From positions 1 through 45,513 of the IMG/VR virus record IMGVR_UViG_3300026519_000004: a DNA stretch of 45,513 nt, one strand, 5' to 3'. The DNA is from a virus. The notes under the pieces are model-generated. The model did no database searches and was not told the DNA's origin. It saw only the letters and a list, made by a program, of their open reading frames with translations. Within the stretch, counting starts at the first letter, position 1. Each line of letters begins with the position of its first letter. Below, piece by piece: positions 1 to 45,513 of the stretch. The translations under genes were made by a program, and so were the position numbers.

Positions 1-127
1 CCGCCTCAATACCCCGAGGGTCAAGGGCGTCATCGACGACGCTGCACGCAAAAGCCTCGTTCCGACGACCGATGGTTCGATCAGCGATTCTCGAACACGC
101 TGAACAGATTTTGCGATCTGTAATGGC
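1..127. repeat. 127-bp exact direct repeat, copy 1 (identical to 45387..45513). This is the circular-closure overlap of the contig.
   Basis: Base-by-base comparison: 'ccgcctcaataccccgagg...gcgatctgtaatggc' occurs at both window ends. The repeat lies inside an ORF that is complete only after circularisation. Confidence 0.95.
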
Positions 128-283
128 ATCCTCGGTTTGGATTGAACTGTCTGGGAACTCATGGCCACACAGTGAATAAAGGTGGCCGTTACTCGGAGCG
201 GTTTCTGACAGATGGGCACGCTGAGCGCCAAGGCCGACGATCAAAAAATCAGGATTGCCGAGATAATCTGAGGCGTGTTTCAT
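1..283 (-). CDS. N-terminal part of a 136-aa hypothetical Cys/His-containing protein split by the linearisation point. The full gene is complement(join(45259..45386,1..283)).
   Basis: ATG at 283..281 with GGGAG 5 nt upstream. Hand translation gives MKHASDYLGNPDFLIVGLGAQRAHLSETAPSNGHLYSLCGHEF...GIEA and runs off position 1 in frame. It continues in frame at 45386 and ends at TGA 45261..45259 (411 nt total). Confidence 0.6.
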   Translation of the reverse strand, partial: MKHASDYLGNPDFLIVGLGAQRAHLSETAPSNGHLYSLCGHEFPDSSIQTEDAITDRKICSACSRIADRTIGRRNEAFACSVVDDALDPRGIEA

Positions 284-334
284 ATCAACTCCCGTGGTGT
301 TTGAGGTGTAGTTTGATAGTACCCACCGGAGCGC

Positions 335-364
335 AAAAGACAAGCCCCGAGCCTTCGCCCGGGG
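335..364 (-). terminator. Candidate intrinsic terminator downstream of the DUF932-like gene
   Basis: On the minus strand, GCCCCG(10-nt loop)CGGGGC (343..364) is followed by TTGTCTTTTGCG. It lies in the 107-nt gap between two minus-strand genes. The stem is short and imperfect. Confidence 0.4.
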
Positions 365-390
365 CCTGTCACTGGAGGTTATCTGGCTGC

Positions 391-1416
391 TCAGGCCAGT
401 TGCAGGGCCACTTTCATGGCCTCGCGTGTCCTTGCCGAGTTGACCCCAAAGATGTTGGAGTTGACCTTGGCCTCGCGGCGAGCCTGATGGTCCTTGCCGC
501 GAGCAGCGAGGTCATGTTGCAACCAACCGGTGTAGGCGTTGGCTGCGATCCAAGCGGTTGCCCCGAACTTCTGGCTCTCCGTGTCGAACCGCTCGGTCAT
601 CGAGGCGAAGGCGTCGATGCCTTTCTCCCGCCGGCGTTCCTCGCTACGGTCGCCCGGGTTCGCCGGGATTCCACCGAACTGGCGGGTGTAGACATCGAGC
701 CAGAACGCCTCGATATCCCGACGGTCAACATCGCGGGAACTCAGGCATCCGATCAGGTTCTTGGTTTCCGCGATCGAGGAATCGAACAACGCAAGTGCCG
801 CCTTGGCTTCCTCGACCTTGATCTGGGTGTCGCCACTGTGCCGGACGGTGTAGGCCGCTGCTTTCCAGCCCGTGCCATTTCCGGCTGCCGCGTCGAGCGT
901 GTTGCGACAGACGACACGGATGGTCGTGGGTAGGACGCGGAGGGCCATAGACCCGTCGTGCCCCATGGCCACGAGCAGATACGGGTAGGCATGGTCGTCG
1001 CCTTTGGTCCCGATCTTGAACTGGTCACCACGGGCCAATGTCCAGACCTTGCGGCCACCTTGGATCGAGCCCATGGTCTCAACCTTGACGCCCAACGACG
1101 ATCCCTCTGATGCCAGCGCGTCAACAAAGTCAACCAGAGCCTCATGGTTCTGGATCGGCGACCAGCCGGAACCGACGACACCAAGGGGCTCATGGTTGTC
1201 AGACCGGATGTTGAGCATGTGGCTGTCCACCGGGATGTTCGTCCCGCTGGCCTTGTCCCATGCTTCGAGGGGCAACTGCTCGACCGTCCAGTCGAGGCCG
1301 GCCATGCGCAGTGCCTCAAGAGTTGTCGGCGCTTCTTCGACGACGATGCCCAGCCCATGCCAAGCAGCCCGCTTGTGAAGTACGACCTGATCCGTGCGTG
1401 TGATTTCATGTGCCAT
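391..1416 (-). CDS. DUF932 / TIGR03299-like 'phage/plasmid-like protein'
   Basis: Long ORF (352 aa in the track). Recalled family hallmarks are present: 'AAWHGLG' near the N-terminus, 'SIQGGRKVW' and 'RVVCRNTL'. Start moved to ATG 1416 because AGGAG lies 7 nt upstream. Confidence 0.65.
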   Translation of the reverse strand: MAHEITRTDQVVLHKRAAWHGLGIVVEEAPTTLEALRMAGLDWTVEQLPLEAWDKASGTNIPVDSHMLNIRSDNHEPLGVVGSGWSPIQNHEALVDFVDALASEGSSLGVKVETMGSIQGGRKVWTLARGDQFKIGTKGDDHAYPYLLVAMGHDGSMALRVLPTTIRVVCRNTLDAAAGNGTGWKAAAYTVRHSGDTQIKVEEAKAALALFDSSIAETKNLIGCLSSRDVDRRDIEAFWLDVYTRQFGGIPANPGDRSEERRREKGIDAFASMTERFDTESQKFGATAWIAANAYTGWLQHDLAARGKDHQARREAKVNSNIFGVNSARTREAMKVALQLA

Positions 1417-1462
1417 TCTGAATCTCCTGTCTATGAGGCGGCCCACCATCGGGCCACGGAGA

Positions 1463-1492
1463 AGTGTAGCCCCACGACTACAGCCATGTCAA
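1463..1492 (-). promoter_or_regulatory. Sigma70-like promoter candidate for the DUF932-like gene
   Basis: Minus strand reads TTGACA (1492..1487), an 18-nt spacer, then TACACT (1468..1463), about 45 nt upstream of ATG 1416. The host is unknown, so the consensus may not apply. Confidence 0.3.
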
Positions 1493-1543
1493 CAGGCCAC
1501 CAGAAAAAAGTCGAGTCGTTTAAGAGGTGGAGTGGGTTCAAAT

Positions 1544-1578
1544 CTCCGCCCGCCCGCCTTTCGGCGGACGGCGGGGAG
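1544..1578 (-). other. GC-rich imperfect stem-loop with a GAAA (GNRA) tetraloop between two minus-strand genes
   Basis: ctccgcccgcccgcc-tttc-ggcggacggcggggag gives about 13 bp with one mismatch and one bulge. There is no adjacent U-tract; a T6 run on the minus strand lies about 36 nt further on (1502..1508). Confidence 0.35.
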
Positions 1579-1643
1579 CCGCCCCGGCGGCGATGTATAA
1601 TCAACCTGGCCTCGCAAGCGTGACCCCGGGGCGGCAGGATGTT

Positions 1644-1859
1644 TCAAGCGTTGTTTTTGTAAGATGCGAGTGACGCAGCAACCTTTGCCTGCTCATACGA
1701 CTCGTGGCGCGAGCAGATACGGCATCGCCTGCCACGATAATCCTCGTACCCACGCCCTCCCCCGAGAGCGAAGAGCGACTTGAAGCGTACGGGCACACAC
1801 TTGTCGTTCGCGTAGACGACGACTGCGTACTGGAGATCATTTGTCTGCGTATTTTCCAT
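1644..1859 (-). CDS. Hypothetical small protein (71 aa)
   Basis: ORF 1644..1907. The internal ATG at 1859 is preceded by AGGAG with a 6-nt spacer. No family recognised. Confidence 0.5.
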   Translation of the reverse strand: MENTQTNDLQYAVVVYANDKCVPVRFKSLFALGGGRGYEDYRGRRCRICSRHESYEQAKVAASLASYKNNA

Positions 1860-1923
1860 CGTTTTCTCCTGTCCCTGGGGTTTCGCTGACAGCCCGTAAC
1901 ACTCCATTTCTGCCAGCGATCAA

Positions 1924-2211
1924 TCAATCTTCTCGTTCACGGAACTCGCGGTTCTCGTAGTTGCAGATCAGGCAGGACCACGCCCCAACAAGGTCGGCCT
2001 CGGGGCGGTCCTCGCCGATCTCATCGCGGCGCAGGTACTCGATCTCGTCCGAACCGCATTGTGGACACCAGATGCGCCCGGTGTGCCGCTCCATGTTGCG
2101 GAGGTTCTGCCGCTCGACGCGCCCGGCAATGATCCGGGACTCGAAGCCGGTCATGTCGATGGCCCGGCGGATGCGGTCGAGAGTTGCTTCGCTCAGGATG
2201 ATGATGGTCAT
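1924..2211 (-). CDS. Hypothetical zinc-ribbon protein (95 aa)
   Basis: Two CxxC pairs (CPQC ... CLIC). ATG at 2211 is preceded by AAGGAGG. It is the first gene of the minus-strand cassette, divergent from the large terminase gene. Confidence 0.55.
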   Translation of the reverse strand: MTIIILSEATLDRIRRAIDMTGFESRIIAGRVERQNLRNMERHTGRIWCPQCGSDEIEYLRRDEIGEDRPEADLVGAWSCLICNYENREFRERED

Positions 2212-2425
2212 GTTGCCTCCTTTGTCTGGCACACCTCGACGACGAGGCGCAAGAACCAGTCAGGCCACTCGCTTCGGTTCGTAAACTCGACACTCCAACT
2301 TTTCTTTCTGCTCTTTCTTGTAGCCATTGGGGAACTCCTATTACTTGTGAGGATGCGCCACGAGGCCACCGGTACGATCCGGCACGCGCACGAGGCATAC
2401 TAGATTATAGGTATAAGGCAACACC

Positions 2426-3895
2426 TTGTCAACCGTGGCCAACAAAATAGTCGAGCACCGATACCGCTGTAGAGGGGCTTGCAATGAACTTCTTCGGCGT
2501 TTTTTCGTCACGAGAGACCCGCCCGAGGAGGCACTGGTCGAAGGCCCGGCGGGTACCGGGAAGTCCCGGACGATCCTGACCTTGATCGACACGCTGTGCC
2601 GTAACCACCCCGGGATTAGATGCCTTGTAATGCGTGCCGTGCGTGTGGACATGAACGAGTCCACGCTGATGACCTTCGAGAACAAGGTGCTCCTGCCCGG
2701 CGATTGGTTGCTGCGCCGCAAACTCTCGCGCGAGCACCGTCGCAAGTATGTGTACGCCAACGGCTCTGAGATCGTGCTCAGCGGCATGGACCAGCCCAGC
2801 CGGTTGTTCTCAACCGAATACGACCTGATCTATATCAACGAAGCGACCGAACTGTCCGAGGCTGAGTACGAGAGCCTGTTCCGCTCGCTCCGAAACAATG
2901 TGCTGGAGATGGGCCAGCCGATGATAACGGACACGAACCCGGATGCGGCTTCTCACTGGCTCAACAGGCGACCAGAGCGGGCTGGCAGCGTCATGGAGCG
3001 GTTCCTGACCCGGCACACGGACAACCCCGCGTACTTCAACGACGACGGTTCTCCGACACACCTCGGGAGCGAGTACATGAAGCGGCTTGAGCGCCTGTCG
3101 GGTGTGCGCCGTGACCGCCTGTTCTTGGGCCTCTGGGTGACCGCCGAGGGTGCGATCTGGGAAACCTACGACCCGTCGATCCACCTCGTCAACGCCGGCG
3201 AGCGGACCAACACAAGGCCGTACGGGCGGTACCTGCCGGTGTTCGCTTGGACATTCGCGGCCTGCGACTTCGGCTTCCGCAATCCCGGCTGCATGGCTCT
3301 CTATGGCGTGACCGGAGACCGCCGCGTCTACCGAATCGCCGAGCACTACCGCGTAGAGAAGACGATCGACTGGTGGGCCGATCTCGCGGTCAGGTGGCAG
3401 CGAGATCACAATATCCGCCGCATCATCTGTGACCCAGCCAGACCAGACGACATCAGATACATCAACCGACAGATGGGCCGTGCCAAAAACCGCAAGGGGC
3501 AGGAAATCGCCGTGCCAGCCAATAACGACCATGCGGGCCTCGATGTAGTGAGACAGGCGTTCAAGGAGAACCAGTTATTCTTGGTGCGTGGTGGGCTCGT
3601 CAAACCAGACCCGCAACTCGTCGAGGACGCGCTCCCGCTCTGCACCGAGGACGAGATACCGTCGTATGTCTGGGCCGAGTTCAAGGACGGAAAGCCAGTC
3701 AAAGAGGAACCAGAGCAAGGGCTCGCGGATCATGGTTGCGATCAACTGCGATACGCCATGATGTTCGTACAGGGCCATGACCTTGACCCTGAACGAAGGT
3801 ATAGACATCGGGCCAACAGGTCGATATACTCGAAAGGAACTATGGGCGAATGGCTCGGAGATGATGAAGTTGAGCAAAAATGGAAGAAAGAGTGA
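2426..3895 (+). CDS. terL: Terminase large subunit
   Basis: Walker A 'GPAGTGKS', Walker B-like 'DLIYINEATE', and C-terminal nuclease-type acidic motifs ('ACDFGF', 'DHGCDQLRY'). 489 aa with a TTG start at 2426. Confidence 0.85.
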   Translation: MSTVANKIVEHRYRCRGACNELLRRFFVTRDPPEEALVEGPAGTGKSRTILTLIDTLCRNHPGIRCLVMRAVRVDMNESTLMTFENKVLLPGDWLLRRKLSREHRRKYVYANGSEIVLSGMDQPSRLFSTEYDLIYINEATELSEAEYESLFRSLRNNVLEMGQPMITDTNPDAASHWLNRRPERAGSVMERFLTRHTDNPAYFNDDGSPTHLGSEYMKRLERLSGVRRDRLFLGLWVTAEGAIWETYDPSIHLVNAGERTNTRPYGRYLPVFAWTFAACDFGFRNPGCMALYGVTGDRRVYRIAEHYRVEKTIDWWADLAVRWQRDHNIRRIICDPARPDDIRYINRQMGRAKNRKGQEIAVPANNDHAGLDVVRQAFKENQLFLVRGGLVKPDPQLVEDALPLCTEDEIPSYVWAEFKDGKPVKEEPEQGLADHGCDQLRYAMMFVQGHDLDPERRYRHRANRSIYSKGTMGEWLGDDEVEQKWKKE

Positions 3896-4041
3896 CCTCG
3901 TGCTGCATTATGCTGTGTTGTTCGCCGTGCTGCTCGCGGTCTTGGTGATTTCATAGGCAAACACAAGTTGGCGAGGCGTTTCGCCGAGGTGTCTCTGGTG
4001 GTGGCGTTTGCAAGTCTGTTGCAAATTGTATGGAGGATGGC

Positions 4042-4371
4042 ATGACACTTATTGAGAGACTGCGAGCGATCGGCGATCCATGCACGGCCTCGATGGCAGA
4101 AATCGAAGAGGTCTGCAAACTGGCCTACAACCGAATCGAAGAACTCGAAGCGATCGTTGAGCGGTTGCCGGTGACGGCGGATGGGGTGAGGATTGTCACC
4201 GGCATGTTCTTGTGGACAAACATCACAGGCAGGGCAGAGCGGTTCATAGCAGAGATTAGGGCTTGTGGCGAGTATGAGGTTCGTGCAATCGGCTTGGGCC
4301 GCAATCTCAAAGCGACAGAATGTTACTCCACCCGCGAAGCCGCCGAGAAAGCGAGGACGAATGACACTTGA
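4042..4371 (+). CDS. Hypothetical protein (109 aa)
   Basis: ORF 4030..4371. The second ATG (4042) has GGAGG 5 nt upstream, while the first ATG overlaps that RBS. Confidence 0.5.
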   Translation: MTLIERLRAIGDPCTASMAEIEEVCKLAYNRIEELEAIVERLPVTADGVRIVTGMFLWTNITGRAERFIAEIRACGEYEVRAIGLGRNLKATECYSTREAAEKARTNDT

Positions 4372-4430
4372 CCAGCAAATCTTAGACCCGTGGACCAAGT
4401 TCCGCGAGGTCAAGCCCGAGGAGGCACAAG

Positions 4431-4730
4431 GTGAAAGTTTGGTATGAAGATTTCGCTGCCAAGCGAGACAAGGCGATAGCATTGGAAAAAGAAGTGATGT
4501 CTCTTGAGAGCCATATCGCTTACCTCATCACAAGACTTGAAGACAAGGACAGGCATATACGGACGCTGCGGGCAGTGCTATATGAATTAGATAGAAATTT
4601 CAGGCAACTTGATCCAAAGTATTCTGGACCAAGAACCAAAGTCCCTCGCATCCCGGACATGCACTACCGAGTGAAAGAGGTATTGGTTGAAACAAATGTA
4701 GTGGAGGTAAATGATGAGCAAGAAGATTGA
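4431..4730 (+). CDS. Hypothetical coiled-coil protein (99 aa)
   Basis: GTG start with GAGGAGG 6 nt upstream. Heptad-like charged sequence. Locally lower GC. Confidence 0.5.
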   Translation: MKVWYEDFAAKRDKAIALEKEVMSLESHIAYLITRLEDKDRHIRTLRAVLYELDRNFRQLDPKYSGPRTKVPRIPDMHYRVKEVLVETNVVEVNDEQED

Positions 4731-5010
4731 AGCAATGAATCGCGTCATTGAGTTTGCAAAGGCAAACGGATTCCCCGGTGCGTATGCCTGTTATTGGGAT
4801 GATCATGGTGAGGCGTTGGAATCCGAAACGAGCATTGCCGACGATATGTTTCCGGGTTGTCGATACGAGAAAGTGCGTCTGGTAATCGCATTGGATGGCT
4901 TGGACCCGAAGGACGACACCGGGATCGTATTCGTCGGCGTTCGAGACGGCGCTGGCGATGAAGATGACATAGTGACCGAGGTGCTTGACGAGAAGCCAGA
5001 GGACGAATAA
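4711..5010 (+). CDS. Hypothetical acidic protein (99 aa)
   Basis: GGAGG lies just upstream of tandem ATGs (4711 and 4714). TAATG junction with the next ORF. Confidence 0.5.
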   Translation: MMSKKIEAMNRVIEFAKANGFPGAYACYWDDHGEALESETSIADDMFPGCRYEKVRLVIALDGLDPKDDTGIVFVGVRDGAGDEDDIVTEVLDEKPEDE

Positions 5011-5426
5011 TGAAGCGAATCATGGACGCGATCACAATCAAGGCCCGGTTATTCGATGGCGAGCACGAGGTCGCAGGGATCGAACTGGATGACAGGTGCA
5101 TGACCATCGTCGAGAAGGATGAGCATGGTGGCGCGAAGATATGTGTCATTCCTCGCGGGCTTGCCATGCAGGCTGTAAGGATTGTCGCAGAGCAAATAGA
5201 GAGTGCGGCGAGCGATGTTATGAGTGAGGGCGGCGGTGACTTCGAGTCGATCAGCACATACGCGGGCGTGATGACGCTCGACGCACCGATCAATGTGGCG
5301 TTCGCGTGCCCGAGCGAGCCGGACGAATGGCCGGACGATGACGAGGAGATTGTCGGGGCCGACATCGGCGGGGGCTGGTCCTCGATCATCGAGCGGTGTT
5401 TAGTGGAAGGAGATAGTGATGATTGA
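5010..5426 (+). CDS. Hypothetical acidic protein (138 aa)
   Basis: ORF coupled to neighbours on both sides. No family recognised. Confidence 0.5.
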   Translation: MKRIMDAITIKARLFDGEHEVAGIELDDRCMTIVEKDEHGGAKICVIPRGLAMQAVRIVAEQIESAASDVMSEGGGDFESISTYAGVMTLDAPINVAFACPSEPDEWPDDDEEIVGADIGGGWSSIIERCLVEGDSDD

Positions 5427-5667
5427 TTTGGAAATTGAAATCTTGGGGCTCGTAAGCCACAGCGGAGAACTCTTGATGAAGGAAATTGTTGCAAAGATGG
5501 CAAATGTGGATAGAGACACGGTGAAAGATTGTGTGATGACAATGGTGCAAAGTGGGCTTGTGCGAATGAAGGAAGACTCATACGAGCATGATTGGGCTTA
5601 TCGAATCACAGGTCTTGGGAGAGAAAGGCTGGGACAAAGCGGCCAAGAACATGATGTAGGGCGGTGA
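5419..5667 (+). CDS. Winged-helix (MarR/PadR-like) DNA-binding protein candidate
   Basis: 82 aa. 'EILGLVSHSGELLMKEIVAKMANVDRDTVKDCVMTMVQSGLVRM' has a wHTH-like pattern. ATG 5419 follows GGAAGGAG; GTG 5416 is an alternative start. Confidence 0.4.
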   Translation: MIDLEIEILGLVSHSGELLMKEIVAKMANVDRDTVKDCVMTMVQSGLVRMKEDSYEHDWAYRITGLGRERLGQSGQEHDVGR

Positions 5668-5670
5668 CTG

Positions 5671-6039
5671 ATGGCGTGGAACAATGACCCTGAAATACGA
5701 CACCTGCGAGAGTATTCCAAATTGTTTGATGCGCCAGTCGTAGTGGTGTTTGCGATAAAGCGAGATGGTGGCAAATTTAGCGTCTCATCATATGGTGAGA
5801 CGCAACAACTCTGTCAGGTCGCGTCTGACATCGGAGACCAGATTCACAGGCTGGTTACAAATGGAACAATTGCACCAAATATTGCATGTCCTGGTTGCCA
5901 CGGATGCGGACAGGTGGCCAATACAGATGAGGGTGAGCCGTGGACCGTGTGGGAGGGGTTGCCCGAGGATGCCAAGGCGGGGGTGTATCTCGGTGTGGTC
6001 AAGCCGGTTCCCTGCCCGGAATGTGGAGGCAAGAAATGA
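5671..6039 (+). CDS. Hypothetical protein with DnaJ-type CxxCxGxG zinc-finger motifs
   Basis: 'CPGCHGCG' and 'CPECGG' motifs in the C-terminal half. 122 aa. Confidence 0.45.
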   Translation: MAWNNDPEIRHLREYSKLFDAPVVVVFAIKRDGGKFSVSSYGETQQLCQVASDIGDQIHRLVTNGTIAPNIACPGCHGCGQVANTDEGEPWTVWEGLPEDAKAGVYLGVVKPVPCPECGGKK

Positions 6040-6290
6040 ACCACGACGACCTGCCCGAGATTGACGAACTGACCCCATGCCCACTGTGCGGATCGACGAA
6101 GATACACGCCGATGTGTATTCGTTCAGACACCTGGGCAAACGCTCGTGGTGTGCAATCGCAAAGCACACCTGCCACAAGTGGAGCGGCGTGTGCGTGACG
6201 CGGACCGCTCCGACCGAGTATTCGGCGGTGCGGCAGGCGATCGAGGCATGGAACAGACTAGGGGCAGACGAAACAAAGGAGACACAATGA
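6036..6290 (+). CDS. Lar-family restriction-alleviation-like protein
   Basis: 84 aa. N-terminal 'PCPLCGS' and C-terminal 'AIEAWNR' match my recollection of the Lar family pattern (CPFCG...AWNRR). ATGA overlap with GGAGG upstream. Confidence 0.5.
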   Translation: MNHDDLPEIDELTPCPLCGSTKIHADVYSFRHLGKRSWCAIAKHTCHKWSGVCVTRTAPTEYSAVRQAIEAWNRLGADETKETQ

Positions 6291-7036
6291 TTTACACACT
6301 GGCAAACAGACCGATTGAACTTGCAAACATGCCGATCGAAGGGTTCCCAATCGTAAACTTCTTCCCCAACTCAGTATGGGGCGGGAGCAAGCCAAAGGGT
6401 ATCAAAGAAATCAACATGCCTAGGTTCCTCAGGTGGATTCTTAAGTGCTACGACATTGATAACGACGGCCCGATCTGCTTCGAGACAGAACTGATTGACT
6501 CGATGGATGACTACGAAGATAGATGCAGGCTGGAGAGTGTCCTCCTCTGGACGCTACAAAAAGACTTTCCGAATCGCAGGATCGGTGTGTTCGACCAGTC
6601 CATCGGGTTCGGGCTGGGCCGCTTTCACCCGAGAGGCCGCAAGTTTTTAGAAGCGAAAAGGAGGTTTGCTGACATTGCTTACATCGGCAATGCCTACTTT
6701 GGACCGTTCTATATGAATGAACGAAAGAAGGCCAAGGCCACTAAGAATGGATTGGCTTGGTTTGAAGAGGTGATTGCAGGTCGCCGAGAAGTTGCTGAAA
6801 GCGGGCTATACCAACACCATATTATGTCGATCAACCACACGACGATCGGGACATATAAAGGCAACGACGAACTCACCGTCGAGATGCAGCGTGACTTCTA
6901 TGTCGGCGACGGTCTATGGCGAGCGTTGTGCGAGAGTGCGGGCGGCGATGTCTTGGTGTGGACTCACTACCAGCAACGGACGATGCTGCCCGAGGCCGAG
7001 GCGATTATGCGAGAGGTGCAGGAGGCGACGAAATGA
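6287..7036 (+). CDS. Hypothetical protein (249 aa)
   Basis: ATG 6287 follows AAAGGAG and forms an ATGA overlap. The longer track ORF (from 6077) would overlap the previous gene. Lower GC than the genome. Confidence 0.5.
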   Translation: MIYTLANRPIELANMPIEGFPIVNFFPNSVWGGSKPKGIKEINMPRFLRWILKCYDIDNDGPICFETELIDSMDDYEDRCRLESVLLWTLQKDFPNRRIGVFDQSIGFGLGRFHPRGRKFLEAKRRFADIAYIGNAYFGPFYMNERKKAKATKNGLAWFEEVIAGRREVAESGLYQHHIMSINHTTIGTYKGNDELTVEMQRDFYVGDGLWRALCESAGGDVLVWTHYQQRTMLPEAEAIMREVQEATK

Positions 7037-7302
7037 CCAGAGACGAACTGATTGAGGGATTGAAGAGCCTGCGGTTATGGCATAATGAACAGCGTGCACC
7101 CAGAGGTTGTCCGATCTGCAAAACTCACACCATTCCATGCAAAACATTCACCCTCGCCGACGAAGCGATCAAGGCGTTGGAGGCAATAGACCGAGACACT
7201 GTTTCGTGCTCGCCCTCGGCGGTTTCGGTCAGGCGGGTTGGAGCCGCATGGGTTGGGGTGTATGAGAAAGCAAATAGGGCTAAGCCGGAGGACATGCTGT
7301 GA
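7033..7302 (+). CDS. Hypothetical Cys-containing protein (89 aa)
   Basis: ATG 7033 is preceded by GGAGG and overlaps the previous stop. Contains 'CPICKTHTIPC'. Confidence 0.45.
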   Translation: MTRDELIEGLKSLRLWHNEQRAPRGCPICKTHTIPCKTFTLADEAIKALEAIDRDTVSCSPSAVSVRRVGAAWVGVYEKANRAKPEDML

Positions 7303-7418
7303 AACAACTGCCCGAGCACCAACTCCGCGACGCACTCGTGATATGGCGGGTCTTCGCACTCGTGGGGTGGGTGTTGTTTATTGTGGCGGTGGTGATTGAT
7401 GTGCGAAGGGCAATGTAA
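7299..7418 (+). CDS. 39-aa single-pass membrane micro-protein candidate (below the ORF-track size cut-off)
   Basis: GTG 7299 overlaps the upstream stop (GTGA). Its TAA overlaps the next ATG (TAATG). Hand translation gives MKQLPEHQLRDALVIWRVFALVGWVLFIVAVVIDVRRAM, which has one clear hydrophobic helix. Confidence 0.4.
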   Translation: MKQLPEHQLRDALVIWRVFALVGWVLFIVAVVIDVRRAM

Positions 7419-8494
7419 TGAGCAATATCCAATGGACAGACGAGACCTGGAACCCGGTGGTGGGGTGTACGCGTGCTTCGGCGGGTTGCGACCACTGCTA
7501 CGCCGTGACCATGTCGCATCGGCTTGAGGCGATGGGTGCAGAGAGTTACGCGGGCCTGACTGTGCTCAACGACAAGGGGGACCGGCACTTCAACGGCGAG
7601 GTGCGGTGCGTCGAGGAAGCAATCGACAAGCCGCGTCATTGGCGGAAGCCGAGGCGTGTGTTCGTCAACTCGATGTCCGACCTGTTCCACCCGAAGGTTC
7701 CGTTTGAGTTCATCGACCAGGTGTTTGCGGTGATGGCACTGTGCCCGCAACACGCCTTCCAGGTGTTGACGAAGCGGCCGGAGCGCATGGCGGAGTATCT
7801 AAGCAGGCCATATATGCCGGGCTACATCTGTGACGCTGCCATATTGAGGCACGGCAAATACTTACACTCGAAAGAATACAAGGAACACTTTAGTGGGACA
7901 TATGCGAAACTCACTCCAGCGGTGTGGCCACTCCCCAATGTCTGGCTCGGCACGAGCGTGGAGAACCAGGCTGCGGCGGATGAGCGGATTCCGCACCTGC
8001 TGCGGTGTCCGGCGGCAGTGCGGTTCCTGAGTTGCGAGCCGCTGCTTGGGCCGATTGATGTATTCGCGCCGATCCGAGATGTGAAACTGCGAGACGCTGA
8101 GCCGAACCCCGGCGGAGACGGCAACTACTTACATTGGGTCATCGTCGGCGGTGAGTCCGGGTCAAAGGCGCGTGTGTGCGATATTGGTTGGATTCGCTCG
8201 GTTGTCAGCCAATGCAAGACCGCGGCGGTGCCGTGCTTTGTCAAGCAACTTGGAAGCCGACCTGTGTTGAGTCGCGGGCCGAACAGGCGGTGTACATGGG
8301 GGGTCGGGCCAGTAAACGCGGATGGCGAACCAATGTGTTGGCGTTGCGGATGTCAAGATTTTGGGGCAGTAGATGGCGGATCACCAATGTGCAATGGCTG
8401 TAATGCACCGCATGACCGACTCAAAAACAAGAAGGGCGGCGACCCCGCCGAGTGGCCTGAGGACTTGCGGGTGCGCGAGATGCCGGATGGATAA
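7418..8494 (+). CDS. Gp37/Gp68 family protein (DUF5131)
   Basis: Hallmark N-terminus 'IQWTDETWNPVVGCTRASAGCDHCYA', 'WLGTSVENQ', 'FLSCEPLLGPI', and C-terminal 'EWPEDLRVREMP'. A Cys-rich stretch (CWRCGC...CNGC) lies before the C-terminus. Confidence 0.8.
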   Translation: MSNIQWTDETWNPVVGCTRASAGCDHCYAVTMSHRLEAMGAESYAGLTVLNDKGDRHFNGEVRCVEEAIDKPRHWRKPRRVFVNSMSDLFHPKVPFEFIDQVFAVMALCPQHAFQVLTKRPERMAEYLSRPYMPGYICDAAILRHGKYLHSKEYKEHFSGTYAKLTPAVWPLPNVWLGTSVENQAAADERIPHLLRCPAAVRFLSCEPLLGPIDVFAPIRDVKLRDAEPNPGGDGNYLHWVIVGGESGSKARVCDIGWIRSVVSQCKTAAVPCFVKQLGSRPVLSRGPNRRCTWGVGPVNADGEPMCWRCGCQDFGAVDGGSPMCNGCNAPHDRLKNKKGGDPAEWPEDLRVREMPDG

Positions 8495-8555
8495 AGAACC
8501 TGCAGTACTGCAACGAACAGCCCACAAGCCGGGGTAGCCTGCTGCCCATGGCCTG

Positions 8556-10919
8556 TTGGTGTACACTACGGCCATGGGAACTTACCAAGATGGACAGGGA
8601 CATCTCGTTATAGACGGCCCGGGCGGCACTGGCAGGCTTGAGAACACTGGCCTTGTGGTTGCCGGGACCGAAGCCATGGCGTTTCTTGGCTTCGACTATA
8701 CGCCTGTCACGCCGACCGTCTCGGCGGCGGAGTTCGTGTGGCGATTAGGGACGAGCGGATCGCCGCCACTGGGATTCAAGAGAGATAATAACACCCAGCA
8801 CCGATTCGTTTGGAACACCTCGGTCGGCGTGACGGCTCGAACATTCTCGCTTACGCCGGGCAACAAATATCGGGTGGTTTTGGGGTGGAATAAAGACGGG
8901 ATCGACTCAGCAGGCAACTGGCCGGGCGCTACAGCCGGCGACCAATGTGCCGTGGCGGTCTATGACTTGGCGACCCGCACGCCTGTTGCAACTATGGTCT
9001 ATAGGAACCATGCGAATCTCGCGGGCACGCTCAATCCTGAGACTGGTTTTGAGTTCAGGTCTACGGGTGGTTTGCAGAAGTTCGGCATCAGCCACTTGTG
9101 GCTCTACTGGGGCTCCGAGGGATCACGGGCCATGGCGGACCTTTTTGGGCAGCGATTGCGGTCGCCGCTCAATCTGGGCATTATATTGAATCATTATTGG
9201 ATGCTCAACCTGCGATCAGATGCACCGCTCTCGGCCTCACCCGGGGCCGACGAGACATACGCACTGAAAGACCTTGGGTCTGGCGACCAGTCTGGCACCC
9301 CGGTCAAGCGCGACCTGTCATACACTGGGACAGCACCAACCTGGGACAGCACGCAAATACCCCAGACGGCCACCGAAGAGGAGATCACCTCGTACGACAT
9401 GACAGCCCCAGTACTGCGCAACGCCAGTACCCTCCGTACCTCGATGGATAAGGCGGCACGGGGCTGTATGAGGATTAAGGTCGGGGACTCGTTTGTCGGC
9501 CTCGCGCTGGGCCCACGCACAGGCGGCGCTGATATCGAGGCGATGATTGCCGCCGGTTATGAGTGTGTGGGGATGGCGGGCTATGGGCGGACTGGCGTCG
9601 GCAACACCCGCGCGGTCGGGGTGTCGATGGCCGCCGGGCTGGGCGCTGATGTCACGACCACATGGTATTGCAACGGTGCTCATGGCACCGGCGGGTATGG
9701 GACCAACCCCGGCGGGTCTGCAACCCGCTATGGCGTTTCGTGTGGCGGCATCATCGAGGTCAAAGGAACGGGTGCCGACCGCACCCTCGGGCCAAACAAC
9801 TCGATTATGACCTTGACGATCCAAGCGGCCCATGGGGCACAGGCGAAGTTCGCCACGGGCGACCTGCTCAAGATGCTCCCCATGGTCTACATCCCGAACA
9901 ACATCAACCGTTACACAGGAGTTTTGAGAATCGTCACCTCGGACGGCGCTGGCGTGGTCGAAACCTACGACTTTGACCTGAGCAATGCGGCAACCGGATT
10001 CCGCCAGTTCCCGTACGACGGCGCGAGCGCTGCGGATATCGAGGCAGGTGTCGGCGCGATCCGCGTCAGCGACCATATCAACGCGGCCAAGGATTATGTT
10101 TCGCTTGGCACGCAGGGCACGACGCGCACCATCGAGTACCGGCTCGTCGGCGGTCTTGCACTCAACGAGTTGGTGTGCATTGCGATCCCGCCGTGGTATA
10201 AATGCAACCCGGACGGAACCTTCAAGTTGGGCCCCGGCAAGTTCATCGTGGCCAACGACGCCGACAATTCGCGGGGGTGGAACGATGTCAAAGACTCACA
10301 ACTGCCGGTGACGGATGGCCAGAAGTATCGCACCGATGAGCAGTTGCAACGCTATTGGTCACTGTTGATCCCCGATTTTTCAATGGATGTTGTCGTCGAT
10401 ATTGATCTTAACACCGAAAACCGGTCGGAATCTGCGGCGATTGGCAACATGACTGACGCGGTGGCCCGGATTAGATCAACCCTCAATGCGATCGGGATCA
10501 AAGGCCGTCAGTCATGCGGTATATACGCCCAGTTCATGCACCAAATTGTCAAGACAACCGTGTGGCGCGACCGGGGCAAGTCCATTGACTACGCCAATGC
10601 CGCCGAAGCCGTGTCAGATGCCGACCCGGATAATGTGTGGTGCTACAACCGGCTCAGGGCCACCAAGGGCTTCCTGGGGTGTACCATGGAAGACGCCACG
10701 GCGTTCACTGAGTTGGGGCTCGGCGAGTCGATCGAGGCCGCAGCCGACGCTGATGTCTTTGCACTGCTCGGGACTGGCGATTGGTTAGACAGCGGGCCAC
10801 TTCATCTCAGTGATGATGGTGCGGCCCTTGGGTTCCAGGCCGACCTATACACCCGGGCGGCAACCTTCCCATATCTCGATGACGGCGGGCGATTGCGTGG
10901 CCGCGGGAGAACCAGATAA
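8556..10919 (+). CDS. Large hypothetical protein with an N-terminal LamG/concanavalin-like region and GDSL/SGNH-esterase-like motifs. Possible virion-associated glycan-binding or esterase protein.
   Basis: 787 aa. 'RIKVGDSFVGLALG' resembles SGNH block I (GDS). C-terminal 'LHLSDDGAALGFQADL' resembles block V. The start is uncertain (GTG 8556 or ATG 8574) and there is no clear RBS. Confidence 0.35.
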   Translation: MVYTTAMGTYQDGQGHLVIDGPGGTGRLENTGLVVAGTEAMAFLGFDYTPVTPTVSAAEFVWRLGTSGSPPLGFKRDNNTQHRFVWNTSVGVTARTFSLTPGNKYRVVLGWNKDGIDSAGNWPGATAGDQCAVAVYDLATRTPVATMVYRNHANLAGTLNPETGFEFRSTGGLQKFGISHLWLYWGSEGSRAMADLFGQRLRSPLNLGIILNHYWMLNLRSDAPLSASPGADETYALKDLGSGDQSGTPVKRDLSYTGTAPTWDSTQIPQTATEEEITSYDMTAPVLRNASTLRTSMDKAARGCMRIKVGDSFVGLALGPRTGGADIEAMIAAGYECVGMAGYGRTGVGNTRAVGVSMAAGLGADVTTTWYCNGAHGTGGYGTNPGGSATRYGVSCGGIIEVKGTGADRTLGPNNSIMTLTIQAAHGAQAKFATGDLLKMLPMVYIPNNINRYTGVLRIVTSDGAGVVETYDFDLSNAATGFRQFPYDGASAADIEAGVGAIRVSDHINAAKDYVSLGTQGTTRTIEYRLVGGLALNELVCIAIPPWYKCNPDGTFKLGPGKFIVANDADNSRGWNDVKDSQLPVTDGQKYRTDEQLQRYWSLLIPDFSMDVVVDIDLNTENRSESAAIGNMTDAVARIRSTLNAIGIKGRQSCGIYAQFMHQIVKTTVWRDRGKSIDYANAAEAVSDADPDNVWCYNRLRATKGFLGCTMEDATAFTELGLGESIEAAADADVFALLGTGDWLDSGPLHLSDDGAALGFQADLYTRAATFPYLDDGGRLRGRGRTR

Positions 10920-11158
10920 TGCCGCTTGTGGTCAGGCCAAATACCGAAGAGTGGATGTGCATAGGTGGGGCTGTGTTTGTCAAGGTCGTGGTCGAGAAAG
11001 ATGGCAAGCCGAAGGTCATATTCGACGCCGCATCGGACATCCCGATATATCGCCAGCACACCGCCAGTCGTCGTGGTGTCAACATTGACTGGCCGCCGAG
11101 CATCCTGGAAGACCCCGAGCGAATCCCGCCGCACCTGAGAAACGGAGTATCCACATAA
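10919..11158 (+). CDS. CsrA/RsmA-like RNA-binding protein candidate
   Basis: 79 aa. 'MPLVVRPNTEEWMCIGGAVFVKVVVEKDGKPKVIFDAASDIPIYRQH' aligns by eye to CsrA ('[46 protein letters not shown]'). TAATG overlaps on both sides. Confidence 0.45.
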   Translation: MPLVVRPNTEEWMCIGGAVFVKVVVEKDGKPKVIFDAASDIPIYRQHTASRRGVNIDWPPSILEDPERIPPHLRNGVST

Positions 11159-13011
11159 TGCTTGACACCAGCGCTGACAATATGTTGCAGGAGTTCCAGG
11201 CAGGTGAGGCCGATCGGGACCAACACTTGCCGTACTACGAGCGGATGATCTCGGCCTATCACGGGGAGGGGTTCAAGTCGATTACGACGAGCGAACGGAT
11301 GCTGGCTAATCACTTCTTCGAGTACATCACCCTCATCAACCCACGCATCATCCAAGACAACCCGAAACTCCTGGTCTCGACTGACAGCACGGACGAGAAC
11401 GATAGGCTTGTGTCTAAGGCGCTCAAACACGCGGGCCAGAAGTGGATCGTCAATACGAAACTCGTGGATCATCTCGTGCGTGCAGCCATGGACTTTTCGT
11501 TCGCGTGGTGCGTGGCGTATGTCGAGCACCGCAAGGGCAAGAAAGATGAGTACGAGTACCGCAACCCCAAAGCCCCGGGGTGGCCTGTTGTCGAGCGAGT
11601 GCCTGTTCGACGGTTCTTTATGGACCCCGGTACGCTTTGCTTTGACGAGGCGCGATGGATGGGGCACCTGATCGTCCGCGACAAGGAAGACCTGCTCAAA
11701 GAGGCGAAAGAACACCCGGAGCGCGGGTGGAACGCCAGTGCGATTGAGGCGCTTGGTGACGACATCGGCATCGACCGCCTTAAAGAGCGCCGATCCCACG
11801 ATATTCCCACACGCAAGGAAGTTGTGTTGTTCCAGTTCTGGGTGCGCGACGCACAGCCGGACCCGGATTTGGGCATCGACGACGGGTTCTTCGGCGGGTT
11901 GTACACGATCGCCATTGATCGCCCACTGGACGGCAAGCAGGAGGACGAGAGGGGCGTTTCGGTCCGGGACCCAATCCCCTTCTGGGGCCCGCCAGAAGGC
12001 CCGTATGTGATGGGCGGCGCGTACATGGGGTCAACGGACGACCCGTGGCCCCTGAGTCCTCTCGCGGCCGTCTATTCGCAGGTCGAGGAGTTCAATGACC
12101 AAGTCACGGCAGCGGCCAACGCCAGCCGACGATACAAGCGGATTGTCTTCGTCGATGACGCGGACATCCAAACCGCCGAGGCGGTTATTGGCAGCCCAGA
12201 CGGGTATGTCGTGCCGATCCCGGGTCTCAAAGACGCAACAGGTGGAAGGAATATCATTGAAGTCGAGATCGGCGGGGTCAGCGAGTCGCAGATTCAGATG
12301 ATTCAATTGTGGCAGATGGTTCTTGAGCGAACATCTGGCATCGACTCAGCCCAGCGTGGTGAGGTCGAGGGGCGCGGAACAGCAACCGAGGTTGCGGTGG
12401 CGGACAAGGTTACAGACACGCGGATCAGCCGGCTCAAGATCGAGTTTCAGAAATACACGATCGGAGTGCTCACACGCGCCCTGTGGTACATCTATCACGA
12501 CGATGAGATTGAGATACCACTGAGCCCAGAGGCAGCACAGGAGATAGGCCTCGACATGCAGAATCCGGTGTTCAAGGGCGGCGACCCTGACCCGAGCAGT
12601 AAGGCCTCGTTCTGGAACCTCGACCTTTCGATTGAGACGATGAGCATGGAACGCACGACCGAGGCACTCAACAGTCGCCGCATTTTGCAGGCCACAAACC
12701 TCATTGCTTCGATGGCCCCGGTCATCCGCCAGTTCCCCGAGGTCGATTGGAAGTCGATTCTCAGCCGGATGGGAGACTCACTCAATATCCCCGACTTCGA
12801 CGAGGTCGTGGACTACGAGATGGCGTCGCAGTTGTTGGGCGTCGAGATGGCAGCGTCATCAAAGCCAGACGCGCCACAGGCGTCGTACTCCGGCGACTCT
12901 GGGGGCTCTGCGGCACCCACGCCCGCCCTACAGTCTGACCCGGCGATACAGCCATTTCAGAGCGTGATGGCCGAGAGTGCGGGTAGTCTTGGACAGGGGT
13001 CACGGCTATAG
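11158..13011 (+). CDS. Portal protein (putative)
   Basis: 617 aa, a portal-typical size, in the head module. Has a 'GRGTATE' segment and a low-complexity C-terminal tail. The call rests on position and composition. Confidence 0.55.
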   Translation: MLDTSADNMLQEFQAGEADRDQHLPYYERMISAYHGEGFKSITTSERMLANHFFEYITLINPRIIQDNPKLLVSTDSTDENDRLVSKALKHAGQKWIVNTKLVDHLVRAAMDFSFAWCVAYVEHRKGKKDEYEYRNPKAPGWPVVERVPVRRFFMDPGTLCFDEARWMGHLIVRDKEDLLKEAKEHPERGWNASAIEALGDDIGIDRLKERRSHDIPTRKEVVLFQFWVRDAQPDPDLGIDDGFFGGLYTIAIDRPLDGKQEDERGVSVRDPIPFWGPPEGPYVMGGAYMGSTDDPWPLSPLAAVYSQVEEFNDQVTAAANASRRYKRIVFVDDADIQTAEAVIGSPDGYVVPIPGLKDATGGRNIIEVEIGGVSESQIQMIQLWQMVLERTSGIDSAQRGEVEGRGTATEVAVADKVTDTRISRLKIEFQKYTIGVLTRALWYIYHDDEIEIPLSPEAAQEIGLDMQNPVFKGGDPDPSSKASFWNLDLSIETMSMERTTEALNSRRILQATNLIASMAPVIRQFPEVDWKSILSRMGDSLNIPDFDEVVDYEMASQLLGVEMAASSKPDAPQASYSGDSGGSAAPTPALQSDPAIQPFQSVMAESAGSLGQGSRL

Positions 13012-13018
13012 TTGGCCG

Positions 13019-13666
13019 ATGACCTACCTTGTTTCATTAGACGAATCAGTTGTGTTGGTTGGCAATGGCCCGAGCGCCACGGCCAAACTGGACGGCGACC
13101 TGATTGACTCGTTTGGTTGCGTCGTGCGGTTCAACCTGTTCGAGAGAGAGGGATACGAGCGGTTTGTCGGCCTACGCACAGATATTTGGGTCATCAACGG
13201 CAATGCCCAAGTCCATCGCCACCCAGTTCGGGCTGTGTCGATCAAGCGTGGCGTTGTCGTGGCCAACCCACATGTGTTTGGGCAGGGCGTTGATGGTGAC
13301 CCGTATTTCCATGTCTCCTCACGGCGGCAGGAGGCTATCCAGTGTGCCAAGAATCTGTGCTGCAAGACTCGTGGGCGTCTGGCCTTTGACATCGTGCCAG
13401 ATGAACTGTGGCACAGTGTGGCGATCCGGATGCAACAACTCGCCAAGACCAAACGCATTGGCCGACCGAGCACAGGGGCGATCATGGCCGAGTGGCTTGG
13501 CACGACCGACAGGCCGGTCCACCTCACTGGCTTCGACTGCTTTACCGGAGGCGTGAAAGAACACCACTACTTCCCGAGCACGATGCAGCCCGGGCACCAC
13601 CGGGAACAGTGGGAAAGTCTGTTTATCAACAGTCTCATCGACGAGGGAAGGGCAGTGATGTTATGA
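13019..13666 (+). CDS. Sialyltransferase-like glycosyltransferase (GT42 Cst-II-like / GT29-type sialyl motifs)
   Basis: Motifs occur in the correct order:
- L-like: 'VVLVGNGPSATAKLDGDLIDSFGCVVRFN...VGLRTD'
- S-like: 'RPSTGAIMAEWLGTTDRPVHLTGFD'
- III-like: 'HHYF'
- VS-like: 'HREQWE' (H-x4-E)
The start is ATG 13019; an upstream ATG at 12977 would overlap the portal gene. Confidence 0.55.
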   Translation: MTYLVSLDESVVLVGNGPSATAKLDGDLIDSFGCVVRFNLFEREGYERFVGLRTDIWVINGNAQVHRHPVRAVSIKRGVVVANPHVFGQGVDGDPYFHVSSRRQEAIQCAKNLCCKTRGRLAFDIVPDELWHSVAIRMQQLAKTKRIGRPSTGAIMAEWLGTTDRPVHLTGFDCFTGGVKEHHYFPSTMQPGHHREQWESLFINSLIDEGRAVML

Positions 13667-14043
13667 CCGAAGAACAGATATACCTGACAACAGAGCCGAT
13701 CATCCCGGACCGCAATGTTGTCGTGGCGACAAGGCCGGAAGAACTTGAAGTTCCGCAACAGGTGGATATGGAACACGCTTTATCGCCGACAAAACCATCA
13801 CCCGGCGGCCTAATCAGCATCCGCGTCCGGTCATGGGCGGTCAACCCGGAGACTGGCCTGACCCGCATCGAGCAACTTCTCGATGAAGCAAACAAGTTGG
13901 TTTTGTTGAAAATAATGGGTGGCAGCGCGCTCACGCAGCGCATCCGTCGCCTTGAACGCCTCAACGCACTCTGGACAGCCTTTGCTATCGTCGGATGGGT
14001 CTTGTATATCATCTCAGTCACACTTGCCTACAGCCTCTTGTGA
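13663..14043 (+). CDS. Hypothetical tail-anchored membrane protein (126 aa)
   Basis: ATGA overlap. C-terminal hydrophobic helix 'LWTAFAIVGWVLYIISVTLAYSLL'. Confidence 0.5.
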   Translation: MTEEQIYLTTEPIIPDRNVVVATRPEELEVPQQVDMEHALSPTKPSPGGLISIRVRSWAVNPETGLTRIEQLLDEANKLVLLKIMGGSALTQRIRRLERLNALWTAFAIVGWVLYIISVTLAYSLL

Positions 14044-14066
14044 GGCAGGCACAATATGGAGATATC

Positions 14067-14570
14067 ATGGAATACACACGCAAGGTAGATGACATGGTTC
14101 GCAGGTGCGCACGCATCATCCACGAGGTCAATAATGACTTCCGGGTGTCTATCGGCGAGGAACCGAAGCCCGTGAGCGCCGAGTGCATTAACACTTTGGC
14201 CACGGCGGTCAAGGCACAGTGGTTCAAGCCTGTTGGCCCACGGGAATCACATGAACGCTGGTTGGCCGCGAAAGAGGCTGCTGGATGGGAGTACGGCGAG
14301 GTCGAGGACGAGCAGGCTAAGGCCCACCCGTGCATCCTGTCGTACGACGCACTCCCGGAGCGTCAGCGCATCAAGGATATATTGTTCACGAGCATCGTCG
14401 GCGCGTTCTTCCCTCATGCCAAAGTTGAGCCCGAGCCACTTACGCCGGCCTGCATTGCAGTCTCCGGCGAGCCTCCGGCAGATCAGGACGAGGCGAATCG
14501 GGAGGCCGCGATCGAGGATGACATCGAGAGGGAGAACAATGAGCGAGAATCCCCCCCTGAAACTGAGTGA
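14067..14570 (+). CDS. RyR-domain protein
   Basis: 'HERWLAAKEAAGWEYGEVEDEQAKAHPCILSYDALPERQRIKD' fits the RyR repeat pattern (HE.W...K...GW.YG...D...K.HP.L.PY..LPE..K..D). Acidic C-terminal tail. ATG follows TGGAG. Confidence 0.6.
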   Translation: MEYTRKVDDMVRRCARIIHEVNNDFRVSIGEEPKPVSAECINTLATAVKAQWFKPVGPRESHERWLAAKEAAGWEYGEVEDEQAKAHPCILSYDALPERQRIKDILFTSIVGAFFPHAKVEPEPLTPACIAVSGEPPADQDEANREAAIEDDIERENNERESPPETE

Positions 14571-15009
14571 GGCGAGCAAGGAAAGCAACTCGTTCGATCA
14601 TGTCAACATCATGCGGTTCAAGTTGCCTTCCGATGCGTGCCCGCCGTTTGCCGCCGCTGGTGACCACTGGGCCGCGTACCTCGTGGGCATCCCGCTGGGG
14701 TGTGCCTCGGTGTACCGGATTCCCGGGGCACATAAAGACCGCAAGTTCGTGCTCCACTGGATCGAGGTCAAAGAGGAGACTCGGCGCAAGGGCATTGGCA
14801 TGATGCTCCTTGATGCGATCGACCTGTACTATGGCGACAGACTCCGTGTTTTGTTCACGAACGACGGAGGTAATGACCTTGCCATTGCGTTCGTGGCCAA
14901 ACACGGGGCACGGGATAACTGGACCTGTTGCGACGACGACGGGGAGCACTACCCGATCTTCGAGTGGTGTGCCAAGCGGAACAGACTGTTGTCGGGGGAG
15001 AAGGCATGA
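14539..15009 (+). CDS. GNAT-family N-acetyltransferase candidate
   Basis: 156 aa. Motif-A-like 'WIEVKEETRRKGIGMMLLDAI'. ATG 14539 follows GGGAGAA. Confidence 0.5.
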   Translation: MSENPPLKLSEASKESNSFDHVNIMRFKLPSDACPPFAAAGDHWAAYLVGIPLGCASVYRIPGAHKDRKFVLHWIEVKEETRRKGIGMMLLDAIDLYYGDRLRVLFTNDGGNDLAIAFVAKHGARDNWTCCDDDGEHYPIFEWCAKRNRLLSGEKA

Positions 15010-15377
15010 CGGGCATGAAGTATGGCCCAGGGGCTTCATACGCACCACCAAGGCCAGAGAAGTCCGATTTTGACCGGCTGCTTGAGGGCACACTCTCAAC
15101 CACCAAGTCTGGGGGCGATGAGCCGCCAGAGGTGCCCGGCAAGCGTGAGCACATGGAGATGGTCACGCGGAGTGCGTCGCGGATTAGTCGGGCTTACATG
15201 GCAAGCCGGTTTGTGTCCGACCCGCCAGAGACGATTGTCATGTTGGTCCCGCAGGAGGTCTATACATACTCTGAGATGCGGGAGATGGAAGACCGGGTGA
15301 GCCGTGCGGGGCGTTACGGCTCTCGTCCAGTGTTCCAGATGAGATTATCGTGCCGCCAAGAGGCAAGAGGCGGATAG
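15006..15377 (+). CDS. Hypothetical protein (123 aa)
   Basis: ATGA overlap with GGAGAAGG upstream. No family recognised. Confidence 0.45.
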   Translation: MTGMKYGPGASYAPPRPEKSDFDRLLEGTLSTTKSGGDEPPEVPGKREHMEMVTRSASRISRAYMASRFVSDPPETIVMLVPQEVYTYSEMREMEDRVSRAGRYGSRPVFQMRLSCRQEARGG

Positions 15378-15410
15378 TCGCGGGGCCCGCTGTGTCTGTG
15401 GAGATGCACA

Positions 15411-15806
15411 TTGCCAGATCGGGCCGTTTGTGGCAATATGAAGCAACTGAACTTTTATTTCTTTCGCGTCGTGTGGGGCCGAGGACAATCATCGCCTTGT
15501 CTCCATAGCCACCGATCTTCGGCGATAATCATCCGTACGCGGGCTGTGACCGAGTTGTACGCCCGGGATCATCCTCGACCGGGCAGCATCGGCAATGCCG
15601 GCCCTTGGTGGTCGTTTGTCAGGAGGCGGGCGTTCGTGCCGTATTTCATGCACGCCGCGCGGGCCCACAGAATCTATCACTATAAGCCATATTGGTTCGT
15701 GGCTGTTTCCGGTCCGGCGTGGCGCAGCCGATTCCATTGGTGGCGCAGTGAGGCTGGCGAGTGGGTTGAAACAAGAGAGCCAGATTACGACGAAGGGAAG
15801 TTATGA
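15411..15806 (+). CDS. Hypothetical basic, Trp/Arg-rich protein (131 aa). Coding status uncertain.
   Basis: TTG 15411 has GGAGA 6 nt upstream, and the stop forms an ATGA overlap with the GT32 gene. The composition is unusual and no family is recognised. Confidence 0.3.
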   Translation: MPDRAVCGNMKQLNFYFFRVVWGRGQSSPCLHSHRSSAIIIRTRAVTELYARDHPRPGSIGNAGPWWSFVRRRAFVPYFMHAARAHRIYHYKPYWFVAVSGPAWRSRFHWWRSEAGEWVETREPDYDEGKL

Positions 15807-16483
15807 CGCTGATTGTACATCAGGCGTGGTTCAACGAGGTACCACCACTTATTGCTGACTGTATGTCATCTTGGGACAAGTGGCCCGGCCTTGAAATGCG
15901 CCGGTATGGCGTTCAGGATGCGGTTGACATTCTTGGCATAGATGTTGTGGACCATTGCTTTACAATAAGGCTTGGGCCAAGAGCAGCGGCAGCATCATGG
16001 AGAAATAGGTACAGGCTCCTGTCTGATCTTTTCCGGTACAAACTCTTGGCCAGTGTCGGTGGCTTGTGGGCTGACTGTGATACAACAGCCATAAAAGACC
16101 CGCTCGCGCTTGGACTACAGAATGATGCTGGGCTCGTCCTGTTCAACCCGAAATCACACCATGGGAAAGGGTTGAAGACAGTGTGCAATGGGCTTATGTA
16201 CTCTGGACTCGGGCAGGAACCGAGGGTTATTGATAAAATATACGAAAAAGCCATGAGCAGGGCCATGGAGGCTGAGTGCGTCCCAAGGACCGTTGGGTGG
16301 CTTACAGGGCCGCATATGCTTATTGATAACTTTGCAAGGCTCGCATCAAGGATCATCAACCACCCATATGTATCAAAACCAGATGCAAGTTCCACGCCAG
16401 AAACCATATTGCATATACGGTACGGGCGGCACGATGACGCGAAAGAGGTAACTGGTCCGATTGGATGGGGTCCAAAAACATGA
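15803..16483 (+). CDS. GT32-type glycosyltransferase (DXD sugar-binding region, Gly_transf_sug-like)
   Basis: 'IVHQAWFNEVPP...SW' plus 'SDLFRYKLLASVGGLWADCD' match the recalled PF04488 pattern (IHQ.W...P; SD..RY..L...GG.Y.D.D). GC is lower than in the neighbours. Confidence 0.6.
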   Translation: MTLIVHQAWFNEVPPLIADCMSSWDKWPGLEMRRYGVQDAVDILGIDVVDHCFTIRLGPRAAAASWRNRYRLLSDLFRYKLLASVGGLWADCDTTAIKDPLALGLQNDAGLVLFNPKSHHGKGLKTVCNGLMYSGLGQEPRVIDKIYEKAMSRAMEAECVPRTVGWLTGPHMLIDNFARLASRIINHPYVSKPDASSTPETILHIRYGRHDDAKEVTGPIGWGPKT

Positions 16484-17121
16484 ATAAACTCGCCGTCATC
16501 TATGGGCTCCCAAGGGGGGGAACAAGTCTCGTCGCAGGCATCCTCCACCATGCCGGTTTCGACATGGGCGACATCCGGGGCCGCGTCAAGTCATACCCGA
16601 ACGGAGAGTCGTATCCGACCTACGAGGATCGCGGGTATCTCCCGCACATACACCAGCACACCAAGAACAAGAAGGTCAAGGAACTTGTACTAGAGGACGC
16701 GGTTGCGCTCCGGCGGTATGTCAACAGGCGACTGATCCGTGCGAATGGTCGTCCGGCTGGTGTGAAGATGCCGGGGATGCACCTGTGGAGCGCCGTTCCG
16801 GATTGGGTGAACATGCCGGTCGTGACCATCCGGGTTGTGCGACCGCTCGCCGATTCGGTCGCTTCGAGCGTGAGAAAGAACCCGGGGACACTAGCGGCGC
16901 AGTGGGAGTCCAATGGCCTTTCCATGCTCGATTCGATGGACAAGTTCGAGAAGCAGCGACCACCACTTGTGACCATTGACTTCTATGGTTTCCTCGACGG
17001 GATGAGAATGGAGCCAGATGGCACGATCTGCTCGTTGCTGAAACGACTTGAGCCAGAGACGGGCGTGCCGCTCGGCGGGTGGAACATCAAGGCGGCCAAA
17101 GAAAGCGTGGTGTTACGATGA
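16480..17121 (+). CDS. Sulfotransferase-family protein
   Basis: 5'-PSB-like loop 'IYGLPRGGTSLVAGIL' and 3'-PB-like 'VRPLADSVASS' (R-x3-D-x3-S). ATGA overlap. Confidence 0.55.
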   Translation: MNKLAVIYGLPRGGTSLVAGILHHAGFDMGDIRGRVKSYPNGESYPTYEDRGYLPHIHQHTKNKKVKELVLEDAVALRRYVNRRLIRANGRPAGVKMPGMHLWSAVPDWVNMPVVTIRVVRPLADSVASSVRKNPGTLAAQWESNGLSMLDSMDKFEKQRPPLVTIDFYGFLDGMRMEPDGTICSLLKRLEPETGVPLGGWNIKAAKESVVLR

Positions 17122-17669
17122 ATCTCCCACCCCGAAGCAAGAAACAAGACCACCTCTGGAGAACACAAGGGCTCGATCCGTACGCCACACACATGCCCGT
17201 GCTTGCCCATGCCTTCTCGAATGGTCGCCGTGACGACGGTGCGGCGATCTTTGAGTTTGGTTGTGGCTTCTATTCAACGCCGATGCTTGCTGGGTTGGCG
17301 AAGGCTCGCGGCATCCCGTTTTATTGCTATGAGTCAAACCCAGAGTGGGCTAATGCAGTCACGCGGGCCTGCCCGGCGGACATCGCACTTGTGATTGACC
17401 GGACGATGGAACTCGGCAAAGCCCGCGTGGGCATGGATGAGATTAGATCAATGGGTATCGACATCGAGGTGTTTATTGATAACGGGCCGACAATGGGGCA
17501 CCGAAAAAGACCGCTCGATCTCGCGGTTGAGTTTGGAGCGAAGTTGATTGTCGCTCACGACTCCAACAATCTTGCACGGCCATGGATCAGTGGTGCTATG
17601 GCCGTATTGGGAGCGCCAAAGGTGTACAGTGAACTCACCCCGGCGACCGCCGTGTGGGACTTCCGATGA
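17118..17669 (+). CDS. Class I SAM-dependent methyltransferase-like protein
   Basis: Motif I-like 'IFEFGCGFYSTPML', 'VFIDNGP' and 'KLIVAHD' resemble the O-methyltransferase family 3 layout. ATGA overlap. Confidence 0.45.
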   Translation: MNLPPRSKKQDHLWRTQGLDPYATHMPVLAHAFSNGRRDDGAAIFEFGCGFYSTPMLAGLAKARGIPFYCYESNPEWANAVTRACPADIALVIDRTMELGKARVGMDEIRSMGIDIEVFIDNGPTMGHRKRPLDLAVEFGAKLIVAHDSNNLARPWISGAMAVLGAPKVYSELTPATAVWDFR

Positions 17670-17923
17670 TCTGGAACACTCTCTTTGTTGGCGGGCCGGC
17701 TGATGGCAAGACCGAGGAGGATGTCAAACAGTTGCACCGCCAGCGGACCGTTGTGTGCTGTGACGACACGGGCAAGGTCGTGAGCGCCCTGTATGTGCTC
17801 GAAGACGACGACAGGCGACCGAAGATCGTCGGCCCGGACACCATCGACGACCCTGAGAACGGCGTACCATTCGAGAGCGAGCACCGGTACTTATTCGTCG
17901 GGATCGAAAGGAAGACGACATGA
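17666..17923 (+). CDS. Hypothetical protein (85 aa)
   Basis: ATGA overlaps at both ends. Confidence 0.45.
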   Translation: MIWNTLFVGGPADGKTEEDVKQLHRQRTVVCCDDTGKVVSALYVLEDDDRRPKIVGPDTIDDPENGVPFESEHRYLFVGIERKTT

Positions 17924-18159
17924 TCGACCTCCAATCAGCGATGAAACCATATGGGCGTATCGACCTGTTCACAGACGACCCGTCGAGCGGGCTTATGGAT
18001 GACGAGTTGAAGGCCGAGTTGGAATCTCGCAGAGCCGGCGTCATCAGACGATACCGAGAACTTGGCTATGTCGCCGAGGTTTCAATCTTCGGTTTTGAGC
18101 AGCCCACAACAAGGGTGCGTGAGTATTTCGCCGTTGTTCAACTGGTTGCAGAGGTATAA
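17920..18159 (+). CDS. Hypothetical protein (79 aa)
   Basis: ATGA overlap with the upstream ORF. Confidence 0.45.
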   Translation: MIDLQSAMKPYGRIDLFTDDPSSGLMDDELKAELESRRAGVIRRYRELGYVAEVSIFGFEQPTTRVREYFAVVQLVAEV

Positions 18160-18172
18160 TAGTGGTGGTCTG

Positions 18173-18487
18173 ATGCCTGAATACCCATTCAACGATGTTG
18201 AGACAGGTGAGAGTGTCACGATCTTCATGCCGATGGCCGACGCGGTTTCAATCGGCGATGAGATCACGCACAAGGGCCGGCGTCTTGTCCGGGTGATGTC
18301 AGATGCCGTGCTGGGTTCTCGTGGTTTCAAGCCACATCTGAGCCTCCAACTGCCGTTGAATGATAAACTGGCCCCCCGCTGTAACGAGCACGGGGAGGTG
18401 GTGTTCCACAACCAGAAAGAGATCAATGAGTATGTTGATCGAAACAACGACACTCCCGGGCGTGGTAAACTGACTTGGGACGAATGA
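18173..18487 (+). CDS. Hypothetical protein (104 aa)
   Basis: Internal ATG 18173 of track ORF 18062..18487. The upstream part of that ORF would overlap the previous gene. Confidence 0.45.
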   Translation: MPEYPFNDVETGESVTIFMPMADAVSIGDEITHKGRRLVRVMSDAVLGSRGFKPHLSLQLPLNDKLAPRCNEHGEVVFHNQKEINEYVDRNNDTPGRGKLTWDE

Positions 18488-18500
18488 AAAGGAGATAGGC

Positions 18501-19475
<975 letters not shown>

Positions 19476-19614
19476 TCGCCTGACTTGCCAACAGGCCACT
19501 GGGGCGGTAGTATGCCCCGTATCCGTCCCGCCCGTGGAGCCTGCCAGCGTCCGGGCGTATTGACCGCAAGAGGCACCATCACACCGGCAAGAGGCCATAA
19601 CGGGAGTACCCGCC

Positions 19615-20802
19615 ATGGCCACCGCAGAAATCTTTGCCACATTGATGGAGTCCACCCCCTTCACCTATGTCAGTTCCCCCATGGACATCGTCAACGATGC
19701 CATCCGGCGGAACCAGTTGATGCCGCGATTCCTTCGGGGGCGAGGAAAGTCTGAGATTGTCCACACCGGCCCGAAGGTCAAGGACCGGATGTTGCTCGAT
19801 GTCACAAGCAACTTCCGCTCGTACGGGCCGCATGATGTCCACAACTACTCAAATCCCCAGACGGGCGATGAGTGGGAGAATGGATGGGCCCGTTATACCG
19901 AGGAGATGGTGTGGGAGGAAGGTGAAATCCTCCACAACTTTGTGCCCGGGCTGAGCCGCGATGCGGTCAAGACGGTGCTCAAGGATGTCAAGAACCAGAA
20001 GGAGCAGCGCCTTATCACCTCGATCGTCGAGGGCCTTGATGACCTGCTTTGGGCCCAGCCTAATGTCGCGACGATGGAGAATCCGGCGAAGGGTCAGACC
20101 GCTGATGCCATGAGCATCCCGGCGCTCATCAACGAGTTCACTAATGGCCTGTACCCGGCAATCTCCGGCGTGACCGCCGCGTGGACGACCAAGCAGAACA
20201 TTGACCCGACGACCAAGCCGGCGTGGGACAATCAGCGCATCTCGTACAACCCAAACACGCTGGCCAGTTCGACACTTGGCCTTTTTGCGTCGTTCCGCAA
20301 GATGCGCCGCCGCCTGCGCTTCAAGCCCCCGACGATCGGACAGGAGCACTTTGAGGCCGACAATTACACGCGGATGTTTCTCGCGTGCTCGGAAGACGGA
20401 GTAACTCAGTACGAGAATATGTTGCAGGAGGTTGGTGACAAACTTCGTGGCAATGTGATGAATCCGCGAGACTCCTCGTATGGTGAGGTGACCTTCCACG
20501 GTCACATGCTGGAGGAAGTCGAGGCCCTGCGCGATGCCGAGTTGTATCTCAACGCGGCTGGCAATGGCCTTGTTGGTGAGTCAGCGGCGACCGTCGCTAA
20601 TGCCGGTCCCCGGTATTACTGGCTCAATACCTATTATTTGATGCTGTTGATGCACAAGGACAAGTGGCTTGAGAAGCGCAAGCCGAAAGAGCCGGACCGC
20701 CAGATCGAAGTGTGGGTCCAGCCGGTCGTCATGTGGTTGCAGATTTGTGCATCCTCACTCCGCCGGCAGGGCATCGTATATCCAGTCGTCGCGTCCGCGT
20801 GA
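19615..20802 (+). CDS. Major capsid protein (putative)
   Basis: 395 aa. GGGAG RBS 8 nt upstream. Positioned between the scaffold-like and decoration-like genes. Preceded by a 139-nt leader. Confidence 0.55.
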   Translation: MATAEIFATLMESTPFTYVSSPMDIVNDAIRRNQLMPRFLRGRGKSEIVHTGPKVKDRMLLDVTSNFRSYGPHDVHNYSNPQTGDEWENGWARYTEEMVWEEGEILHNFVPGLSRDAVKTVLKDVKNQKEQRLITSIVEGLDDLLWAQPNVATMENPAKGQTADAMSIPALINEFTNGLYPAISGVTAAWTTKQNIDPTTKPAWDNQRISYNPNTLASSTLGLFASFRKMRRRLRFKPPTIGQEHFEADNYTRMFLACSEDGVTQYENMLQEVGDKLRGNVMNPRDSSYGEVTFHGHMLEEVEALRDAELYLNAAGNGLVGESAATVANAGPRYYWLNTYYLMLLMHKDKWLEKRKPKEPDRQIEVWVQPVVMWLQICASSLRRQGIVYPVVASA

Positions 20803-20841
20803 TTCACTGAACCGGGAGAGCATTTCCCACAGGAGACTGTC

Positions 20842-21372
20842 ATGTTTAGAACCCCTATTCGTGGACCGATCGGCTTCAAGCCCGTACCAGACACCGCGCC
20901 GTGCAAGAATCTGACCGGGTCCGCCGTTGTTGTTGGCCAACTGGTCGCCCTTGATATCGCTGGCGTTGAGGCGGAAGTAGCCAACTCCGGCGAGGGTGGG
21001 CTTGCGTTCGTGACCCCTGAGAGTTCAACCTCTCGTGGCTCTCGATATGGTGCCGCTGTTGACTCTGGATCTGCGGCTTCGTGGGCACCACGATATGGCA
21101 TCTTCGGCATCGCCCTTGAGGCGGCGGCTGATAATGCTGAGTTCGAGGTCTTGATAGCCGGCGAAGTCGATGCGCTCGTGTCGAAGGGAACGGGTAATGT
21201 CGCCGAAGGTGATCCACTGGTTGCCGGTTCGTCCAATGGCGAACTCGACGCCGACACCTCGACGGGTATGAAGATTCTGGGCATTGCGATTGAGGCGTTG
21301 ACCGGGCCATCTACAGCAGCCCTTGGCCGCGTATTGTTCAACGGATGGAGTGGCTTCGGGTCGTCAGCATAA
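20842..21372 (+). CDS. Capsid decoration/cement protein candidate (DUF2190-like)
   Basis: 'GIALEAAADNAEFEVLIAGEVDALV...GDPLVAGSSNGELD...KILGIAIEAL...GRVLFNG' resembles the recalled DUF2190 pattern. AGGAG RBS. Confidence 0.45.
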   Translation: MFRTPIRGPIGFKPVPDTAPCKNLTGSAVVVGQLVALDIAGVEAEVANSGEGGLAFVTPESSTSRGSRYGAAVDSGSAASWAPRYGIFGIALEAAADNAEFEVLIAGEVDALVSKGTGNVAEGDPLVAGSSNGELDADTSTGMKILGIAIEALTGPSTAALGRVLFNGWSGFGSSA

Positions 21373-21402
21373 ACACTGGCCTCCCCGCCATAGGAGGGCA
21401 GC

Positions 21403-22137
21403 GTGACAATCACAGCCGCACAGGCAGACACCTTTGTCGCCAAGGTTGGTGGCAGCGTGCCCGAGATGTTCGGGACTGACGCGATCATCAACATGGCTGG
21501 TCGCCAGATGGTCCAGTTGGCTCGCTGGAACTGGCTTCGTGGCCCCGAGGCGCTTGTCGATCTGGTCAAAGATCAGGATTTCATCACACTTCCAACCGAT
21601 TTCGGTCGGATGGCCGCAATCGAGGTGACCAGCGACTCGGGGTACACGACGACGCTCGTGGATATCGGCACAATCGCCGAATACCGGAACTCGAACTACA
21701 ACCAGTCTTCGGGCTACGCCCTCGCCATGACCTACGGACCGGGGGCGAGCCCTGACTATGTGCCGAGCGTCCCGAGGCTCGAAATCTGGCCGACGCCCAG
21801 CGAAACCAAGGTTGGCGGTCTCAGACTGTTCTACTACCGCAAGTGGGTTGAGGTCTCTGGTGCCAATGGATCGTCGGTCGTCCTGAATATGCCGTCATTC
21901 ATGGAGATGGTGTTCTGGCGGTTGTTGCGCGAGATGACGCTCGCCTTCGAGGAGGACGACATGGCCTCGCTCGAACAGCGTGTAGACTCTATTGCAAACT
22001 CCGGCCTGGTAGCGATGGCCCGGCGTGAGGACATGATGCAGCCATTCCCGGTGCGAGGGGCCCCAGTCATCAATGGCGTGGGTATGCGTGCCCGGAGGGA
22101 CTTGTTTGTGTATCCTGATTCGGTCCCGGCACCGTAA
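21403..22137 (+). CDS. Head-to-tail adaptor / tail tubular A-like protein (assigned by position only)
   Basis: 244 aa. GTG start after AGGAGGG. Lies between the head genes and the nozzle-like gene, as in T7-type gene order. Confidence 0.3.
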   Translation: MTITAAQADTFVAKVGGSVPEMFGTDAIINMAGRQMVQLARWNWLRGPEALVDLVKDQDFITLPTDFGRMAAIEVTSDSGYTTTLVDIGTIAEYRNSNYNQSSGYALAMTYGPGASPDYVPSVPRLEIWPTPSETKVGGLRLFYYRKWVEVSGANGSSVVLNMPSFMEMVFWRLLREMTLAFEEDDMASLEQRVDSIANSGLVAMARREDMMQPFPVRGAPVINGVGMRARRDLFVYPDSVPAP

Positions 22138-22147
22138 CGGAGGCACA

Positions 22148-23023
22148 ATGGAATACAACTCGCTCATCTACATCGGCGAACTTTCGCACAAACCTTCTCT
22201 CGCGGTGGCCCAGCGGTACGCCTCGGTCTATGGGTTGCGGCTCCGCACGATCCCCCGCAATGAGTTCTTGTACAACTGTGATGGCCTGCTCAGGGACGCG
22301 GCGTTCGCCGTGATATGGAATGGCGAGCAGGGGAACACCGGAGCGTGCGCGGACTATTGCCGGGCTAAGCGGGTTCCCCATTGCTTCCTCGAACTCGGGC
22401 TCCTCCCCCAGCACAAGACCTACCTGATCGACAGACGCGGCTTCTGTGGCCGCTCGTCGCTGTGTGGCGACCTTGGGTGGGTCACGCCCACTGACATGGC
22501 CCAGATGCGCCGCGAGCGTGAGGCGCTGCTTAGACGCCACAGGCGAGCACCAGACGGATCGGTGCTCGTGCCGCTCCAAGTGCCCAACGACACACAAGTC
22601 TTCTACCACTGGTCTGGGCGGACCATGCAAGACCTTGTCCAGCAAGTCGAGTCGATGTATCCGGGCCGCGAAATCGTGTTTCGACCGCACCCAAAGATCA
22701 CAGACAACTCTCGCCTGATCCTCGGCCCACGATCCAGCCTCCGGGCCGAGGGTTTGTTTCTCGACCAAGCAGCCCGTGCTTCTGTGGTCGTCGGGGTCAC
22801 CTCGACCTGTCTGTACGAGGCTTCCCTGCTCGGCGTTCCGACAGTTGCTCTCGGTGACCACCCACTCCGGGCCCACCGGGACCACGAACGGGTGCTGGCG
22901 GGGCTCTTGGCCCACCGATTCGACTCCAATGGTTCCCCATGGAACATCATGGAGCGGTTCTCTGTCAGGCCACTGGGCGCTCTACCGCTTTCGGAAGGGG
23001 GAAATGTTGCCGAAGCCGGTTGA
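22148..23023 (+). CDS. Capsule_synth (KpsS/KpsC-like) glycosyltransferase candidate
   Basis: 'VLVPLQVPNDTQV', 'IVFRPHPK' and 'VVGVTSTCLYEASLLGVPTVALG' fit the recalled KpsS/KpsC beta-Kdo-transferase family pattern (LQV.DS...; K.HP; S..GfEAll.G.pV). ATG 22148 follows GGAGG. Confidence 0.55.
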   Translation: MEYNSLIYIGELSHKPSLAVAQRYASVYGLRLRTIPRNEFLYNCDGLLRDAAFAVIWNGEQGNTGACADYCRAKRVPHCFLELGLLPQHKTYLIDRRGFCGRSSLCGDLGWVTPTDMAQMRREREALLRRHRRAPDGSVLVPLQVPNDTQVFYHWSGRTMQDLVQQVESMYPGREIVFRPHPKITDNSRLILGPRSSLRAEGLFLDQAARASVVVGVTSTCLYEASLLGVPTVALGDHPLRAHRDHERVLAGLLAHRFDSNGSPWNIMERFSVRPLGALPLSEGGNVAEAG

Positions 23024-26000
23024 TATCCCGTTCCCATTCAAGGGCCTTGCCGAGACCTTCGCACTGGACAGGCAGGTTCCCAACACGAGCATGGCGCTGC
23101 GCAATGTCCGTGGCCGCGATCCCAAGACGACACGCATCCGGGGTGCTCAGCGATCTGGTATCACCCAGTATGTCAACGAGCAGGTGTTCCCGGACTTTGC
23201 TCAGGAACTTGTACAGGTCACGATCGACACAAACCTCACGACCTATACAGTCCGTGATACATCCTCTGGTCCATCGGTCGAATGGAAGAAAACAGTCAAT
23301 GGCAAGGACGCGGTCGCCGATATTGCTGTGACGCGCGGCGGGGATGTCTTCGCCGCGACGCCGCCGGACAAGTTGAGTAAATACACCTCGGAGGGATCAT
23401 GGCTGTTCACAGAGCAAGTGCCGACATCGAGCGAGGACGAATATATCAGTGCGGTTGTTGTGGATACACTGGACAATGTGTTTGTGGCCGTAAGGACCGG
23501 GGGGGCGACCCGGTACGGCGGGCGCGTGATTCGATACGAACAATCGGACGATGGTTTGGTCGAGACATGGAACCTCGACATGAACGATGCTCAGCCAGTG
23601 GACCTTGCATTGCAGGGAGACAGGCTTGTGGTCCTGACTCGAAAGTCAGGTGGCGGGGAGATCGTCGTCTACAACTCGCTGGGCGCATCGTCGCCCAATG
23701 TCTTGTGGGACCGGTCAGTCCCTTCCAAGGGCGTTGGGGTCGATCTGAATGACGACGGCGATGTCTTTGCAGTCTTCGACTCGGATGACACACGGGACGA
23801 TGTCACGCCCGGCGACTGCAACAACCCGTCTATCGCGTGGAACCCGAACGACCTGCCGACGAGCACGCTCTGGTCGTGGTATGACGCCCAGCAGATGACC
23901 GGAATAACCGACCGAGAAATCCTCGATGTCATACCGGATTGGTCTGGGAATCAAAGAGACTTGTACGCCGCACCAGCAGGGTACGCGCCTGTCATTGAGT
24001 TCCCGGGGTCATGGGGCGTGCGATTCGCCAAGAACTCATTTTGTATCTACGACGGGTTCCGATTTGAGGCCGAGCGCCGCGACGGCAAGGTAAGTGGCGT
24101 GGCCTCTGGCTTCGGCACGAACAGCGCGTTCCCGATCCATACGAATGAGCCGTTTGCGGTCGTCATGCTCATCAAGAGTCCGGGGTCTGGTGAGGGCGAG
24201 GCCAAGTTCTTTGAGACCGGTGGTAAGCCGTATACAACCATGTGGCAGTCGCAGAACGGACGCGGCTTGTCGCTCGGGTTCTCTGACCCAGGACCATCCG
24301 ACACCGACAGCACCGACCCGAATCAGACGCGGCAGGGCAATATCCTCAACGCCGGCAACGGGCGGCTTCGCGCCCCAGATGTCTGTGTTGTCTCGTTCGG
24401 ATACTCCCCAACCTCACATGATGATGGTGTCGCTGGTTACTCGTTTTTGCGTGTCAACGGCGAGACCATCGACGCCTTTACCGTTGATGATGTCCGTGTT
24501 GATACCGGTGTTCAGTTTGGTTATTCGGTGTACGCCGGGGAGGCGACAAACTGGGGGCACTTTAAGGGCGACCTGATCGAGATGGTGGTCATTAGTGGTG
24601 CGTATGACCTGCCGACGCTCGCCTCACCGTTCGGGGCTGCCGGGCCGGACGCCGAGCCCTCGCCGATCACGCCGCCAAGGTATATCTGGCCTGCAAATGG
24701 GGCGAGTCCGAACGGGAACCCTGCCGAGTACACGGATGGCACAGAATACATCACCAAGTTGGAGGGTTATCTCGCGCATCGGTATGGACAACAGGACAAA
24801 CTGGCGACCGGGCACGCATACCGGGCGGCCCCCCCGGGGCATGGGGCGAGTGGCGCGAGCCCGAACTCGACCGATGACACCTCTGAGGCCCGAAAACTCG
24901 ACTCGACCAGTGAGATTCTTGCCAAGTTCGGGTCCGGCTCTGGCTCCCTCCGTTGGGCGCGGGTTGGGAACGGCTATGGCTATGGCGTGCGCGTCCGAGA
25001 CGAGTGGGTGTACACGATTGGTCGAGGGTTCTTGGTGGCCAGCCCCGACAACTCGATCACGCTGCGCCGAATCAAAGACGAGGGGTTCACCGCCGACGAC
25101 TCTGGTGCTGGAACCTATGAACTCGCCGAGCAGCAGCCCAAGTTGTCAAACGACTCGAAGGATGACATCCTGCCAATCCGGCTCGATGTAGATTCTGACC
25201 ACAACCTGTATGTGCCCGTCAAGTCCGGGGCTCCGGGCGGAGACGACTTCTCGATCAGAAAGATCACCAGTGCGGGGACGACCGAGTGGGAGTTCAAGTG
25301 CCCGATCACAGGCGCGTCTCCCAATGTCTCATATATGTGGGGGCGTGTGTGTTCGCTCGACACGATCAGCGACATCCCTGAGCGCGAATCCATTGGAGAG
25401 CCCGAGTTTGTATACCTCGGTATCGACCATGACACCCCGGGCAACGAAGAGCCAACACTGTTCAAGTTGCGGCTCGTCGATGCGAGTGTCCGCCTTGGGG
25501 CACCAAGAGAGAAGCGGATCATTGGTCTTGGGGGGGGAGTGTTCAAGAAGATTGTTCGCGGAGCCGCAACCGAGGTAACGGCGATCACAAACAATGGCGC
25601 TACGCCGAGTGCTATTGCCCGGGTTGCCCGTGGTGCGGTGCTCAACGAAAATGCGTTCTTTGTCGATGGGCGCGATCAGTGGTACTACGACCCGGACACT
25701 GACACGATGGAGGCGTGGTCGGCAACGAGTGGTGGAACGCTTCCGAAGCGACCAAGACTTATAGAGGCGTGGCGTGGCCGGCTCGTGCTTGCAAGAACCG
25801 AGGGCAAGGGCGGCAATATCTATATGAGCAAGGTCGGAGACCCGTTCGATTGGGACTTATATCCGCCGGTCATCAGTGCCGTGCAAGCCGTGAGTCTCGA
25901 AGTGGCCTCTGCCGGTCAGGTACCCGACATCGTCAACGGCCTCATCCCGTACAACGACGACCTGCTCATCATCCTGTGTGACCACTCGATCTATCGCCTG

Positions 26001-26975
26001 ACCGGTGACCCGATGGCGAACGGAAAACTCGACTCGATCACGAACTCGATCGGCGGCGCGTTCGGGCGTGCGTGGTGCATGGACGACATTGGGATCATCT
26101 ACTTCTTTGGTTCGCGCGGCGGCCTGTACCGCATGGTGCCCGGGCGGTGGATGCCGGAACTCGTGAGCGACAACCGGTTGGATCGTCGTCTCGACTCGAT
26201 CGACCTCGACTTTTATACCGTCCGCATGGCGTGGAATGACAAGGACAAAACAGTCCACATGTTTGTCGTTCCGATCGACACAGTTGGGGCCTCGCCGTCC
26301 GGGCCGACAGCCTCTCCCCCGGCATCGCCCGGAGCGAGCCCCACTGCGTCACCTGTGGCCAGCCCGACGCCGGCTAGCCCATCTGGAGGGCCGGTGAATC
26401 CCGGTGGCGACTTTGGGGGCGCGTTCGATCCAGACCTCCATATCGCAGCAAGCACGACCGCTGCCGACCCATTGACTCACTGGGTGTGGGAAAGGCCGAC
26501 GGACGGGCTCTTTGAGGACAAGTTTGCACTCTCCTCGCTCGACCCGACGGCGATCCTCGTGGTCGATGGCGACGAGCCGGACGACCGGGTGCTGTTGATG
26601 GGTTGTGGCGATGGATACCTCCGGGCATGGGACCGGGACGCCACGAGCGACGATGGGAGCGCGATCGACGCATTTGTCGTCATCGGACCGCTGCAACCAC
26701 AGGAGGCGCACGCCCGGGTCCGGTGGAATGACTGGGAGATCACTCTTAGCCCCGGCCAGAACGGGGCCACGGTCGAACTGTTTGCTTCTGAAAACGCCGA
26801 GAATGAGGGCCCGGTCTTCAAGACCTTCACGGTTGCCGCCGGGCGGAACTCGGGGCTCAAGCATAGAGTAAAGGCCTCATATGTGTGGCTCAAGATCGGG
26901 AACAGCACTGTGAACGAGCGGTTTGCGATCGAGGAGATTGCGGCTCAGTGGCAGTTGGCCGGGAGGGCAAGATGA
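23004..26975 (+). CDS. Large virion structural protein, tail tubular B/nozzle-like, with repeat (propeller-like) and lectin-like regions and a PAST-rich linker
   Basis: 1323 aa from ATG 23004, with GGAAGGGGG upstream. The N-terminus 'FKGLAETFALDRQVPNTSMALRNVRG' resembles the starts of podovirus nozzle proteins. Recurrent '...DVFA...' blade-like segments. The track ORF starting at 22776 would overlap the previous gene by 248 nt. Confidence 0.45.
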   Translation: MLPKPVDIPFPFKGLAETFALDRQVPNTSMALRNVRGRDPKTTRIRGAQRSGITQYVNEQVFPDFAQELVQVTIDTNLTTYTVRDTSSGPSVEWKKTVNGKDAVADIAVTRGGDVFAATPPDKLSKYTSEGSWLFTEQVPTSSEDEYISAVVVDTLDNVFVAVRTGGATRYGGRVIRYEQSDDGLVETWNLDMNDAQPVDLALQGDRLVVLTRKSGGGEIVVYNSLGASSPNVLWDRSVPSKGVGVDLNDDGDVFAVFDSDDTRDDVTPGDCNNPSIAWNPNDLPTSTLWSWYDAQQMTGITDREILDVIPDWSGNQRDLYAAPAGYAPVIEFPGSWGVRFAKNSFCIYDGFRFEAERRDGKVSGVASGFGTNSAFPIHTNEPFAVVMLIKSPGSGEGEAKFFETGGKPYTTMWQSQNGRGLSLGFSDPGPSDTDSTDPNQTRQGNILNAGNGRLRAPDVCVVSFGYSPTSHDDGVAGYSFLRVNGETIDAFTVDDVRVDTGVQFGYSVYAGEATNWGHFKGDLIEMVVISGAYDLPTLASPFGAAGPDAEPSPITPPRYIWPANGASPNGNPAEYTDGTEYITKLEGYLAHRYGQQDKLATGHAYRAAPPGHGASGASPNSTDDTSEARKLDSTSEILAKFGSGSGSLRWARVGNGYGYGVRVRDEWVYTIGRGFLVASPDNSITLRRIKDEGFTADDSGAGTYELAEQQPKLSNDSKDDILPIRLDVDSDHNLYVPVKSGAPGGDDFSIRKITSAGTTEWEFKCPITGASPNVSYMWGRVCSLDTISDIPERESIGEPEFVYLGIDHDTPGNEEPTLFKLRLVDASVRLGAPREKRIIGLGGGVFKKIVRGAATEVTAITNNGATPSAIARVARGAVLNENAFFVDGRDQWYYDPDTDTMEAWSATSGGTLPKRPRLIEAWRGRLVLARTEGKGGNIYMSKVGDPFDWDLYPPVISAVQAVSLEVASAGQVPDIVNGLIPYNDDLLIILCDHSIYRLTGDPMANGKLDSITNSIGGAFGRAWCMDDIGIIYFFGSRGGLYRMVPGRWMPELVSDNRLDRRLDSIDLDFYTVRMAWNDKDKTVHMFVVPIDTVGASPSGPTASPPASPGASPTASPVASPTPASPSGGPVNPGGDFGGAFDPDLHIAASTTAADPLTHWVWERPTDGLFEDKFALSSLDPTAILVVDGDEPDDRVLLMGCGDGYLRAWDRDATSDDGSAIDAFVVIGPLQPQEAHARVRWNDWEITLSPGQNGATVELFASENAENEGPVFKTFTVAAGRNSGLKHRVKASYVWLKIGNSTVNERFAIEEIAAQWQLAGRAR

Positions 26976-27211
26976 CCAGAACACCGGGACCAGAGCCGTA
27001 TGGCCGGCTGGCACCGAGTCTCGGGCCGAACGACCCGAGGAACCGCCGAAACGCTCAGGCGAACCTGAGCCCGGACCTCGTGTATGCCAAGCCCTTGGAG
27101 ATCAGCGGCAAACAACGGGTCTCGATATCGCTGGGTGATCACCTCAAACTCGATGGGAGCGGTAAACTCACAGTGGATGTTTCATCACTCAAAACGGCCC
27201 TTGGGCTATAG
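26972..27211 (+). CDS. Hypothetical small virion-module protein (79 aa)
   Basis: ATGA overlap with GGGAGGG upstream. 'LKLDGSGKLTVDVSSL' is a fibre-like motif. Confidence 0.45.
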   Translation: MTRTPGPEPYGRLAPSLGPNDPRNRRNAQANLSPDLVYAKPLEISGKQRVSISLGDHLKLDGSGKLTVDVSSLKTALGL

Positions 27212-27219
27212 GAGATATC

Positions 27220-27972
27220 ATGGCGGCTTTTCCTTGGGGTGCAGCACTTATGGCCGGTGGCAATATCCTCGGCGGCCTGCTCGGGGATGACGGCCAAGAC
27301 GCCGCGAACCGCGCTAACCAACTCCGGCTCCAACAGGCTATGGGGTTTCTCCGGTCGGCCTCGATGCGGCAACGCATCTTGTTCAGCCGGTCTGAGGATA
27401 TTCTCAAGGCCCGGTCCCGCCTTGTGTTGAGCGACATTGATCGTGCTGAGAACGAGGCTCGGACTGGAACAAAATACGCCGAGCAGGCGGTCCAAGATCA
27501 GGCGACCGCCGCTGAGGGTTCTATTGTTCAAGGCGCTGTCGGAAGGGGACTTGGGTCGTCGTCGGTGACCAGCAACCTCCAACGGGCCCTTGCCTCGGAC
27601 ACAGGCCGCGCGATCGGAGCGATACGCGAACAACAGGGCGCACGGCTCACGGCTCTTGCTCTCCAGCGGGCACAAGTCCGTGGCGGCCTCATGGGGGATC
27701 AGGCGTCGCTCCAAGAGCGCCGTGCTGGTGCCGAAGTGGATATGAACCAGCGGTTTGTCGATCTGCTTTCGAGCGTCCAAGATATTTACACGCCAAATAA
27801 CATGGCTGGGAATTTTGGGATGCTCGGTGGGCTGCTTGGCAACTCGATCGAGGGTGCGGGTGGGCTTGGTGGGTTTTTAGGCGGAATCTTTGGGGGTGGG
27901 AGGGGTGGGGGAGGCGGCTTTGGCCTTGGAGATTATGTAGCACCATTTACAGGCGGTAGCGTATTCGCATAG
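27220..27972 (+). CDS. Internal virion/ejection protein candidate with Gly-rich termini
   Basis: 250 aa with an AGGAG RBS. The N-terminus is hydrophobic and Gly-rich. The C-terminus is 'GGLGGFLGGIFGGGRGGGGGFGLG'. The centre is helical. Confidence 0.35.
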   Translation: MAAFPWGAALMAGGNILGGLLGDDGQDAANRANQLRLQQAMGFLRSASMRQRILFSRSEDILKARSRLVLSDIDRAENEARTGTKYAEQAVQDQATAAEGSIVQGAVGRGLGSSSVTSNLQRALASDTGRAIGAIREQQGARLTALALQRAQVRGGLMGDQASLQERRAGAEVDMNQRFVDLLSSVQDIYTPNNMAGNFGMLGGLLGNSIEGAGGLGGFLGGIFGGGRGGGGGFGLGDYVAPFTGGSVFA

Positions 27973-27981
27973 GAGTAGACC

Positions 27982-29109
27982 ATGGCCTTCGTAATTGATC
28001 GTACCGACAGGGGTGGAGTACTTGGCCGCGCCGCCGAGGGCGCTGCGCAGTCGATGGGTCCGACCTTGGCGATCGGCCAACAGATGAGAGAGGATCGCCG
28101 GCAGCGCGGTGCGAACTCCGCGCTCGTCGGTCTCGGCAAGCAGTTGTTTGGAGATCAGTTCAGCGGTGCGCTCGATCAGTTTGACGCAGCCCAAAGCCCG
28201 GACATGACGCTCCAAGCGTTGCAGATGATGGAGGGCGAGTTCGAGACTCAAAAGAGAATCGCATCTGTTGAGTCGCTTATTCAACTCTCAATACAAGAGG
28301 GGATCATCGACGAGGCGGACTCCGAGCCGCTTCTTGCCATGACCAAGTGGATGCCGGATGATGTCCACAAGTCCCTCATGTCACTGTGGGTTCAGTCGAA
28401 CTCTATCGCACTTGAGGCTCAGCGATACAGAAAACAAGCCGCTCGTCTGCGAGAGTTGTATGTGACTGAGGATGGAGACCCAGAGTTGGCGGCGTATGCC
28501 CACACACTCGCGGCCTCGGTTGAGTCTGGATACAAGGACATTGGGTGGGCGCGAGACAGAATCTCCCGGCTGGAAGCGATTTTGAGTACCGAGGAAGGTA
28601 GAAGGCTTTGGGCGGGCATAAGAGACCTTGATGATGTTGAGCGGGCGCTGACAACATTGGCCACCAAAAACATTGGTCTTGGGTCCGACCCATTCGGGAG
28701 GGTATCTGGCACAACCACAGGTCCACAGGTGAACGCCCAGACACCAAGCAAGTATCTCGGCGGCGGCATGACCATGCCCGGCGGAATCGAGATCAAGTAT
28801 GTAACTGAACTTGGCGCGCAGGCCGCAGAGGCTTCGAGGGTTGGCGTCGAGCAGGCGTTCGGCACGATGGGCCAGTTCAATCAGGGTGATGTCACGAAGT
28901 GGTGGAAGCAACTCGACTCAACTGTTCGGGGGTCGAAGGGGGATTTAGCCCTCATATACAAGCGGATTGAGAACCAAGTTGCCTCGCTCCCGGTGATGTC
29001 ACAACTTGCAAGCATGAACAAGGGCCGCGCGGACAAGGAAATCCGGGCGCTGAGCCAGAACATTATGAAGATGTATGCGGAGCATATTCGTGCCACAGCC
29101 GGCAAGTGA
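27982..29109 (+). CDS. Internal virion protein candidate (375 aa, helical)
   Basis: AGGAG RBS. Sits between the Gly-rich protein and the giant protein. No family recognised. Confidence 0.35.
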   Translation: MAFVIDRTDRGGVLGRAAEGAAQSMGPTLAIGQQMREDRRQRGANSALVGLGKQLFGDQFSGALDQFDAAQSPDMTLQALQMMEGEFETQKRIASVESLIQLSIQEGIIDEADSEPLLAMTKWMPDDVHKSLMSLWVQSNSIALEAQRYRKQAARLRELYVTEDGDPELAAYAHTLAASVESGYKDIGWARDRISRLEAILSTEEGRRLWAGIRDLDDVERALTTLATKNIGLGSDPFGRVSGTTTGPQVNAQTPSKYLGGGMTMPGGIEIKYVTELGAQAAEASRVGVEQAFGTMGQFNQGDVTKWWKQLDSTVRGSKGDLALIYKRIENQVASLPVMSQLASMNKGRADKEIRALSQNIMKMYAEHIRATAGK

Positions 29110-32100
29110 TATACCTGACTTCTCGTCCTTCTTGAGCCCAGAGGACTTGGCCGCCTTTGAGTCGGTGATCCCTGCCGGTGGCCAGCCTTCGCCGTTCGAT
29201 GGGGTGAGGGTTGAGCGGCACCCGGACATCGACAAGCGGGCCAAGATTACACCAAAAGGCAATGACCGGCTGAGCCGGACGCTCCGCGCCGGCCTCTTAG
29301 CCGCCAAGTTCGTGCGGGACGCGACAGAAGCAACGACCCCGGACCAGAGAGAAACCGGGCCGCTTCTTTCCGACCTCGGCAAAGCGCTCTACCGTGGATC
29401 ATCTCGTATTATGTCCAATACCACTGGTGCTGTCGCCGCCGGCGCGACACTGCTTGAGTCCGTTACTGGCGACACCGTTCTGACCGACGCGACACAGGCG
29501 TATGCGCAGATTCAGACCGACTTGTTAGAGTCTGCCATTCGGCCTAACAATGCACAAAGAACGGACGCCACGGGCATCCGTGGTATGGCTGAGGATTTCT
29601 CAGAGTCGCTCCCAAGCCTTGCTGCGCAGGTTGGTCTTGCAGCGGCTACCGGTGGCGCATCAGTCGGCCTGTCGGTTGGTGCTCGTGGAGCAACCGCACT
29701 CGGTGTGTTCGCCGGAACCGCCGCCGCCCCGAAGGTTGGGCAGGTATATCAGGATGCACTCGAAGAACATGGGCAACCAGACATGGCAGCGGTTGAGGGC
29801 CTTGAGAGTGGCCTGTGGACCTTTGCATCTGAGTACCTGCTTGGGGGGCTGATCCGGATACCCGGAGTCCGCCAGACGCTCGGTGAGTCCATCGAGGTTG
29901 TATCCAATAACTTTGTTGGCAAGGTTGCAAAAGGTGCGGTCGGCGAGGGCTTGCAGGAGGGCATCGAAACCATCGGCGACGAGGTGATTGCCGAGTTCAA
30001 CCGAAGGGGGGGAGGCGATCTCTTGCAGGATGCCGAGCAGGCGATGTCCCGGGCTACCGATAAGGACACGCTTGTTGCCGCCGCGTACGGCGCTGCGATC
30101 GGAATGGCTGGCGGCGGCCTGGTCAGTGGCGTCGGGGCCTCGATAGACCTGCGCATCCAAAGCCGCGTCCGCCGCATGGCCCGGGACGCCCGAGATAATG
30201 CAGACGGATTGCTGGAGTTGTACAAAAAAGAGACGGGGCAAGAGTACCCGAGGGCCGACGAGTACCGAGAGGTCACAAAGGCGTGGGCCAATGACCCGCT
30301 CGACCAGCGGTACACGGCGGCAGCCGACAAACTCTATGGCGACATGCTCAAGCGTGTTCGGGCGGCCCGGGACGGCACTGCCGAAGATAGTGCCGAGCCG
30401 AAGCCTGCGCGGCCTGATGCCAAAGATACTCGGACCGATGAGCAGAAGTACGGTCCTAATGCGGTGAGCGCTGAGGAGGCTGCGCAGGAGGCTGTTGAAC
30501 CCAAGCGCAAGCCGGTCATCAAATCGGTCTCCAAGACGCGGGGTAAAGAGATGTCCCGCGAGGAAGATGCGATCGTCGCCTCTCTCGGTCGGCCAGACAG
30601 CGAGTTTGAGACAGCACGGGTCCACTTCCCGGCCGTCGATGAACTTCGTCCGGACCAGCAGGAGATCGTTAAGGATGCCCGCAGTCGTGGAACGAACATC
30701 GTGTTCGGCGTCCCGATCGGGGTCGATGGAAAGAATAATGAAATCCCGGGCCTGTTGTCGCGTGTGCCCGGGCAGTATGACCCGGTCATCTTCCTCAACG
30801 CTGAACTCGATCCGGGCAAGACGACCCAGTCGTACCAGTTTCACGAGGAACTCCATGACCTTGACGAGCGGTTCAGAACCGAGGCCGACAAGAACTCAAA
30901 AGAGTGGAACTCGCTCGTGGAGGCGCTTGAAGACTTCGCGCCGGCTGTCATGGAGACCGCCCGGACTGAGGCCCGAGAACGGTATGAGGGGTTCAGTAAC
31001 CAACAGATCAGGGCCGAGGTGCCATCCGTCGCCGCCGAGATCGTCATCAGCGCGATGGGGCCACTGGATGTCAAAGTGCTTCACCAGGCACTCGCGGACC
31101 ACAATAACCGTGGTCTCGGTACGCGGCTCGTCGAGGCGATCAAAAGGCTGGCCAAAAAACTTGGGATCAAGGTCAGACTGCCTGACCGGTACGCCGGAAC
31201 CTTCGAGCACTCGAAGCAGATCGTCGAGGCGGCTAACCTCATTTATACCGCGATCCACGGCAAGAGGCCGACCGCGAGACAGGCGGCCCAAAAGGCCGCA
31301 AGGTCGGACTCGAACCCGACCGAACAGCCGGCCAAGTCCGCGAGAAGCATCTCACCAGAGAGCCCGGGGCCGGACGATGTTAAGTTCGCACGGCGCGGCG
31401 ACCGGCCTGTTGACGGGACAGGGAAAAAGACACTGACTGCTAATGCAACCCCGAAAAACAAACCTGCCTCCCGGGAGCGGCAGATCATCAACAACGCGGC
31501 GCTCGTAGCCGGCGTCCCGGAAAGGGCGATCAAACTCGCCGAGAGCCTTGATCGGCGTACCACATCAACGACGGTCTATCCAACATTTACTCCGATTGGT
31601 GCATCAAGCCCGCTGTTGCGGCCAGGCCACGGAGCGGTGTTTATACCGACTGATAGTGATGTCAAATGGGCAAGGCTTCCGACGCTGTATTCCAAAGCCC
31701 ACCGCACGATCCTCGACTCAAACATGAAAAAGGCCCCGGGGTCGCAGTGGAAGGCATGGCTGCGCAAACAGCCGGGCATCAAGTCCGTGGAACTTGAGTG
31801 GCTCAATATCGACTCGAAGACCGCGTACAACCGAGTGGATGACAAACAGGTATATACGCGCGAGGAGATGCTTGAGATCATCGAGAGTTCAATCCCCTCG
31901 GTCTATGTTATTATTCAGGCAGACAAGCCGCCGCCGTCCGTGAAGTACCAAGCAAGTTATGACGAAATCAAGTACGACCCGGACAAAGACTATAACCAAG
32001 ACCCAGATGACGAGTTGTCCATGGACGAGAGCGATTACACGCTCCATGATATTGATGACTCGATGGTCTACGACAACGCCCGTGACGACATACAGCATGG

Positions 32101-35100
32101 TGGCGATGTTATTGATCGTGTTGACTACCTCTCCGAATATGATGAACTTGTTGAAGAAAAGACCCAAGAGTTGTTCGACAGGTTCATGGAGACCTATGAC
32201 GGCCCGCCGACCTTGTTTGATCCCAACGCAACTGAGATCACGGTAGAGGATTGGGCCGATAAAAACGATAGTGAGATCGAGGACGCTGTCCGCGCGGAGA
32301 TCGAGAGTCAACTTCAGGACGAGACCGGGCCGTTTTGGGATTTTTTCTACGAATCTGCGTTAGAGTCGGCAGAGGAGTATCGCGGGAAGACATGGGAATC
32401 TCCGCATTACAACGCCCGGATCGAGATACCGTACGGCGAGGACTTTGGGCCGGATTACGACGCTTATTATGATGGCCGGCACCTAGGACAATACGGCGAC
32501 TGGTATGATGCTTATGTCGCGGTCCGGGAAGAGTTTGTAAACGAAGAAAATATCGTCCTTGGCGAAGACCCACAAAATGTCCACGATTTTTGGGAGCCTG
32601 AGAAGTACGCCGAAAATATTTTAATTGGTGGACGAAAGGCATTGAAGTGGGAGTCTAATGATGATGAAGATATTTATATCTATCATATCATCGACGACCC
32701 GGACGACCCTCTTGATGTCACTGAGCCTCACCAGTATATTGCCTTCTATAAGGGGTACTCACTGGACAATGGTAACTCGTTTGACACATGGGAGGAGGCA
32801 AGAAACGAGATTTATACCACTTGGCTTCGTGAGAGGGCTGGGAAAGTCTATGGCACCGAAACAGATATAGCGCTTCCTGCTTCGGATGATGGCGAGACAA
32901 AAGAACTTGCTAAAGAGAGGATAAAGCCCGGGCTGTTCTATGATATTGCGGAGAAAGGTACAAGTTTCGGCTCAGTGTCCTACCGGCTTGCCGGCACACA
33001 ACACTCGTACACAGAACACCTCCTCAAACTCGTACCGCCCGGTGGCGAAGTCTTATACACCAAAGGCCATTGGTCTGGGAACAACATCTTTGCGCATGTT
33101 CGCACGACGGTCAGGCCTATCGGTGGTGTCCAAACGCTCCATGGTGATGAGTTCCAAAGTGATTGGTTTGTGGATGGTCGCAGGCTTGGTGTTGTCCCGA
33201 GGGGGTTGACAGAGTCAGACATACGGGACATGGTGGTTTCTGCAAACAAGAAGAACGATGAAATGAAAGATGCTCTCACTGATGTTCGCAAAGAGATATC
33301 TTCATCTATTCGATTATTGTTGAAAAGGATTTCAGGTGGCGGCCTTTCCGAGAAGATAAAGCGTGCGGTTGAAAGCGACTTTACTGCCGATAACGGATTT
33401 TATTCAGTAAATCCATATCAAGATATAACCGAACTTGCAGACCTTGTTTACAACCACGCCGACGAAACCTTTGCCGACAAGATAATCAACTTTGCTGTCA
33501 ATAGTATGGCATCCTCTGTAAAAGGTTTGCTCGGAATCGAAGATATGTTACGGATTCCCATGCAGTCCCCTGTCGAACTTGGTAGTGTAGATTCAAGTAT
33601 TTTGCCAACAAACCCTGATGTTATATCAAAGCACATATCATCTAGAAAAGAAGGTCCGTTCGACATCTACGGGGCTCACCACAGAGAGATGGATGGTCAA
33701 CACGGAGACACTATAACCAATGATATACTTCGCGCTGTTCCACTTGGACACAAACGAGAGTTCAGGCTTGGCAAGTCGAGCGCTACGATACTCGCAAACT
33801 ATGTTGTGAATACTGTTTACAATGAGTTTGTGAGTAACCCTGAAAATGTGGCGAGACATGTCGCTCGCGCTAACGAACTTCGCATAGAGAGTGATAGAAT
33901 CCGTAACAATGCCCAGCGAAACTCCATAAAAGATTTCCCGTTCAATGATTATGATTCGTGGGTTCCGATTGCACTCAAGTATCTGCTTGAGCGTGCGGCG
34001 TATACGGGCGCTGATTGGGTCACATGGAACACCGGTGCAACCCAGCGAGAGATCAATGATCGGGCCCTTGAGACCCATATGAAACAGGCCGTGTTCAAGC
34101 AAAAAGACCACCCCTATGCCAAGTTTGCGATTGAGGGTGATGTTGTTCTTGTCAACCTTGATGGTGCCAGCACCGTTGAAAAGAATGTTGTTATTTACGA
34201 CGAGGAGACTTTCAAGCGGGCTTTCCCGGACAAGAAAGCGCTCGATCTGGTTCGCAGGCTCAAGCCCGGCGAGACTGCAACATATGTTCCAGACAACCCA
34301 ATCCCGTTCTCGGCAAACTCGATGTATGAGACGGTGTACGACCGCGTGGCTGTCAAGGCGGCCAACAAGATGCTCAAGCCGGTCAAGGTGAAGGTTGAGA
34401 AGGTTGTGCTTGACAGTGCAATCGGGAAGCCAGAAGTATGGGGCATACGGCTGAATGATGATGTTCGAGAACTCCTCCAAGCCCCGAAGACCATGTGGGC
34501 GCGCAGGTCCGGTCCTAGGGACGGTGTTGTAGAGTTGTCAAGCAGCAAACTTGGTATCAACGCCCCACGAGTCTTGAAAAAGGTGGCAAAGTCGCTGGCG
34601 ACGGTCAATGGCCTGCCGATCCCGCTCTATCAGGGCGGCCCACACTCGTCATCCATGAACGGGAACATCATTATCACGGGCAACCGTATGATGCAAAATG
34701 GTGCTGGAATCTATCTTGCCGATGACCGCCGTGTAGCCCTTGCGTTCGCCGAGCAGAAACTCGGCGTCGTCCGCACATTCGCGCTCGATATCCGAAGGCC
34801 GCTTGACCTCCGAAACATGGACCCGGCGATAGAGCAACGAACACTCAACATCCTCCGTCTTGTCAATGACGACCTCATCACACGGGTCAGCCGGATGCTC
34901 AAGGCTCGTGGCCGTGTGTATGGCTCGCCAGTCACCAAAAACCTTCTTGACTCAACGCTCCGGTCTCTGCGAAGCATCCGGCTGTCATATGGCGAGCCGA
35001 TCAAGGGTGTGCCGGCGAGGGAACTCATTTCGTCGGAGTACGAGCGCAAAATCAGACTTGTCATGGAGGAACTTGAGGATTTTGATATCACGCTCCGCTA

Positions 35101-37999
35101 CCCGAGCAAGGTTAGCCCAGGTGAAATATACAACACTGTCTATCGTGCTCGCTCTGGCATGTTTGATGTCAATAATGTGCTCGCCCAGCACGGTATTGAC
35201 GGTATTATCCATGCTAACTCAGACATATGGGGGAGCCGATACTCCGATTCGCTTGGTCGGAGGCCGGTAAACGACTATGGCGACAGTTATATCGCGTTCC
35301 ACCCTGAGCAGATCATCCAGATCGGCGACCAGATTGATGTCAAGAATAGTGTCCGGTTCGCCCGGACATCCAAGAAAACTCGCGGGCGTCCCGACTTAGC
35401 CAATCCCGGGCGCACGGACGCTGCCCGGGCATTGGTCGATGATGTTGACGAGGCCAGAAACCGGTCTGGCCGGCCACCTGTTGTACCGGACACTGTGTTC
35501 CGCAGTGAGGCCAGACGGCGAATCGAAGCCGACCGTGATAAAGAGCAACGGCTTCTGCTCCAGATGGCGCGACAGGGCGTGCCGTTCGGGCCGACCGAAA
35601 CTTATATGGCTAAGGAAATCACGAACCAACTGGCCGTCGAATCACTCGCCTCGGGCGATGTTGACCAGATGGAGCAGGCCATGCAGTTCGCGGATGCCTA
35701 CCGGGAATCTGGCACCGTCCAAGCACGGGCGTTCCGCCAGCGCCGCGACGAGGTGATGACGCCACAGGAGCGGATGCAGAACGCGCTCACAAACATGTTG
35801 ACGCTCCCGGGCAAGGATGCGAGGGAACGACTGCTCAAACTGAATGATAAACTGCGCAACACCCATGACGAGCACGACGCCCGGGTGCTCGAAAAGCGCC
35901 GCAGCCGAATCATCCGCGAGCAGGCTGAACAACTCGATGAGATTCGCACCCGGCTGTCCAAGATGGGGCTCGATCCCCGGACGCTCACGCCGATCAAGGC
36001 GTCCGACCCGGTCGTCGCCTCGAAGGTTGCGCGGACCGTCTCGTCTGTCCGGGCGTCCACTAGCGACAAGGTCTTTGAGTTCTTCCTTTCGATGATCCTC
36101 AGTGGTCCACAGACCCATATGGCCAACACGCTGGGCAATACCGTCAACTCGGCGATTCGCTTCGGGCTCGTCCGACCAACTGAGGTGCTCATCAACACGA
36201 TCGTACGCGACCCCAAAGGCGCACAGGTGGGGGAACTCCCACATATGTACGGCTCGATGTTCGGCGGGATTGTCCGGGGAACCACTGCGCTGTTGCGGGC
36301 CTACCGCACGGAAGCCCCGACCTTCATGGAGGACTTCCTCGACGATACACAGCGAACCTCGAAACTGGAACTCCATGAGTCGCGGGCGGCGATCAAGGGA
36401 ACCAAGGGTCGGATCATCCGCCTGCCCAGCCTGACCACCTTGTTGGCGTTCGATGAGTTCTTCAAGGCAATGGGCGGCAATATGGAGAGTCACGCCATGG
36501 CCTACCGGGTTGGCCGGGCCATGGGGCTGTCTGGCCGTGACCTTGGTCGGTTCATCGAAATCGCCGTGACCAGCGAGAATGACATTACAGAACTGGACAT
36601 GGACAAGTTCGCCAGCCTTTTTGGCTACCCGCTCGATCAGGCGATCGAGGTCTACGCGGATGTCCGCGACCAGATCAGGGATTATGCCATGCGGTCGGCC
36701 AAGGAAATCACCTTCCAAGATACGCCGAGCGTCATCGGTCAGGCGATGCTCAAGGCGCGTGAGGTCGTGCCGGGGCTCCGGTATCTCGTGCCGTTCGTGT
36801 CGGTCCCAGACCGAATCTTCGCACTTGGCCTCAAGATGACCCCGCTCGGCACACTTCCATTGGCGTTGCGGTCGCTCAGCACTGGCATGATCTCGCTCGG
36901 CTTCAAGGCCGATGGCGTGGACTACCGGGTCGAGAAAGACCGAATGGTCAACGACGCGGCGTTCGCAGTCCTCGGCTGGGGTGTGTTCGGGCTGCTCTGG
37001 GCGCTGACTGGCGGCGGTGGCAGTGACGACGACGATGACCTGCCGATCATCACCGGTTCATCCTCGCCTGATTATGGCAAGCGTGGTGCCCAGTACCGCA
37101 CGGCACCGCCGATGAGCGTCCGCATCGACGACAAGTATTACTCATATCGCCGTCTGGAGCCAGCGGCCGTGACATTGGCCACAACGGTTGACCTTATCAA
37201 CGAGGCCCGGCGGGTCATCGAAACCGACGGGTCGCACTCGGACGCCGCGATCGAGGCCATGTCTCGTGCCGGGTCTTCGGTTCTCGACCAGATGAAGGAC
37301 AAGACTTTCCTCCAGACGCTCGGCGACCTGACGACGATCCTGACCGACGACAACCGGCGGGAGAGCACGGTCGCCCGGGTCGGCATGAACTTCGTGACCG
37401 CATGGGTGCCGAACCTTATTAAGCAACCGCTCCGCAATCTGGAGCCCGGGCTCCGTGATACGACGATCCGGCGACAAGACGATGGGTGGTGGGGTGGCTT
37501 CCGCTCGAACCTTGCGTATTCGGCCCTTCCTCTGCCCCAGTGGGCTCCGCCGCCTCGCGTGGACATCTGGGGCCGCGAGATACGCAGGGGCAGCCCGTGG
37601 GGCTCCTCTGGTGCTCTGGCGGTTGCGTGGCGGCTCGGTATGCCGATCAAAGTGAGCGAGGTCGGGGATGTCCACCCGCTTGACCTGATGATTGCCAACT
37701 ACAACCGCGCGGCAGAGAACGGTGAACTTGGCATGGACGCCGAGCCGTTGTACCCCAGACCACCGACTGCCTCGGTCAATCGCAAGGCAATCTCGTTCAG
37801 AATGACCGATGAGGAGTACCACCGCCTGACCCGGGATGGTGGACAGCGAGCGGCTAGCCGACTCATGGCCATGGGGTTAGACTTCGATCACCCGGGCAAG
37901 CGTGAGTATGATGCGGTGCGAAAGGCGTTCCGTGATAGTTATGGCGAGGTTCGTGATGAGATTGTGAACGAGCGACTGAGGCAGGAGGCCGGCAGATGA
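29075..37999 (+). CDS. Giant (2974-aa) polyvalent-type virion/ejection protein
   Basis: Uninterrupted 8.9-kb ORF with these modules:
- HExxH 'HEELH' at 30842..30856.
- Central 'HW...N...H.R...LHGDEFQSDW' module (around 33070..33175).
- ART-PolyVal-like module (about 34600..35330: 'GIYLADDRRVALAFAE', 'GIDGIIH', 'YIAFHPEQIIQIG').
- C-terminal region 'ILSGPQTHMANTLGN ... PGLRYLVPFVSVP' with a TM segment and a poly-D run.
The start is ATG 29075 or GTG 29090; both overlap the upstream gene. Confidence 0.7.
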   Translation: MRSIFVPQPASDIPDFSSFLSPEDLAAFESVIPAGGQPSPFDGVRVERHPDIDKRAKITPKGNDRLSRTLRAGLLAAKFVRDATEATTPDQRETGPLLSDLGKALYRGSSRIMSNTTGAVAAGATLLESVTGDTVLTDATQAYAQIQTDLLESAIRPNNAQRTDATGIRGMAEDFSESLPSLAAQVGLAAATGGASVGLSVGARGATALGVFAGTAAAPKVGQVYQDALEEHGQPDMAAVEGLESGLWTFASEYLLGGLIRIPGVRQTLGESIEVVSNNFVGKVAKGAVGEGLQEGIETIGDEVIAEFNRRGGGDLLQDAEQAMSRATDKDTLVAAAYGAAIGMAGGGLVSGVGASIDLRIQSRVRRMARDARDNADGLLELYKKETGQEYPRADEYREVTKAWANDPLDQRYTAAADKLYGDMLKRVRAARDGTAEDSAEPKPARPDAKDTRTDEQKYGPNAVSAEEAAQEAVEPKRKPVIKSVSKTRGKEMSREEDAIVASLGRPDSEFETARVHFPAVDELRPDQQEIVKDARSRGTNIVFGVPIGVDGKNNEIPGLLSRVPGQYDPVIFLNAELDPGKTTQSYQFHEELHDLDERFRTEADKNSKEWNSLVEALEDFAPAVMETARTEARERYEGFSNQQIRAEVPSVAAEIVISAMGPLDVKVLHQALADHNNRGLGTRLVEAIKRLAKKLGIKVRLPDRYAGTFEHSKQIVEAANLIYTAIHGKRPTARQAAQKAARSDSNPTEQPAKSARSISPESPGPDDVKFARRGDRPVDGTGKKTLTANATPKNKPASRERQIINNAALVAGVPERAIKLAESLDRRTTSTTVYPTFTPIGASSPLLRPGHGAVFIPTDSDVKWARLPTLYSKAHRTILDSNMKKAPGSQWKAWLRKQPGIKSVELEWLNIDSKTAYNRVDDKQVYTREEMLEIIESSIPSVYVIIQADKPPPSVKYQASYDEIKYDPDKDYNQDPDDELSMDESDYTLHDIDDSMVYDNARDDIQHGGDVIDRVDYLSEYDELVEEKTQELFDRFMETYDGPPTLFDPNATEITVEDWADKNDSEIEDAVRAEIESQLQDETGPFWDFFYESALESAEEYRGKTWESPHYNARIEIPYGEDFGPDYDAYYDGRHLGQYGDWYDAYVAVREEFVNEENIVLGEDPQNVHDFWEPEKYAENILIGGRKALKWESNDDEDIYIYHIIDDPDDPLDVTEPHQYIAFYKGYSLDNGNSFDTWEEARNEIYTTWLRERAGKVYGTETDIALPASDDGETKELAKERIKPGLFYDIAEKGTSFGSVSYRLAGTQHSYTEHLLKLVPPGGEVLYTKGHWSGNNIFAHVRTTVRPIGGVQTLHGDEFQSDWFVDGRRLGVVPRGLTESDIRDMVVSANKKNDEMKDALTDVRKEISSSIRLLLKRISGGGLSEKIKRAVESDFTADNGFYSVNPYQDITELADLVYNHADETFADKIINFAVNSMASSVKGLLGIEDMLRIPMQSPVELGSVDSSILPTNPDVISKHISSRKEGPFDIYGAHHREMDGQHGDTITNDILRAVPLGHKREFRLGKSSATILANYVVNTVYNEFVSNPENVARHVARANELRIESDRIRNNAQRNSIKDFPFNDYDSWVPIALKYLLERAAYTGADWVTWNTGATQREINDRALETHMKQAVFKQKDHPYAKFAIEGDVVLVNLDGASTVEKNVVIYDEETFKRAFPDKKALDLVRRLKPGETATYVPDNPIPFSANSMYETVYDRVAVKAANKMLKPVKVKVEKVVLDSAIGKPEVWGIRLNDDVRELLQAPKTMWARRSGPRDGVVELSSSKLGINAPRVLKKVAKSLATVNGLPIPLYQGGPHSSSMNGNIIITGNRMMQNGAGIYLADDRRVALAFAEQKLGVVRTFALDIRRPLDLRNMDPAIEQRTLNILRLVNDDLITRVSRMLKARGRVYGSPVTKNLLDSTLRSLRSIRLSYGEPIKGVPARELISSEYERKIRLVMEELEDFDITLRYPSKVSPGEIYNTVYRARSGMFDVNNVLAQHGIDGIIHANSDIWGSRYSDSLGRRPVNDYGDSYIAFHPEQIIQIGDQIDVKNSVRFARTSKKTRGRPDLANPGRTDAARALVDDVDEARNRSGRPPVVPDTVFRSEARRRIEADRDKEQRLLLQMARQGVPFGPTETYMAKEITNQLAVESLASGDVDQMEQAMQFADAYRESGTVQARAFRQRRDEVMTPQERMQNALTNMLTLPGKDARERLLKLNDKLRNTHDEHDARVLEKRRSRIIREQAEQLDEIRTRLSKMGLDPRTLTPIKASDPVVASKVARTVSSVRASTSDKVFEFFLSMILSGPQTHMANTLGNTVNSAIRFGLVRPTEVLINTIVRDPKGAQVGELPHMYGSMFGGIVRGTTALLRAYRTEAPTFMEDFLDDTQRTSKLELHESRAAIKGTKGRIIRLPSLTTLLAFDEFFKAMGGNMESHAMAYRVGRAMGLSGRDLGRFIEIAVTSENDITELDMDKFASLFGYPLDQAIEVYADVRDQIRDYAMRSAKEITFQDTPSVIGQAMLKAREVVPGLRYLVPFVSVPDRIFALGLKMTPLGTLPLALRSLSTGMISLGFKADGVDYRVEKDRMVNDAAFAVLGWGVFGLLWALTGGGGSDDDDDLPIITGSSSPDYGKRGAQYRTAPPMSVRIDDKYYSYRRLEPAAVTLATTVDLINEARRVIETDGSHSDAAIEAMSRAGSSVLDQMKDKTFLQTLGDLTTILTDDNRRESTVARVGMNFVTAWVPNLIKQPLRNLEPGLRDTTIRRQDDGWWGGFRSNLAYSALPLPQWAPPPRVDIWGREIRRGSPWGSSGALAVAWRLGMPIKVSEVGDVHPLDLMIANYNRAAENGELGMDAEPLYPRPPTASVNRKAISFRMTDEEYHRLTRDGGQRAASRLMAMGLDFDHPGKREYDAVRKAFRDSYGEVRDEIVNERLRQEAGR

Positions 38000-38011
38000 G
38001 TTGGAGGTTTC

Positions 38012-38392
38012 GTGACAAGCCCCTTTATGCACTCCGTTCTCATTGTTGGTTCGCTGTGGACGCCGCTAAACACCTTGGGCGTTGTGACCGGCGGTTTGGG
38101 CATGGCCGATCTGATTGCACAGGCTCCTGTGCTCGGGCTGCTCGTAGTCGTCGTCTACCTGTTCCTGCGCCACATGCGAGAGTCCGACGAGCGACGGCTC
38201 AAGACCGAGTCCGAGGCCGAGGCTGTGAGGCTCAAGACGCTATCCAAGATTGGCGAGGATTTTCACCTGATCCAAAAAGAGGGGCACGAGGTCATGCGGG
38301 AGATGCGGTCTCACATGGCAATAGACCACGAACTGCATGGAAGACTGGTCAATATCATCGAGACAATGGAAACAAGGCTGGAACAAAAATAA
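38012..38392 (+). CDS. Holin-like membrane protein (two TM segments plus a charged coiled-coil tail)
   Basis: GTG 38012 lies 4 nt after GGAGG. TM candidates are 'SVLIVGSLWTPLNTLGVVTGGL' and 'APVLGLLVVVVYLFL'. It is the last gene of the long operon, immediately before a strong hairpin. Confidence 0.4.
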   Translation: MTSPFMHSVLIVGSLWTPLNTLGVVTGGLGMADLIAQAPVLGLLVVVVYLFLRHMRESDERRLKTESEAEAVRLKTLSKIGEDFHLIQKEGHEVMREMRSHMAIDHELHGRLVNIIETMETRLEQK

Positions 38393-38417
38393 CAAGGGCC
38401 TCGTGAGCACATAAAAA

Positions 38418-38444
38418 CCGCCTTGGTCTTGTGGACCAAGGCGG
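38418..38444 (+). terminator. Strong stem-loop terminator candidate at the end of the structural operon
   Basis: Perfect 11-bp stem CCGCCTTGGTC / GACCAAGGCGG with a 5-nt loop. The upstream A5 run would give a U-tract on the opposite strand. The downstream tail CTCTGTCCTC is only moderately T-rich. Confidence 0.55.
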
Positions 38445-38486
38445 CTCTGTCCTCACAACAGGTTTCCTCTGCGAAAGGAATATGCG

Positions 38487-39218
38487 ATGCACGATACTCA
38501 TTGGAACCGCCCGAATCAAGCGGGGTCTCTCTCATATGCCCAACGGGTAGCCGTGACCGAGGCCCGCATACCAGACCTTGTGGTGGCCGAGGGCCTGCGG
38601 AAAGTCAAGGTGAGCGCATCGACCGCCCGGGCGGTGCTCCGGGCTATCTGCTCGTTCGGGCCTGCTGGCGGCTATCTCTGGCCGTCGAGGGCCCGCGTGG
38701 CAGAGAAAGCCGGTGTGAGTCTCAGGACCGCCACACGGGCTCTCAAAGCCCTGTGCCGGGCGGGAATCCTGATCCGCAAGAAGTACATTCAGTGCTACGG
38801 GAAGCGACTGGCCCGATACAGGGTCTCCTACAAGGCCCTGCGACGATGGCTGTCACGGGAGGTCAAGGCACGGCTGTCGGCGATTTGTCGCGCGCCGAGC
38901 AACGGGTGCCACCATGGCACACAAGGTACTAAGCCTGACCCTCTTGTATACAAAACATCTCAAGCAAAGGCGGGGCCATATGGTAGTCGTACGGGTGTCG
39001 GAACAGTCATCTCCAGATTGTCGGGAAGAATGAACGCTCGCGTGACCGAGAAGCGGTACAACCGGGGGCGGACTGTCAGGCAAGTCGCCTATCAGGTCAA
39101 TGAGTGGGTCAAGCAACAGGGCTATTCAGCGCCATCGCCGGCCAAGACTGACGACCAATCAACCTTGTGTGCCATGAGGAGGCTCGAAGCCCTCCGCCGT
39201 GCCGCCAAGAACCGCTGA
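38487..39218 (+). CDS. Helix-turn-helix DNA-binding protein (possible replication initiator or regulator)
   Basis: 'RARVAEKAGVSLRTATRALKALCRAGILIRKK' is HTH-like. 243 aa, basic. First gene of the replication/recombination module. Confidence 0.45.
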   Translation: MHDTHWNRPNQAGSLSYAQRVAVTEARIPDLVVAEGLRKVKVSASTARAVLRAICSFGPAGGYLWPSRARVAEKAGVSLRTATRALKALCRAGILIRKKYIQCYGKRLARYRVSYKALRRWLSREVKARLSAICRAPSNGCHHGTQGTKPDPLVYKTSQAKAGPYGSRTGVGTVISRLSGRMNARVTEKRYNRGRTVRQVAYQVNEWVKQQGYSAPSPAKTDDQSTLCAMRRLEALRRAAKNR

Positions 39219-39258
39219 TATCACCAACAGGCAACCAGAAGCCATGGTCCAATGTTTG

Positions 39259-39286
39259 TTGACGGGTGTAGCCATAGGTGTATAGT
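39259..39286 (+). promoter_or_regulatory. Near-consensus sigma70-type promoter candidate
   Basis: TTGACG (39259..39264), a 16-nt spacer, then TATAGT (39281..39286). Followed by AAGGAG and ATG 39309. Confidence 0.5.
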
Positions 39287-39308
39287 TGAGCAACAAAAAG
39301 GAGACATT

Positions 39309-40559
39309 ATGCAGATCATCAGACTTGAAGCAGAGAACATTAAGCGGCTCAAGGCCGTGTCGATCACTCCCGAGGGCTCGATCGTCGAGATCACGGGCCG
39401 CAACGCACAAGGCAAGTCGAGCGTGCTTGACTCCATTGCATATCTGCTTGGCGGCGAGCGGCTGGTGCCCAGTAAGCCGATCAGGGATGGCCAAGAGACG
39501 GCGTTCGTACGCGGGTATCTCGGCGACACCGAAGTCGAGTTGGAGGTCGAGCGCCGGTGGCGGAACGGTCGCAGCACCTTGACGGTTAAGACGCCAGATG
39601 GATTGTCAATCGGAAAAGCGCAGGCGGCGCTCAACGACATCATCGGGCTTCTTTCCTTTGACCCGCTGGCGTTCACTCGGATGCCGCCAAAGCAACAGGC
39701 CCAGACGCTCAGAGAACTGGCGGGCATCGACACGACCGAGTTGGATGCCGAGCGGGCACGCCTGTTCGAGGAACGAACGATCGTCAGACGCCGGGTCAAG
39801 GAACTTGAGGCACAGGCGTCCGCGATCGCCGTCCCGGATGGCGGGTTCCCGGACGGAGGCCCGGTAAACATTCAAGACCTGATCGTCACCGCCGGCTCGA
39901 TCCGGGAAAGCAACCGAAAACTCGACCTGATCGGTGCGAAGATACAGGAATCAATGAACATCGTTTCCAGTGCGGCTGAGCGCATAAAGCAACTTGAATC
40001 AGAGATCGAAGCCTGCCGGGCCGACATCGAGAATCAAAACGCGAAGATAATGGAACTGGAAAAACAACGAGAGTCCATAGGCGGCTACGCCGACATCAAG
40101 GCTGTCGAGAGTGAAATGGCAAGCGCCGAGAACATCAACGCCTCGATCCGGCTGCGAGACCAGCGTGCTGATCTGGTTGAACAGGCAGCCAAAGCACAGA
40201 AGGAATCAGACGACCGGTCGAGCCGTATCAACCAGATCGACGGGATGCGTGTCGAGATGATCGAAAACGCGAACATGCCAATCCCGGGGCTCGGGCTCGA
40301 AGATGGCGAGGTGACCTACAACGGGACACCATTCGACCAGATTTCGTCAGCGGAACAGTTGAAGGTAAGCGTGGCCATGGGGCTGGCAATGAACCCGAAA
40401 CTCAAGGTCATACTGATCCGGGACGGCTCTCTGCTCGACTCCGAGTCAATGGCGACGATTGGCAGGATGGCCGATGAATCCGGTGCCCAGATATGGATTG
40501 AAACAGTTTCAGACGGCGATGCTCGCGGGGTCGTCATCGAAGACGGCATGGTGGCGTAG
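39309..40559 (+). CDS. AAA/SMC-like (RecF/RecN/SbcC-type) ATPase
   Basis: N-terminal 'IIRLEAENIKRLKAVSI...ITGRNAQGKSSVLDSI' (Walker A), a central coiled coil, and C-terminal 'SSAEQLKVSVAMGLA...LKVILIRDGSLLD' (signature and Walker B). Confidence 0.65.
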   Translation: MQIIRLEAENIKRLKAVSITPEGSIVEITGRNAQGKSSVLDSIAYLLGGERLVPSKPIRDGQETAFVRGYLGDTEVELEVERRWRNGRSTLTVKTPDGLSIGKAQAALNDIIGLLSFDPLAFTRMPPKQQAQTLRELAGIDTTELDAERARLFEERTIVRRRVKELEAQASAIAVPDGGFPDGGPVNIQDLIVTAGSIRESNRKLDLIGAKIQESMNIVSSAAERIKQLESEIEACRADIENQNAKIMELEKQRESIGGYADIKAVESEMASAENINASIRLRDQRADLVEQAAKAQKESDDRSSRINQIDGMRVEMIENANMPIPGLGLEDGEVTYNGTPFDQISSAEQLKVSVAMGLAMNPKLKVILIRDGSLLDSESMATIGRMADESGAQIWIETVSDGDARGVVIEDGMVA

Positions 40560-40580
40560 CAGCACCGGCTGGCTTTCGAT

Positions 40581-40610
40581 TGGACACAAGAGGACACAAG
40601 GGGACACAAG
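40581..40610 (+). repeat. Three tandem 10-bp repeats N-GGACACAAG, ending 2 nt before the ATG of the exonuclease gene
   Basis: tGGACACAAG aGGACACAAG gGGACACAAG ag ATG, read directly. A 10-nt period is not a multiple of 3, so the repeat is not driven by coding. Confidence 0.9.
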
Positions 40611-40612
40611 AG

Positions 40613-41455
40613 ATGGATGACCGAATCAAAAACATGTCGTTCGAGCAATACCTTGCAGTAGATGCCTGCCAACAGAGCGTGCTCAAGCACTTCTGGAGGT
40701 CAGCCAAATTGGGCGCTCACCTGATGAGCAGCCGCAAGTTTGAGTACACGGCCCAGATGCGGCTCGGCACGCTCGTCCACATGCGACTTCTGGAGCCGGA
40801 TCGGGTCGATGATGAGGTTGTGTGGATTGATAAAATGGCGATGATGCCACAGCCCAAGACCTTCCAGAAGCAGGAATCATTGCATCCCGGCAGGTTTGTT
40901 GCCCCGTTGGTTTGGCGCGACCATTCGATTGCGATTGCACAGGCTGTGCGCGATGATAGCGTCGCCCGTTCATTGATTGACGGCCCCGGGGCCCACAACG
41001 AACTATCGCTGTTCTGGACGGACATGGGCGTCAAGTGCAAGGCCCGTATTGACCGGTTGATCCCACGCTTTGGAATCGCAGACTTGAAGGTCACAAGTTG
41101 TACGCACCAAGATGAGTTCGCGCGGCAGGCCGGCAACCTCGGCTGGGACTTCCAAAATGCGTGGTACCAGCGAGGGTGTATCCGAACTGGGCTTTCGTCC
41201 AATGTACCGGGCTTCGCGCACATATGCGTAGACCCCGAAACCATGCTCGTCCGGGTGTATGAACTCGACCAAGAGTCGGTCGAAAGTGGATGGAAAAAAT
41301 GCTGTGTGGCCCTCCAAAGGTATGCCGCATGGAAGAAAGACGGGACGCTGCTTGGCGAGCCAAGTGGCGTACTAATGACCCGCATGAGGCCATGGGACTT
41401 AGTCCCGGATTCCATGCAGGCTCCGATCGAACTGCGCGATAACATGGAGGCATAG
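40613..41455 (+). CDS. PD-(D/E)XK exonuclease (DUF3799 / RecE-like)
   Basis: 'GTLVHMRLLEP', 'KARIDRL...IADLKVT' and 'QNAWYQRG' fit the recalled PDDEXK pattern (H...E; D..(I)DLK.T; Q.A.Y). Lies next to recT. Confidence 0.6.
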   Translation: MDDRIKNMSFEQYLAVDACQQSVLKHFWRSAKLGAHLMSSRKFEYTAQMRLGTLVHMRLLEPDRVDDEVVWIDKMAMMPQPKTFQKQESLHPGRFVAPLVWRDHSIAIAQAVRDDSVARSLIDGPGAHNELSLFWTDMGVKCKARIDRLIPRFGIADLKVTSCTHQDEFARQAGNLGWDFQNAWYQRGCIRTGLSSNVPGFAHICVDPETMLVRVYELDQESVESGWKKCCVALQRYAAWKKDGTLLGEPSGVLMTRMRPWDLVPDSMQAPIELRDNMEA

Positions 41456-41548
41456 TCATGGGTCCACCCCAGGCGCGGTGTATACCGCGGCGATCGTACA
41501 ACACGATGGTCAAGGTTGCAAGACAGGTAACACCAGTGGGAGGCGACG

Positions 41549-42415
41549 ATGGATGAACAACAGAAAAAAGATGAGGAACTTGACTATGAAACGCTGCAAC
41601 GGCAGTTGGCGCTCGACGACGCGAAGGAAGGCAATGAGCCAGACAGGCCGGCCGCAGGGTTGGTTGCCCGCAAGCCTGATCCCCGGCAGCCAGGAGAGAC
41701 AGGACCGGACCTTGCGCGATTGAACCCGGACCAGATCAAGGCGTATGTGCTGGCCATGAAAGCCGGGGGGTCAGCCGATGCGGTCCGGTGGACCGAAAAC
41801 GGGCTCGTGCCCAGCAATGGCAACGGCCTCATGTGGATGGCCTCGATGTACTGCCGCTCGGGCTTGGCCAAGAACCTGAAAACTCCCGATCAGTATGCGA
41901 CAGTGATTCAGTGCGGCATGGAACTCGGGATGTCGGCGCTTGCGGCCCTGCGGCAGATCACGATCGTCGAGGGGCAACTGACACTCTGGGGCACCGGCCC
42001 GATGGCACTGGTCCGATCGAGCGGATTGCTCGAAAGTTATCACGAGGAGGAGTTTAACATGCCAAAGGCCGGCACACCCGTCGGCAAGTGGCCAATGGAC
42101 GCGGGCATCACTATTACAATGCGCCGCACTGGTGGTGAGGAGTGTATCCGGACTTTTGAGGTTGGAGATGCGGTATTGATGGGTAAGTGGAACCAGAACC
42201 CGAAGATGCCGTGGTCAACAGCACCGAAGGTGATGTTGCGGCAAAAGGCATGTACTCAAGCGGCACGCGCACTGTTCCCGGATGTTCTCCTCGGCCTATA
42301 CACGATTGACGAGATTGAGCCGACGGCTATGCGGTCGATCACTGGTGAGACATTGGAGTCTCGCCGGGCCGCCATGGAAGATGAGGTTCGTGGGATAGTC
42401 GAAGAGGAGTCGTGA
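41549..42415 (+). CDS. recT: RecT-family single-strand annealing protein
   Basis: 'GMELGMSALAALRQITIVEGQLTLWG' and 'WSTAPKVMLRQKACTQAARALFPDVLLGLYTIDE' are RecT hallmarks. GGGAGG RBS. Confidence 0.65.
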   Translation: MDEQQKKDEELDYETLQRQLALDDAKEGNEPDRPAAGLVARKPDPRQPGETGPDLARLNPDQIKAYVLAMKAGGSADAVRWTENGLVPSNGNGLMWMASMYCRSGLAKNLKTPDQYATVIQCGMELGMSALAALRQITIVEGQLTLWGTGPMALVRSSGLLESYHEEEFNMPKAGTPVGKWPMDAGITITMRRTGGEECIRTFEVGDAVLMGKWNQNPKMPWSTAPKVMLRQKACTQAARALFPDVLLGLYTIDEIEPTAMRSITGETLESRRAAMEDEVRGIVEEES

Positions 42416-42684
42416 TGTCAACAACAGAGATCAGCATTGTTGCGCATGAGCGAGCATACACTCGCGGATGGTGGGCCTATGAGGACGGTTCCCAGCGGAG
42501 CGCGTCGCTCGCAGAAGAATCAAGTCTCCAAGAGGCGTTTCTTCAAGGGTGGGATGAACACAAGGCGCGCGACGACCGAGAACGGGACATTTTAGCACGC
42601 CGGCTCGCTGATGAGTTGAACAAGAAAAAGGCTGCGAGGGCTGCGACGCAACTTGCCGATATGGCCAGGCGGGAGTTCGATTGA
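42415..42684 (+). CDS. Hypothetical protein (89 aa)
   Basis: ATG 42415 lies 5 nt after GGAG; GTG 42412 is an alternative start. Charged C-terminal helix. Confidence 0.45.
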   Translation: MSTTEISIVAHERAYTRGWWAYEDGSQRSASLAEESSLQEAFLQGWDEHKARDDRERDILARRLADELNKKKAARAATQLADMARREFD

Positions 42685-43061
42685 TACACCGCAGGACACA
42701 TAAATACGGTGCTCGGCCAACGGTCTTTGACGGCGTCAAGTACGCCTCGCGGGCGGAGGCCGCAAGGGCCCGTGAGTTGGACGCCCTGTTCCGGGCTGGC
42801 AAACTCCGGTTCTGGTATAGCCAGCCGAGGTTCCGCCTTGGCGTGCCCGAGAACAGGTATATCGCGGACTTCCTCATCATCGACAGGCAGGGGCGTGTCT
42901 GGGTTGAAGACATCAAGGGGGTTGAGACCGACAAGTTCAAGCACGATCGGAAACTTTGGCTTACCTATGGGCCGTGCCCGCTCCATGTGTTGAGGTGGAA
43001 GCGTGGGAAGTGGGTTTCCGAAGTGTTTATGGGGGGAGGAGATGCCAAAGAGGGTGTCTAG
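42681..43061 (+). CDS. DUF1064-family protein (putative endonuclease/resolvase-like)
   Basis: 'HKYGARPTVFDGVKYASRAEAARARELD...YIADFLI...VEDIKG' matches the recalled DUF1064 pattern (KYGAKKT..DG..F.S..EA.RY.EL; Y.aDF; vEDvKG). TTG start in a TTGA overlap. Confidence 0.6.
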   Translation: MIHRRTHKYGARPTVFDGVKYASRAEAARARELDALFRAGKLRFWYSQPRFRLGVPENRYIADFLIIDRQGRVWVEDIKGVETDKFKHDRKLWLTYGPCPLHVLRWKRGKWVSEVFMGGGDAKEGV

Positions 43062-43263
43062 TGAACGCGGGGTCGGGCTCATCCGGTGCCACAAGTGCGG
43101 ACAAGAGGTCTTGCGCGTGAGGCATTTAGGGGCTCGGAGGGCCGAGTATGTTCTGCTCGACGCCAAGCCCGAGGTTGCATACCGTGTTTTCGGTAAGAAC
43201 AAGCAGCCGGAGCCCTTCGCCGTTCGAGGCGATCTATATCAGAAGCACAGGTGTAGATCGTAA
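43042..43263 (+). CDS. Hypothetical small basic protein (73 aa) with a CxxC motif
   Basis: ATG 43042 is preceded by GGGGGAGGAG. Contains 'CHKCG'. Confidence 0.45.
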   Translation: MPKRVSSERGVGLIRCHKCGQEVLRVRHLGARRAEYVLLDAKPEVAYRVFGKNKQPEPFAVRGDLYQKHRCRS

Positions 43264-43323
43264 GGGCCTGGGTGGGTGTCACTGGCCCCGCCCGGGCCAT
43301 TCATCTCTCTCTCCTCTTTGTGG

Positions 43324-43357
43324 AACCGCCACGGGTAGCGCCCGTGGCGGTTCTTTT
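43324..43357 (+). terminator. Rho-independent terminator
   Basis: 12-bp perfect stem AACCGCCACGGG / CCCGTGGCGGTT with a 5-nt loop, followed by CTTTT. Lies 60 nt after the stop at 43263. Confidence 0.8.
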
Positions 43358-43359
43358 GG

Positions 43360-43368
43360 TGATATACT
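43360..43368 (+). promoter_or_regulatory. Extended -10-like element (TGaTATACT), 6 nt upstream of ATG 43375
   Basis: Read directly. No SD-like sequence fits between the element and the ATG, which would imply a leaderless or near-leaderless transcript. No -35 element was identified. Confidence 0.25.
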
Positions 43369-43374
43369 TATGAC

Positions 43375-43971
43375 ATGAAACCCATGACCATAGTTGTTAC
43401 CCTGTTCCTCGCCTGCTTGTTTGCTATGACGACCGGGTGCGTTTCGACGGATGACATCCAGGCCCAGATCACAGCCATGCAGGACCGGCTGTCACAGGAG
43501 GGCGTACACATAGCAGACTTGACGGCTCGTCTTGACGCCCTGCCAGAGCCGGGCACGGGCACACCGCAAGAAGAGGCAGCCCGCCTGGCGATCGAGGCTG
43601 CGATCGAGGAGTCCCGTCTCAGGGCGCAGGCATATGAGACGGCGATCGCCAATGGTGAACTGTACCTCAGCGAAGCGAACGACTTTTCACAGACGCCGAT
43701 CGGTGTTCTTGCCACCAGCGCACCAGAGCCATACCGCTCGCTGTTCCTGTTGGGCGGCGGCATAGCCGGCATGGTCTGGCAGAGGCGCAGGGTTACCCGT
43801 GCCGCAACTGTGATTGTCCAATCGCTTGAACAGGCTAAGACCCTCGACCCGGCCATGCGGGAATCGTTTGCCACCAACGCAGCGACGATTATCAAAGCAC
43901 AGGCTGCCGATCCGCTTGCGGTCAAGATTGTGGCTAAGGCCAAAGGTAAAAAAGAAACAAAGGAGTCGTGA
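43375..43971 (+). CDS. Membrane-anchored or lipoprotein-like coiled-coil protein (spanin-like candidate)
   Basis: N-terminal signal/anchor 'MKPMTIVVTLFLACLFAMTTGC' with a non-canonical lipobox (TTGC). Helical heptad-like region. Second hydrophobic stretch 'SLFLLGGGIAGMVW', then RRR. Confidence 0.35.
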   Translation: MKPMTIVVTLFLACLFAMTTGCVSTDDIQAQITAMQDRLSQEGVHIADLTARLDALPEPGTGTPQEEAARLAIEAAIEESRLRAQAYETAIANGELYLSEANDFSQTPIGVLATSAPEPYRSLFLLGGGIAGMVWQRRRVTRAATVIVQSLEQAKTLDPAMRESFATNAATIIKAQAADPLAVKIVAKAKGKKETKES

Positions 43972-44558
43972 TGGCAAGCCAACTCATCGCCGCCGGTATC
44001 GGTGTCCGTAGTATGCGACCGGTGTTCAACGCTCAACAGACGGCTAAGCCGAGCGAAGATAGCATCATCCTGAGAACCGCACTTCCTCCGGGGTTCTTGC
44101 CATTCGACGGGTACAAGTCGATTGAGGCGATTCTGTCAGGCGTTGGCGCAGAGAACTCGCTGGCGAACACCAGCGTCTATCTGGTCAAGCAGATCATGCC
44201 GCGCGGAGTCCATAATATCGAGCGTGGTGATTCTCGTGTTCAATACGCCTGTCTTTTGGCTGCAACGATCCAGTGGACACTCGGCACGCTCGCCGGGACT
44301 TCCGGGCGGGTCGTCGATGACACGCAGGTCTTCGCAGACACAGCGGTCGTGACCGAGAAGCCATACGGCGCGTACCTCGCAGCGGCGTTCGGAAAGTCAA
44401 TCGCAGCGTCGAGCCCGGGGTCGAACGGCATGGCAGTGGTTGGCCTCGCTGATGCTGGAAACCATATTGGTATCTGGCTCCCGACCGGACCAGCCACGCC
44501 GGCGTCGCCGTCTATCGGTGTGACATCAGCAAACCTGCTTGCTGGGCTCGGAACCTGA
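43971..44558 (+). CDS. Hypothetical protein (195 aa)
   Basis: ATG 43971 lies 5 nt after AGGAG; GTG 43968 is an alternative start. No family recognised. Confidence 0.45.
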   Translation: MASQLIAAGIGVRSMRPVFNAQQTAKPSEDSIILRTALPPGFLPFDGYKSIEAILSGVGAENSLANTSVYLVKQIMPRGVHNIERGDSRVQYACLLAATIQWTLGTLAGTSGRVVDDTQVFADTAVVTEKPYGAYLAAAFGKSIAASSPGSNGMAVVGLADAGNHIGIWLPTGPATPASPSIGVTSANLLAGLGT

Positions 44559-44560
44559 GC

Positions 44561-45073
44561 ATGTTCGGCACACCTAAAAAAGGCGGTAAGTGCTATTACG
44601 ACCCGGAAGTAGGTAAAAAGATCGTCGAGCGTGTGTGTCGGGGTGAGAGCATCAAGAGCATTTGCAAGGGCGAGGGGATGCCCAACTGCGGGATTGTCTG
44701 GCGGTGGCGCATGATGGGCCGCGAGCCAGACTGTGACCCACAGGTTGCCGAGTTCACGCGACAGATGGACATCGCCCTTGAGATGCGGGCTGATGTCCTG
44801 ATCGACGAGTGCCAAGACATCGCCGACGACGACTCGAACGACACGCTCACCAACCAGTTTGGCGAGGCTAGTAACCCTGCTGCGGTCTCACGGGCCAAGT
44901 TGCGCATCGACACACGCAAAGCCGTGGCTGCCCTGTACGCGCGCGAGAGGTATGGCAGGAGCAACAGGAGCGACGCCGAGGCTGATAGTGGTGTCGAGGA
45001 GCATCGTCTGGTGATTGAGGTGGACCCTACTCCACTTGCGCAGAAACAGGCGGAAGATCGGGAAGGGGCTTGA
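44561..45073 (+). CDS. terS: Terminase small subunit
   Basis: 'YDPEVGKKIVERVCRGESIKSICKGEGMP...VWRW', 'DECQDIADDDSND' and 'SRAKLRIDTRKA' match the recalled pattern of BPP-1-type small terminases (Y.PE...I...GESL..IC...MP; RSRLRVDTRKW). Confidence 0.75.
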   Translation: MFGTPKKGGKCYYDPEVGKKIVERVCRGESIKSICKGEGMPNCGIVWRWRMMGREPDCDPQVAEFTRQMDIALEMRADVLIDECQDIADDDSNDTLTNQFGEASNPAAVSRAKLRIDTRKAVAALYARERYGRSNRSDAEADSGVEEHRLVIEVDPTPLAQKQAEDREGA

Positions 45074-45275
45074 CCTCGCCCCAGCCTTTGTGGCGGAAGC
45101 GACCATCGGGCGTGAGCAGCCGCGCCGTCTTGGTCGAAAAGAAGTAAGTGCGCCCGACCACGAGATCAGGCTTGACGCGACGCGAGGCCGCGATCAGTTG
45201 TACACGCTTCTGGCTCACATCCCAATGACGGGCGAGCGACGCGGTCGTCCAAAACTTGTCAAGCGGATTCTGCAT
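45027..45275 (-). CDS. HTH (Xis/AlpA/MerR-like) DNA-binding protein candidate
   Basis: 82 aa. 'FWTTASLARHWDVSQKRVQLIAA' is HTH-like. Its 3' end overlaps terS convergently by 47 nt. Its start is overlapped by the stop of the wrap-around gene. Confidence 0.4.
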   Translation of the reverse strand: MQNPLDKFWTTASLARHWDVSQKRVQLIAASRRVKPDLVVGRTYFFSTKTARLLTPDGRFRHKGWGEVKPLPDLPPVSAQVE

Positions 45276-45513
45276 GATCGGTTTCTAGTCCTTGGCTGAC
45301 AATAGGGCGCGGGGTGTCAGCGAGCAGTTCAGCGAGCGCCCTGAGGCCATTGGGGCTAATCAGCACACAGCCGCCCGTGGCCACCTCCGCCTCAATACCC
45401 CGAGGGTCAAGGGCGTCATCGACGACGCTGCACGCAAAAGCCTCGTTCCGACGACCGATGGTTCGATCAGCGATTCTCGAACACGCTGAACAGATTTTGC
45501 GATCTGTAATGGC
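45259..45513 (-). CDS. C-terminal part of the wrap-around 136-aa hypothetical gene. 45387..45513 duplicates 1..127.
   Basis: In-frame continuation ...GIEAEVATGGCVLISPNGLRALAELLADTPRPIVSQGLETDHAESA, ending at TGA 45261..45259. There is no start codon inside the window end because the ATG is at 283. Confidence 0.6.
   Translation of the reverse strand, partial: AITDRKICSACSRIADRTIGRRNEAFACSVVDDALDPRGIEAEVATGGCVLISPNGLRALAELLADTPRPIVSQGLETDHAESA
45387..45513. repeat. 127-bp exact direct repeat, copy 2 (identical to 1..127)
   Basis: See copy 1. Confidence 0.95.

Follow-up and report, generated by a model that had tools for sequence, protein, structure and literature searches.

A cassette of predicted glycan-modifying enzymes, including a sulfotransferase, among the head genes of an uncultivated tailed phage

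Between the probable portal gene and the putative scaffold gene of a new, previously unseen 45-kb phage genome lies an island of + strand genes that, at what we take to be an even chance, builds or tailors an acidic sulfated glycan on virion proteins, those named below being candidate acceptors only. The DNA analysed here, referred to as the window, is the 45,513 nt of IMG/VR record IMGVR_UViG_3300026519_000004, a circular assembly that represents the complete 45.4-kb genome of a tailed, uncultivated phage whose adaptor is of the SU10 type; the island spans positions 13012-18500. The gene calls of the Logan assembly and an independent ORF tiling agree on the same 11 + strand genes (o1 to o5 and o7 to o12, with coordinates given below), to which one doubtful ORF, o6, can be added on that strand, so that a preliminary description, which had counted 13 ORFs, is revised to 11 to 12. 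The seven ATGA overlaps that it listed (at 13663, 15006, 15803, 16480, 17118, 17666 and 17920) were all located in the sequence, and neither promoter-like nor convincing terminator-like sites were found inside the island, which is consistent with co-transcription, short of proof.

The head genes that frame the island are likewise on the + strand. Upstream, the probable portal gene (11158-13011; 617 aa) is matched by PF23899 (SU10_portal, E = 3.5e-4, below the cut-off) and by phrog_1216 (portal, E = 1e-3), with no match in the PDB or among GenBank phages; its product is 68% identical to the counterpart at the matching position in contig L002, and size and synteny fit a tentative portal assignment for which the profile evidence is weak. 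The downstream boundary is formed by the putative scaffold gene (18501-19475), encoding an acidic, Ala/Glu/Pro-rich protein of 324 aa with a net charge of -27 that is 44% identical to its L002 homologue; profile searches gave no family match, and only its composition and its location ahead of the capsid gene hint at a scaffold. Next come the genes for the major capsid protein (19615-20802), which matches phrog_9953 (major head protein, E = 3e-6) and shares 75% identity with its L002 counterpart, a head decoration or cement protein (20842-21372; PF09956 at 27.9 bits, cut-off 24; also phrog_122) and the SU10-type head-tail adaptor (21403-22137; PF24175, E = 2.7e-12). The capsid and decoration proteins are candidate acceptors, in which neither an obvious Ser/Thr-rich tail nor a conserved C-terminal site common with L002 was found.

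All enzyme calls of the preliminary description, made from the letters of the DNA, survived family or fold tests, with differing strength. Support is strong for the sialyltransferase-like glycosyltransferase at 13019: o1 (13019-13666, +; 215 aa, soluble) is of the GT29 type, scoring 46.1 bits against a PF00777 cut-off of 23, and an eight-sequence family profile finds pig ST3Gal-I (E = 7e-16) as well as ST6GalNAc2, ST6Gal1 and ST8Sia3. All four sialylmotifs are present and invariant across the family, namely L (VLVGNGPS..VVRFN), S (PSTG..GFDCF), III (HHYF) and VS (H194-x4-E). Known GT29 members take CMP-activated ulosonic or nonulosonic acids; to our knowledge, no prokaryotic GT29 enzyme has ever had its donor or acceptor specificity measured. 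Bacterial GT29-like genes were found mostly in PVC bacteria, and the bacterial relatives of o1 belong to polysaccharide clusters on the chromosome, which also contain GT2/GT4, KpsF-type, sulfotransferase and GT9 genes; on the chromosome of the planctomycete Stieleria, a cluster of GT29, sulfotransferase and methyltransferase genes adjoins a KpsF-type SIS+CBS (Kdo-pathway) gene. In IMG/VR contigs, the neighbours of GT29-like genes include Sulfotransfer_2, methyltransferase, CTP_transf_3 and NeuB genes, and the GT29 domain is fused with an o9-like domain in L009 and with Methyltransf_24 in L007, L010, L011 and P0008.

Three further enzymes of the island are o7, o8 and o9. The DXD glycosyltransferase placed in GT32, o7 (15803-16483, +; 226 aa; hexosyltransferase-like), falls just under the Pfam cut-off (PF04488, 22.4 bits against 23; PF05704, E = 5e-4), and its assignment to the GT-A group of GT32, Gly_transf_sug and toxin-like enzymes is backed by profile matches to Legionella SetA (E = 7e-5) and Och1 (E = 0.039) and by the motif SDLFRYKLL..GGLWADCD, which is invariant in its family. 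The PAPS-type sulfotransferase, o8 (16480-17121, +; 213 aa), gives only a weak match as a single sequence and a clear one by family profile, motifs and AF2/Foldseek: its family (n=131; PF13469 matched by 19 of 63 aligned members) yields a profile that finds Mtb Stf1 at E = 1.6e-9, together with SULT1A1, CurM-ST, Stf0 and TPST, and its AF2 model (pLDDT 92.7) is closest to Stf1 and TPST1/2. Its 5'-PSB motif, GLPRGGTS, is without the Walker-A lysine, and the 3'-PB pair is R121...S129. The methyltransferase assigned to 17118 holds at fold level: o9 (17118-17669, +; 183 aa), with no sequence match in Pfam or the PDB and no significant hhalign match to Methyltransf_24, is with moderate confidence predicted to adopt the class-I SAM-methyltransferase fold, as its AF2 model from two sequences (pLDDT 72, pTM 0.75) has as best Foldseek matches almost exclusively SAM methyltransferases (METTL16, KsgA, TrmR, COMT; E = 3e-5 to 1e-3) and its motif I reads EFGCGFYST. 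Homologues of o9 adjoin o8-like genes in L019 and L005, and in L020 and L023 that slot is filled by Methyltransf_24 genes. Single proteins with the domain fusions o8+o7, o7+o8 and o9+o8 were found, and o7, o8 and o9, which recur together in several phage lineages, form one functional unit by this comparison.

Beyond the adaptor gene, the KpsS/KpsC-like gene noted at 22148 (22148-23023, +; 291 aa) is supported at the level of the KpsC/KpsS/WbbB superfamily of beta-Kdo-transferase-like glycosyltransferases. Its product scores 15.5 bits against a PF05159 cut-off of 20 (TIGR04396, E = 4e-4), homologues in L027 and L031 lie above that cut-off, and a five-sequence profile matches KpsC (6mgd, E = 1.4e-6) and WbbB (E = 1.5e-5), with Q144-x3-D148 and H181-P182 invariant in the family. 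The L002 homologue at the matching position is 52% identical.

Among the remaining genes, o4 (14539-15009, +; 156 aa) is a GNAT acetyltransferase, as proposed, with PF00583 above the cut-off (28.4 bits against 20.7) and the acetyl-CoA motif RRKGIG; L019 has a partial homologue upstream of its o7-like gene. Likewise borne out are the RyR-domain protein, o3 (14067-14570, +; 167 aa, acidic, window-specific; PF02026, 40.1 bits against 27.4; phrog_5154, E = 5e-26), and the tail-anchored membrane protein, o2 (13663-14043, +; 126 aa, window-specific), whose single C-terminal hydrophobic helix (Kyte-Doolittle maximum 2.04, residues 108-126) is the only membrane segment among the island proteins on that scale, and which has no family match and no counterpart in L002. 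The window-specific o5 (15006-15377, +; 123 aa), joined to o4 by an ATGA overlap, gave no family match in profile searches. It is followed by a 425-nt stretch (15378-15802) that is open in the frame of o6 (15411-15806) and ends at the ATGA of 15803; o6 was skipped by the gene caller of the assembly, its codon-position GC is 0.55/0.54/0.62 against about 0.6/0.42/0.7 in its neighbours, and the stretch, with no Rfam match and a fold z-score of -0.26, may be either an odd basic protein gene or a spacer. The last three genes are conserved: o10 (17666-17923, +; 85 aa) is 45% and 36% identical to homologues at the same position in L002 and L019, o11 (17920-18159, +; 79 aa) is 43% identical to its L002 homologue, and o12 (18173-18487, +; 104 aa), directly upstream of the scaffold gene, is 61% identical to its L002 homologue and likewise placed in L005.

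The cassette recurs elsewhere: four further phage contigs carry o7 and o8, with or without o9, GNAT or GT29, beside scaffold or capsid genes, and parts of the cassette occur in L019, L005, L020 and L023. The only close relative, the diverged L002, keeps the gene order at 40-75% amino-acid identity (portal, GT29, o7, o8, o10-12, scaffold, capsid, decoration, adaptor, KpsC-like). The island is thus not simply inserted, as had been supposed, since the core of o1, o7, o8 and o10-o12 is kept in L002; only o2-o6 and o9 are variable. L019 retains GNAT, o7, o8, o9 and o10, while L005 retains o7, o9, o8, o12 and a scaffold-like gene. The phage of L020 is unrelated and has a Gp13-like capsid gene; there, HTH, GT4, Methyltransf_24 and o8-like genes lie between the portal/MuF and the scaffold/capsid genes. 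Such recurrence indicates that the arrangement is more than chance.

Virion glycosylation and late envelope remodelling are both reasonable functional readings of this gene content, and virion proteins are the most likely target, given the tight gene coupling, the place within the head genes and the conserved position in relatives. The enzymes, all predicted to be soluble, would work in the cytoplasm while the head proteins are made; because no genes for nucleotide-sugar or PAPS synthesis were recognised elsewhere in the genome, they would use host pools, presumably of CMP-Kdo or another CMP-sugar, UDP/GDP-hexose, PAPS, SAM and acetyl-CoA. The likely product would be a short acidic glycan, sulfated, methylated and perhaps acetylated, carried most probably by a protein at the surface of the virion (the capsid protein, the decoration protein or a tail component).

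Alternatively, the enzymes may act late in infection on the LPS, capsule or exopolysaccharide of the host, lipid-linked or nascent, and add residues (Kdo-like, sulfated or methylated) that hide or change the receptor and prevent superinfection or progeny adsorption to debris, a possibility that we consider real and somewhat unlikely. KpsC/KpsS/WbbB homologues normally work on lipid carriers, where they build capsule linkers or O-antigen caps (PMC9587256), the bacterial o1 relatives sit in polysaccharide clusters, and PVC bacteria, the main bacterial holders of GT29-like genes, make sulfated exopolymers (PMC7356697). At the inner membrane face, soluble bacterial glycosyltransferases also use intermediates that are lipid-linked, and the solubility of the island enzymes is therefore compatible with a host-envelope target, and the tail-anchored o2 hints at a membrane-associated step. 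The L020 cassette is a separate, moron-like unit that lies on the opposite strand and carries an HTH regulator gene of its own. Also at odds with the virion reading, the L027 homologue of the 22148 gene adjoins a RuvB-like gene, away from structural genes. However, none of the GtrA/B- or Oac-like proteins (integral-membrane glycosyltransferase, flippase, acyltransferase) is present in the island, a non-exhaustive genome scan recognised no integrase or lysogeny gene, a lytic phage with late expression would have little time for surface remodelling, and the cassette is found repeatedly among head genes and not near lysis, tailspike or attachment-site genes.

That the cassette genes are unlinked morons or auxiliary metabolic genes in a permissive head-operon site, modifying small molecules or metabolites and sharing no glycan product, would suit the variability of o2-o6 and o9, the atypically low GC3 of o7 (0.51), the unrelated contexts of the 22148 family and the annotation of marine phage sulfotransferases as AMGs of unknown function (PMC10580990); it is rendered improbable by the co-occurrence of o7, o8 and o9 in at least five contigs, their ATGA translational coupling, their domain fusions and the independently recurring association of GT29, sulfotransferase and methyltransferase, which together argue for one pathway. 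Still less probable is that o8 is a tyrosine-protein sulfotransferase (TPST/RaxST-like) acting on a virion or host protein, with the glycosyltransferases separate. The o8 model has TPST1/2 among its best structural matches (E about 5e-5, TMq 0.52-0.57), and the invariant Glu49 and Lys96 could be the TPST-like base and lysine, but the carbohydrate/lipid enzyme Stf1 is equal in structure and better in sequence, o8-like and o7-like domains are fused in both orders, and in the contigs compared o8-like genes always stand beside a glycosyltransferase and/or methyltransferase gene, which indicates a sugar acceptor. It is established that phages glycosylate DNA and encode P-loop 5-hmdU kinases, nucleotide kinases share the o8 fold, and expression would coincide with packaging; even so, decoration of modified phage bases before packaging by the glycosyltransferases, P-loop enzyme and methyltransferase is highly improbable, as o8 has a sulfotransferase 3'-PB motif and no Walker-A lysine, a scan of the genome gave neither a hydroxymethylase nor a thymidylate-synthase-like gene, the island is distant from the replication module at 38-42 kb, and we know of no GT29, GT32 or KpsC-type enzyme that acts on DNA.

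For the favoured glycan on virion proteins, an analogue is proposed in the mycobacteriophages, in which cassettes of O-methyltransferase and glycosyltransferase genes glycosylate the capsid and tail tube. The glycosyltransferase genes of cluster F1 mycobacteriophages lie near the 3' genome end (PMC11256854) and not, as had been stated, beside the capsid genes. Phage-encoded glycan modification and phage sulfotransferases are already known in kind; an acidic sulfated glycan coat made by a head-operon cassette, which would give the particle a charged surface, would, if true, be a feature not yet described for any phage.

The block of genes that the preliminary description placed between the portal and scaffold genes is present, on the evidence of the assembly's gene calls and of our own ORF tiling, and it lies in a complete, circularly assembled phage genome of 45,386 bp. 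The latter follows from a 127-bp exact direct repeat at the two ends of the window (1–127 and 45387–45513), which arises when a molecule that is circular or terminally redundant is assembled past its own start; the window is also matched by a 45,527-nt JGI/ENA contig and by a Logan contig from SRR7968108. The GC content is ~0.59 genome-wide and 0.55–0.58 in the island. The large terminase gene (2426–3895) lies upstream of the probable portal gene (11158–13011), which is recognized through weak matches only and whose profile finds no match in the PDB. The putative scaffold gene (18501–19475) is followed by the genes for the major capsid protein (19615–20802), a decoration or cement protein (20842–21372), and an SU10-type adaptor (21403–22137), and a recombination and replication block (HTH, SMC-like ATPase, PDDEXK, and RecT) occupies 38–42 kb. 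Outside the island, a DUF932 gene (391–1449, E = 8e-40) and a DUF5131 gene of the phage Gp37/Gp68 family (7418–8494, E = 1.7e-85) are found. Directly upstream of the portal region, a 781-aa protein (8574–10919, plus strand) matches no Pfam or PHROGs family and shares 57% identity with its counterpart in L002, the contig most closely related to this phage; between it and the portal gene, a 79-aa protein (10919–11158, plus strand) has a weak CsrA-like match (PF02599, E = 0.003, below the cut-off) and a 45%-identical homologue in L002. Further downstream, a 1323-aa ORF (23004–26975) precedes a single ORF of 2974 aa (29075–37999, plus strand) with a low-GC part (0.46–0.49) at ~32–34 kb; neither has any Pfam match, and both presumably encode giant virion, tail, or ejected proteins.

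Within the island, the gene calls of the Logan assembly and our ORF tiling concur on 11 plus-strand genes, including o5 (15006–15377), o10 (17666–17923), o11 (17920–18159), and o12 (18173–18487), to whose products no family could be assigned. All seven ATGA overlaps listed in the preliminary description (7/7) occur in the sequence, and its coupled plus-strand block stands; its count of 13 ORFs does not, as 11 called genes and one doubtful frame give 11–12. The doubtful frame, o6 (15411–15806), is absent from the assembly's gene calls and has an atypical, non-coding-like codon-position GC. The frame is open across the 425-nt gap between o5 and o7 (15378–15802), ends in an ATGA overlap, and would encode a basic product rich in Arg, Trp, and His; considered as an RNA element, the same gap yielded no Rfam family, no tRNA, and an ordinary folding energy. 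A scan of the island for promoters and terminators gave nothing above shuffled expectation, with no promoter-like or convincing terminator-like site. The enzyme assignments proposed earlier were largely confirmed by profile, motif, and structure-model tests; for o1, o8, and o9, single-sequence searches of the PDB were uninformative, and family profiles were therefore needed.

The first island gene, o1 (13019–13666), had been described as a sialyltransferase-like glycosyltransferase (GT), and this assignment is upheld by a score of 46.1 bits against PF00777 (Glyco_transf_29, cut-off 23). All four sialylmotifs are present, namely motif L (VLVGNGPS..VVRFN), motif S (PSTG..GFDCF), motif III (HHYF), and motif VS (H194-REQW-E199, the catalytic His-x4-Glu), and residues G15, N16, G17, S19, S151, G153, H183, Y184, and H194 are invariant in an eight-sequence alignment. 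The family profile matches pig ST3Gal-I (2wnb) with E = 7e-16 over residues 10–190, which is nearly the whole catalytic domain, as well as ST6GalNAc2, ST6Gal1, and ST8Sia3, with a weak match to CstII of family GT42. PF00777 membership, the four sialylmotifs, and a near-complete catalytic domain are common to o1, the CAZy GT29 sialyltransferases such as pig ST3Gal-I, and the “bacterial GT29” group, whereas o1 differs from them as a phage-encoded minimal domain of 215 aa that has neither the type II membrane anchor nor the conserved cysteines of motifs L and S. Only eight homologues of o1 were found among 5.8 billion clustered proteins, a search of GenBank phages gave a single match (26% identity) in a 484-kb uncultured phage, and an IMG/VR search with o1 or the capsid protein as a single query returned no relatives. 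We know of no measured activity for bacterial GT29 enzymes. Their sequences were first reported in 2018 by Petit et al. (PMC5811610).

Two further GTs accompany o1. The gene o7 (15803–16483), previously proposed as a GT32 enzyme with a DXD motif, scores 22.4 bits against PF04488 (GT32/Gly_transf_sug) at a cut-off of 23, and its homologue in the related locus L005 scores 29.0 bits; profile matches to Legionella SetA (E = 7e-5), yeast Och1 (E = 0.039), and TcnA (E = 0.5) suggest a GT32-like enzyme. The DXD-containing motif SD..RY....GG.Y.D.D is carried by o7 as SD..RY..GG.W.D.D (LSDLFRYKLLASVGGLWADCD), and D75, R78, Y79, G86, G87, D91, and D93 are invariant in three sequences. A member of the conserved core, o7 nevertheless has a GC of 0.51 and a GC3 of 0.51, against a GC3 of ~0.7 in its neighbours, and may be a more recent replacement or of different origin. 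Downstream of the adaptor, the gene at 22148–23023 (plus strand) had been called KpsS/KpsC-like; the protein alone reaches 15.5 bits against PF05159, below the cut-off of 20, while its viral homologues in contigs L027 and L031 pass it at 22.5 and 22.3 bits, and the five-sequence family profile matches KpsC (6mgd, E = 1.4e-6) and WbbB (E = 1.5e-5). The QxxxD (Q144, D148) and HP (H181, P182) motifs are invariant in this family, and the earlier call is supported at the superfamily level. These motifs and the profile homology are shared with the retaining β-Kdo transferases KpsC/KpsS (GT107) and WbbB (GT99); unlike these enzymes, the phage protein has only one short domain (291 aa), and its gene lies between those for the adaptor and the 1323-aa presumed virion protein, with no Kps export genes nearby. 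GenBank phages yielded one weak match only. On L027 (4977–6723), a viral contig of low GC (0.36), the homologue is 45% identical and adjoins a RuvB-like ATPase; because of this context, the KpsC-like gene appears to move between very different phages and genomic surroundings.

The sulfotransferase assignment of o8 (16480–17121) holds at the level of the family, its motifs, and its predicted fold, while the protein alone is marginal against PF13469 (Sulfotransfer_3), with 13.3 bits at a cut-off of 27 (E = 0.098). An exhaustive HMMER search gave a family of 131 representatives, in which 19 of the 63 aligned members match PF13469 at E < 0.01 (best 8e-9). With the family profile, Mycobacterium tuberculosis Stf1 (PDB 2zq5) is matched at E = 1.6e-9, in addition to SULT1A1, CurM-ST, Stf0, and TPST. 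When the AF2 model (pLDDT 92.7) is compared with the PDB, entries for Stf1 and TPST1/2 fill the first ten places (E = 5e-5 to 4e-4, TMq ~0.5), and P-loop kinases come next; the 5′-PSB loop GLPRGGTS (residues 9–16) is without the Walker-A lysine of kinases, and R121-x7-S129 forms a pair as in the 3′-phosphate-binding (3′-PB) motif. Residues G14, T15, S16, and R121 are conserved in at least 90% of 63 sequences. The 5′-PSB and 3′-PB motifs, the fold, and the profile homology are common to o8, the Sulfotransfer_3-type PAPS sulfotransferases (Stf1, Stf0, and TPST), and the phage “sulfotransferase family” auxiliary genes (AMGs) of Synechococcus and OM43 phages. However, o8 differs from known Sulfotransfer_3-type enzymes in its size (213 aa), in forming a family of its own (~130 representatives), in its pairing or fusion with a GT32-like GT and a methyltransferase, and in its head-operon location. 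Phage sulfotransferases carry annotations as AMGs “whose biological function remains unclear” (PMC10580990); BFVD also contains structural relatives.

For o9 (17118–17669), the proposed SAM-methyltransferase is borne out at the level of the fold and not by membership in a sequence-profile family, since no Pfam, NCBIfam, or PDB sequence match was obtained. The AF2 model, of moderate confidence (pLDDT 72, pTM 0.75), has a class-I methyltransferase topology with β-α alternation and a final hairpin, and its top Foldseek matches are almost only SAM methyltransferases (E = 3e-5 to 1e-3); the glycine-rich motif I reads EFGCGFYST. Membership of o9 in Methyltransf_24 was rejected, as neither BLASTP against P0008, a natural Methyltransf_24–GT29 fusion protein, nor hhalign against four Methyltransf_24 domains was significant (probability 0.9%); hence, the methyltransferase call relies on predicted fold and context. 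The acetyltransferase assignment of o4 (14539–15009) is supported by a score above the cut-off of PF00583 (GNAT; 28.4 bits, cut-off 20.7), together with the acetyl-CoA motif RRKGIG (R/Q-x-x-G-x-G/A). The RyR-domain and tail-anchored proteins mentioned earlier correspond to o3 (14067–14570), with a RyR match in Pfam and PHROGs, and to o2 (13663–14043), the sole island protein with a hydrophobic segment, located at its C-terminus.

The arrangement recurs beyond this genome. The only close relative found, L002 (GCA_003695295.1, RFIJ01000502.1; L003 is a second copy), keeps the gene order at 40–75% identity: a 768-aa protein, a small protein, the portal, an extra 85-aa gene, GT29, o7, o8, o10, o11, o12, the scaffold, capsid, decoration protein, and adaptor, then the KpsC-like gene and the 1323-aa protein. 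This conserved order makes the island core ancestral to the lineage, and o2–o6 and o9 vary with respect to L002. The relative was deposited within a “Bacteroidetes bacterium” MAG, yet it is a phage contig, and the bin should not by itself be taken as a host assignment. More remote contigs carry parts of the block; for example, L019 has a partial GNAT gene followed by o7, o8, o9, and o10, and L005 has o7, an 89-aa gene, o9, o8, a 90-aa gene, an o12-like gene, and a scaffold-like gene. Similarly, L023 and L024 place an o8-like gene before a Methyltransf_24 gene, as in the o8–o9 order. The unrelated phage L020, whose capsid gene is Gp13-like, has the set HTH, GT4, an 85-aa gene, Methyltransf_24, and an o8-like gene (5994–8627) between its portal/MuF and scaffold/capsid genes; this cassette occupies the same genomic slot but, on the strand opposite to the flanks, is a separate transcription unit. 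Moreover, three members of the o8 family are natural fusions: an o8-like domain precedes an o7-like domain in P0078, the reverse order occurs in P0128, and P0142 joins an o9-like N-terminal motif to an o8-like domain. Taken together, the co-occurrence, the translational coupling, and the fusions show that the predicted DXD glycosyltransferase, sulfotransferase, and methyltransferase-fold protein work on one product, and on the same grounds it can be argued that the target of o8 would be a sugar rather than tyrosine. Among GenBank phages (50,697 records), no match was found by megablast of the 11.9-kb region or by tblastn with o8 or with the capsid, portal, or adaptor protein, and a capsid-profile scan of JGI metagenomes gave one 2.4-kb fragment only.

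GT29-like genes in bacterial genomes, located by scanning genome contigs with a five-sequence profile, occur mainly in Verrucomicrobiota and Planctomycetota. On the Stieleria magnilauensis chromosome (L013, NZ_CP036432.1, 9962–12877), the GT29-like gene is directly followed by a SIS+CBS gene and then by a Sulfotransfer_3 gene, within the order GT4, methyltransferase, GT2, two unknown genes, GT29-like, SIS+CBS, Sulfotransfer_3, further genes, and GT4; this polysaccharide cluster is a bacterial counterpart of the phage toolkit. From its domain architecture and general knowledge, we take the SIS+CBS protein to be an arabinose-5-phosphate isomerase of the KpsF type, an enzyme that opens the route to Kdo. 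Several Verrucomicrobia encode GT29 domains joined to Methyltransf_24 and, in some cases, also to the heptosyltransferase-like GT9 (L007, 630–3065; L010, 1955–4363; L011, 9395–10573), and L009 (31–1638) unites o9-like, middle, and GT29 domains in one protein; these are Rosetta-stone links between predicted methyltransferase-type domains and GT29. GT29-like genes also occur in 18 IMG/VR viral contigs, where their pooled neighbours include methyltransferases, GT8, Sulfotransfer_2, CTP_transf_3 (of the CMP-sugar synthetase type), NeuB, and giant Ig-like or β-propeller proteins; the o7, o8, o9, or 22148 families lie within 8 kb of the GT29-like gene in none of the 18. In two of these contigs (L039, 4579–12248; L040, 3521–12299), the gene is flanked by two ~1000-aa proteins, from which the pooled DUF5122 β-propeller, ASH, Ig-like, and SprB matches most probably stem, and which may be glycosylated fibre or adhesin substrates. 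Given the Stieleria cluster, the verrucomicrobial fusions, and the IMG/VR neighbours, the association of predicted GT29, sulfotransferase, and methyltransferase functions is recurrent and independent of this phage. The sugar is likely to be an ulosonic acid activated with CMP, either Kdo or a nonulosonic acid. For o1 itself, CMP-Kdo or a different ulosonic acid may serve as the donor in place of sialic acid; members of GT29 in plants have been proposed as Kdo transferases (PMC11288761), and the Stieleria homologue adjoins a KpsF-type gene.

Phage-encoded glycan modification is already known from serotype conversion and from mycobacteriophage capsid glycosylation, and the enzyme content is what is unusual here. 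In passages of PMC11600133 and PMC11256854 that cite Freeman et al. 2023, mycobacteriophage cassettes (cluster O, Corndog-like, with an O-methyltransferase and three tandem GTs; cluster F1, Che8) are described as glycosylating capsid and tail-tube proteins. The preliminary description located such GT genes next to capsid genes; this does not apply to cluster F1, in which they lie near the genome 3′ end (PMC11256854). Soluble phage-encoded GTs and a methyltransferase are common to both systems, and the mycobacteriophage enzymes use host donors on virion proteins made in the cytoplasm; in contrast, the present cassette, a candidate system for virion glycosylation, combines GT29-like, GT32-like, and KpsC/WbbB-like GTs with a sulfotransferase and GNAT, lies between portal and scaffold genes, and belongs to a phage of a likely Gram-negative host. 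Serotype-converting modules (gtrABC, Oac) likewise alter a surface glycan from host precursors, but they encode integral-membrane proteins expressed from a prophage near the attachment site, whereas the island encodes soluble enzymes in a late head operon; no multi-TM protein (Gtr/Oac-type flippase, GT, or acyltransferase) is found in the island, and no integrase or lysogeny genes were recognized among the scanned genes. In the giant viruses, virus-encoded machineries similarly provide a host-independent choice of capsid glycan, sugar methylation included, as in chlorovirus PBCV-1, where a multi-domain enzyme has two GT domains and a methyltransferase domain; they differ in their eukaryotic hosts and enzyme families, and we know of no sulfotransferase in a characterized giant-virus capsid glycan pathway.

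As no donor-synthesis genes were recognized among the scanned genes of the phage genome, the enzymes would rely on host pools of CMP-Kdo or another CMP-sugar, UDP/GDP-hexose, PAPS, SAM, and acetyl-CoA, and would be active in the cytoplasm while head proteins accumulate, giving a short acidic glycan that is sulfated, methylated, and perhaps acetylated. The earlier functional reading, virion glycosylation or envelope remodelling, is plausible from the gene content. Of these acceptors, virion proteins are favoured, because the cassette recurs among head genes and because late expression is expected in a seemingly lytic phage. An inspection of the capsid and decoration proteins for glycosylation-prone C-termini found no site conserved with L002. 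The main rival is that host LPS, capsule, or EPS is modified, which would agree with the normal roles of KpsC/WbbB-type enzymes (PMC9587256), the chromosomal polysaccharide contexts of bacterial GT29 genes, the sulfated exopolymers made by PVC bacteria (PMC7356697), and the tail-anchored protein o2 in the island. DNA hypermodification was also considered and rejected as unlikely. The virion-protein reading in its fullest form, that capsid or decoration proteins bear a sulfated, methylated glycan containing Kdo or a nonulosonic acid, assembled wholly by the phage's own enzymes out of CMP-sugar and PAPS supplied by the host, and that o7–o8–o9 is portable among unrelated phage groups, is advanced tentatively, as a possibility that we consider less likely than not.

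Within the literature searched, no description was found of a head-operon cassette combining sialyltransferase-family, Kdo-transferase-like, carbohydrate sulfotransferase, and methyltransferase genes, nor of the recurrent GT–sulfotransferase–methyltransferase module. If true, the fullest reading would make this the first bacteriophage to bear a sulfated glycan on its particles, as a polyanionic coat resembling glycosaminoglycans or mucins, and would assign a biological role to a prokaryotic or viral GT29 enzyme for the first time. The phage also offers a testable setting for bacterial and viral GT29 enzymes and for phage sulfotransferase “AMGs”, and the o7–o8–o9 module, together with its natural fusions, a compact set of enzymes for sulfated, methylated sugars. 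Should the product reside on virions, virion glycosylation would come to include acidic sugars, sulfation, and phages whose hosts are of the Gram-negative type, and such a coat could influence the charge of the particle, how it adheres to sulfated or mucus-like matrices and interacts with receptors, and its recognition by the immune system.

Follow-up and report, generated by a model that had tools for sequence, protein, structure and literature searches.

The window considered here is a 45,513-nt stretch of viral DNA, comprising positions 1 to 45,513 of IMG/VR record IMGVR_UViG_3300026519_000004. Its ends share an exact 127-bp overlap, and it is therefore taken to be a complete genome, either circular or permuted. 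On the plus strand, which carries all of the genes described below, a portal protein gene (11158..13011) is recognised by a weak match to PF23899 SU10_portal (E=3.5e-4) and by an orthologue in a syntenic phage, L001. Its end is separated by 7 nt from the ATG, at position 13019, of an open reading frame whose TGA stop codon ends at 13666. The 215-aa product is a GT29-like glycosyltransferase, as judged from its match to PF00777, searches with an AF2 model and Foldseek, comparison of a profile with the PDB and its sequence motifs. An identical protein is present in public assemblies as P0001.

The stop codon of the GT29 gene is overlapped (ATGA) by the start of a 126-aa reading frame (13663..14043), the product of which has one C-terminal hydrophobic helix (hydropathy 2.04 at residue 108) and no Pfam or PHROG match; it may act as a membrane tether. 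There follow genes for a 167-aa RyR-domain protein (14067..14570; PF02026, E=4.6e-10; PHROG 5154, E=5e-26) and a 156-aa GNAT acetyltransferase (14539..15009; PF00583, E=6e-6, scoring 26.9 bits where the cut-off is 20.7), which belong to one insertion absent from L001. The next gene of the cassette (15803..16483) encodes a 226-aa GT32-like glycosyltransferase with the DXD-type motif SDLFRYKLLASVGGLWADCD. Its scores against PF04488 (22.4 bits) and PF05704 (19.9 bits) both lie slightly under the cut-offs, and it matches the DXD region of Legionella SetA weakly (E=0.5). It is 40% identical to an orthologue kept beside the GT29 gene in L001 (L001:6425-7102). Comparison of this gene with the 226-aa GT8-like neighbour in locus L009, the 215-aa neighbour in L005 and the middle domain of the L094 protein gave no match.

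A probable PAPS-dependent sulfotransferase of 213-218 aa is encoded at 16480..17121, and again has an orthologue in L001. It contains a GLPRGGTS loop and an R126-x3-D-x3-S134 motif, and the two orthologues (window and L001) match Sulfotransfer_3 weakly, with E=0.1 and 0.021. The top Foldseek matches of its AF2 model (pLDDT 75.6), at E about 1e-3, are Teg12, Stf0 and Stf1, with NMP kinases scattered among them. The adjoining gene (17118..17669) encodes a 183-aa protein without a Pfam match but with an E-x-G-C-G motif, which is putatively class-I methyltransferase-like. A 535-aa GT29 fusion protein from a Chthoniobacteraceae MAG (L094:31-1635) has an N-terminal domain homologous to this protein (BLASTP, E=4e-10) and a C-terminus that matches PF00777, providing a Rosetta-stone link to the GT29 enzyme. 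The downstream boundary of the cassette is set by genes for a scaffold-like acidic protein (18501-19475) and the probable major capsid protein (19615-20802), both assigned from sequence character and L001 orthologues and followed by a cement protein (PF09956) and an SU10 adaptor (PF24175). The GT29 gene thus lies between the portal and the scaffold and capsid genes, and together with the GT32-like gene and the sulfotransferase-like (PRGGTS) gene it is kept in L001. A scan of 10.8-19.7 kb gave no intergenic terminator and a promoter-like site only at 19485-19513, a result to which little weight is attached.

A preliminary description of this DNA had drawn attention to four sialylmotifs arranged in canonical order within the 215-aa frame. 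All of the strings are located there, and the order L, S, III, VS is correct. Motif L (VVLVGNGPSATAKLDGDLIDSFGCVVRFN) spans residues 11-39, motif S (RPSTGAIMAEWL...LTGFD) residues 149-173, motif III (HHYF) residues 182-185 and motif VS (HREQWE, H-x4-E) residues 194-199; in a profile alignment each pairs with its counterpart in ST3Gal-I. The frame contains no transmembrane segment or signal-like stretch, the maximum 19-residue Kyte-Doolittle hydropathy being 0.83, from which we infer that the product is soluble and cytoplasmic.

The PF00777 (Glyco_transf_29) match has E=5.6e-12 and 46.1 bits, where the gathering cut-off is 23, and extends over positions 58-271 of the 272-position profile. PHROGs and NCBIfam returned no match to the protein, and as a single sequence searched against PDB sequences it reached a best E of 0.9, so that a profile is needed for detection. 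A profile built from the phage protein and seven relatives matches pig ST3Gal-I (2WNB) with E=7e-16, and also ST6GalNAc2, ST6Gal1 and ST8Sia3. The AF2 model is confident (pLDDT 87, pTM 0.87), and all 30 of its Foldseek matches in the PDB at E<=1e-3 are GT29 sialyltransferases (E 3e-8 to 2e-5; query-normalised TM 0.52-0.67). Fold matches in BFVD are to viral GT29 proteins and sialyltransferases. On the predicted model, the protein shares the GT-A variant fold of the solved sialyltransferases. The PF00777 score, the profile match to 2WNB and the near-invariance of the motif residues together place the four motifs well beyond chance.

The motifs had at first been read as the signature of CMP-nonulosonic-acid transferases of a GT29/GT42 fold. 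The GT29 half of this proposal is borne out by the HMM, profile, fold, residues and gene neighbourhoods; the GT42 half is not. That the protein instead belongs with the nonulosonic-acid transferases of GT42 (Cst-II-like) or of Maf-like type might be suggested by its N-terminal GNGPS...RFN motif, which recalls the N-terminus of Cst-II, by a weak profile match to Cst-II (2DRJ, E=0.008), and by BFVD matches at E about 2e-3 to MptE-like/DUF115 phage proteins, a distant fold relation. However, the 2DRJ match is partial, covering Cst-II residues 4-173 and ending ahead of the catalytic histidine. PF00777 is the sole Pfam match, with neither PF06002 (GT42) nor PF01973 matched even at E<=10, and no GT42 chain is found among the 30 PDB fold matches. 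Motifs III and VS are both present and align on H301/H302 and H319-E324 of 2WNB, whereas sialylmotifs are weakly conserved in GT42 (Petit et al., PMC5811610). GT42 membership was rejected on the lack of a PF06002 match and the restriction of Foldseek PDB matches to GT29, and a GT42 or Maf-like identity is considered extremely improbable.

With ST3Gal-I residues numbered as chain index + 45, the HMM alignment places phage N16, N39 and S151-T152-G153 on N150, N173 and S271-G273 of ST3Gal-I, and H182/H183, H194 and E199 on H301/H302, H319 and E324 of the pig enzyme. In this alignment the motif VS histidine and the phosphate-contacting motif III histidine occupy positions equivalent to those of ST3Gal-I, and H194 is the predicted catalytic base. 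Across 318 aligned GT29-like domains these positions are near-invariant: N16 is found in 291, R37 in 304, N39 in 293, G153 in 305, H183 in 291, Y184 in 287, H194 in 281 and E199 in 292. A decayed, non-catalytic relic that keeps the fold without activity seems very unlikely. Close homologues number just two, and nothing specific favours a relic; every CMP-binding and catalytic position is intact and agrees with the family consensus, an orthologue of 53% identity retains both the motifs and the genomic position, and the structure is predicted with confidence.

Two features of animal sialyltransferases are missing. The protein has no hydrophobic segment and hence no type II membrane topology, and the positions aligned with the Cys pair that links motifs L and S are not Cys. 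Bacterial GT29 sequences likewise have neither a transmembrane domain nor the conserved Cys pair (PMC5811610). These absences set the prokaryotic and viral branch apart and do not affect membership of CAZy family GT29.

Relatives of the phage protein were sought in viral contigs with one profile alignment (A1) and in contigs of cellular genomes with a tighter one (A3). At E<1e-30 there are 176 cluster representatives, most of them 170-215 aa long. Thus the view that 215 aa makes for a very compact enzyme holds in comparison with animal enzymes, but this is the usual size in the prokaryotic and viral branch. Relatives are carried by 61 non-redundant IMG/VR phage loci, and those in cellular genomes come mostly from Verrucomicrobiota and Planctomycetota MAGs. 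L001 is the sole syntenic phage found and its GT29 orthologue is 53% identical to the window protein; all other relatives are 25-32% identical. When 50,697 GenBank phage records were searched by tblastn with the window protein and two other family members, there was one match, to an uncultured 484-kb phage (LR756508.1), and at that sensitivity no homologue from a cultured phage; megablast of the window DNA against GenBank phages gave no match. UniProt already names some proteins of uncultured phages GT29. A literature search found no biochemical characterisation or activity data for any prokaryotic or phage GT29 protein. The phage protein is thus a genuine if uncharacterised GT29 protein, and the compact branch to which it belongs is common among uncultured phages.

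The nature of the donor sugar is suggested by the surroundings of these relatives. A CTP_transf_3 cytidylyltransferase is encoded within about 6 kb in 16 of the 61 IMG/VR loci, nine of them within 170 bp; a Gmd-like dehydratase is nearby in 15 and NeuB in eight. The cytidylyltransferases are homologues of CMP-ulosonic-acid synthetases and are PseF-like or KdsB-like, though every one of these and of the NeuB neighbours scores below the NCBIfam equivalog cut-offs. In some phage relatives (such as L038) a KdsB-like CMP-Kdo synthetase gene adjoins the GT29 gene. A T4-like phage carries, just downstream of gp23, the array GT29, cytidylyltransferase, unknown, GT29, and LR756508.1 has five GT29 reading frames along with NeuB, two dehydratases and a cytidylyltransferase. 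By analogy, the presence of synthetase and NeuB genes beside relatives favours as donor a CMP-activated keto-acid sugar of 8 or 9 carbons. The relatives adjoining synthetase genes are 25-32% identical to the window protein, and the nearest relatives, in L001 and L005, have no synthetase nearby, so that the donor class is carried over a long evolutionary distance. Assignment of the donor from the nearest relative was rejected, since relatives other than the syntenic phage are 25-32% identical.

The phage itself appears unable to make such a donor. HMMs for the cytidylyltransferases, NeuB and dehydratases, built from the phage neighbours, found nothing in the six-frame translation of the window (best E 0.7), and Pfam scans of about 50 of its reading frames gave no CMP-sugar synthetase. 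As the genome is complete, these results uphold the earlier statement that it encodes no such synthetase and, with it, the proposed reliance on a host pool of donor. The further suggestion that this requirement constrains the host is weak, because CMP-Kdo is also a candidate donor, as indicated by the KdsB-like neighbours and by plant GT29. CMP-Kdo is made generally by LPS-containing bacteria.

As a whole, the observations are probably best explained by a soluble GT29 transferase that uses a host-derived CMP-ulosonic donor in the building of an acidic glycan by the cassette. The product of 13019-13666 would be an inverting, metal-independent enzyme of GT-A variant fold, with a CMP-activated 2-keto-3-deoxy acid sugar as donor, either a nonulosonic acid (Pse, Leg or Neu) or 8-carbon Kdo, presumably drawn from the host pool. 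By analogy with ST3Gal-I, the CMP moiety would be gripped by N16 and N39 of motif L and S151-T152-G153 of motif S, H183 of motif III would touch the phosphate, and H194 of motif VS, in the H-x4-E199 arrangement, would act as general base on the acceptor hydroxyl. Given its position 7 nt past the portal gene, with the scaffold and capsid genes lying downstream, the GT29 gene is probably expressed late. The enzyme probably works with the GT32-like hexosyltransferase, the probable sulfotransferase and the 183-aa fusion-linked protein, and the cassette would then make, or modify, a short acidic glycan.

The acceptor is a more tentative matter. A phage virion protein is the preferred candidate, albeit at less than even confidence; the phage would then decorate itself, as mycobacteriophages and giant viruses do. 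A Ser/Thr-rich tail is absent from the probable capsid protein. That the same chemistry modifies a glycan of the host envelope (LPS core, O-antigen or capsule) is a possibility to be taken seriously, if somewhat doubtful, the remaining likelihood falling to other acceptors. The phage would in that case cap or alter the receptor that it uses itself, adding an acidic sugar together with hexose, sulfate or acetyl groups, and so block superinfection or prevent the loss of progeny on infected cells and debris. The membrane protein whose gene overlaps the GT29 stop codon suits a membrane-associated target of this kind no less well than one in the virion, as its C-terminal helix could anchor the enzyme to the inner membrane, the site of LPS and capsular polysaccharide assembly; however, it is not kept in L001. 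The GNAT acetyltransferase and probable sulfotransferase are typical of glycan tailoring, and one relative lies in a prophage-like region of a 253-kb Verrucomicrobiaceae MAG contig. Kdo and LPS synthesis genes of cyanophages are usually interpreted as modifying the host surface (PMC12801897). Against a host glycan, the GT29 gene sits inside the late structural block, Pfam scans of the window gave no integrase or lysogeny module, and genes for a flippase, polymerase or lipid-carrier enzyme are absent.

Phage DNA with hypermodified bases is a highly unlikely acceptor. Phage glycosyltransferases that decorate 5hmC or 5hmU are diverse (Pyle et al. 2024, as summarised in PMC12619734), and many GT29 relatives are fused to methyltransferase domains. 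These domains, however, are PF13578 (Methyltransf_24), and the neighbours of the relatives are sugar-biosynthetic (NeuB, Gmd, cytidylyltransferase). Pfam scans of the window gave no base-hydroxymethylating enzyme (TET/5mYOX, dCMP or dUMP hydroxymethylase), and the literature search found no GT29 member reported to act on DNA. The PF13578 fusion partner is named O-methyltransferase YrrM by one source; an HMM of the fused domain, made from 52 N-terminal extensions, found nothing in the six-frame translation of the window.

To our knowledge, all animal sialyltransferases belong to GT29. Prokaryotic members have been reported only since 2018. The gene in the window is already annotated correctly by a standard Pfam scan, and for this one phage the result is otherwise ordinary. 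A compact, soluble branch that is common in uncultured phages, often with nonulosonic-acid or Kdo activation genes, nevertheless offers a handle on the sugar transferred, on whether phages use sialic-acid-like sugars to decorate the particle or the host surface, and on the movement of GT29 genes among bacteria, viruses and eukaryotes. A cytoplasmic GT29 enzyme of 215 aa without the Cys pair would also suit as a minimal scaffold for glyco-engineering in bacteria. On a broader and rather unlikely reading, several tailed-phage morphotypes (SU10-like, as here, T4-like and huge phages) possess self-contained cassettes through which the phage's own virion proteins are capped with CMP-derived acidic sugars of Pse, Leg, Neu or Kdo type, further modified here with hexose and sulfate. 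If this were true, there would be ‘sialylated’ phage particles, the compact phage branch would constitute a large mobile reservoir of GT29 genes, and this would have consequences for the alpha-proteobacterial (mitochondrial) origin proposed for eukaryotic sialyltransferases.

The mammalian GT29 enzymes of known structure (pig ST3Gal-I, 2WML/2WNB; human ST8SiaIII, 5BO6-9; ST6GalNAc2, 6APJ; ST6Gal1, 4JS1/6QVS) belong to the same Pfam family as the phage protein and have the same four sialylmotifs. The CMP-contacting Asn, Ser and Gly and the two His align, at about 16-19% identity. Unlike them, the phage protein has no signal anchor or stem, lacks the stretch of roughly 95 residues found ahead of motif L in the crystallised construct, has a shorter linker between motifs L and S and is without the disulfide joining these motifs. 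It is predicted to be cytoplasmic, whereas the mammalian enzymes are Golgi-lumenal, and its donor is not known to be sialic acid. The bacterial GT29-like proteins described by Petit et al. (2018) carry all four sialylmotifs; of the 23 sequences in that set 19 are alpha-proteobacterial and the others gamma- or epsilon-proteobacterial, and phages are not mentioned (PMC5811610). The present protein differs in being encoded on a complete phage genome. The plant GT29 protein RCKT1 is a putative RG-II CMP-Kdo transferase, inferred genetically (PMC11288761), and its proposed use of CMP-Kdo parallels the KdsB-like neighbours of some phage GT29 genes; the plant proteins, however, are Golgi type II membrane proteins. 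Among viruses, proteins of ChHV5, poxvirus and ChoanoV1 are true GT29 fold matches in BFVD and bear database names of the host sialyltransferase type.

Outside GT29, Cst-II and Cst-I of Campylobacter (GT42) have the GNGPS...RxN start of the phage protein, may be related to it in their GT-A variant fold, and use a CMP-NulO donor, the kind proposed here. In these enzymes a histidine acts as the general base. Mycobacteriophages, like the present phage, encode glycosyltransferases, and theirs, according to the summary in PMC12619734, add sugars to capsid and tail-tube subunits (Freeman et al. 2023, cited also in PMC12801897). The Maf proteins (DUF115/MptE-like) are of another family, larger and multi-domain, with no sequence-level match to the phage protein. 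They act in the cytoplasm, transferring sugar from CMP-Pse, CMP-Leg, CMP-Neu5Ac or CMP-Kdo onto Ser/Thr of structural proteins (PMC11339370). By analogy, flagellin glycosylation by Maf may serve as a functional model for the modification of virion proteins.

The ORF at 13019-13666 (+ strand; ATG start, TGA stop included in the coordinates) encodes a protein of 215 aa. Gene calls on an ENA contig of 45,527 bp and in other assemblies include an identical product. All four of the sialylmotif strings quoted in the preliminary description are present in the order it gave, with L at residues 11-39, S at 149-173, III at 182-185 (HHYF) and VS at 194-199 (HREQWE, H-x4-E). The sole Pfam family matched is PF00777, Glyco_transf_29 (E=5.6e-12; 46.1 bits, where the gathering score is 23), the match covering profile positions 58-271 of 272. 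As a single query against PDB sequences, the protein finds nothing better than E=0.9. A profile built from the protein and seven relatives (A1), run against the same sequences, matches pig ST3Gal-I at 7e-16, ST6GalNAc2 at 9e-13, and ST6Gal1 and ST8SiaIII at about 1e-9. The AlphaFold2 model (pLDDT 87.1, pTM 0.87; 81-sequence alignment) has 30 Foldseek matches in the PDB at E<=1e-3, all of them mammalian sialyltransferases of GT29 (E-values from 3e-8 to 2e-5; TM 0.52-0.67, normalised to the query); matches below these are noise. The predicted viral structures matched are giant-virus GT29 proteins, herpes- and poxvirus sialyltransferases, and a 'Glycosyl transferase family 29 [uncultured Caudovirales phage]'. 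The original proposal had been a GT29/GT42 fold. Its GT29 half is borne out by PF00777, the A1 profile and Foldseek, whereas for the GT42 half Cst-II reaches only 0.008 with the A1 profile and PF06002 is not matched. Thus the protein is GT29, not GT42, and membership of GT42/Maf is very unlikely.

Catalytic residues were mapped by HMM alignment with 2WNB, in which native numbering is the chain index + 45. Phage N16 and N39 correspond to N150 and N173 of pig ST3Gal-I, S151-T152-G153 to S271-T272-G273, G171 to G291, H182-H183-Y184 to H301-H302-Y303, H194 to H319 and E199 to E324. In the ST3Gal-I structures of Rao et al. 2009 these residues reportedly line the CMP site, H302 touching the phosphate and H319 acting as general base. 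The mapped positions are 88-96% conserved over the 318 GT29-like domains gathered here, and it is hard to credit that the ORF is a dead relic. Unlike the animal GT29 enzymes, the phage protein lacks both the motif L and the motif S cysteine, and no hydrophobic segment was found in it. Bacterial GT29 proteins likewise lack those cysteines and the hydrophobic segment (Petit et al., PMC5811610).

Among 5.8 billion proteins, a single-sequence query recovers only eight relatives; the closest of them (53% identity) comes from a contig assigned to a 'Bacteroidetes' MAG. A profile search yields 81 proteins, many with a PF13578 methyltransferase domain fused at the N-terminus, and an exhaustive HMMER search of 1.84 billion representatives returned 8,379 matches at E<=1e-3, 3,039 at 1e-10 and 176 at 1e-30. 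Of the 150 best matches, the majority stand alone as proteins 170-215 aa long. A length of 215 aa is therefore normal for the branch, and the protein, earlier described as very compact, is so only relative to animal catalytic domains. The first report of bacterial GT29 proteins that carry all four sialylmotifs dates from 2018 (23 sequences, mainly alpha-proteobacterial; PMC5811610). Our literature search turned up neither a description of a phage GT29 nor a prokaryotic GT29 that had been characterised biochemically; one phage paper lists an 'alpha-2,3-/2,8-sialyltransferase' among its annotations for Azotobacter phage TayeBlu.

Relatives in genome assemblies are mostly from Verrucomicrobiota (7/12) and Planctomycetota (2/12), which hints at a PVC host for the clade. 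Only the GT29 gene, a 183-aa protein and part of a giant ORF are common to the window and those loci. Two contigs, L006 (JAQVQJ010000001.1) and L001 (RFIJ01000502.1), are phage genomes or fragments deposited in MAGs named 'Clostridia bacterium' and 'Bacteroidetes bacterium'; one is T4-like, with gp13, gp23, gp25 and the gp44 clamp loader, and the other is syntenic with the window. As both are phage, MAG taxonomy is not to be taken as host.

The ends of the window overlap exactly by 127 bp (1-127 and 45387-45513), which makes it a complete phage genome, circular or circularly permuted, of ~45,386 bp. It encodes TerL (2426-3895), TerS (44561-45073), a portal with a weak SU10-portal match (11158-13011), a cement protein, an SU10-type adaptor, a RecT/PDDEXK recombination pair, and two giant ORFs with no Pfam match, at 29075-37999 (2,974 aa) and 22776-26975 (1,399 aa). 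Within the larger, GC drops from ~0.60 to 0.50 over 31.5-35 kb; its product has relatives both in further phage loci that carry GT29 (L011/L012; 2,790 aa) and in a MAG of Verrucomicrobiota (L097). A DUF5131 (phage Gp37/Gp68) protein at 7418-8494 is a strong match (E=1.7e-85). The only clear minus-strand gene found encodes a DUF932 protein (391-1449) and lies in the left ~3 kb, where GC skew is reversed. No tRNAs were found in the window, and no GenBank phage matches it at the DNA level.

The donor sugar was approached through the neighbourhoods of relatives. A two-pattern scan of IMG/VR gave 91 viral loci in 61 non-redundant groups, in which ORFs were called, neighbours within 5 kb clustered and cluster representatives annotated. 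A Gmd-like 4,6-dehydratase, among the commonest non-structural neighbours, lies near GT29 in 15 of the 61 groups, a CTP_transf_3 cytidylyltransferase in 16 (nine copies no more than 170 bp from the GT29 gene) and NeuB in 8. The cytidylyltransferases are nearest PseF, or KdsB in locus L038, all under equivalog cut-offs. In the T4-like phage mis-binned into a Clostridia MAG, the gene order is gp23, methyltransferase (MT), GT2/MT, GT29, cytidylyltransferase, an unknown gene and a second GT29. On one IMG/VR contig, six GT29 paralogues stand in tandem together with a cytidylyltransferase (L060:9462-16650), and a 484-kb uncultured phage (L104; LR756508.1, 305-345 kb) has five GT29-like ORFs, NeuB, two 4,6-dehydratases and a cytidylyltransferase. 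These neighbourhoods make a good guilt-by-association case for CMP-activated keto-acid sugars of 8 or 9 carbons as the donors of the branch. Dehydratase, cytidylyltransferase and NeuB HMMs have no match in the window (best E=0.7), in agreement with the earlier observation that no CMP-sugar synthetase is encoded; in a complete genome, this upholds the proposal that the host supplies the donor. The corollary that this need limits the host holds weakly: with Kdo among the candidate donors, the requirement is scarcely informative as to the host.

The portal stop codon and the start of the GT29 gene are 7 nt apart. At its 3' end the GT29 gene overlaps, as ATGA, the start codon of a 126-aa ORF whose product bears a C-terminal TM helix. 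Genes for a RyR-domain protein (PHROG 5154) and a GNAT acetyltransferase (14067-15009) are inserted between the GT29 gene and the GT32-like gene; two unknown ORFs separate the acetyltransferase from the GT32-like gene. The GT32-like DXD transferase (226 aa) scores slightly under Pfam cut-offs and weakly matches SetA at the DXD region. Next comes the PRGGTS protein (16480-17121; 213-218 aa), marked by the loop GLPRGGTS and the motif R126-x3-D-x3-S134; among 5.8 billion proteins only two homologues of it were found. Two orthologues weakly match Sulfotransfer_3. The top structural matches of its AF2 model (pLDDT 75.6) are the sulfotransferases Teg12, Stf0 and Stf1, with marginal E-values and with NMP kinases interleaved; the protein is probably a phage-encoded PAPS sulfotransferase. 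The 183-aa protein (17118-17669) follows, then scaffold-like and capsid-like genes. A homologue of the 183-aa protein (E=4e-10) forms the N-terminal domain of a 535-aa protein from Chthoniobacteraceae (L094:31-1638), which continues through a middle region with an LDLDT (DXD-like) motif to a C-terminal GT29. Pfam recognises neither the N-terminal domain nor the middle region, and the fusion points to a functional link between the 183-aa protein and GT29. L001, the sole syntenic relative (nine proteins in common), keeps the GT29, GT32-like (40% identity) and PRGGTS genes between portal and capsid and lacks the TM/RyR/GNAT insert. Within 10.8-19.7 kb a single site resembles a sigma-70 promoter, as a consensus match and no more; it is at 19485-19513, in the gap directly upstream of the probable capsid gene.

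The preliminary interpretation was essentially right, once corrected as to family, size and the weak host constraint. A routine Pfam scan would be enough to annotate the gene, and a few uncultured-phage proteins are already labelled GT29 in databases. Of moderate wider interest is a large, compact, phage-borne GT29 branch, often adjoining NeuB and PseF/KdsB-like genes and here in a cassette with a probable sulfotransferase, which makes phage use of sialic-acid-like sugars and the origin of eukaryotic sialyltransferases tractable by experiment. The protein is likely to be a cytoplasmic, inverting transferase that would take CMP-ulosonic acid from the host, use H194 as base and act late in infection, and that with the GT32-like, sulfotransferase-like and fusion-linked proteins may build or tailor a short acidic glycan. 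Glycosylation of DNA is a most improbable role. The acceptor may be a host envelope glycan, as the overlapping TM gene and the tailoring enzymes of the cassette would suggest; this reading comes close behind virion proteins, towards which we lean slightly and tentatively because GT29 sits in the structural block of several unrelated phages and because relatives carry self-contained pathway-plus-transferase cassettes. Such cassettes recall the self-glycosylation of giant viruses and mycobacteriophages.

Follow-up and report, generated by a model that had tools for sequence, protein, structure and literature searches.

A 2,974-aa giant protein of an uncultured podovirus that joins predicted cargo modules to an internal-virion-protein module

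Genomic context of the giant gene

The window analyzed here, which is the whole 45,513-nt stretch of DNA, represents a podovirus genome with genes for a terminase, an SU10-type portal and adaptor, and a major head protein. Its ends share an exact overlap of 127 nt, indicating that the genome is circularly closed at approximately 45,386 bp. An earlier note on this sequence had described a single giant ORF covering about 20% of the genome, and an ORF of that length was found, its gene accounting for 19.7% of the closed genome (Table 1). The gene, which encodes a multi-module protein as described in the earlier note, is the last of the structural block and lies downstream of the tail genes in a podovirus context with an SU10-type adaptor. 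Directly on its 3' side, the replication genes begin with a replication/recombination module (O-like initiator, exonuclease, and RecT), and no clear terminator or promoter was found between the giant gene and this module. A T7-like character of the phage overall was rejected; T7 gp16 is not detectably related to the giant protein.

The giant ORF is real. Homologues share 57% identity with it across the final ~1,000 aa, and its middle region is matched by 898 representative proteins, showing that the reading frame is coding and not a product of chance. In the related phage contig L001, which is syntenic with this genome, homology reaches 5' of the called start of the relative P0002 (aa 66–112 of the query), so the N-terminus of the giant ORF is coding as well. 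An in-frame GTG at position 29090, with GGAG 9 nt before it, may be the true start, in which case the protein would be shorter by only 5 aa.

The earlier note had placed three probable internal virion proteins ahead of the giant gene; the two smaller ORFs directly upstream of it are candidates for such proteins. Both of their products lack cysteine, and the termini of the 250-aa protein resemble Gly zippers. No homologues of the 250-aa and 375-aa ORFs were detected when sought, and the upstream 1,399-aa and 375-aa ORFs gave no match to GenBank phages.

Table 1. Coordinates of the giant ORF, its modules, and the neighboring upstream ORFs in the window
Feature	Residues	Position (nt)	Strand	Basis or remark
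Two ORFs upstream of the giant gene	250 aa and 375 aa	27220..29109	+	Candidate small internal/ejection proteins
Giant ORF	2,974 aa	29075..37999 (stop codon included)	+	Uninterrupted reading frame
Gly/Ala-rich N-terminal module	98–442	29366..30400	+	41% identity to P0002 aa 1–344
HExxH module	480–752	30512..31330	+	39% identity to P0002
Tripartite domain, block A	865–955	31667..31939	+	Invariant S873, W892, E906
Insertion 1	956–1295 (341 aa)	31940..32959	+	Lineage-specific
Tripartite domain, block B	1296–1394	32960..33256	+	Columns invariant across 61 family members
Insertion 2	1395–1595	33257..33859	+	Lineage-specific; GC3 0.42, lowest in gene
Tripartite domain, block C	1596–1835	33860..34579	+	Conserved columns, 61-member alignment
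Divergent ART-PolyVal-like domain	1842–2100	34598..35374	+	Pfam PF18760, sub-threshold
IVP-D/gp16-position module	~2105–2974 (~870 aa)	35387..37996	+	PHROG, profile, predicted fold
PGLRYLVPF	2566–2574	36770..36796	+	Belongs to family motif PF-V-x-T-P-x-N-I
Hydrophobic helix, then GGGGS-DDDDD	2627–2647 (KD 1.7); DDDDD, 2651–2655	36953..37039	+	

Module organization of the giant protein

Searches with the whole giant protein against Pfam, NCBIfam, PDB sequences, and GenBank phages (megablast and tblastn) returned nothing beyond one PHROG match. Dissection with the PolyVal, LPD, and MPTase profile families had been suggested as a check, and none of these models in Pfam and NCBIfam reached its curated threshold. 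Pfam and NCBIfam likewise revealed no DNA-metabolism domain. The earlier note had recognized no RNA polymerase motifs, and no RNA polymerase signal was obtained from Pfam or from PDB chains at E ≤ 1. The PDB includes structures of the N4 mini-vRNAP and of a crAss-like RNAP. All of the motifs listed earlier were located in the sequence, and the protein was resolved into at least five separable modules in a late-gene context, their activities being predicted ones.

The N-terminal module (G+A approximately 30% across aa 100–350) includes a weakly hydrophobic segment at aa 332–351. It has no match in Pfam; the giants P0134 and P0132 contain segments related to it. The following module contains the sole HExxH of the giant protein, HEELH at aa 590–594 (nt 30842–30856), with HEVLH as its counterpart in P0002, and is a putative zincin-like metallopeptidase. 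No MPTase or other peptidase model of Pfam matched it even at E ≤ 10, and no further relatives were found in IMG/VR and JGI metagenomes; the module is defined by two sequences only, the query and P0002.

The HW..QSDW motif, previously described as a conserved-looking module, forms the core of a three-block domain that is split by two lineage-specific insertions. The family of this domain has no name and counts more than 2,000 proteins. Block B, the best conserved among the 898 matches, has the pattern YRLAG..Y.E..L followed by H1332-W1333..N1337..H1341.R1343..R1347..H1356..E1359.Q1361-S-D-W1364, and block C contains invariant P1622-F1623, W1629, K1635, G1645, W1651, G1654, Q1657, and Y1755. 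For the family alignment, the insertions were spliced out before running MAFFT; when they were left in, one block was misplaced. The family has no Pfam model or solved fold, and a PDB profile search with its profile (A2) found nothing. An AF2 model of the spliced domain (pLDDT 71.3, pTM 0.62) had no significant match to the PDB in Foldseek, where scattered low-probability matches to GNAT acetyltransferases (best E = 0.1) were given no interpretation.

Two assignments of the tripartite family were rejected. A reading of the E-x-Q-S-D block as a PD-(D/E)xK nuclease, derived from the strand pattern, received no support from the fold search. For an affiliation with MuF/SPP1 gp7, hhalign of profile A5 against Mu F gave a probability of 0.1%, and no Phage_Mu_F match was obtained with Pfam in nine members; all that the family shares with MuF is that its genes come immediately behind that of the portal. 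Profile A5 against T7 gp15 gave an hhalign probability below 1%. Tripartite-family genes of other podophages either follow the portal gene directly or lie within the internal-core cluster, and in these phages the domain forms a protein of its own, associated with the head or belonging to the core cluster. The invariance of about 30 polar and aromatic residues, all of which the giant protein retains, makes an enzymatic function probable. The genomic positions of the family (after the portal gene, beside gp16-like genes, and fused to them) argue for a capsid-delivered protein.

The earlier note had also listed a long acidic region as a module. An acidic tract is indeed present (aa ~900–1250, D+E 21–31%), but it coincides with insertion 1 inside the tripartite domain and is not a separate module. 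Insertion 1 contains 93 D+E, 28 K+R, and 48 aromatic residues, has no homologue anywhere, P0002 included, and is replaced by only ~100–150 aa at the same position in relatives. GC3 is low in its second half. A more speculative proposal, which we consider unlikely, is that the tripartite family is a new enzyme family, packaged in the head and delivered with the DNA, and that insertion 1 came from a lower-GC donor and could mimic DNA, serving as an Ocr/ArdA-like anti-restriction decoy that is present at genome entry.

The ART-like module suggested earlier was recovered as a domain broken by a ~90-aa insert (aa 1936–2024). Against PF18760, the intact segment scored 22.6 bits, rising to 27.5 bits (E = 5.8e-6, profile positions 3–133 of 140) once the insert was removed, both under the gathering score of 31.2 bits, while the counterpart in P0002 scored 35.7 bits. 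Strand 1 (PLYQGG) has Gln (Q1852 in the query) in place of the catalytic His in the query and P0002 alike. The Tyr is retained (Y1880, GIYLA), the strands around it agree with those of P0002, and the acidic position is ambiguous (D2069 in GDSYIAFHPEQ of the query versus GNSYIVFHGGQ in P0002). Whereas the active site of ART-PolyVal domains, as in polyvalent proteins, is H-Y-D on strands 1, 2, and 5 (PMC5512222), alignment of the query to a bona fide ART-PolyVal domain gave Q-Y-(D?).

The C-terminal module matched PHROG 6651 ('internal virion protein') with E = 2e-8. Its family profile (A1, query included) gave scores of 185.6 bits for Syn5 gp45, 155.8 bits for P-SSP7 gp16, and 167.2 bits for HTVC028P gp33, all from marine T7-like phages; direct pairwise similarity between the query and Syn5 gp45 is weak (17 bits), and it is the family profile and the predicted fold that connect these two. 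The AF2 model of the module is almost entirely alpha-helical (pLDDT 71.6, pTM 0.69) and yielded 46 Foldseek matches in BFVD at E ≤ 1e-3. Among them, at E 4e-27 to 1e-12, were internal virion proteins of cyanophages and pelagiphages together with fragments of proteins annotated as ART-PolyVal, MuF-C, LPD, or nuclease. PHROG, A1, and Foldseek assign the C-terminus of the giant protein to an internal-virion/ejection family. The same model had no significant match in the PDB and hence none to T7 chains, a PDB profile search with A1 returned nothing, T7 chains included, and hhalign of T7 gp16 against A1 gave a probability of 0.09%. Hardies et al. (2016, PMC4819975) treated P-SSP7 gp16 as an IVP-D homologue, and the link of the C-terminal module to T7 rests on the HMM-HMM chain of that study.

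The elements described earlier for the C-terminal region (PGLRYLVPF, a TM helix, and a poly-Asp run) are all present, but the PLxRFG-like label attached to them was wrong: a PL.RFG motif is absent from the query, and the real family motif is PF-V-x-T-P-x-N-I. An affiliation with the PLxRFG protein SopranoGao gp6 (PLARFGDYF) was rejected, as neither the query nor family profiles A1, A2, and A5 are related to gp6. The hydrophobic helix occurs at the same alignment position in 14 of 14 family members, with an acidic run after it in the closer relatives, and is a candidate membrane-inserting segment.

Relatives, gene fusion, and cysteine avoidance

The C-terminal module has 13 relatives of 940–1,660 aa (E down to 1.5e-131). 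Relatives with the same module carry ART-PolyVal (P0009, 2.2e-22), PBECR3 (P0012), PBECR5 (P0005), ddrB-ParB (P0003), ParB_N, or Sno-type helicase (AAA_34 and Helicase_C_4 in P0004) domains as cargo. An internal-virion-protein C-terminus and relatives with hallmark polyvalent domains favor the earlier designation of the giant as a polyvalent ejection protein, which would be packaged in the virion.

The pelagiphage HTVC028P has these two parts as separate genes. In its internal-core cluster, gp34, which contains the tripartite domain (E = 2e-48), lies directly upstream of gp33, which is IVP-D-like (E = 1.7e-52), in the order that the two modules have in the giant ORF. Because the tripartite domain is encoded there by a separate gene next to gp33, the giant ORF is a gene fusion.

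Cysteine is absent from all 2,974 residues of the giant protein, compared with approximately 35 expected (P about 4e-16), and this avoidance covers the cargo modules as well. It is likewise absent from gp15 and gp16 of T7, gp15 and gp16 of P-SSP7, gp44 and gp45 of Syn5, gp33–36 of HTVC028P, and other giants, and the VT2-Sakai giant H0150 has 2 in 2,806 residues. The replication proteins of this phage contain 1.4–2.5% Cys. A Cys-free composition is common to the T7, Syn5, and P-SSP7 core proteins and is consistent with a virion-internal, ejected protein; Cys-free cargo fits a chain that crosses the tail and periplasm unfolded over its whole length.

Interpretation

The giant gene most likely encodes a capsid-internal podovirus ejection protein, built by gene fusion and carrying cargo. 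We infer packaging in the virion from homology, gene position, and composition. The C-terminal ~870 aa, belonging to the internal-core family of IVP-D at the T7 gp16 position, would serve as a chassis that is incorporated into the head core, passes out by way of the portal and tail during infection, and adds to a trans-envelope DNA conduit, with the hydrophobic helix inserting into the cytoplasmic membrane. The N-terminal cargo, arranged in the order Gly/Ala-rich module, HExxH module, three-block domain, and ART-PolyVal-type domain, would enter the cell together with the DNA as part of the same polypeptide. The HExxH module may act in self-processing of the giant protein or in cleavage of a host target, and the ART-PolyVal-type domain, because its strand-1 His is replaced by Gln, may bind NAD or a substrate instead of transferring ADP-ribose.

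A purely structural ejection or conduit protein, in which the upstream modules are inert scaffolding or length spacers, possibly degenerate effectors, and perform no enzymatic function in the host, appears to us improbable although worth weighing. The missing strand-1 His, the lack of any enzymatic Pfam domain at threshold, the two long insertions without homologues (one highly acidic and probably of low complexity), and the fast divergence and conformational plasticity of IVP-C and IVP-D proteins (PMC4819975) all speak for it. However, the giant protein retains the polar and aromatic residues of the tripartite domain that are invariant in a family exceeding 2,000 members, HExxH is kept at 39% overall identity, and the Tyr of the ART triad and the strands around it agree with those of P0002; these observations speak against inert modules.

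It is considerably less probable that the protein is a non-virion early or middle product, i.e., a giant replication, defense-evasion, or DNA-metabolism factor made after infection. The position of its gene directly before the replication/recombination module, with no clear terminator or promoter between them, would suit such a role, and the Lastavirus authors guessed a 'DNA metabolism' function for their giant (PMC9505181). That PLxRFG protein of SopranoGao is nonetheless unrelated to the query, the domain scans turned up nothing linked to DNA metabolism, proteins annotated as internal core proteins in Syn5, P-SSP7, and pelagiphages are homologues of the C-terminal module, and the Cys-free composition follows known ejection proteins and not the replication proteins of the phage itself. 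An N4-type virion RNAP or other packaged polymerase embedded in an IVP-D homologue, for which N4 gp50 (an IVP-D homologue with a vRNAP; PMC4819975), the comparable size and position, and the failure to recognize a phage RNA polymerase elsewhere among the scanned ORFs could be cited, is the least credible reading, since no PDB chain (E ≤ 1) or Pfam model matched and all segments are assigned to other modules or unique insertions.

Comparison with known phage proteins

We place the ejection protein proposed here with the polyvalent proteins (Iyer et al. 2017) and with the IVP-D homologues that host cytoplasm-destined domains (Hardies et al. 2016). The latter include N4 gp50, Pseudomonas phage H66 gp60, and VT2-Sakai orf71 (PMC4819975) and, like the query, are very large proteins at the end of the podovirus structural block, with an alpha-helical C-terminal IVP-D-type module and fused extra domains able to act only inside the cell. 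Split and fused variants also recur, as HTVC028P gp34 and gp33 versus the query and as F116 versus H66 in that study. The cargo differs, being HExxH, tripartite, and degenerate ART modules in the query and an RNAP or methylase in those hosts. The C-terminal module of the query falls within the cyanopodovirus/pelagiphage branch (Syn5 gp45 and P-SSP7 gp16), and its profiles do not reach T7 gp16 or the VT2-Sakai giant. Syn5 gp45, P-SSP7 gp16, and HTVC028P gp33 are homologous to this module, all-alpha, and Cys-free, and in their family the hydrophobic helix and the PF-V-x-T-P-x-N-I region are conserved; however, they are stand-alone proteins of 985–1,415 aa, whereas the query has a further ~2,100 aa of modules on the N-terminal side.

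Polyvalent proteins (Iyer, Burroughs, Anand, de Souza, and Aravind 2017, PMC5512222) resemble the query in combining many unrelated modules in one late-gene phage polypeptide. They share an ART-PolyVal-type domain with it, the HExxH of the query stands where MPTase domains occur, and modules of the PBECR, ddrB-ParB, and Sno-helicase types are swapped in among its relatives. Unlike them, the query has no PolyVal or LPD Pfam model at threshold and is anchored by an IVP-D-type core protein. The terms 'internal virion' and 'ejection' are not used in PMC5512222, whose starting exemplars of transferred proteins include MuF, N4 vRNAP, and DarA/DarB.

Among podovirus giants, phi24B gp47 is a 2,811-aa polyvalent protein that mass spectrometry detected in virions and for which a role as an ejection protein was proposed (bioRxiv 10.64898/2026.04.10.717836). 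Like the query, the giants of the phi24B gp47/933W family are polyvalent proteins of ~2,800 aa that lie at the end of the structural genes and are almost Cys-free, but the domains of gp47 (LPD5, LPD1, LPD38, and MuF-C) differ from those of the query, and gp47 has proteomic support whereas the query is known from its gene. A direct link to the Stx-phage giant H0150 (VT2-Sakai; phi24B gp47/933W family) was rejected, with no detectable similarity to either family profile. The Lastavirus PLxRFG protein (Klebsiella phage SopranoGao gp6, 4,369 aa; PMC9505181) is also Cys-free, covers ~19% of a podovirus genome, and follows the tail genes, yet it is unrelated in sequence, with PLARFG at aa 3686, a motif absent from the query. 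The kind of protein is thus already described (Hardies 2016; Iyer 2017; phi24B gp47, 2026), and the giant protein is a very divergent added example from an uncultured podovirus.

The HW..QSDW motif marks a family of over 2,000 phage proteins without a curated model or structure, which is a target for structural and biochemical work. Near-total Cys avoidance sets known and suspected ejection proteins apart from the remaining phage proteome and offers a cheap, alignment-free predictor of tail-travelling proteins. Modules have recently been exchanged within one giant gene, as the GC3 dip shows, which illustrates how giant ejection proteins diversify.

Organization of the giant protein

The ORF lay exactly where the earlier note had placed it (29075..37999, + strand, 2,974 codons), and every motif listed there was found in it. 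Its ATG at 29075 overlaps the stop codon of the upstream ORF, and a GGAG is located 9 nt 5' of an in-frame GTG at 29090, which could be the true start (5 aa fewer). Homology to L001, a related phage contig, reaches upstream of the called start of the orthologue encoded there, P0002 (query aa 66-112), so the N-terminal stretch is coding.

The whole protein showed no match in Pfam or NCBIfam and a single match in PHROGs ('internal virion protein', aa 2456-2779, E=2e-8). Because the curated libraries were nearly blank, the modules were dissected via homologues, which revealed five modules, with two insertions in the third (see table).

Coordinates of modules, neighbouring genes and comparison loci (window positions in nt unless marked aa; L004-L013 are comparison genomes or contigs)
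Feature	Position	Remarks
Module 1, Gly/Ala-rich	aa 98-442	41% identity to P0002; recurs in two other giants
Module 2, HExxH	aa 480-752	only HExxH of the ORF, HEELH at 590
Module 3, three-block domain	aa 865-1835	
Insertion 1 (module 3)	aa 956-1295	93 D+E, 28 K+R, 48 aromatics
Insertion 2 (module 3)	aa 1395-1595	
Module 4, ART-PolyVal-type domain	aa 1842-2100	interrupted by ~90-aa insert
Module 5, C-terminal module	aa ~2105-2974	
1,399-aa ORF	22776-26975	upstream of giant gene
250-aa protein	27220-27972	Cys-free; Gly-zipper-like ends (GGNILGGLLG... and ...GGLGGFLGGIFGGGRGGGGGFG) around helical middle
136-aa ORF	37996-38406	Arg-rich
SbcC-like protein	39252-40559	
352-aa ORF	391-1449	minus strand
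358-aa protein	7418-8494	
Three-block family, L004	5746-8043	
Three-block family, L005	10001-12001	
Three-block family, L007	6204-9068	HTVC028P region
Three-block family, L008	1389-13427	Mel-JY33 region
Cys-poor comparison proteins		L007, L008, L009, L011, L012, L006, L013

The HExxH module showed 39% overall identity to P0002, with the motif kept as HEVLH, a conservation known from these two sequences; it matched no peptidase model and had no further homologues in IMG/VR or JGI metagenomes. The ART-like module of the earlier note was recovered as an ART-PolyVal-type match, but as a degenerate domain: the profile scored 22.6 bits on the intact segment and 27.5 bits (E=5.8e-6, profile positions 3-133 of 140) with the insert spliced out, both below the cut-off of 31.2, whereas the equivalent segment of P0002 scored 35.7 bits. 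Alignment to a bona fide ART-PolyVal domain revealed that the strand-1 His is replaced by Gln in both the query and P0002, while the active-site Tyr is retained in both and the acidic residue is ambiguous.

C-terminal module

The C-terminal module is the only part of the giant protein common to many others, including seven other giants of 1,650-4,670 aa and 13 proteins of 940-1,660 aa, with E-values down to 1.5e-131. Its family profile matched Syn5 gp45 (185.6 bits), HTVC028P gp33 (167.2 bits) and P-SSP7 gp16 (155.8 bits), the last of which Hardies et al. (PMC4819975) treated as a homologue of IVP-D, the T7 gp16-position internal core (ejection) protein family. An AF2 model of the module was almost entirely helical (pLDDT 71.6, pTM 0.69) and had no PDB counterpart; among predicted viral structures it gave 46 matches at E<=1e-3 (best 4e-27). 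Among them were proteins annotated 'internal virion protein' from a Pelagibacter phage and from three Synechococcus phages (S-RIP1, S-CBP3, S-CBP2), together with uncultured-phage protein fragments annotated ART-PolyVal, MuF-C, LPD or nuclease. Direct pairwise comparison with Syn5 gp45 was weak (17 bits), and T7 gp16 was not reached by profile or structure comparisons; the tie to T7 therefore runs through transitivity and gene position only. Taken together, the profiles and the model identify the module as a predicted gp16-position internal core protein.

Throughout the family a hydrophobic helix occupies a conserved position (aa 2627-2647 of the giant protein); in the closer relatives it is followed by an acidic run. 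The PLxRFG-like label given to PGLRYLVPF was rejected: the genuine PLxRFG protein SopranoGao gp6 is unrelated, and the motif conserved in the family, beside PGLRYLVPF, is PF-V-x-T-P-x-N-I.

Three-block domain and its family

An exhaustive HMMER search with the middle 1,200 aa of the giant protein recovered 898 representative proteins, nearly all of which align with three separate segments: aa 866-950, aa 1300-1390 (the HW..QSDW block of the earlier note) and aa 1600-1800. The blocks are separated by ~100-150 aa and ~20-60 aa in the relatives, versus ~340 and ~200 aa in the giant ORF. By this spacing, the 'long acidic region' previously listed as a module of its own is insertion 1 within the three-block domain; neither insertion had a homologue, P0002 included. 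Approximately 30 residues were invariant over 61 aligned members and all are retained in the giant protein, including H1332, W1333, N1337, H1341, R1343, E1359, Q1361, S1362, D1363, W1364, P1622, F1623, W1629 and K1635. With the insertions spliced out, the domain gave a decent AF2 model (pLDDT 71.3, pTM 0.62), which matched nothing significantly in the PDB; a PDB profile search was also empty.

At E<=1e-10, the profile search returned more than 2,085 three-block proteins, essentially none of them named or carrying a Pfam domain. Stand-alone members (620-900 aa) lie on ~50-59-kb podophage contigs, between a P22-type portal gene (directly 5') and the coat gene. This is the gene position of MuF/gp7 proteins, and no homology to MuF was detectable. 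Among cultured phages, just five have the domain; one is Microcystis phage Mel-JY33, where it lies inside a 4,012-aa giant annotated 'lysin' that takes up 25% of the 47-kb genome. The family has over 2,000 unnamed members and neither a Pfam model nor a solved fold; together with the cysteine signature it is the most useful lead of the analysis.

Pelagiphage HTVC028P carries the two parts as separate genes: gp34 has the three-block domain (profile E 2e-48) and lies in the internal-core cluster directly upstream of the IVP-D-like gp33 (profile E 1.7e-52). These two adjacent genes correspond to a single fused gene in the window phage, with the order unchanged. Such a fusion of core-cluster neighbours is a classic indication of functional linkage.

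The giant protein would be a capsid-internal ejection protein in which cargo modules are fused N-terminally to an IVP-D-type chassis, the C-terminal module; we infer its packaging and ejection, its insertion into the membrane and every catalytic activity. A chassis with N-terminal cargo would make it a polyvalent protein in the sense of Iyer et al. 2017 (PMC5512222), who defined the class. The idea of a polyvalent ejection protein put forward earlier is right overall, a chassis with fused cargo being its best reading; it needs correcting on three points, namely the PLxRFG affinity, the acidic tract and the degenerate ART domain. Proteins of this kind have been described before: Hardies et al. 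2016 (PMC4819975) showed that IVP-D homologues host domains destined for the host cytoplasm (N4 gp50, H66 gp60, VT2-Sakai orf71), and a 2026 preprint (bioRxiv 10.64898/2026.04.10.717836) detected gp47, a polyvalent protein of 2,811 aa, in virions of phi24B and suggested an ejection role for it. Lastaviruses also encode a giant, taking 19% of the genome (PMC9505181), which is unrelated to the one in the window.

Cysteine and GC3 signatures

The giant protein contains no Cys in 2,974 residues, whereas ~35 would be expected from this phage's other proteins, which average 1.19% Cys (P about 4e-16). Near-absence of Cys was also observed in T7 gp15/gp16, P-SSP7 gp15/gp16, Syn5 gp44/gp45, HTVC028P gp33-36, in the giants from Mel-JY33 and SopranoGao, in that from VT2-Sakai (2/2,806), in the stand-alone three-block proteins and in every relative examined. 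Cys is avoided in chassis and cargo modules alike, and its absence is consistent with an unfolded chain passing through the tail and an oxidising periplasm. Lack of Cys may mark tail-ejected proteins in general, without any need for alignment, and is, with the three-block family, one of the two most useful leads.

GC3 was 0.42-0.55 over aa ~1050-1725 (window ~32200-34250), compared with 0.70-0.78 in the remainder of the gene and of the genome. A dip of this kind is absent from the P0002 gene, and the three-block core with its insertions therefore looks imported from a lower-GC phage; the composition suggests a recent intragenic import.

Genomic context

The window ends (1-127 and 45387-45513) are identical over 127 nt, and because of this exact overlap the assembly is circularly closed, with a true genome of ~45,386 bp, 19.7% of which is the giant gene. 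It is a tailed-phage genome encoding a large terminase, a major head protein and a decoration protein, with a clear SU10-type adaptor (E=2.7e-12) and a weak SU10-type portal match. The giant gene is the last of the structural block and is followed 3' by genes for an O-like replication initiator, an SbcC-like ATPase, an exonuclease and RecT. This gene content indicates a podovirus; its replication and transcription genes are not T7-like. No match to the giant gene and its upstream neighbours was found among GenBank phages, and by sequence the phage is very divergent. Its sole close relative is L001, a contig of 20 kb that binning had placed with a Bacteroidetes MAG; it is syntenic with the window, and its downstream genes are 47-55% identical.

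Upstream, the 1,399-aa ORF had no match in Pfam, PHROG or GenBank phages and resembles a 742-aa protein of locus L002 over its last ~440 aa only; its product presumably belongs to the tail, the nozzle or a fibre. No homologue of the 250-aa protein was detected, and it is a plausible candidate for a small, IVP-B-like pilot/ejection protein. The 136-aa ORF overlapping the stop codon of the giant gene, without homologues and of odd composition, is probably no real gene.

Within a short leftward-transcribed block, the 352-aa ORF has the length and the orientation of the DUF932 (PF06067) gene of L001. Two proteins matched PHROGs of unknown function very strongly: the one with an SbcC-like ATPase N-terminus (phrog_1499, 6e-93) and the 358-aa protein (phrog_2045, 4e-93), which is unusually Cys-rich (4.75%).
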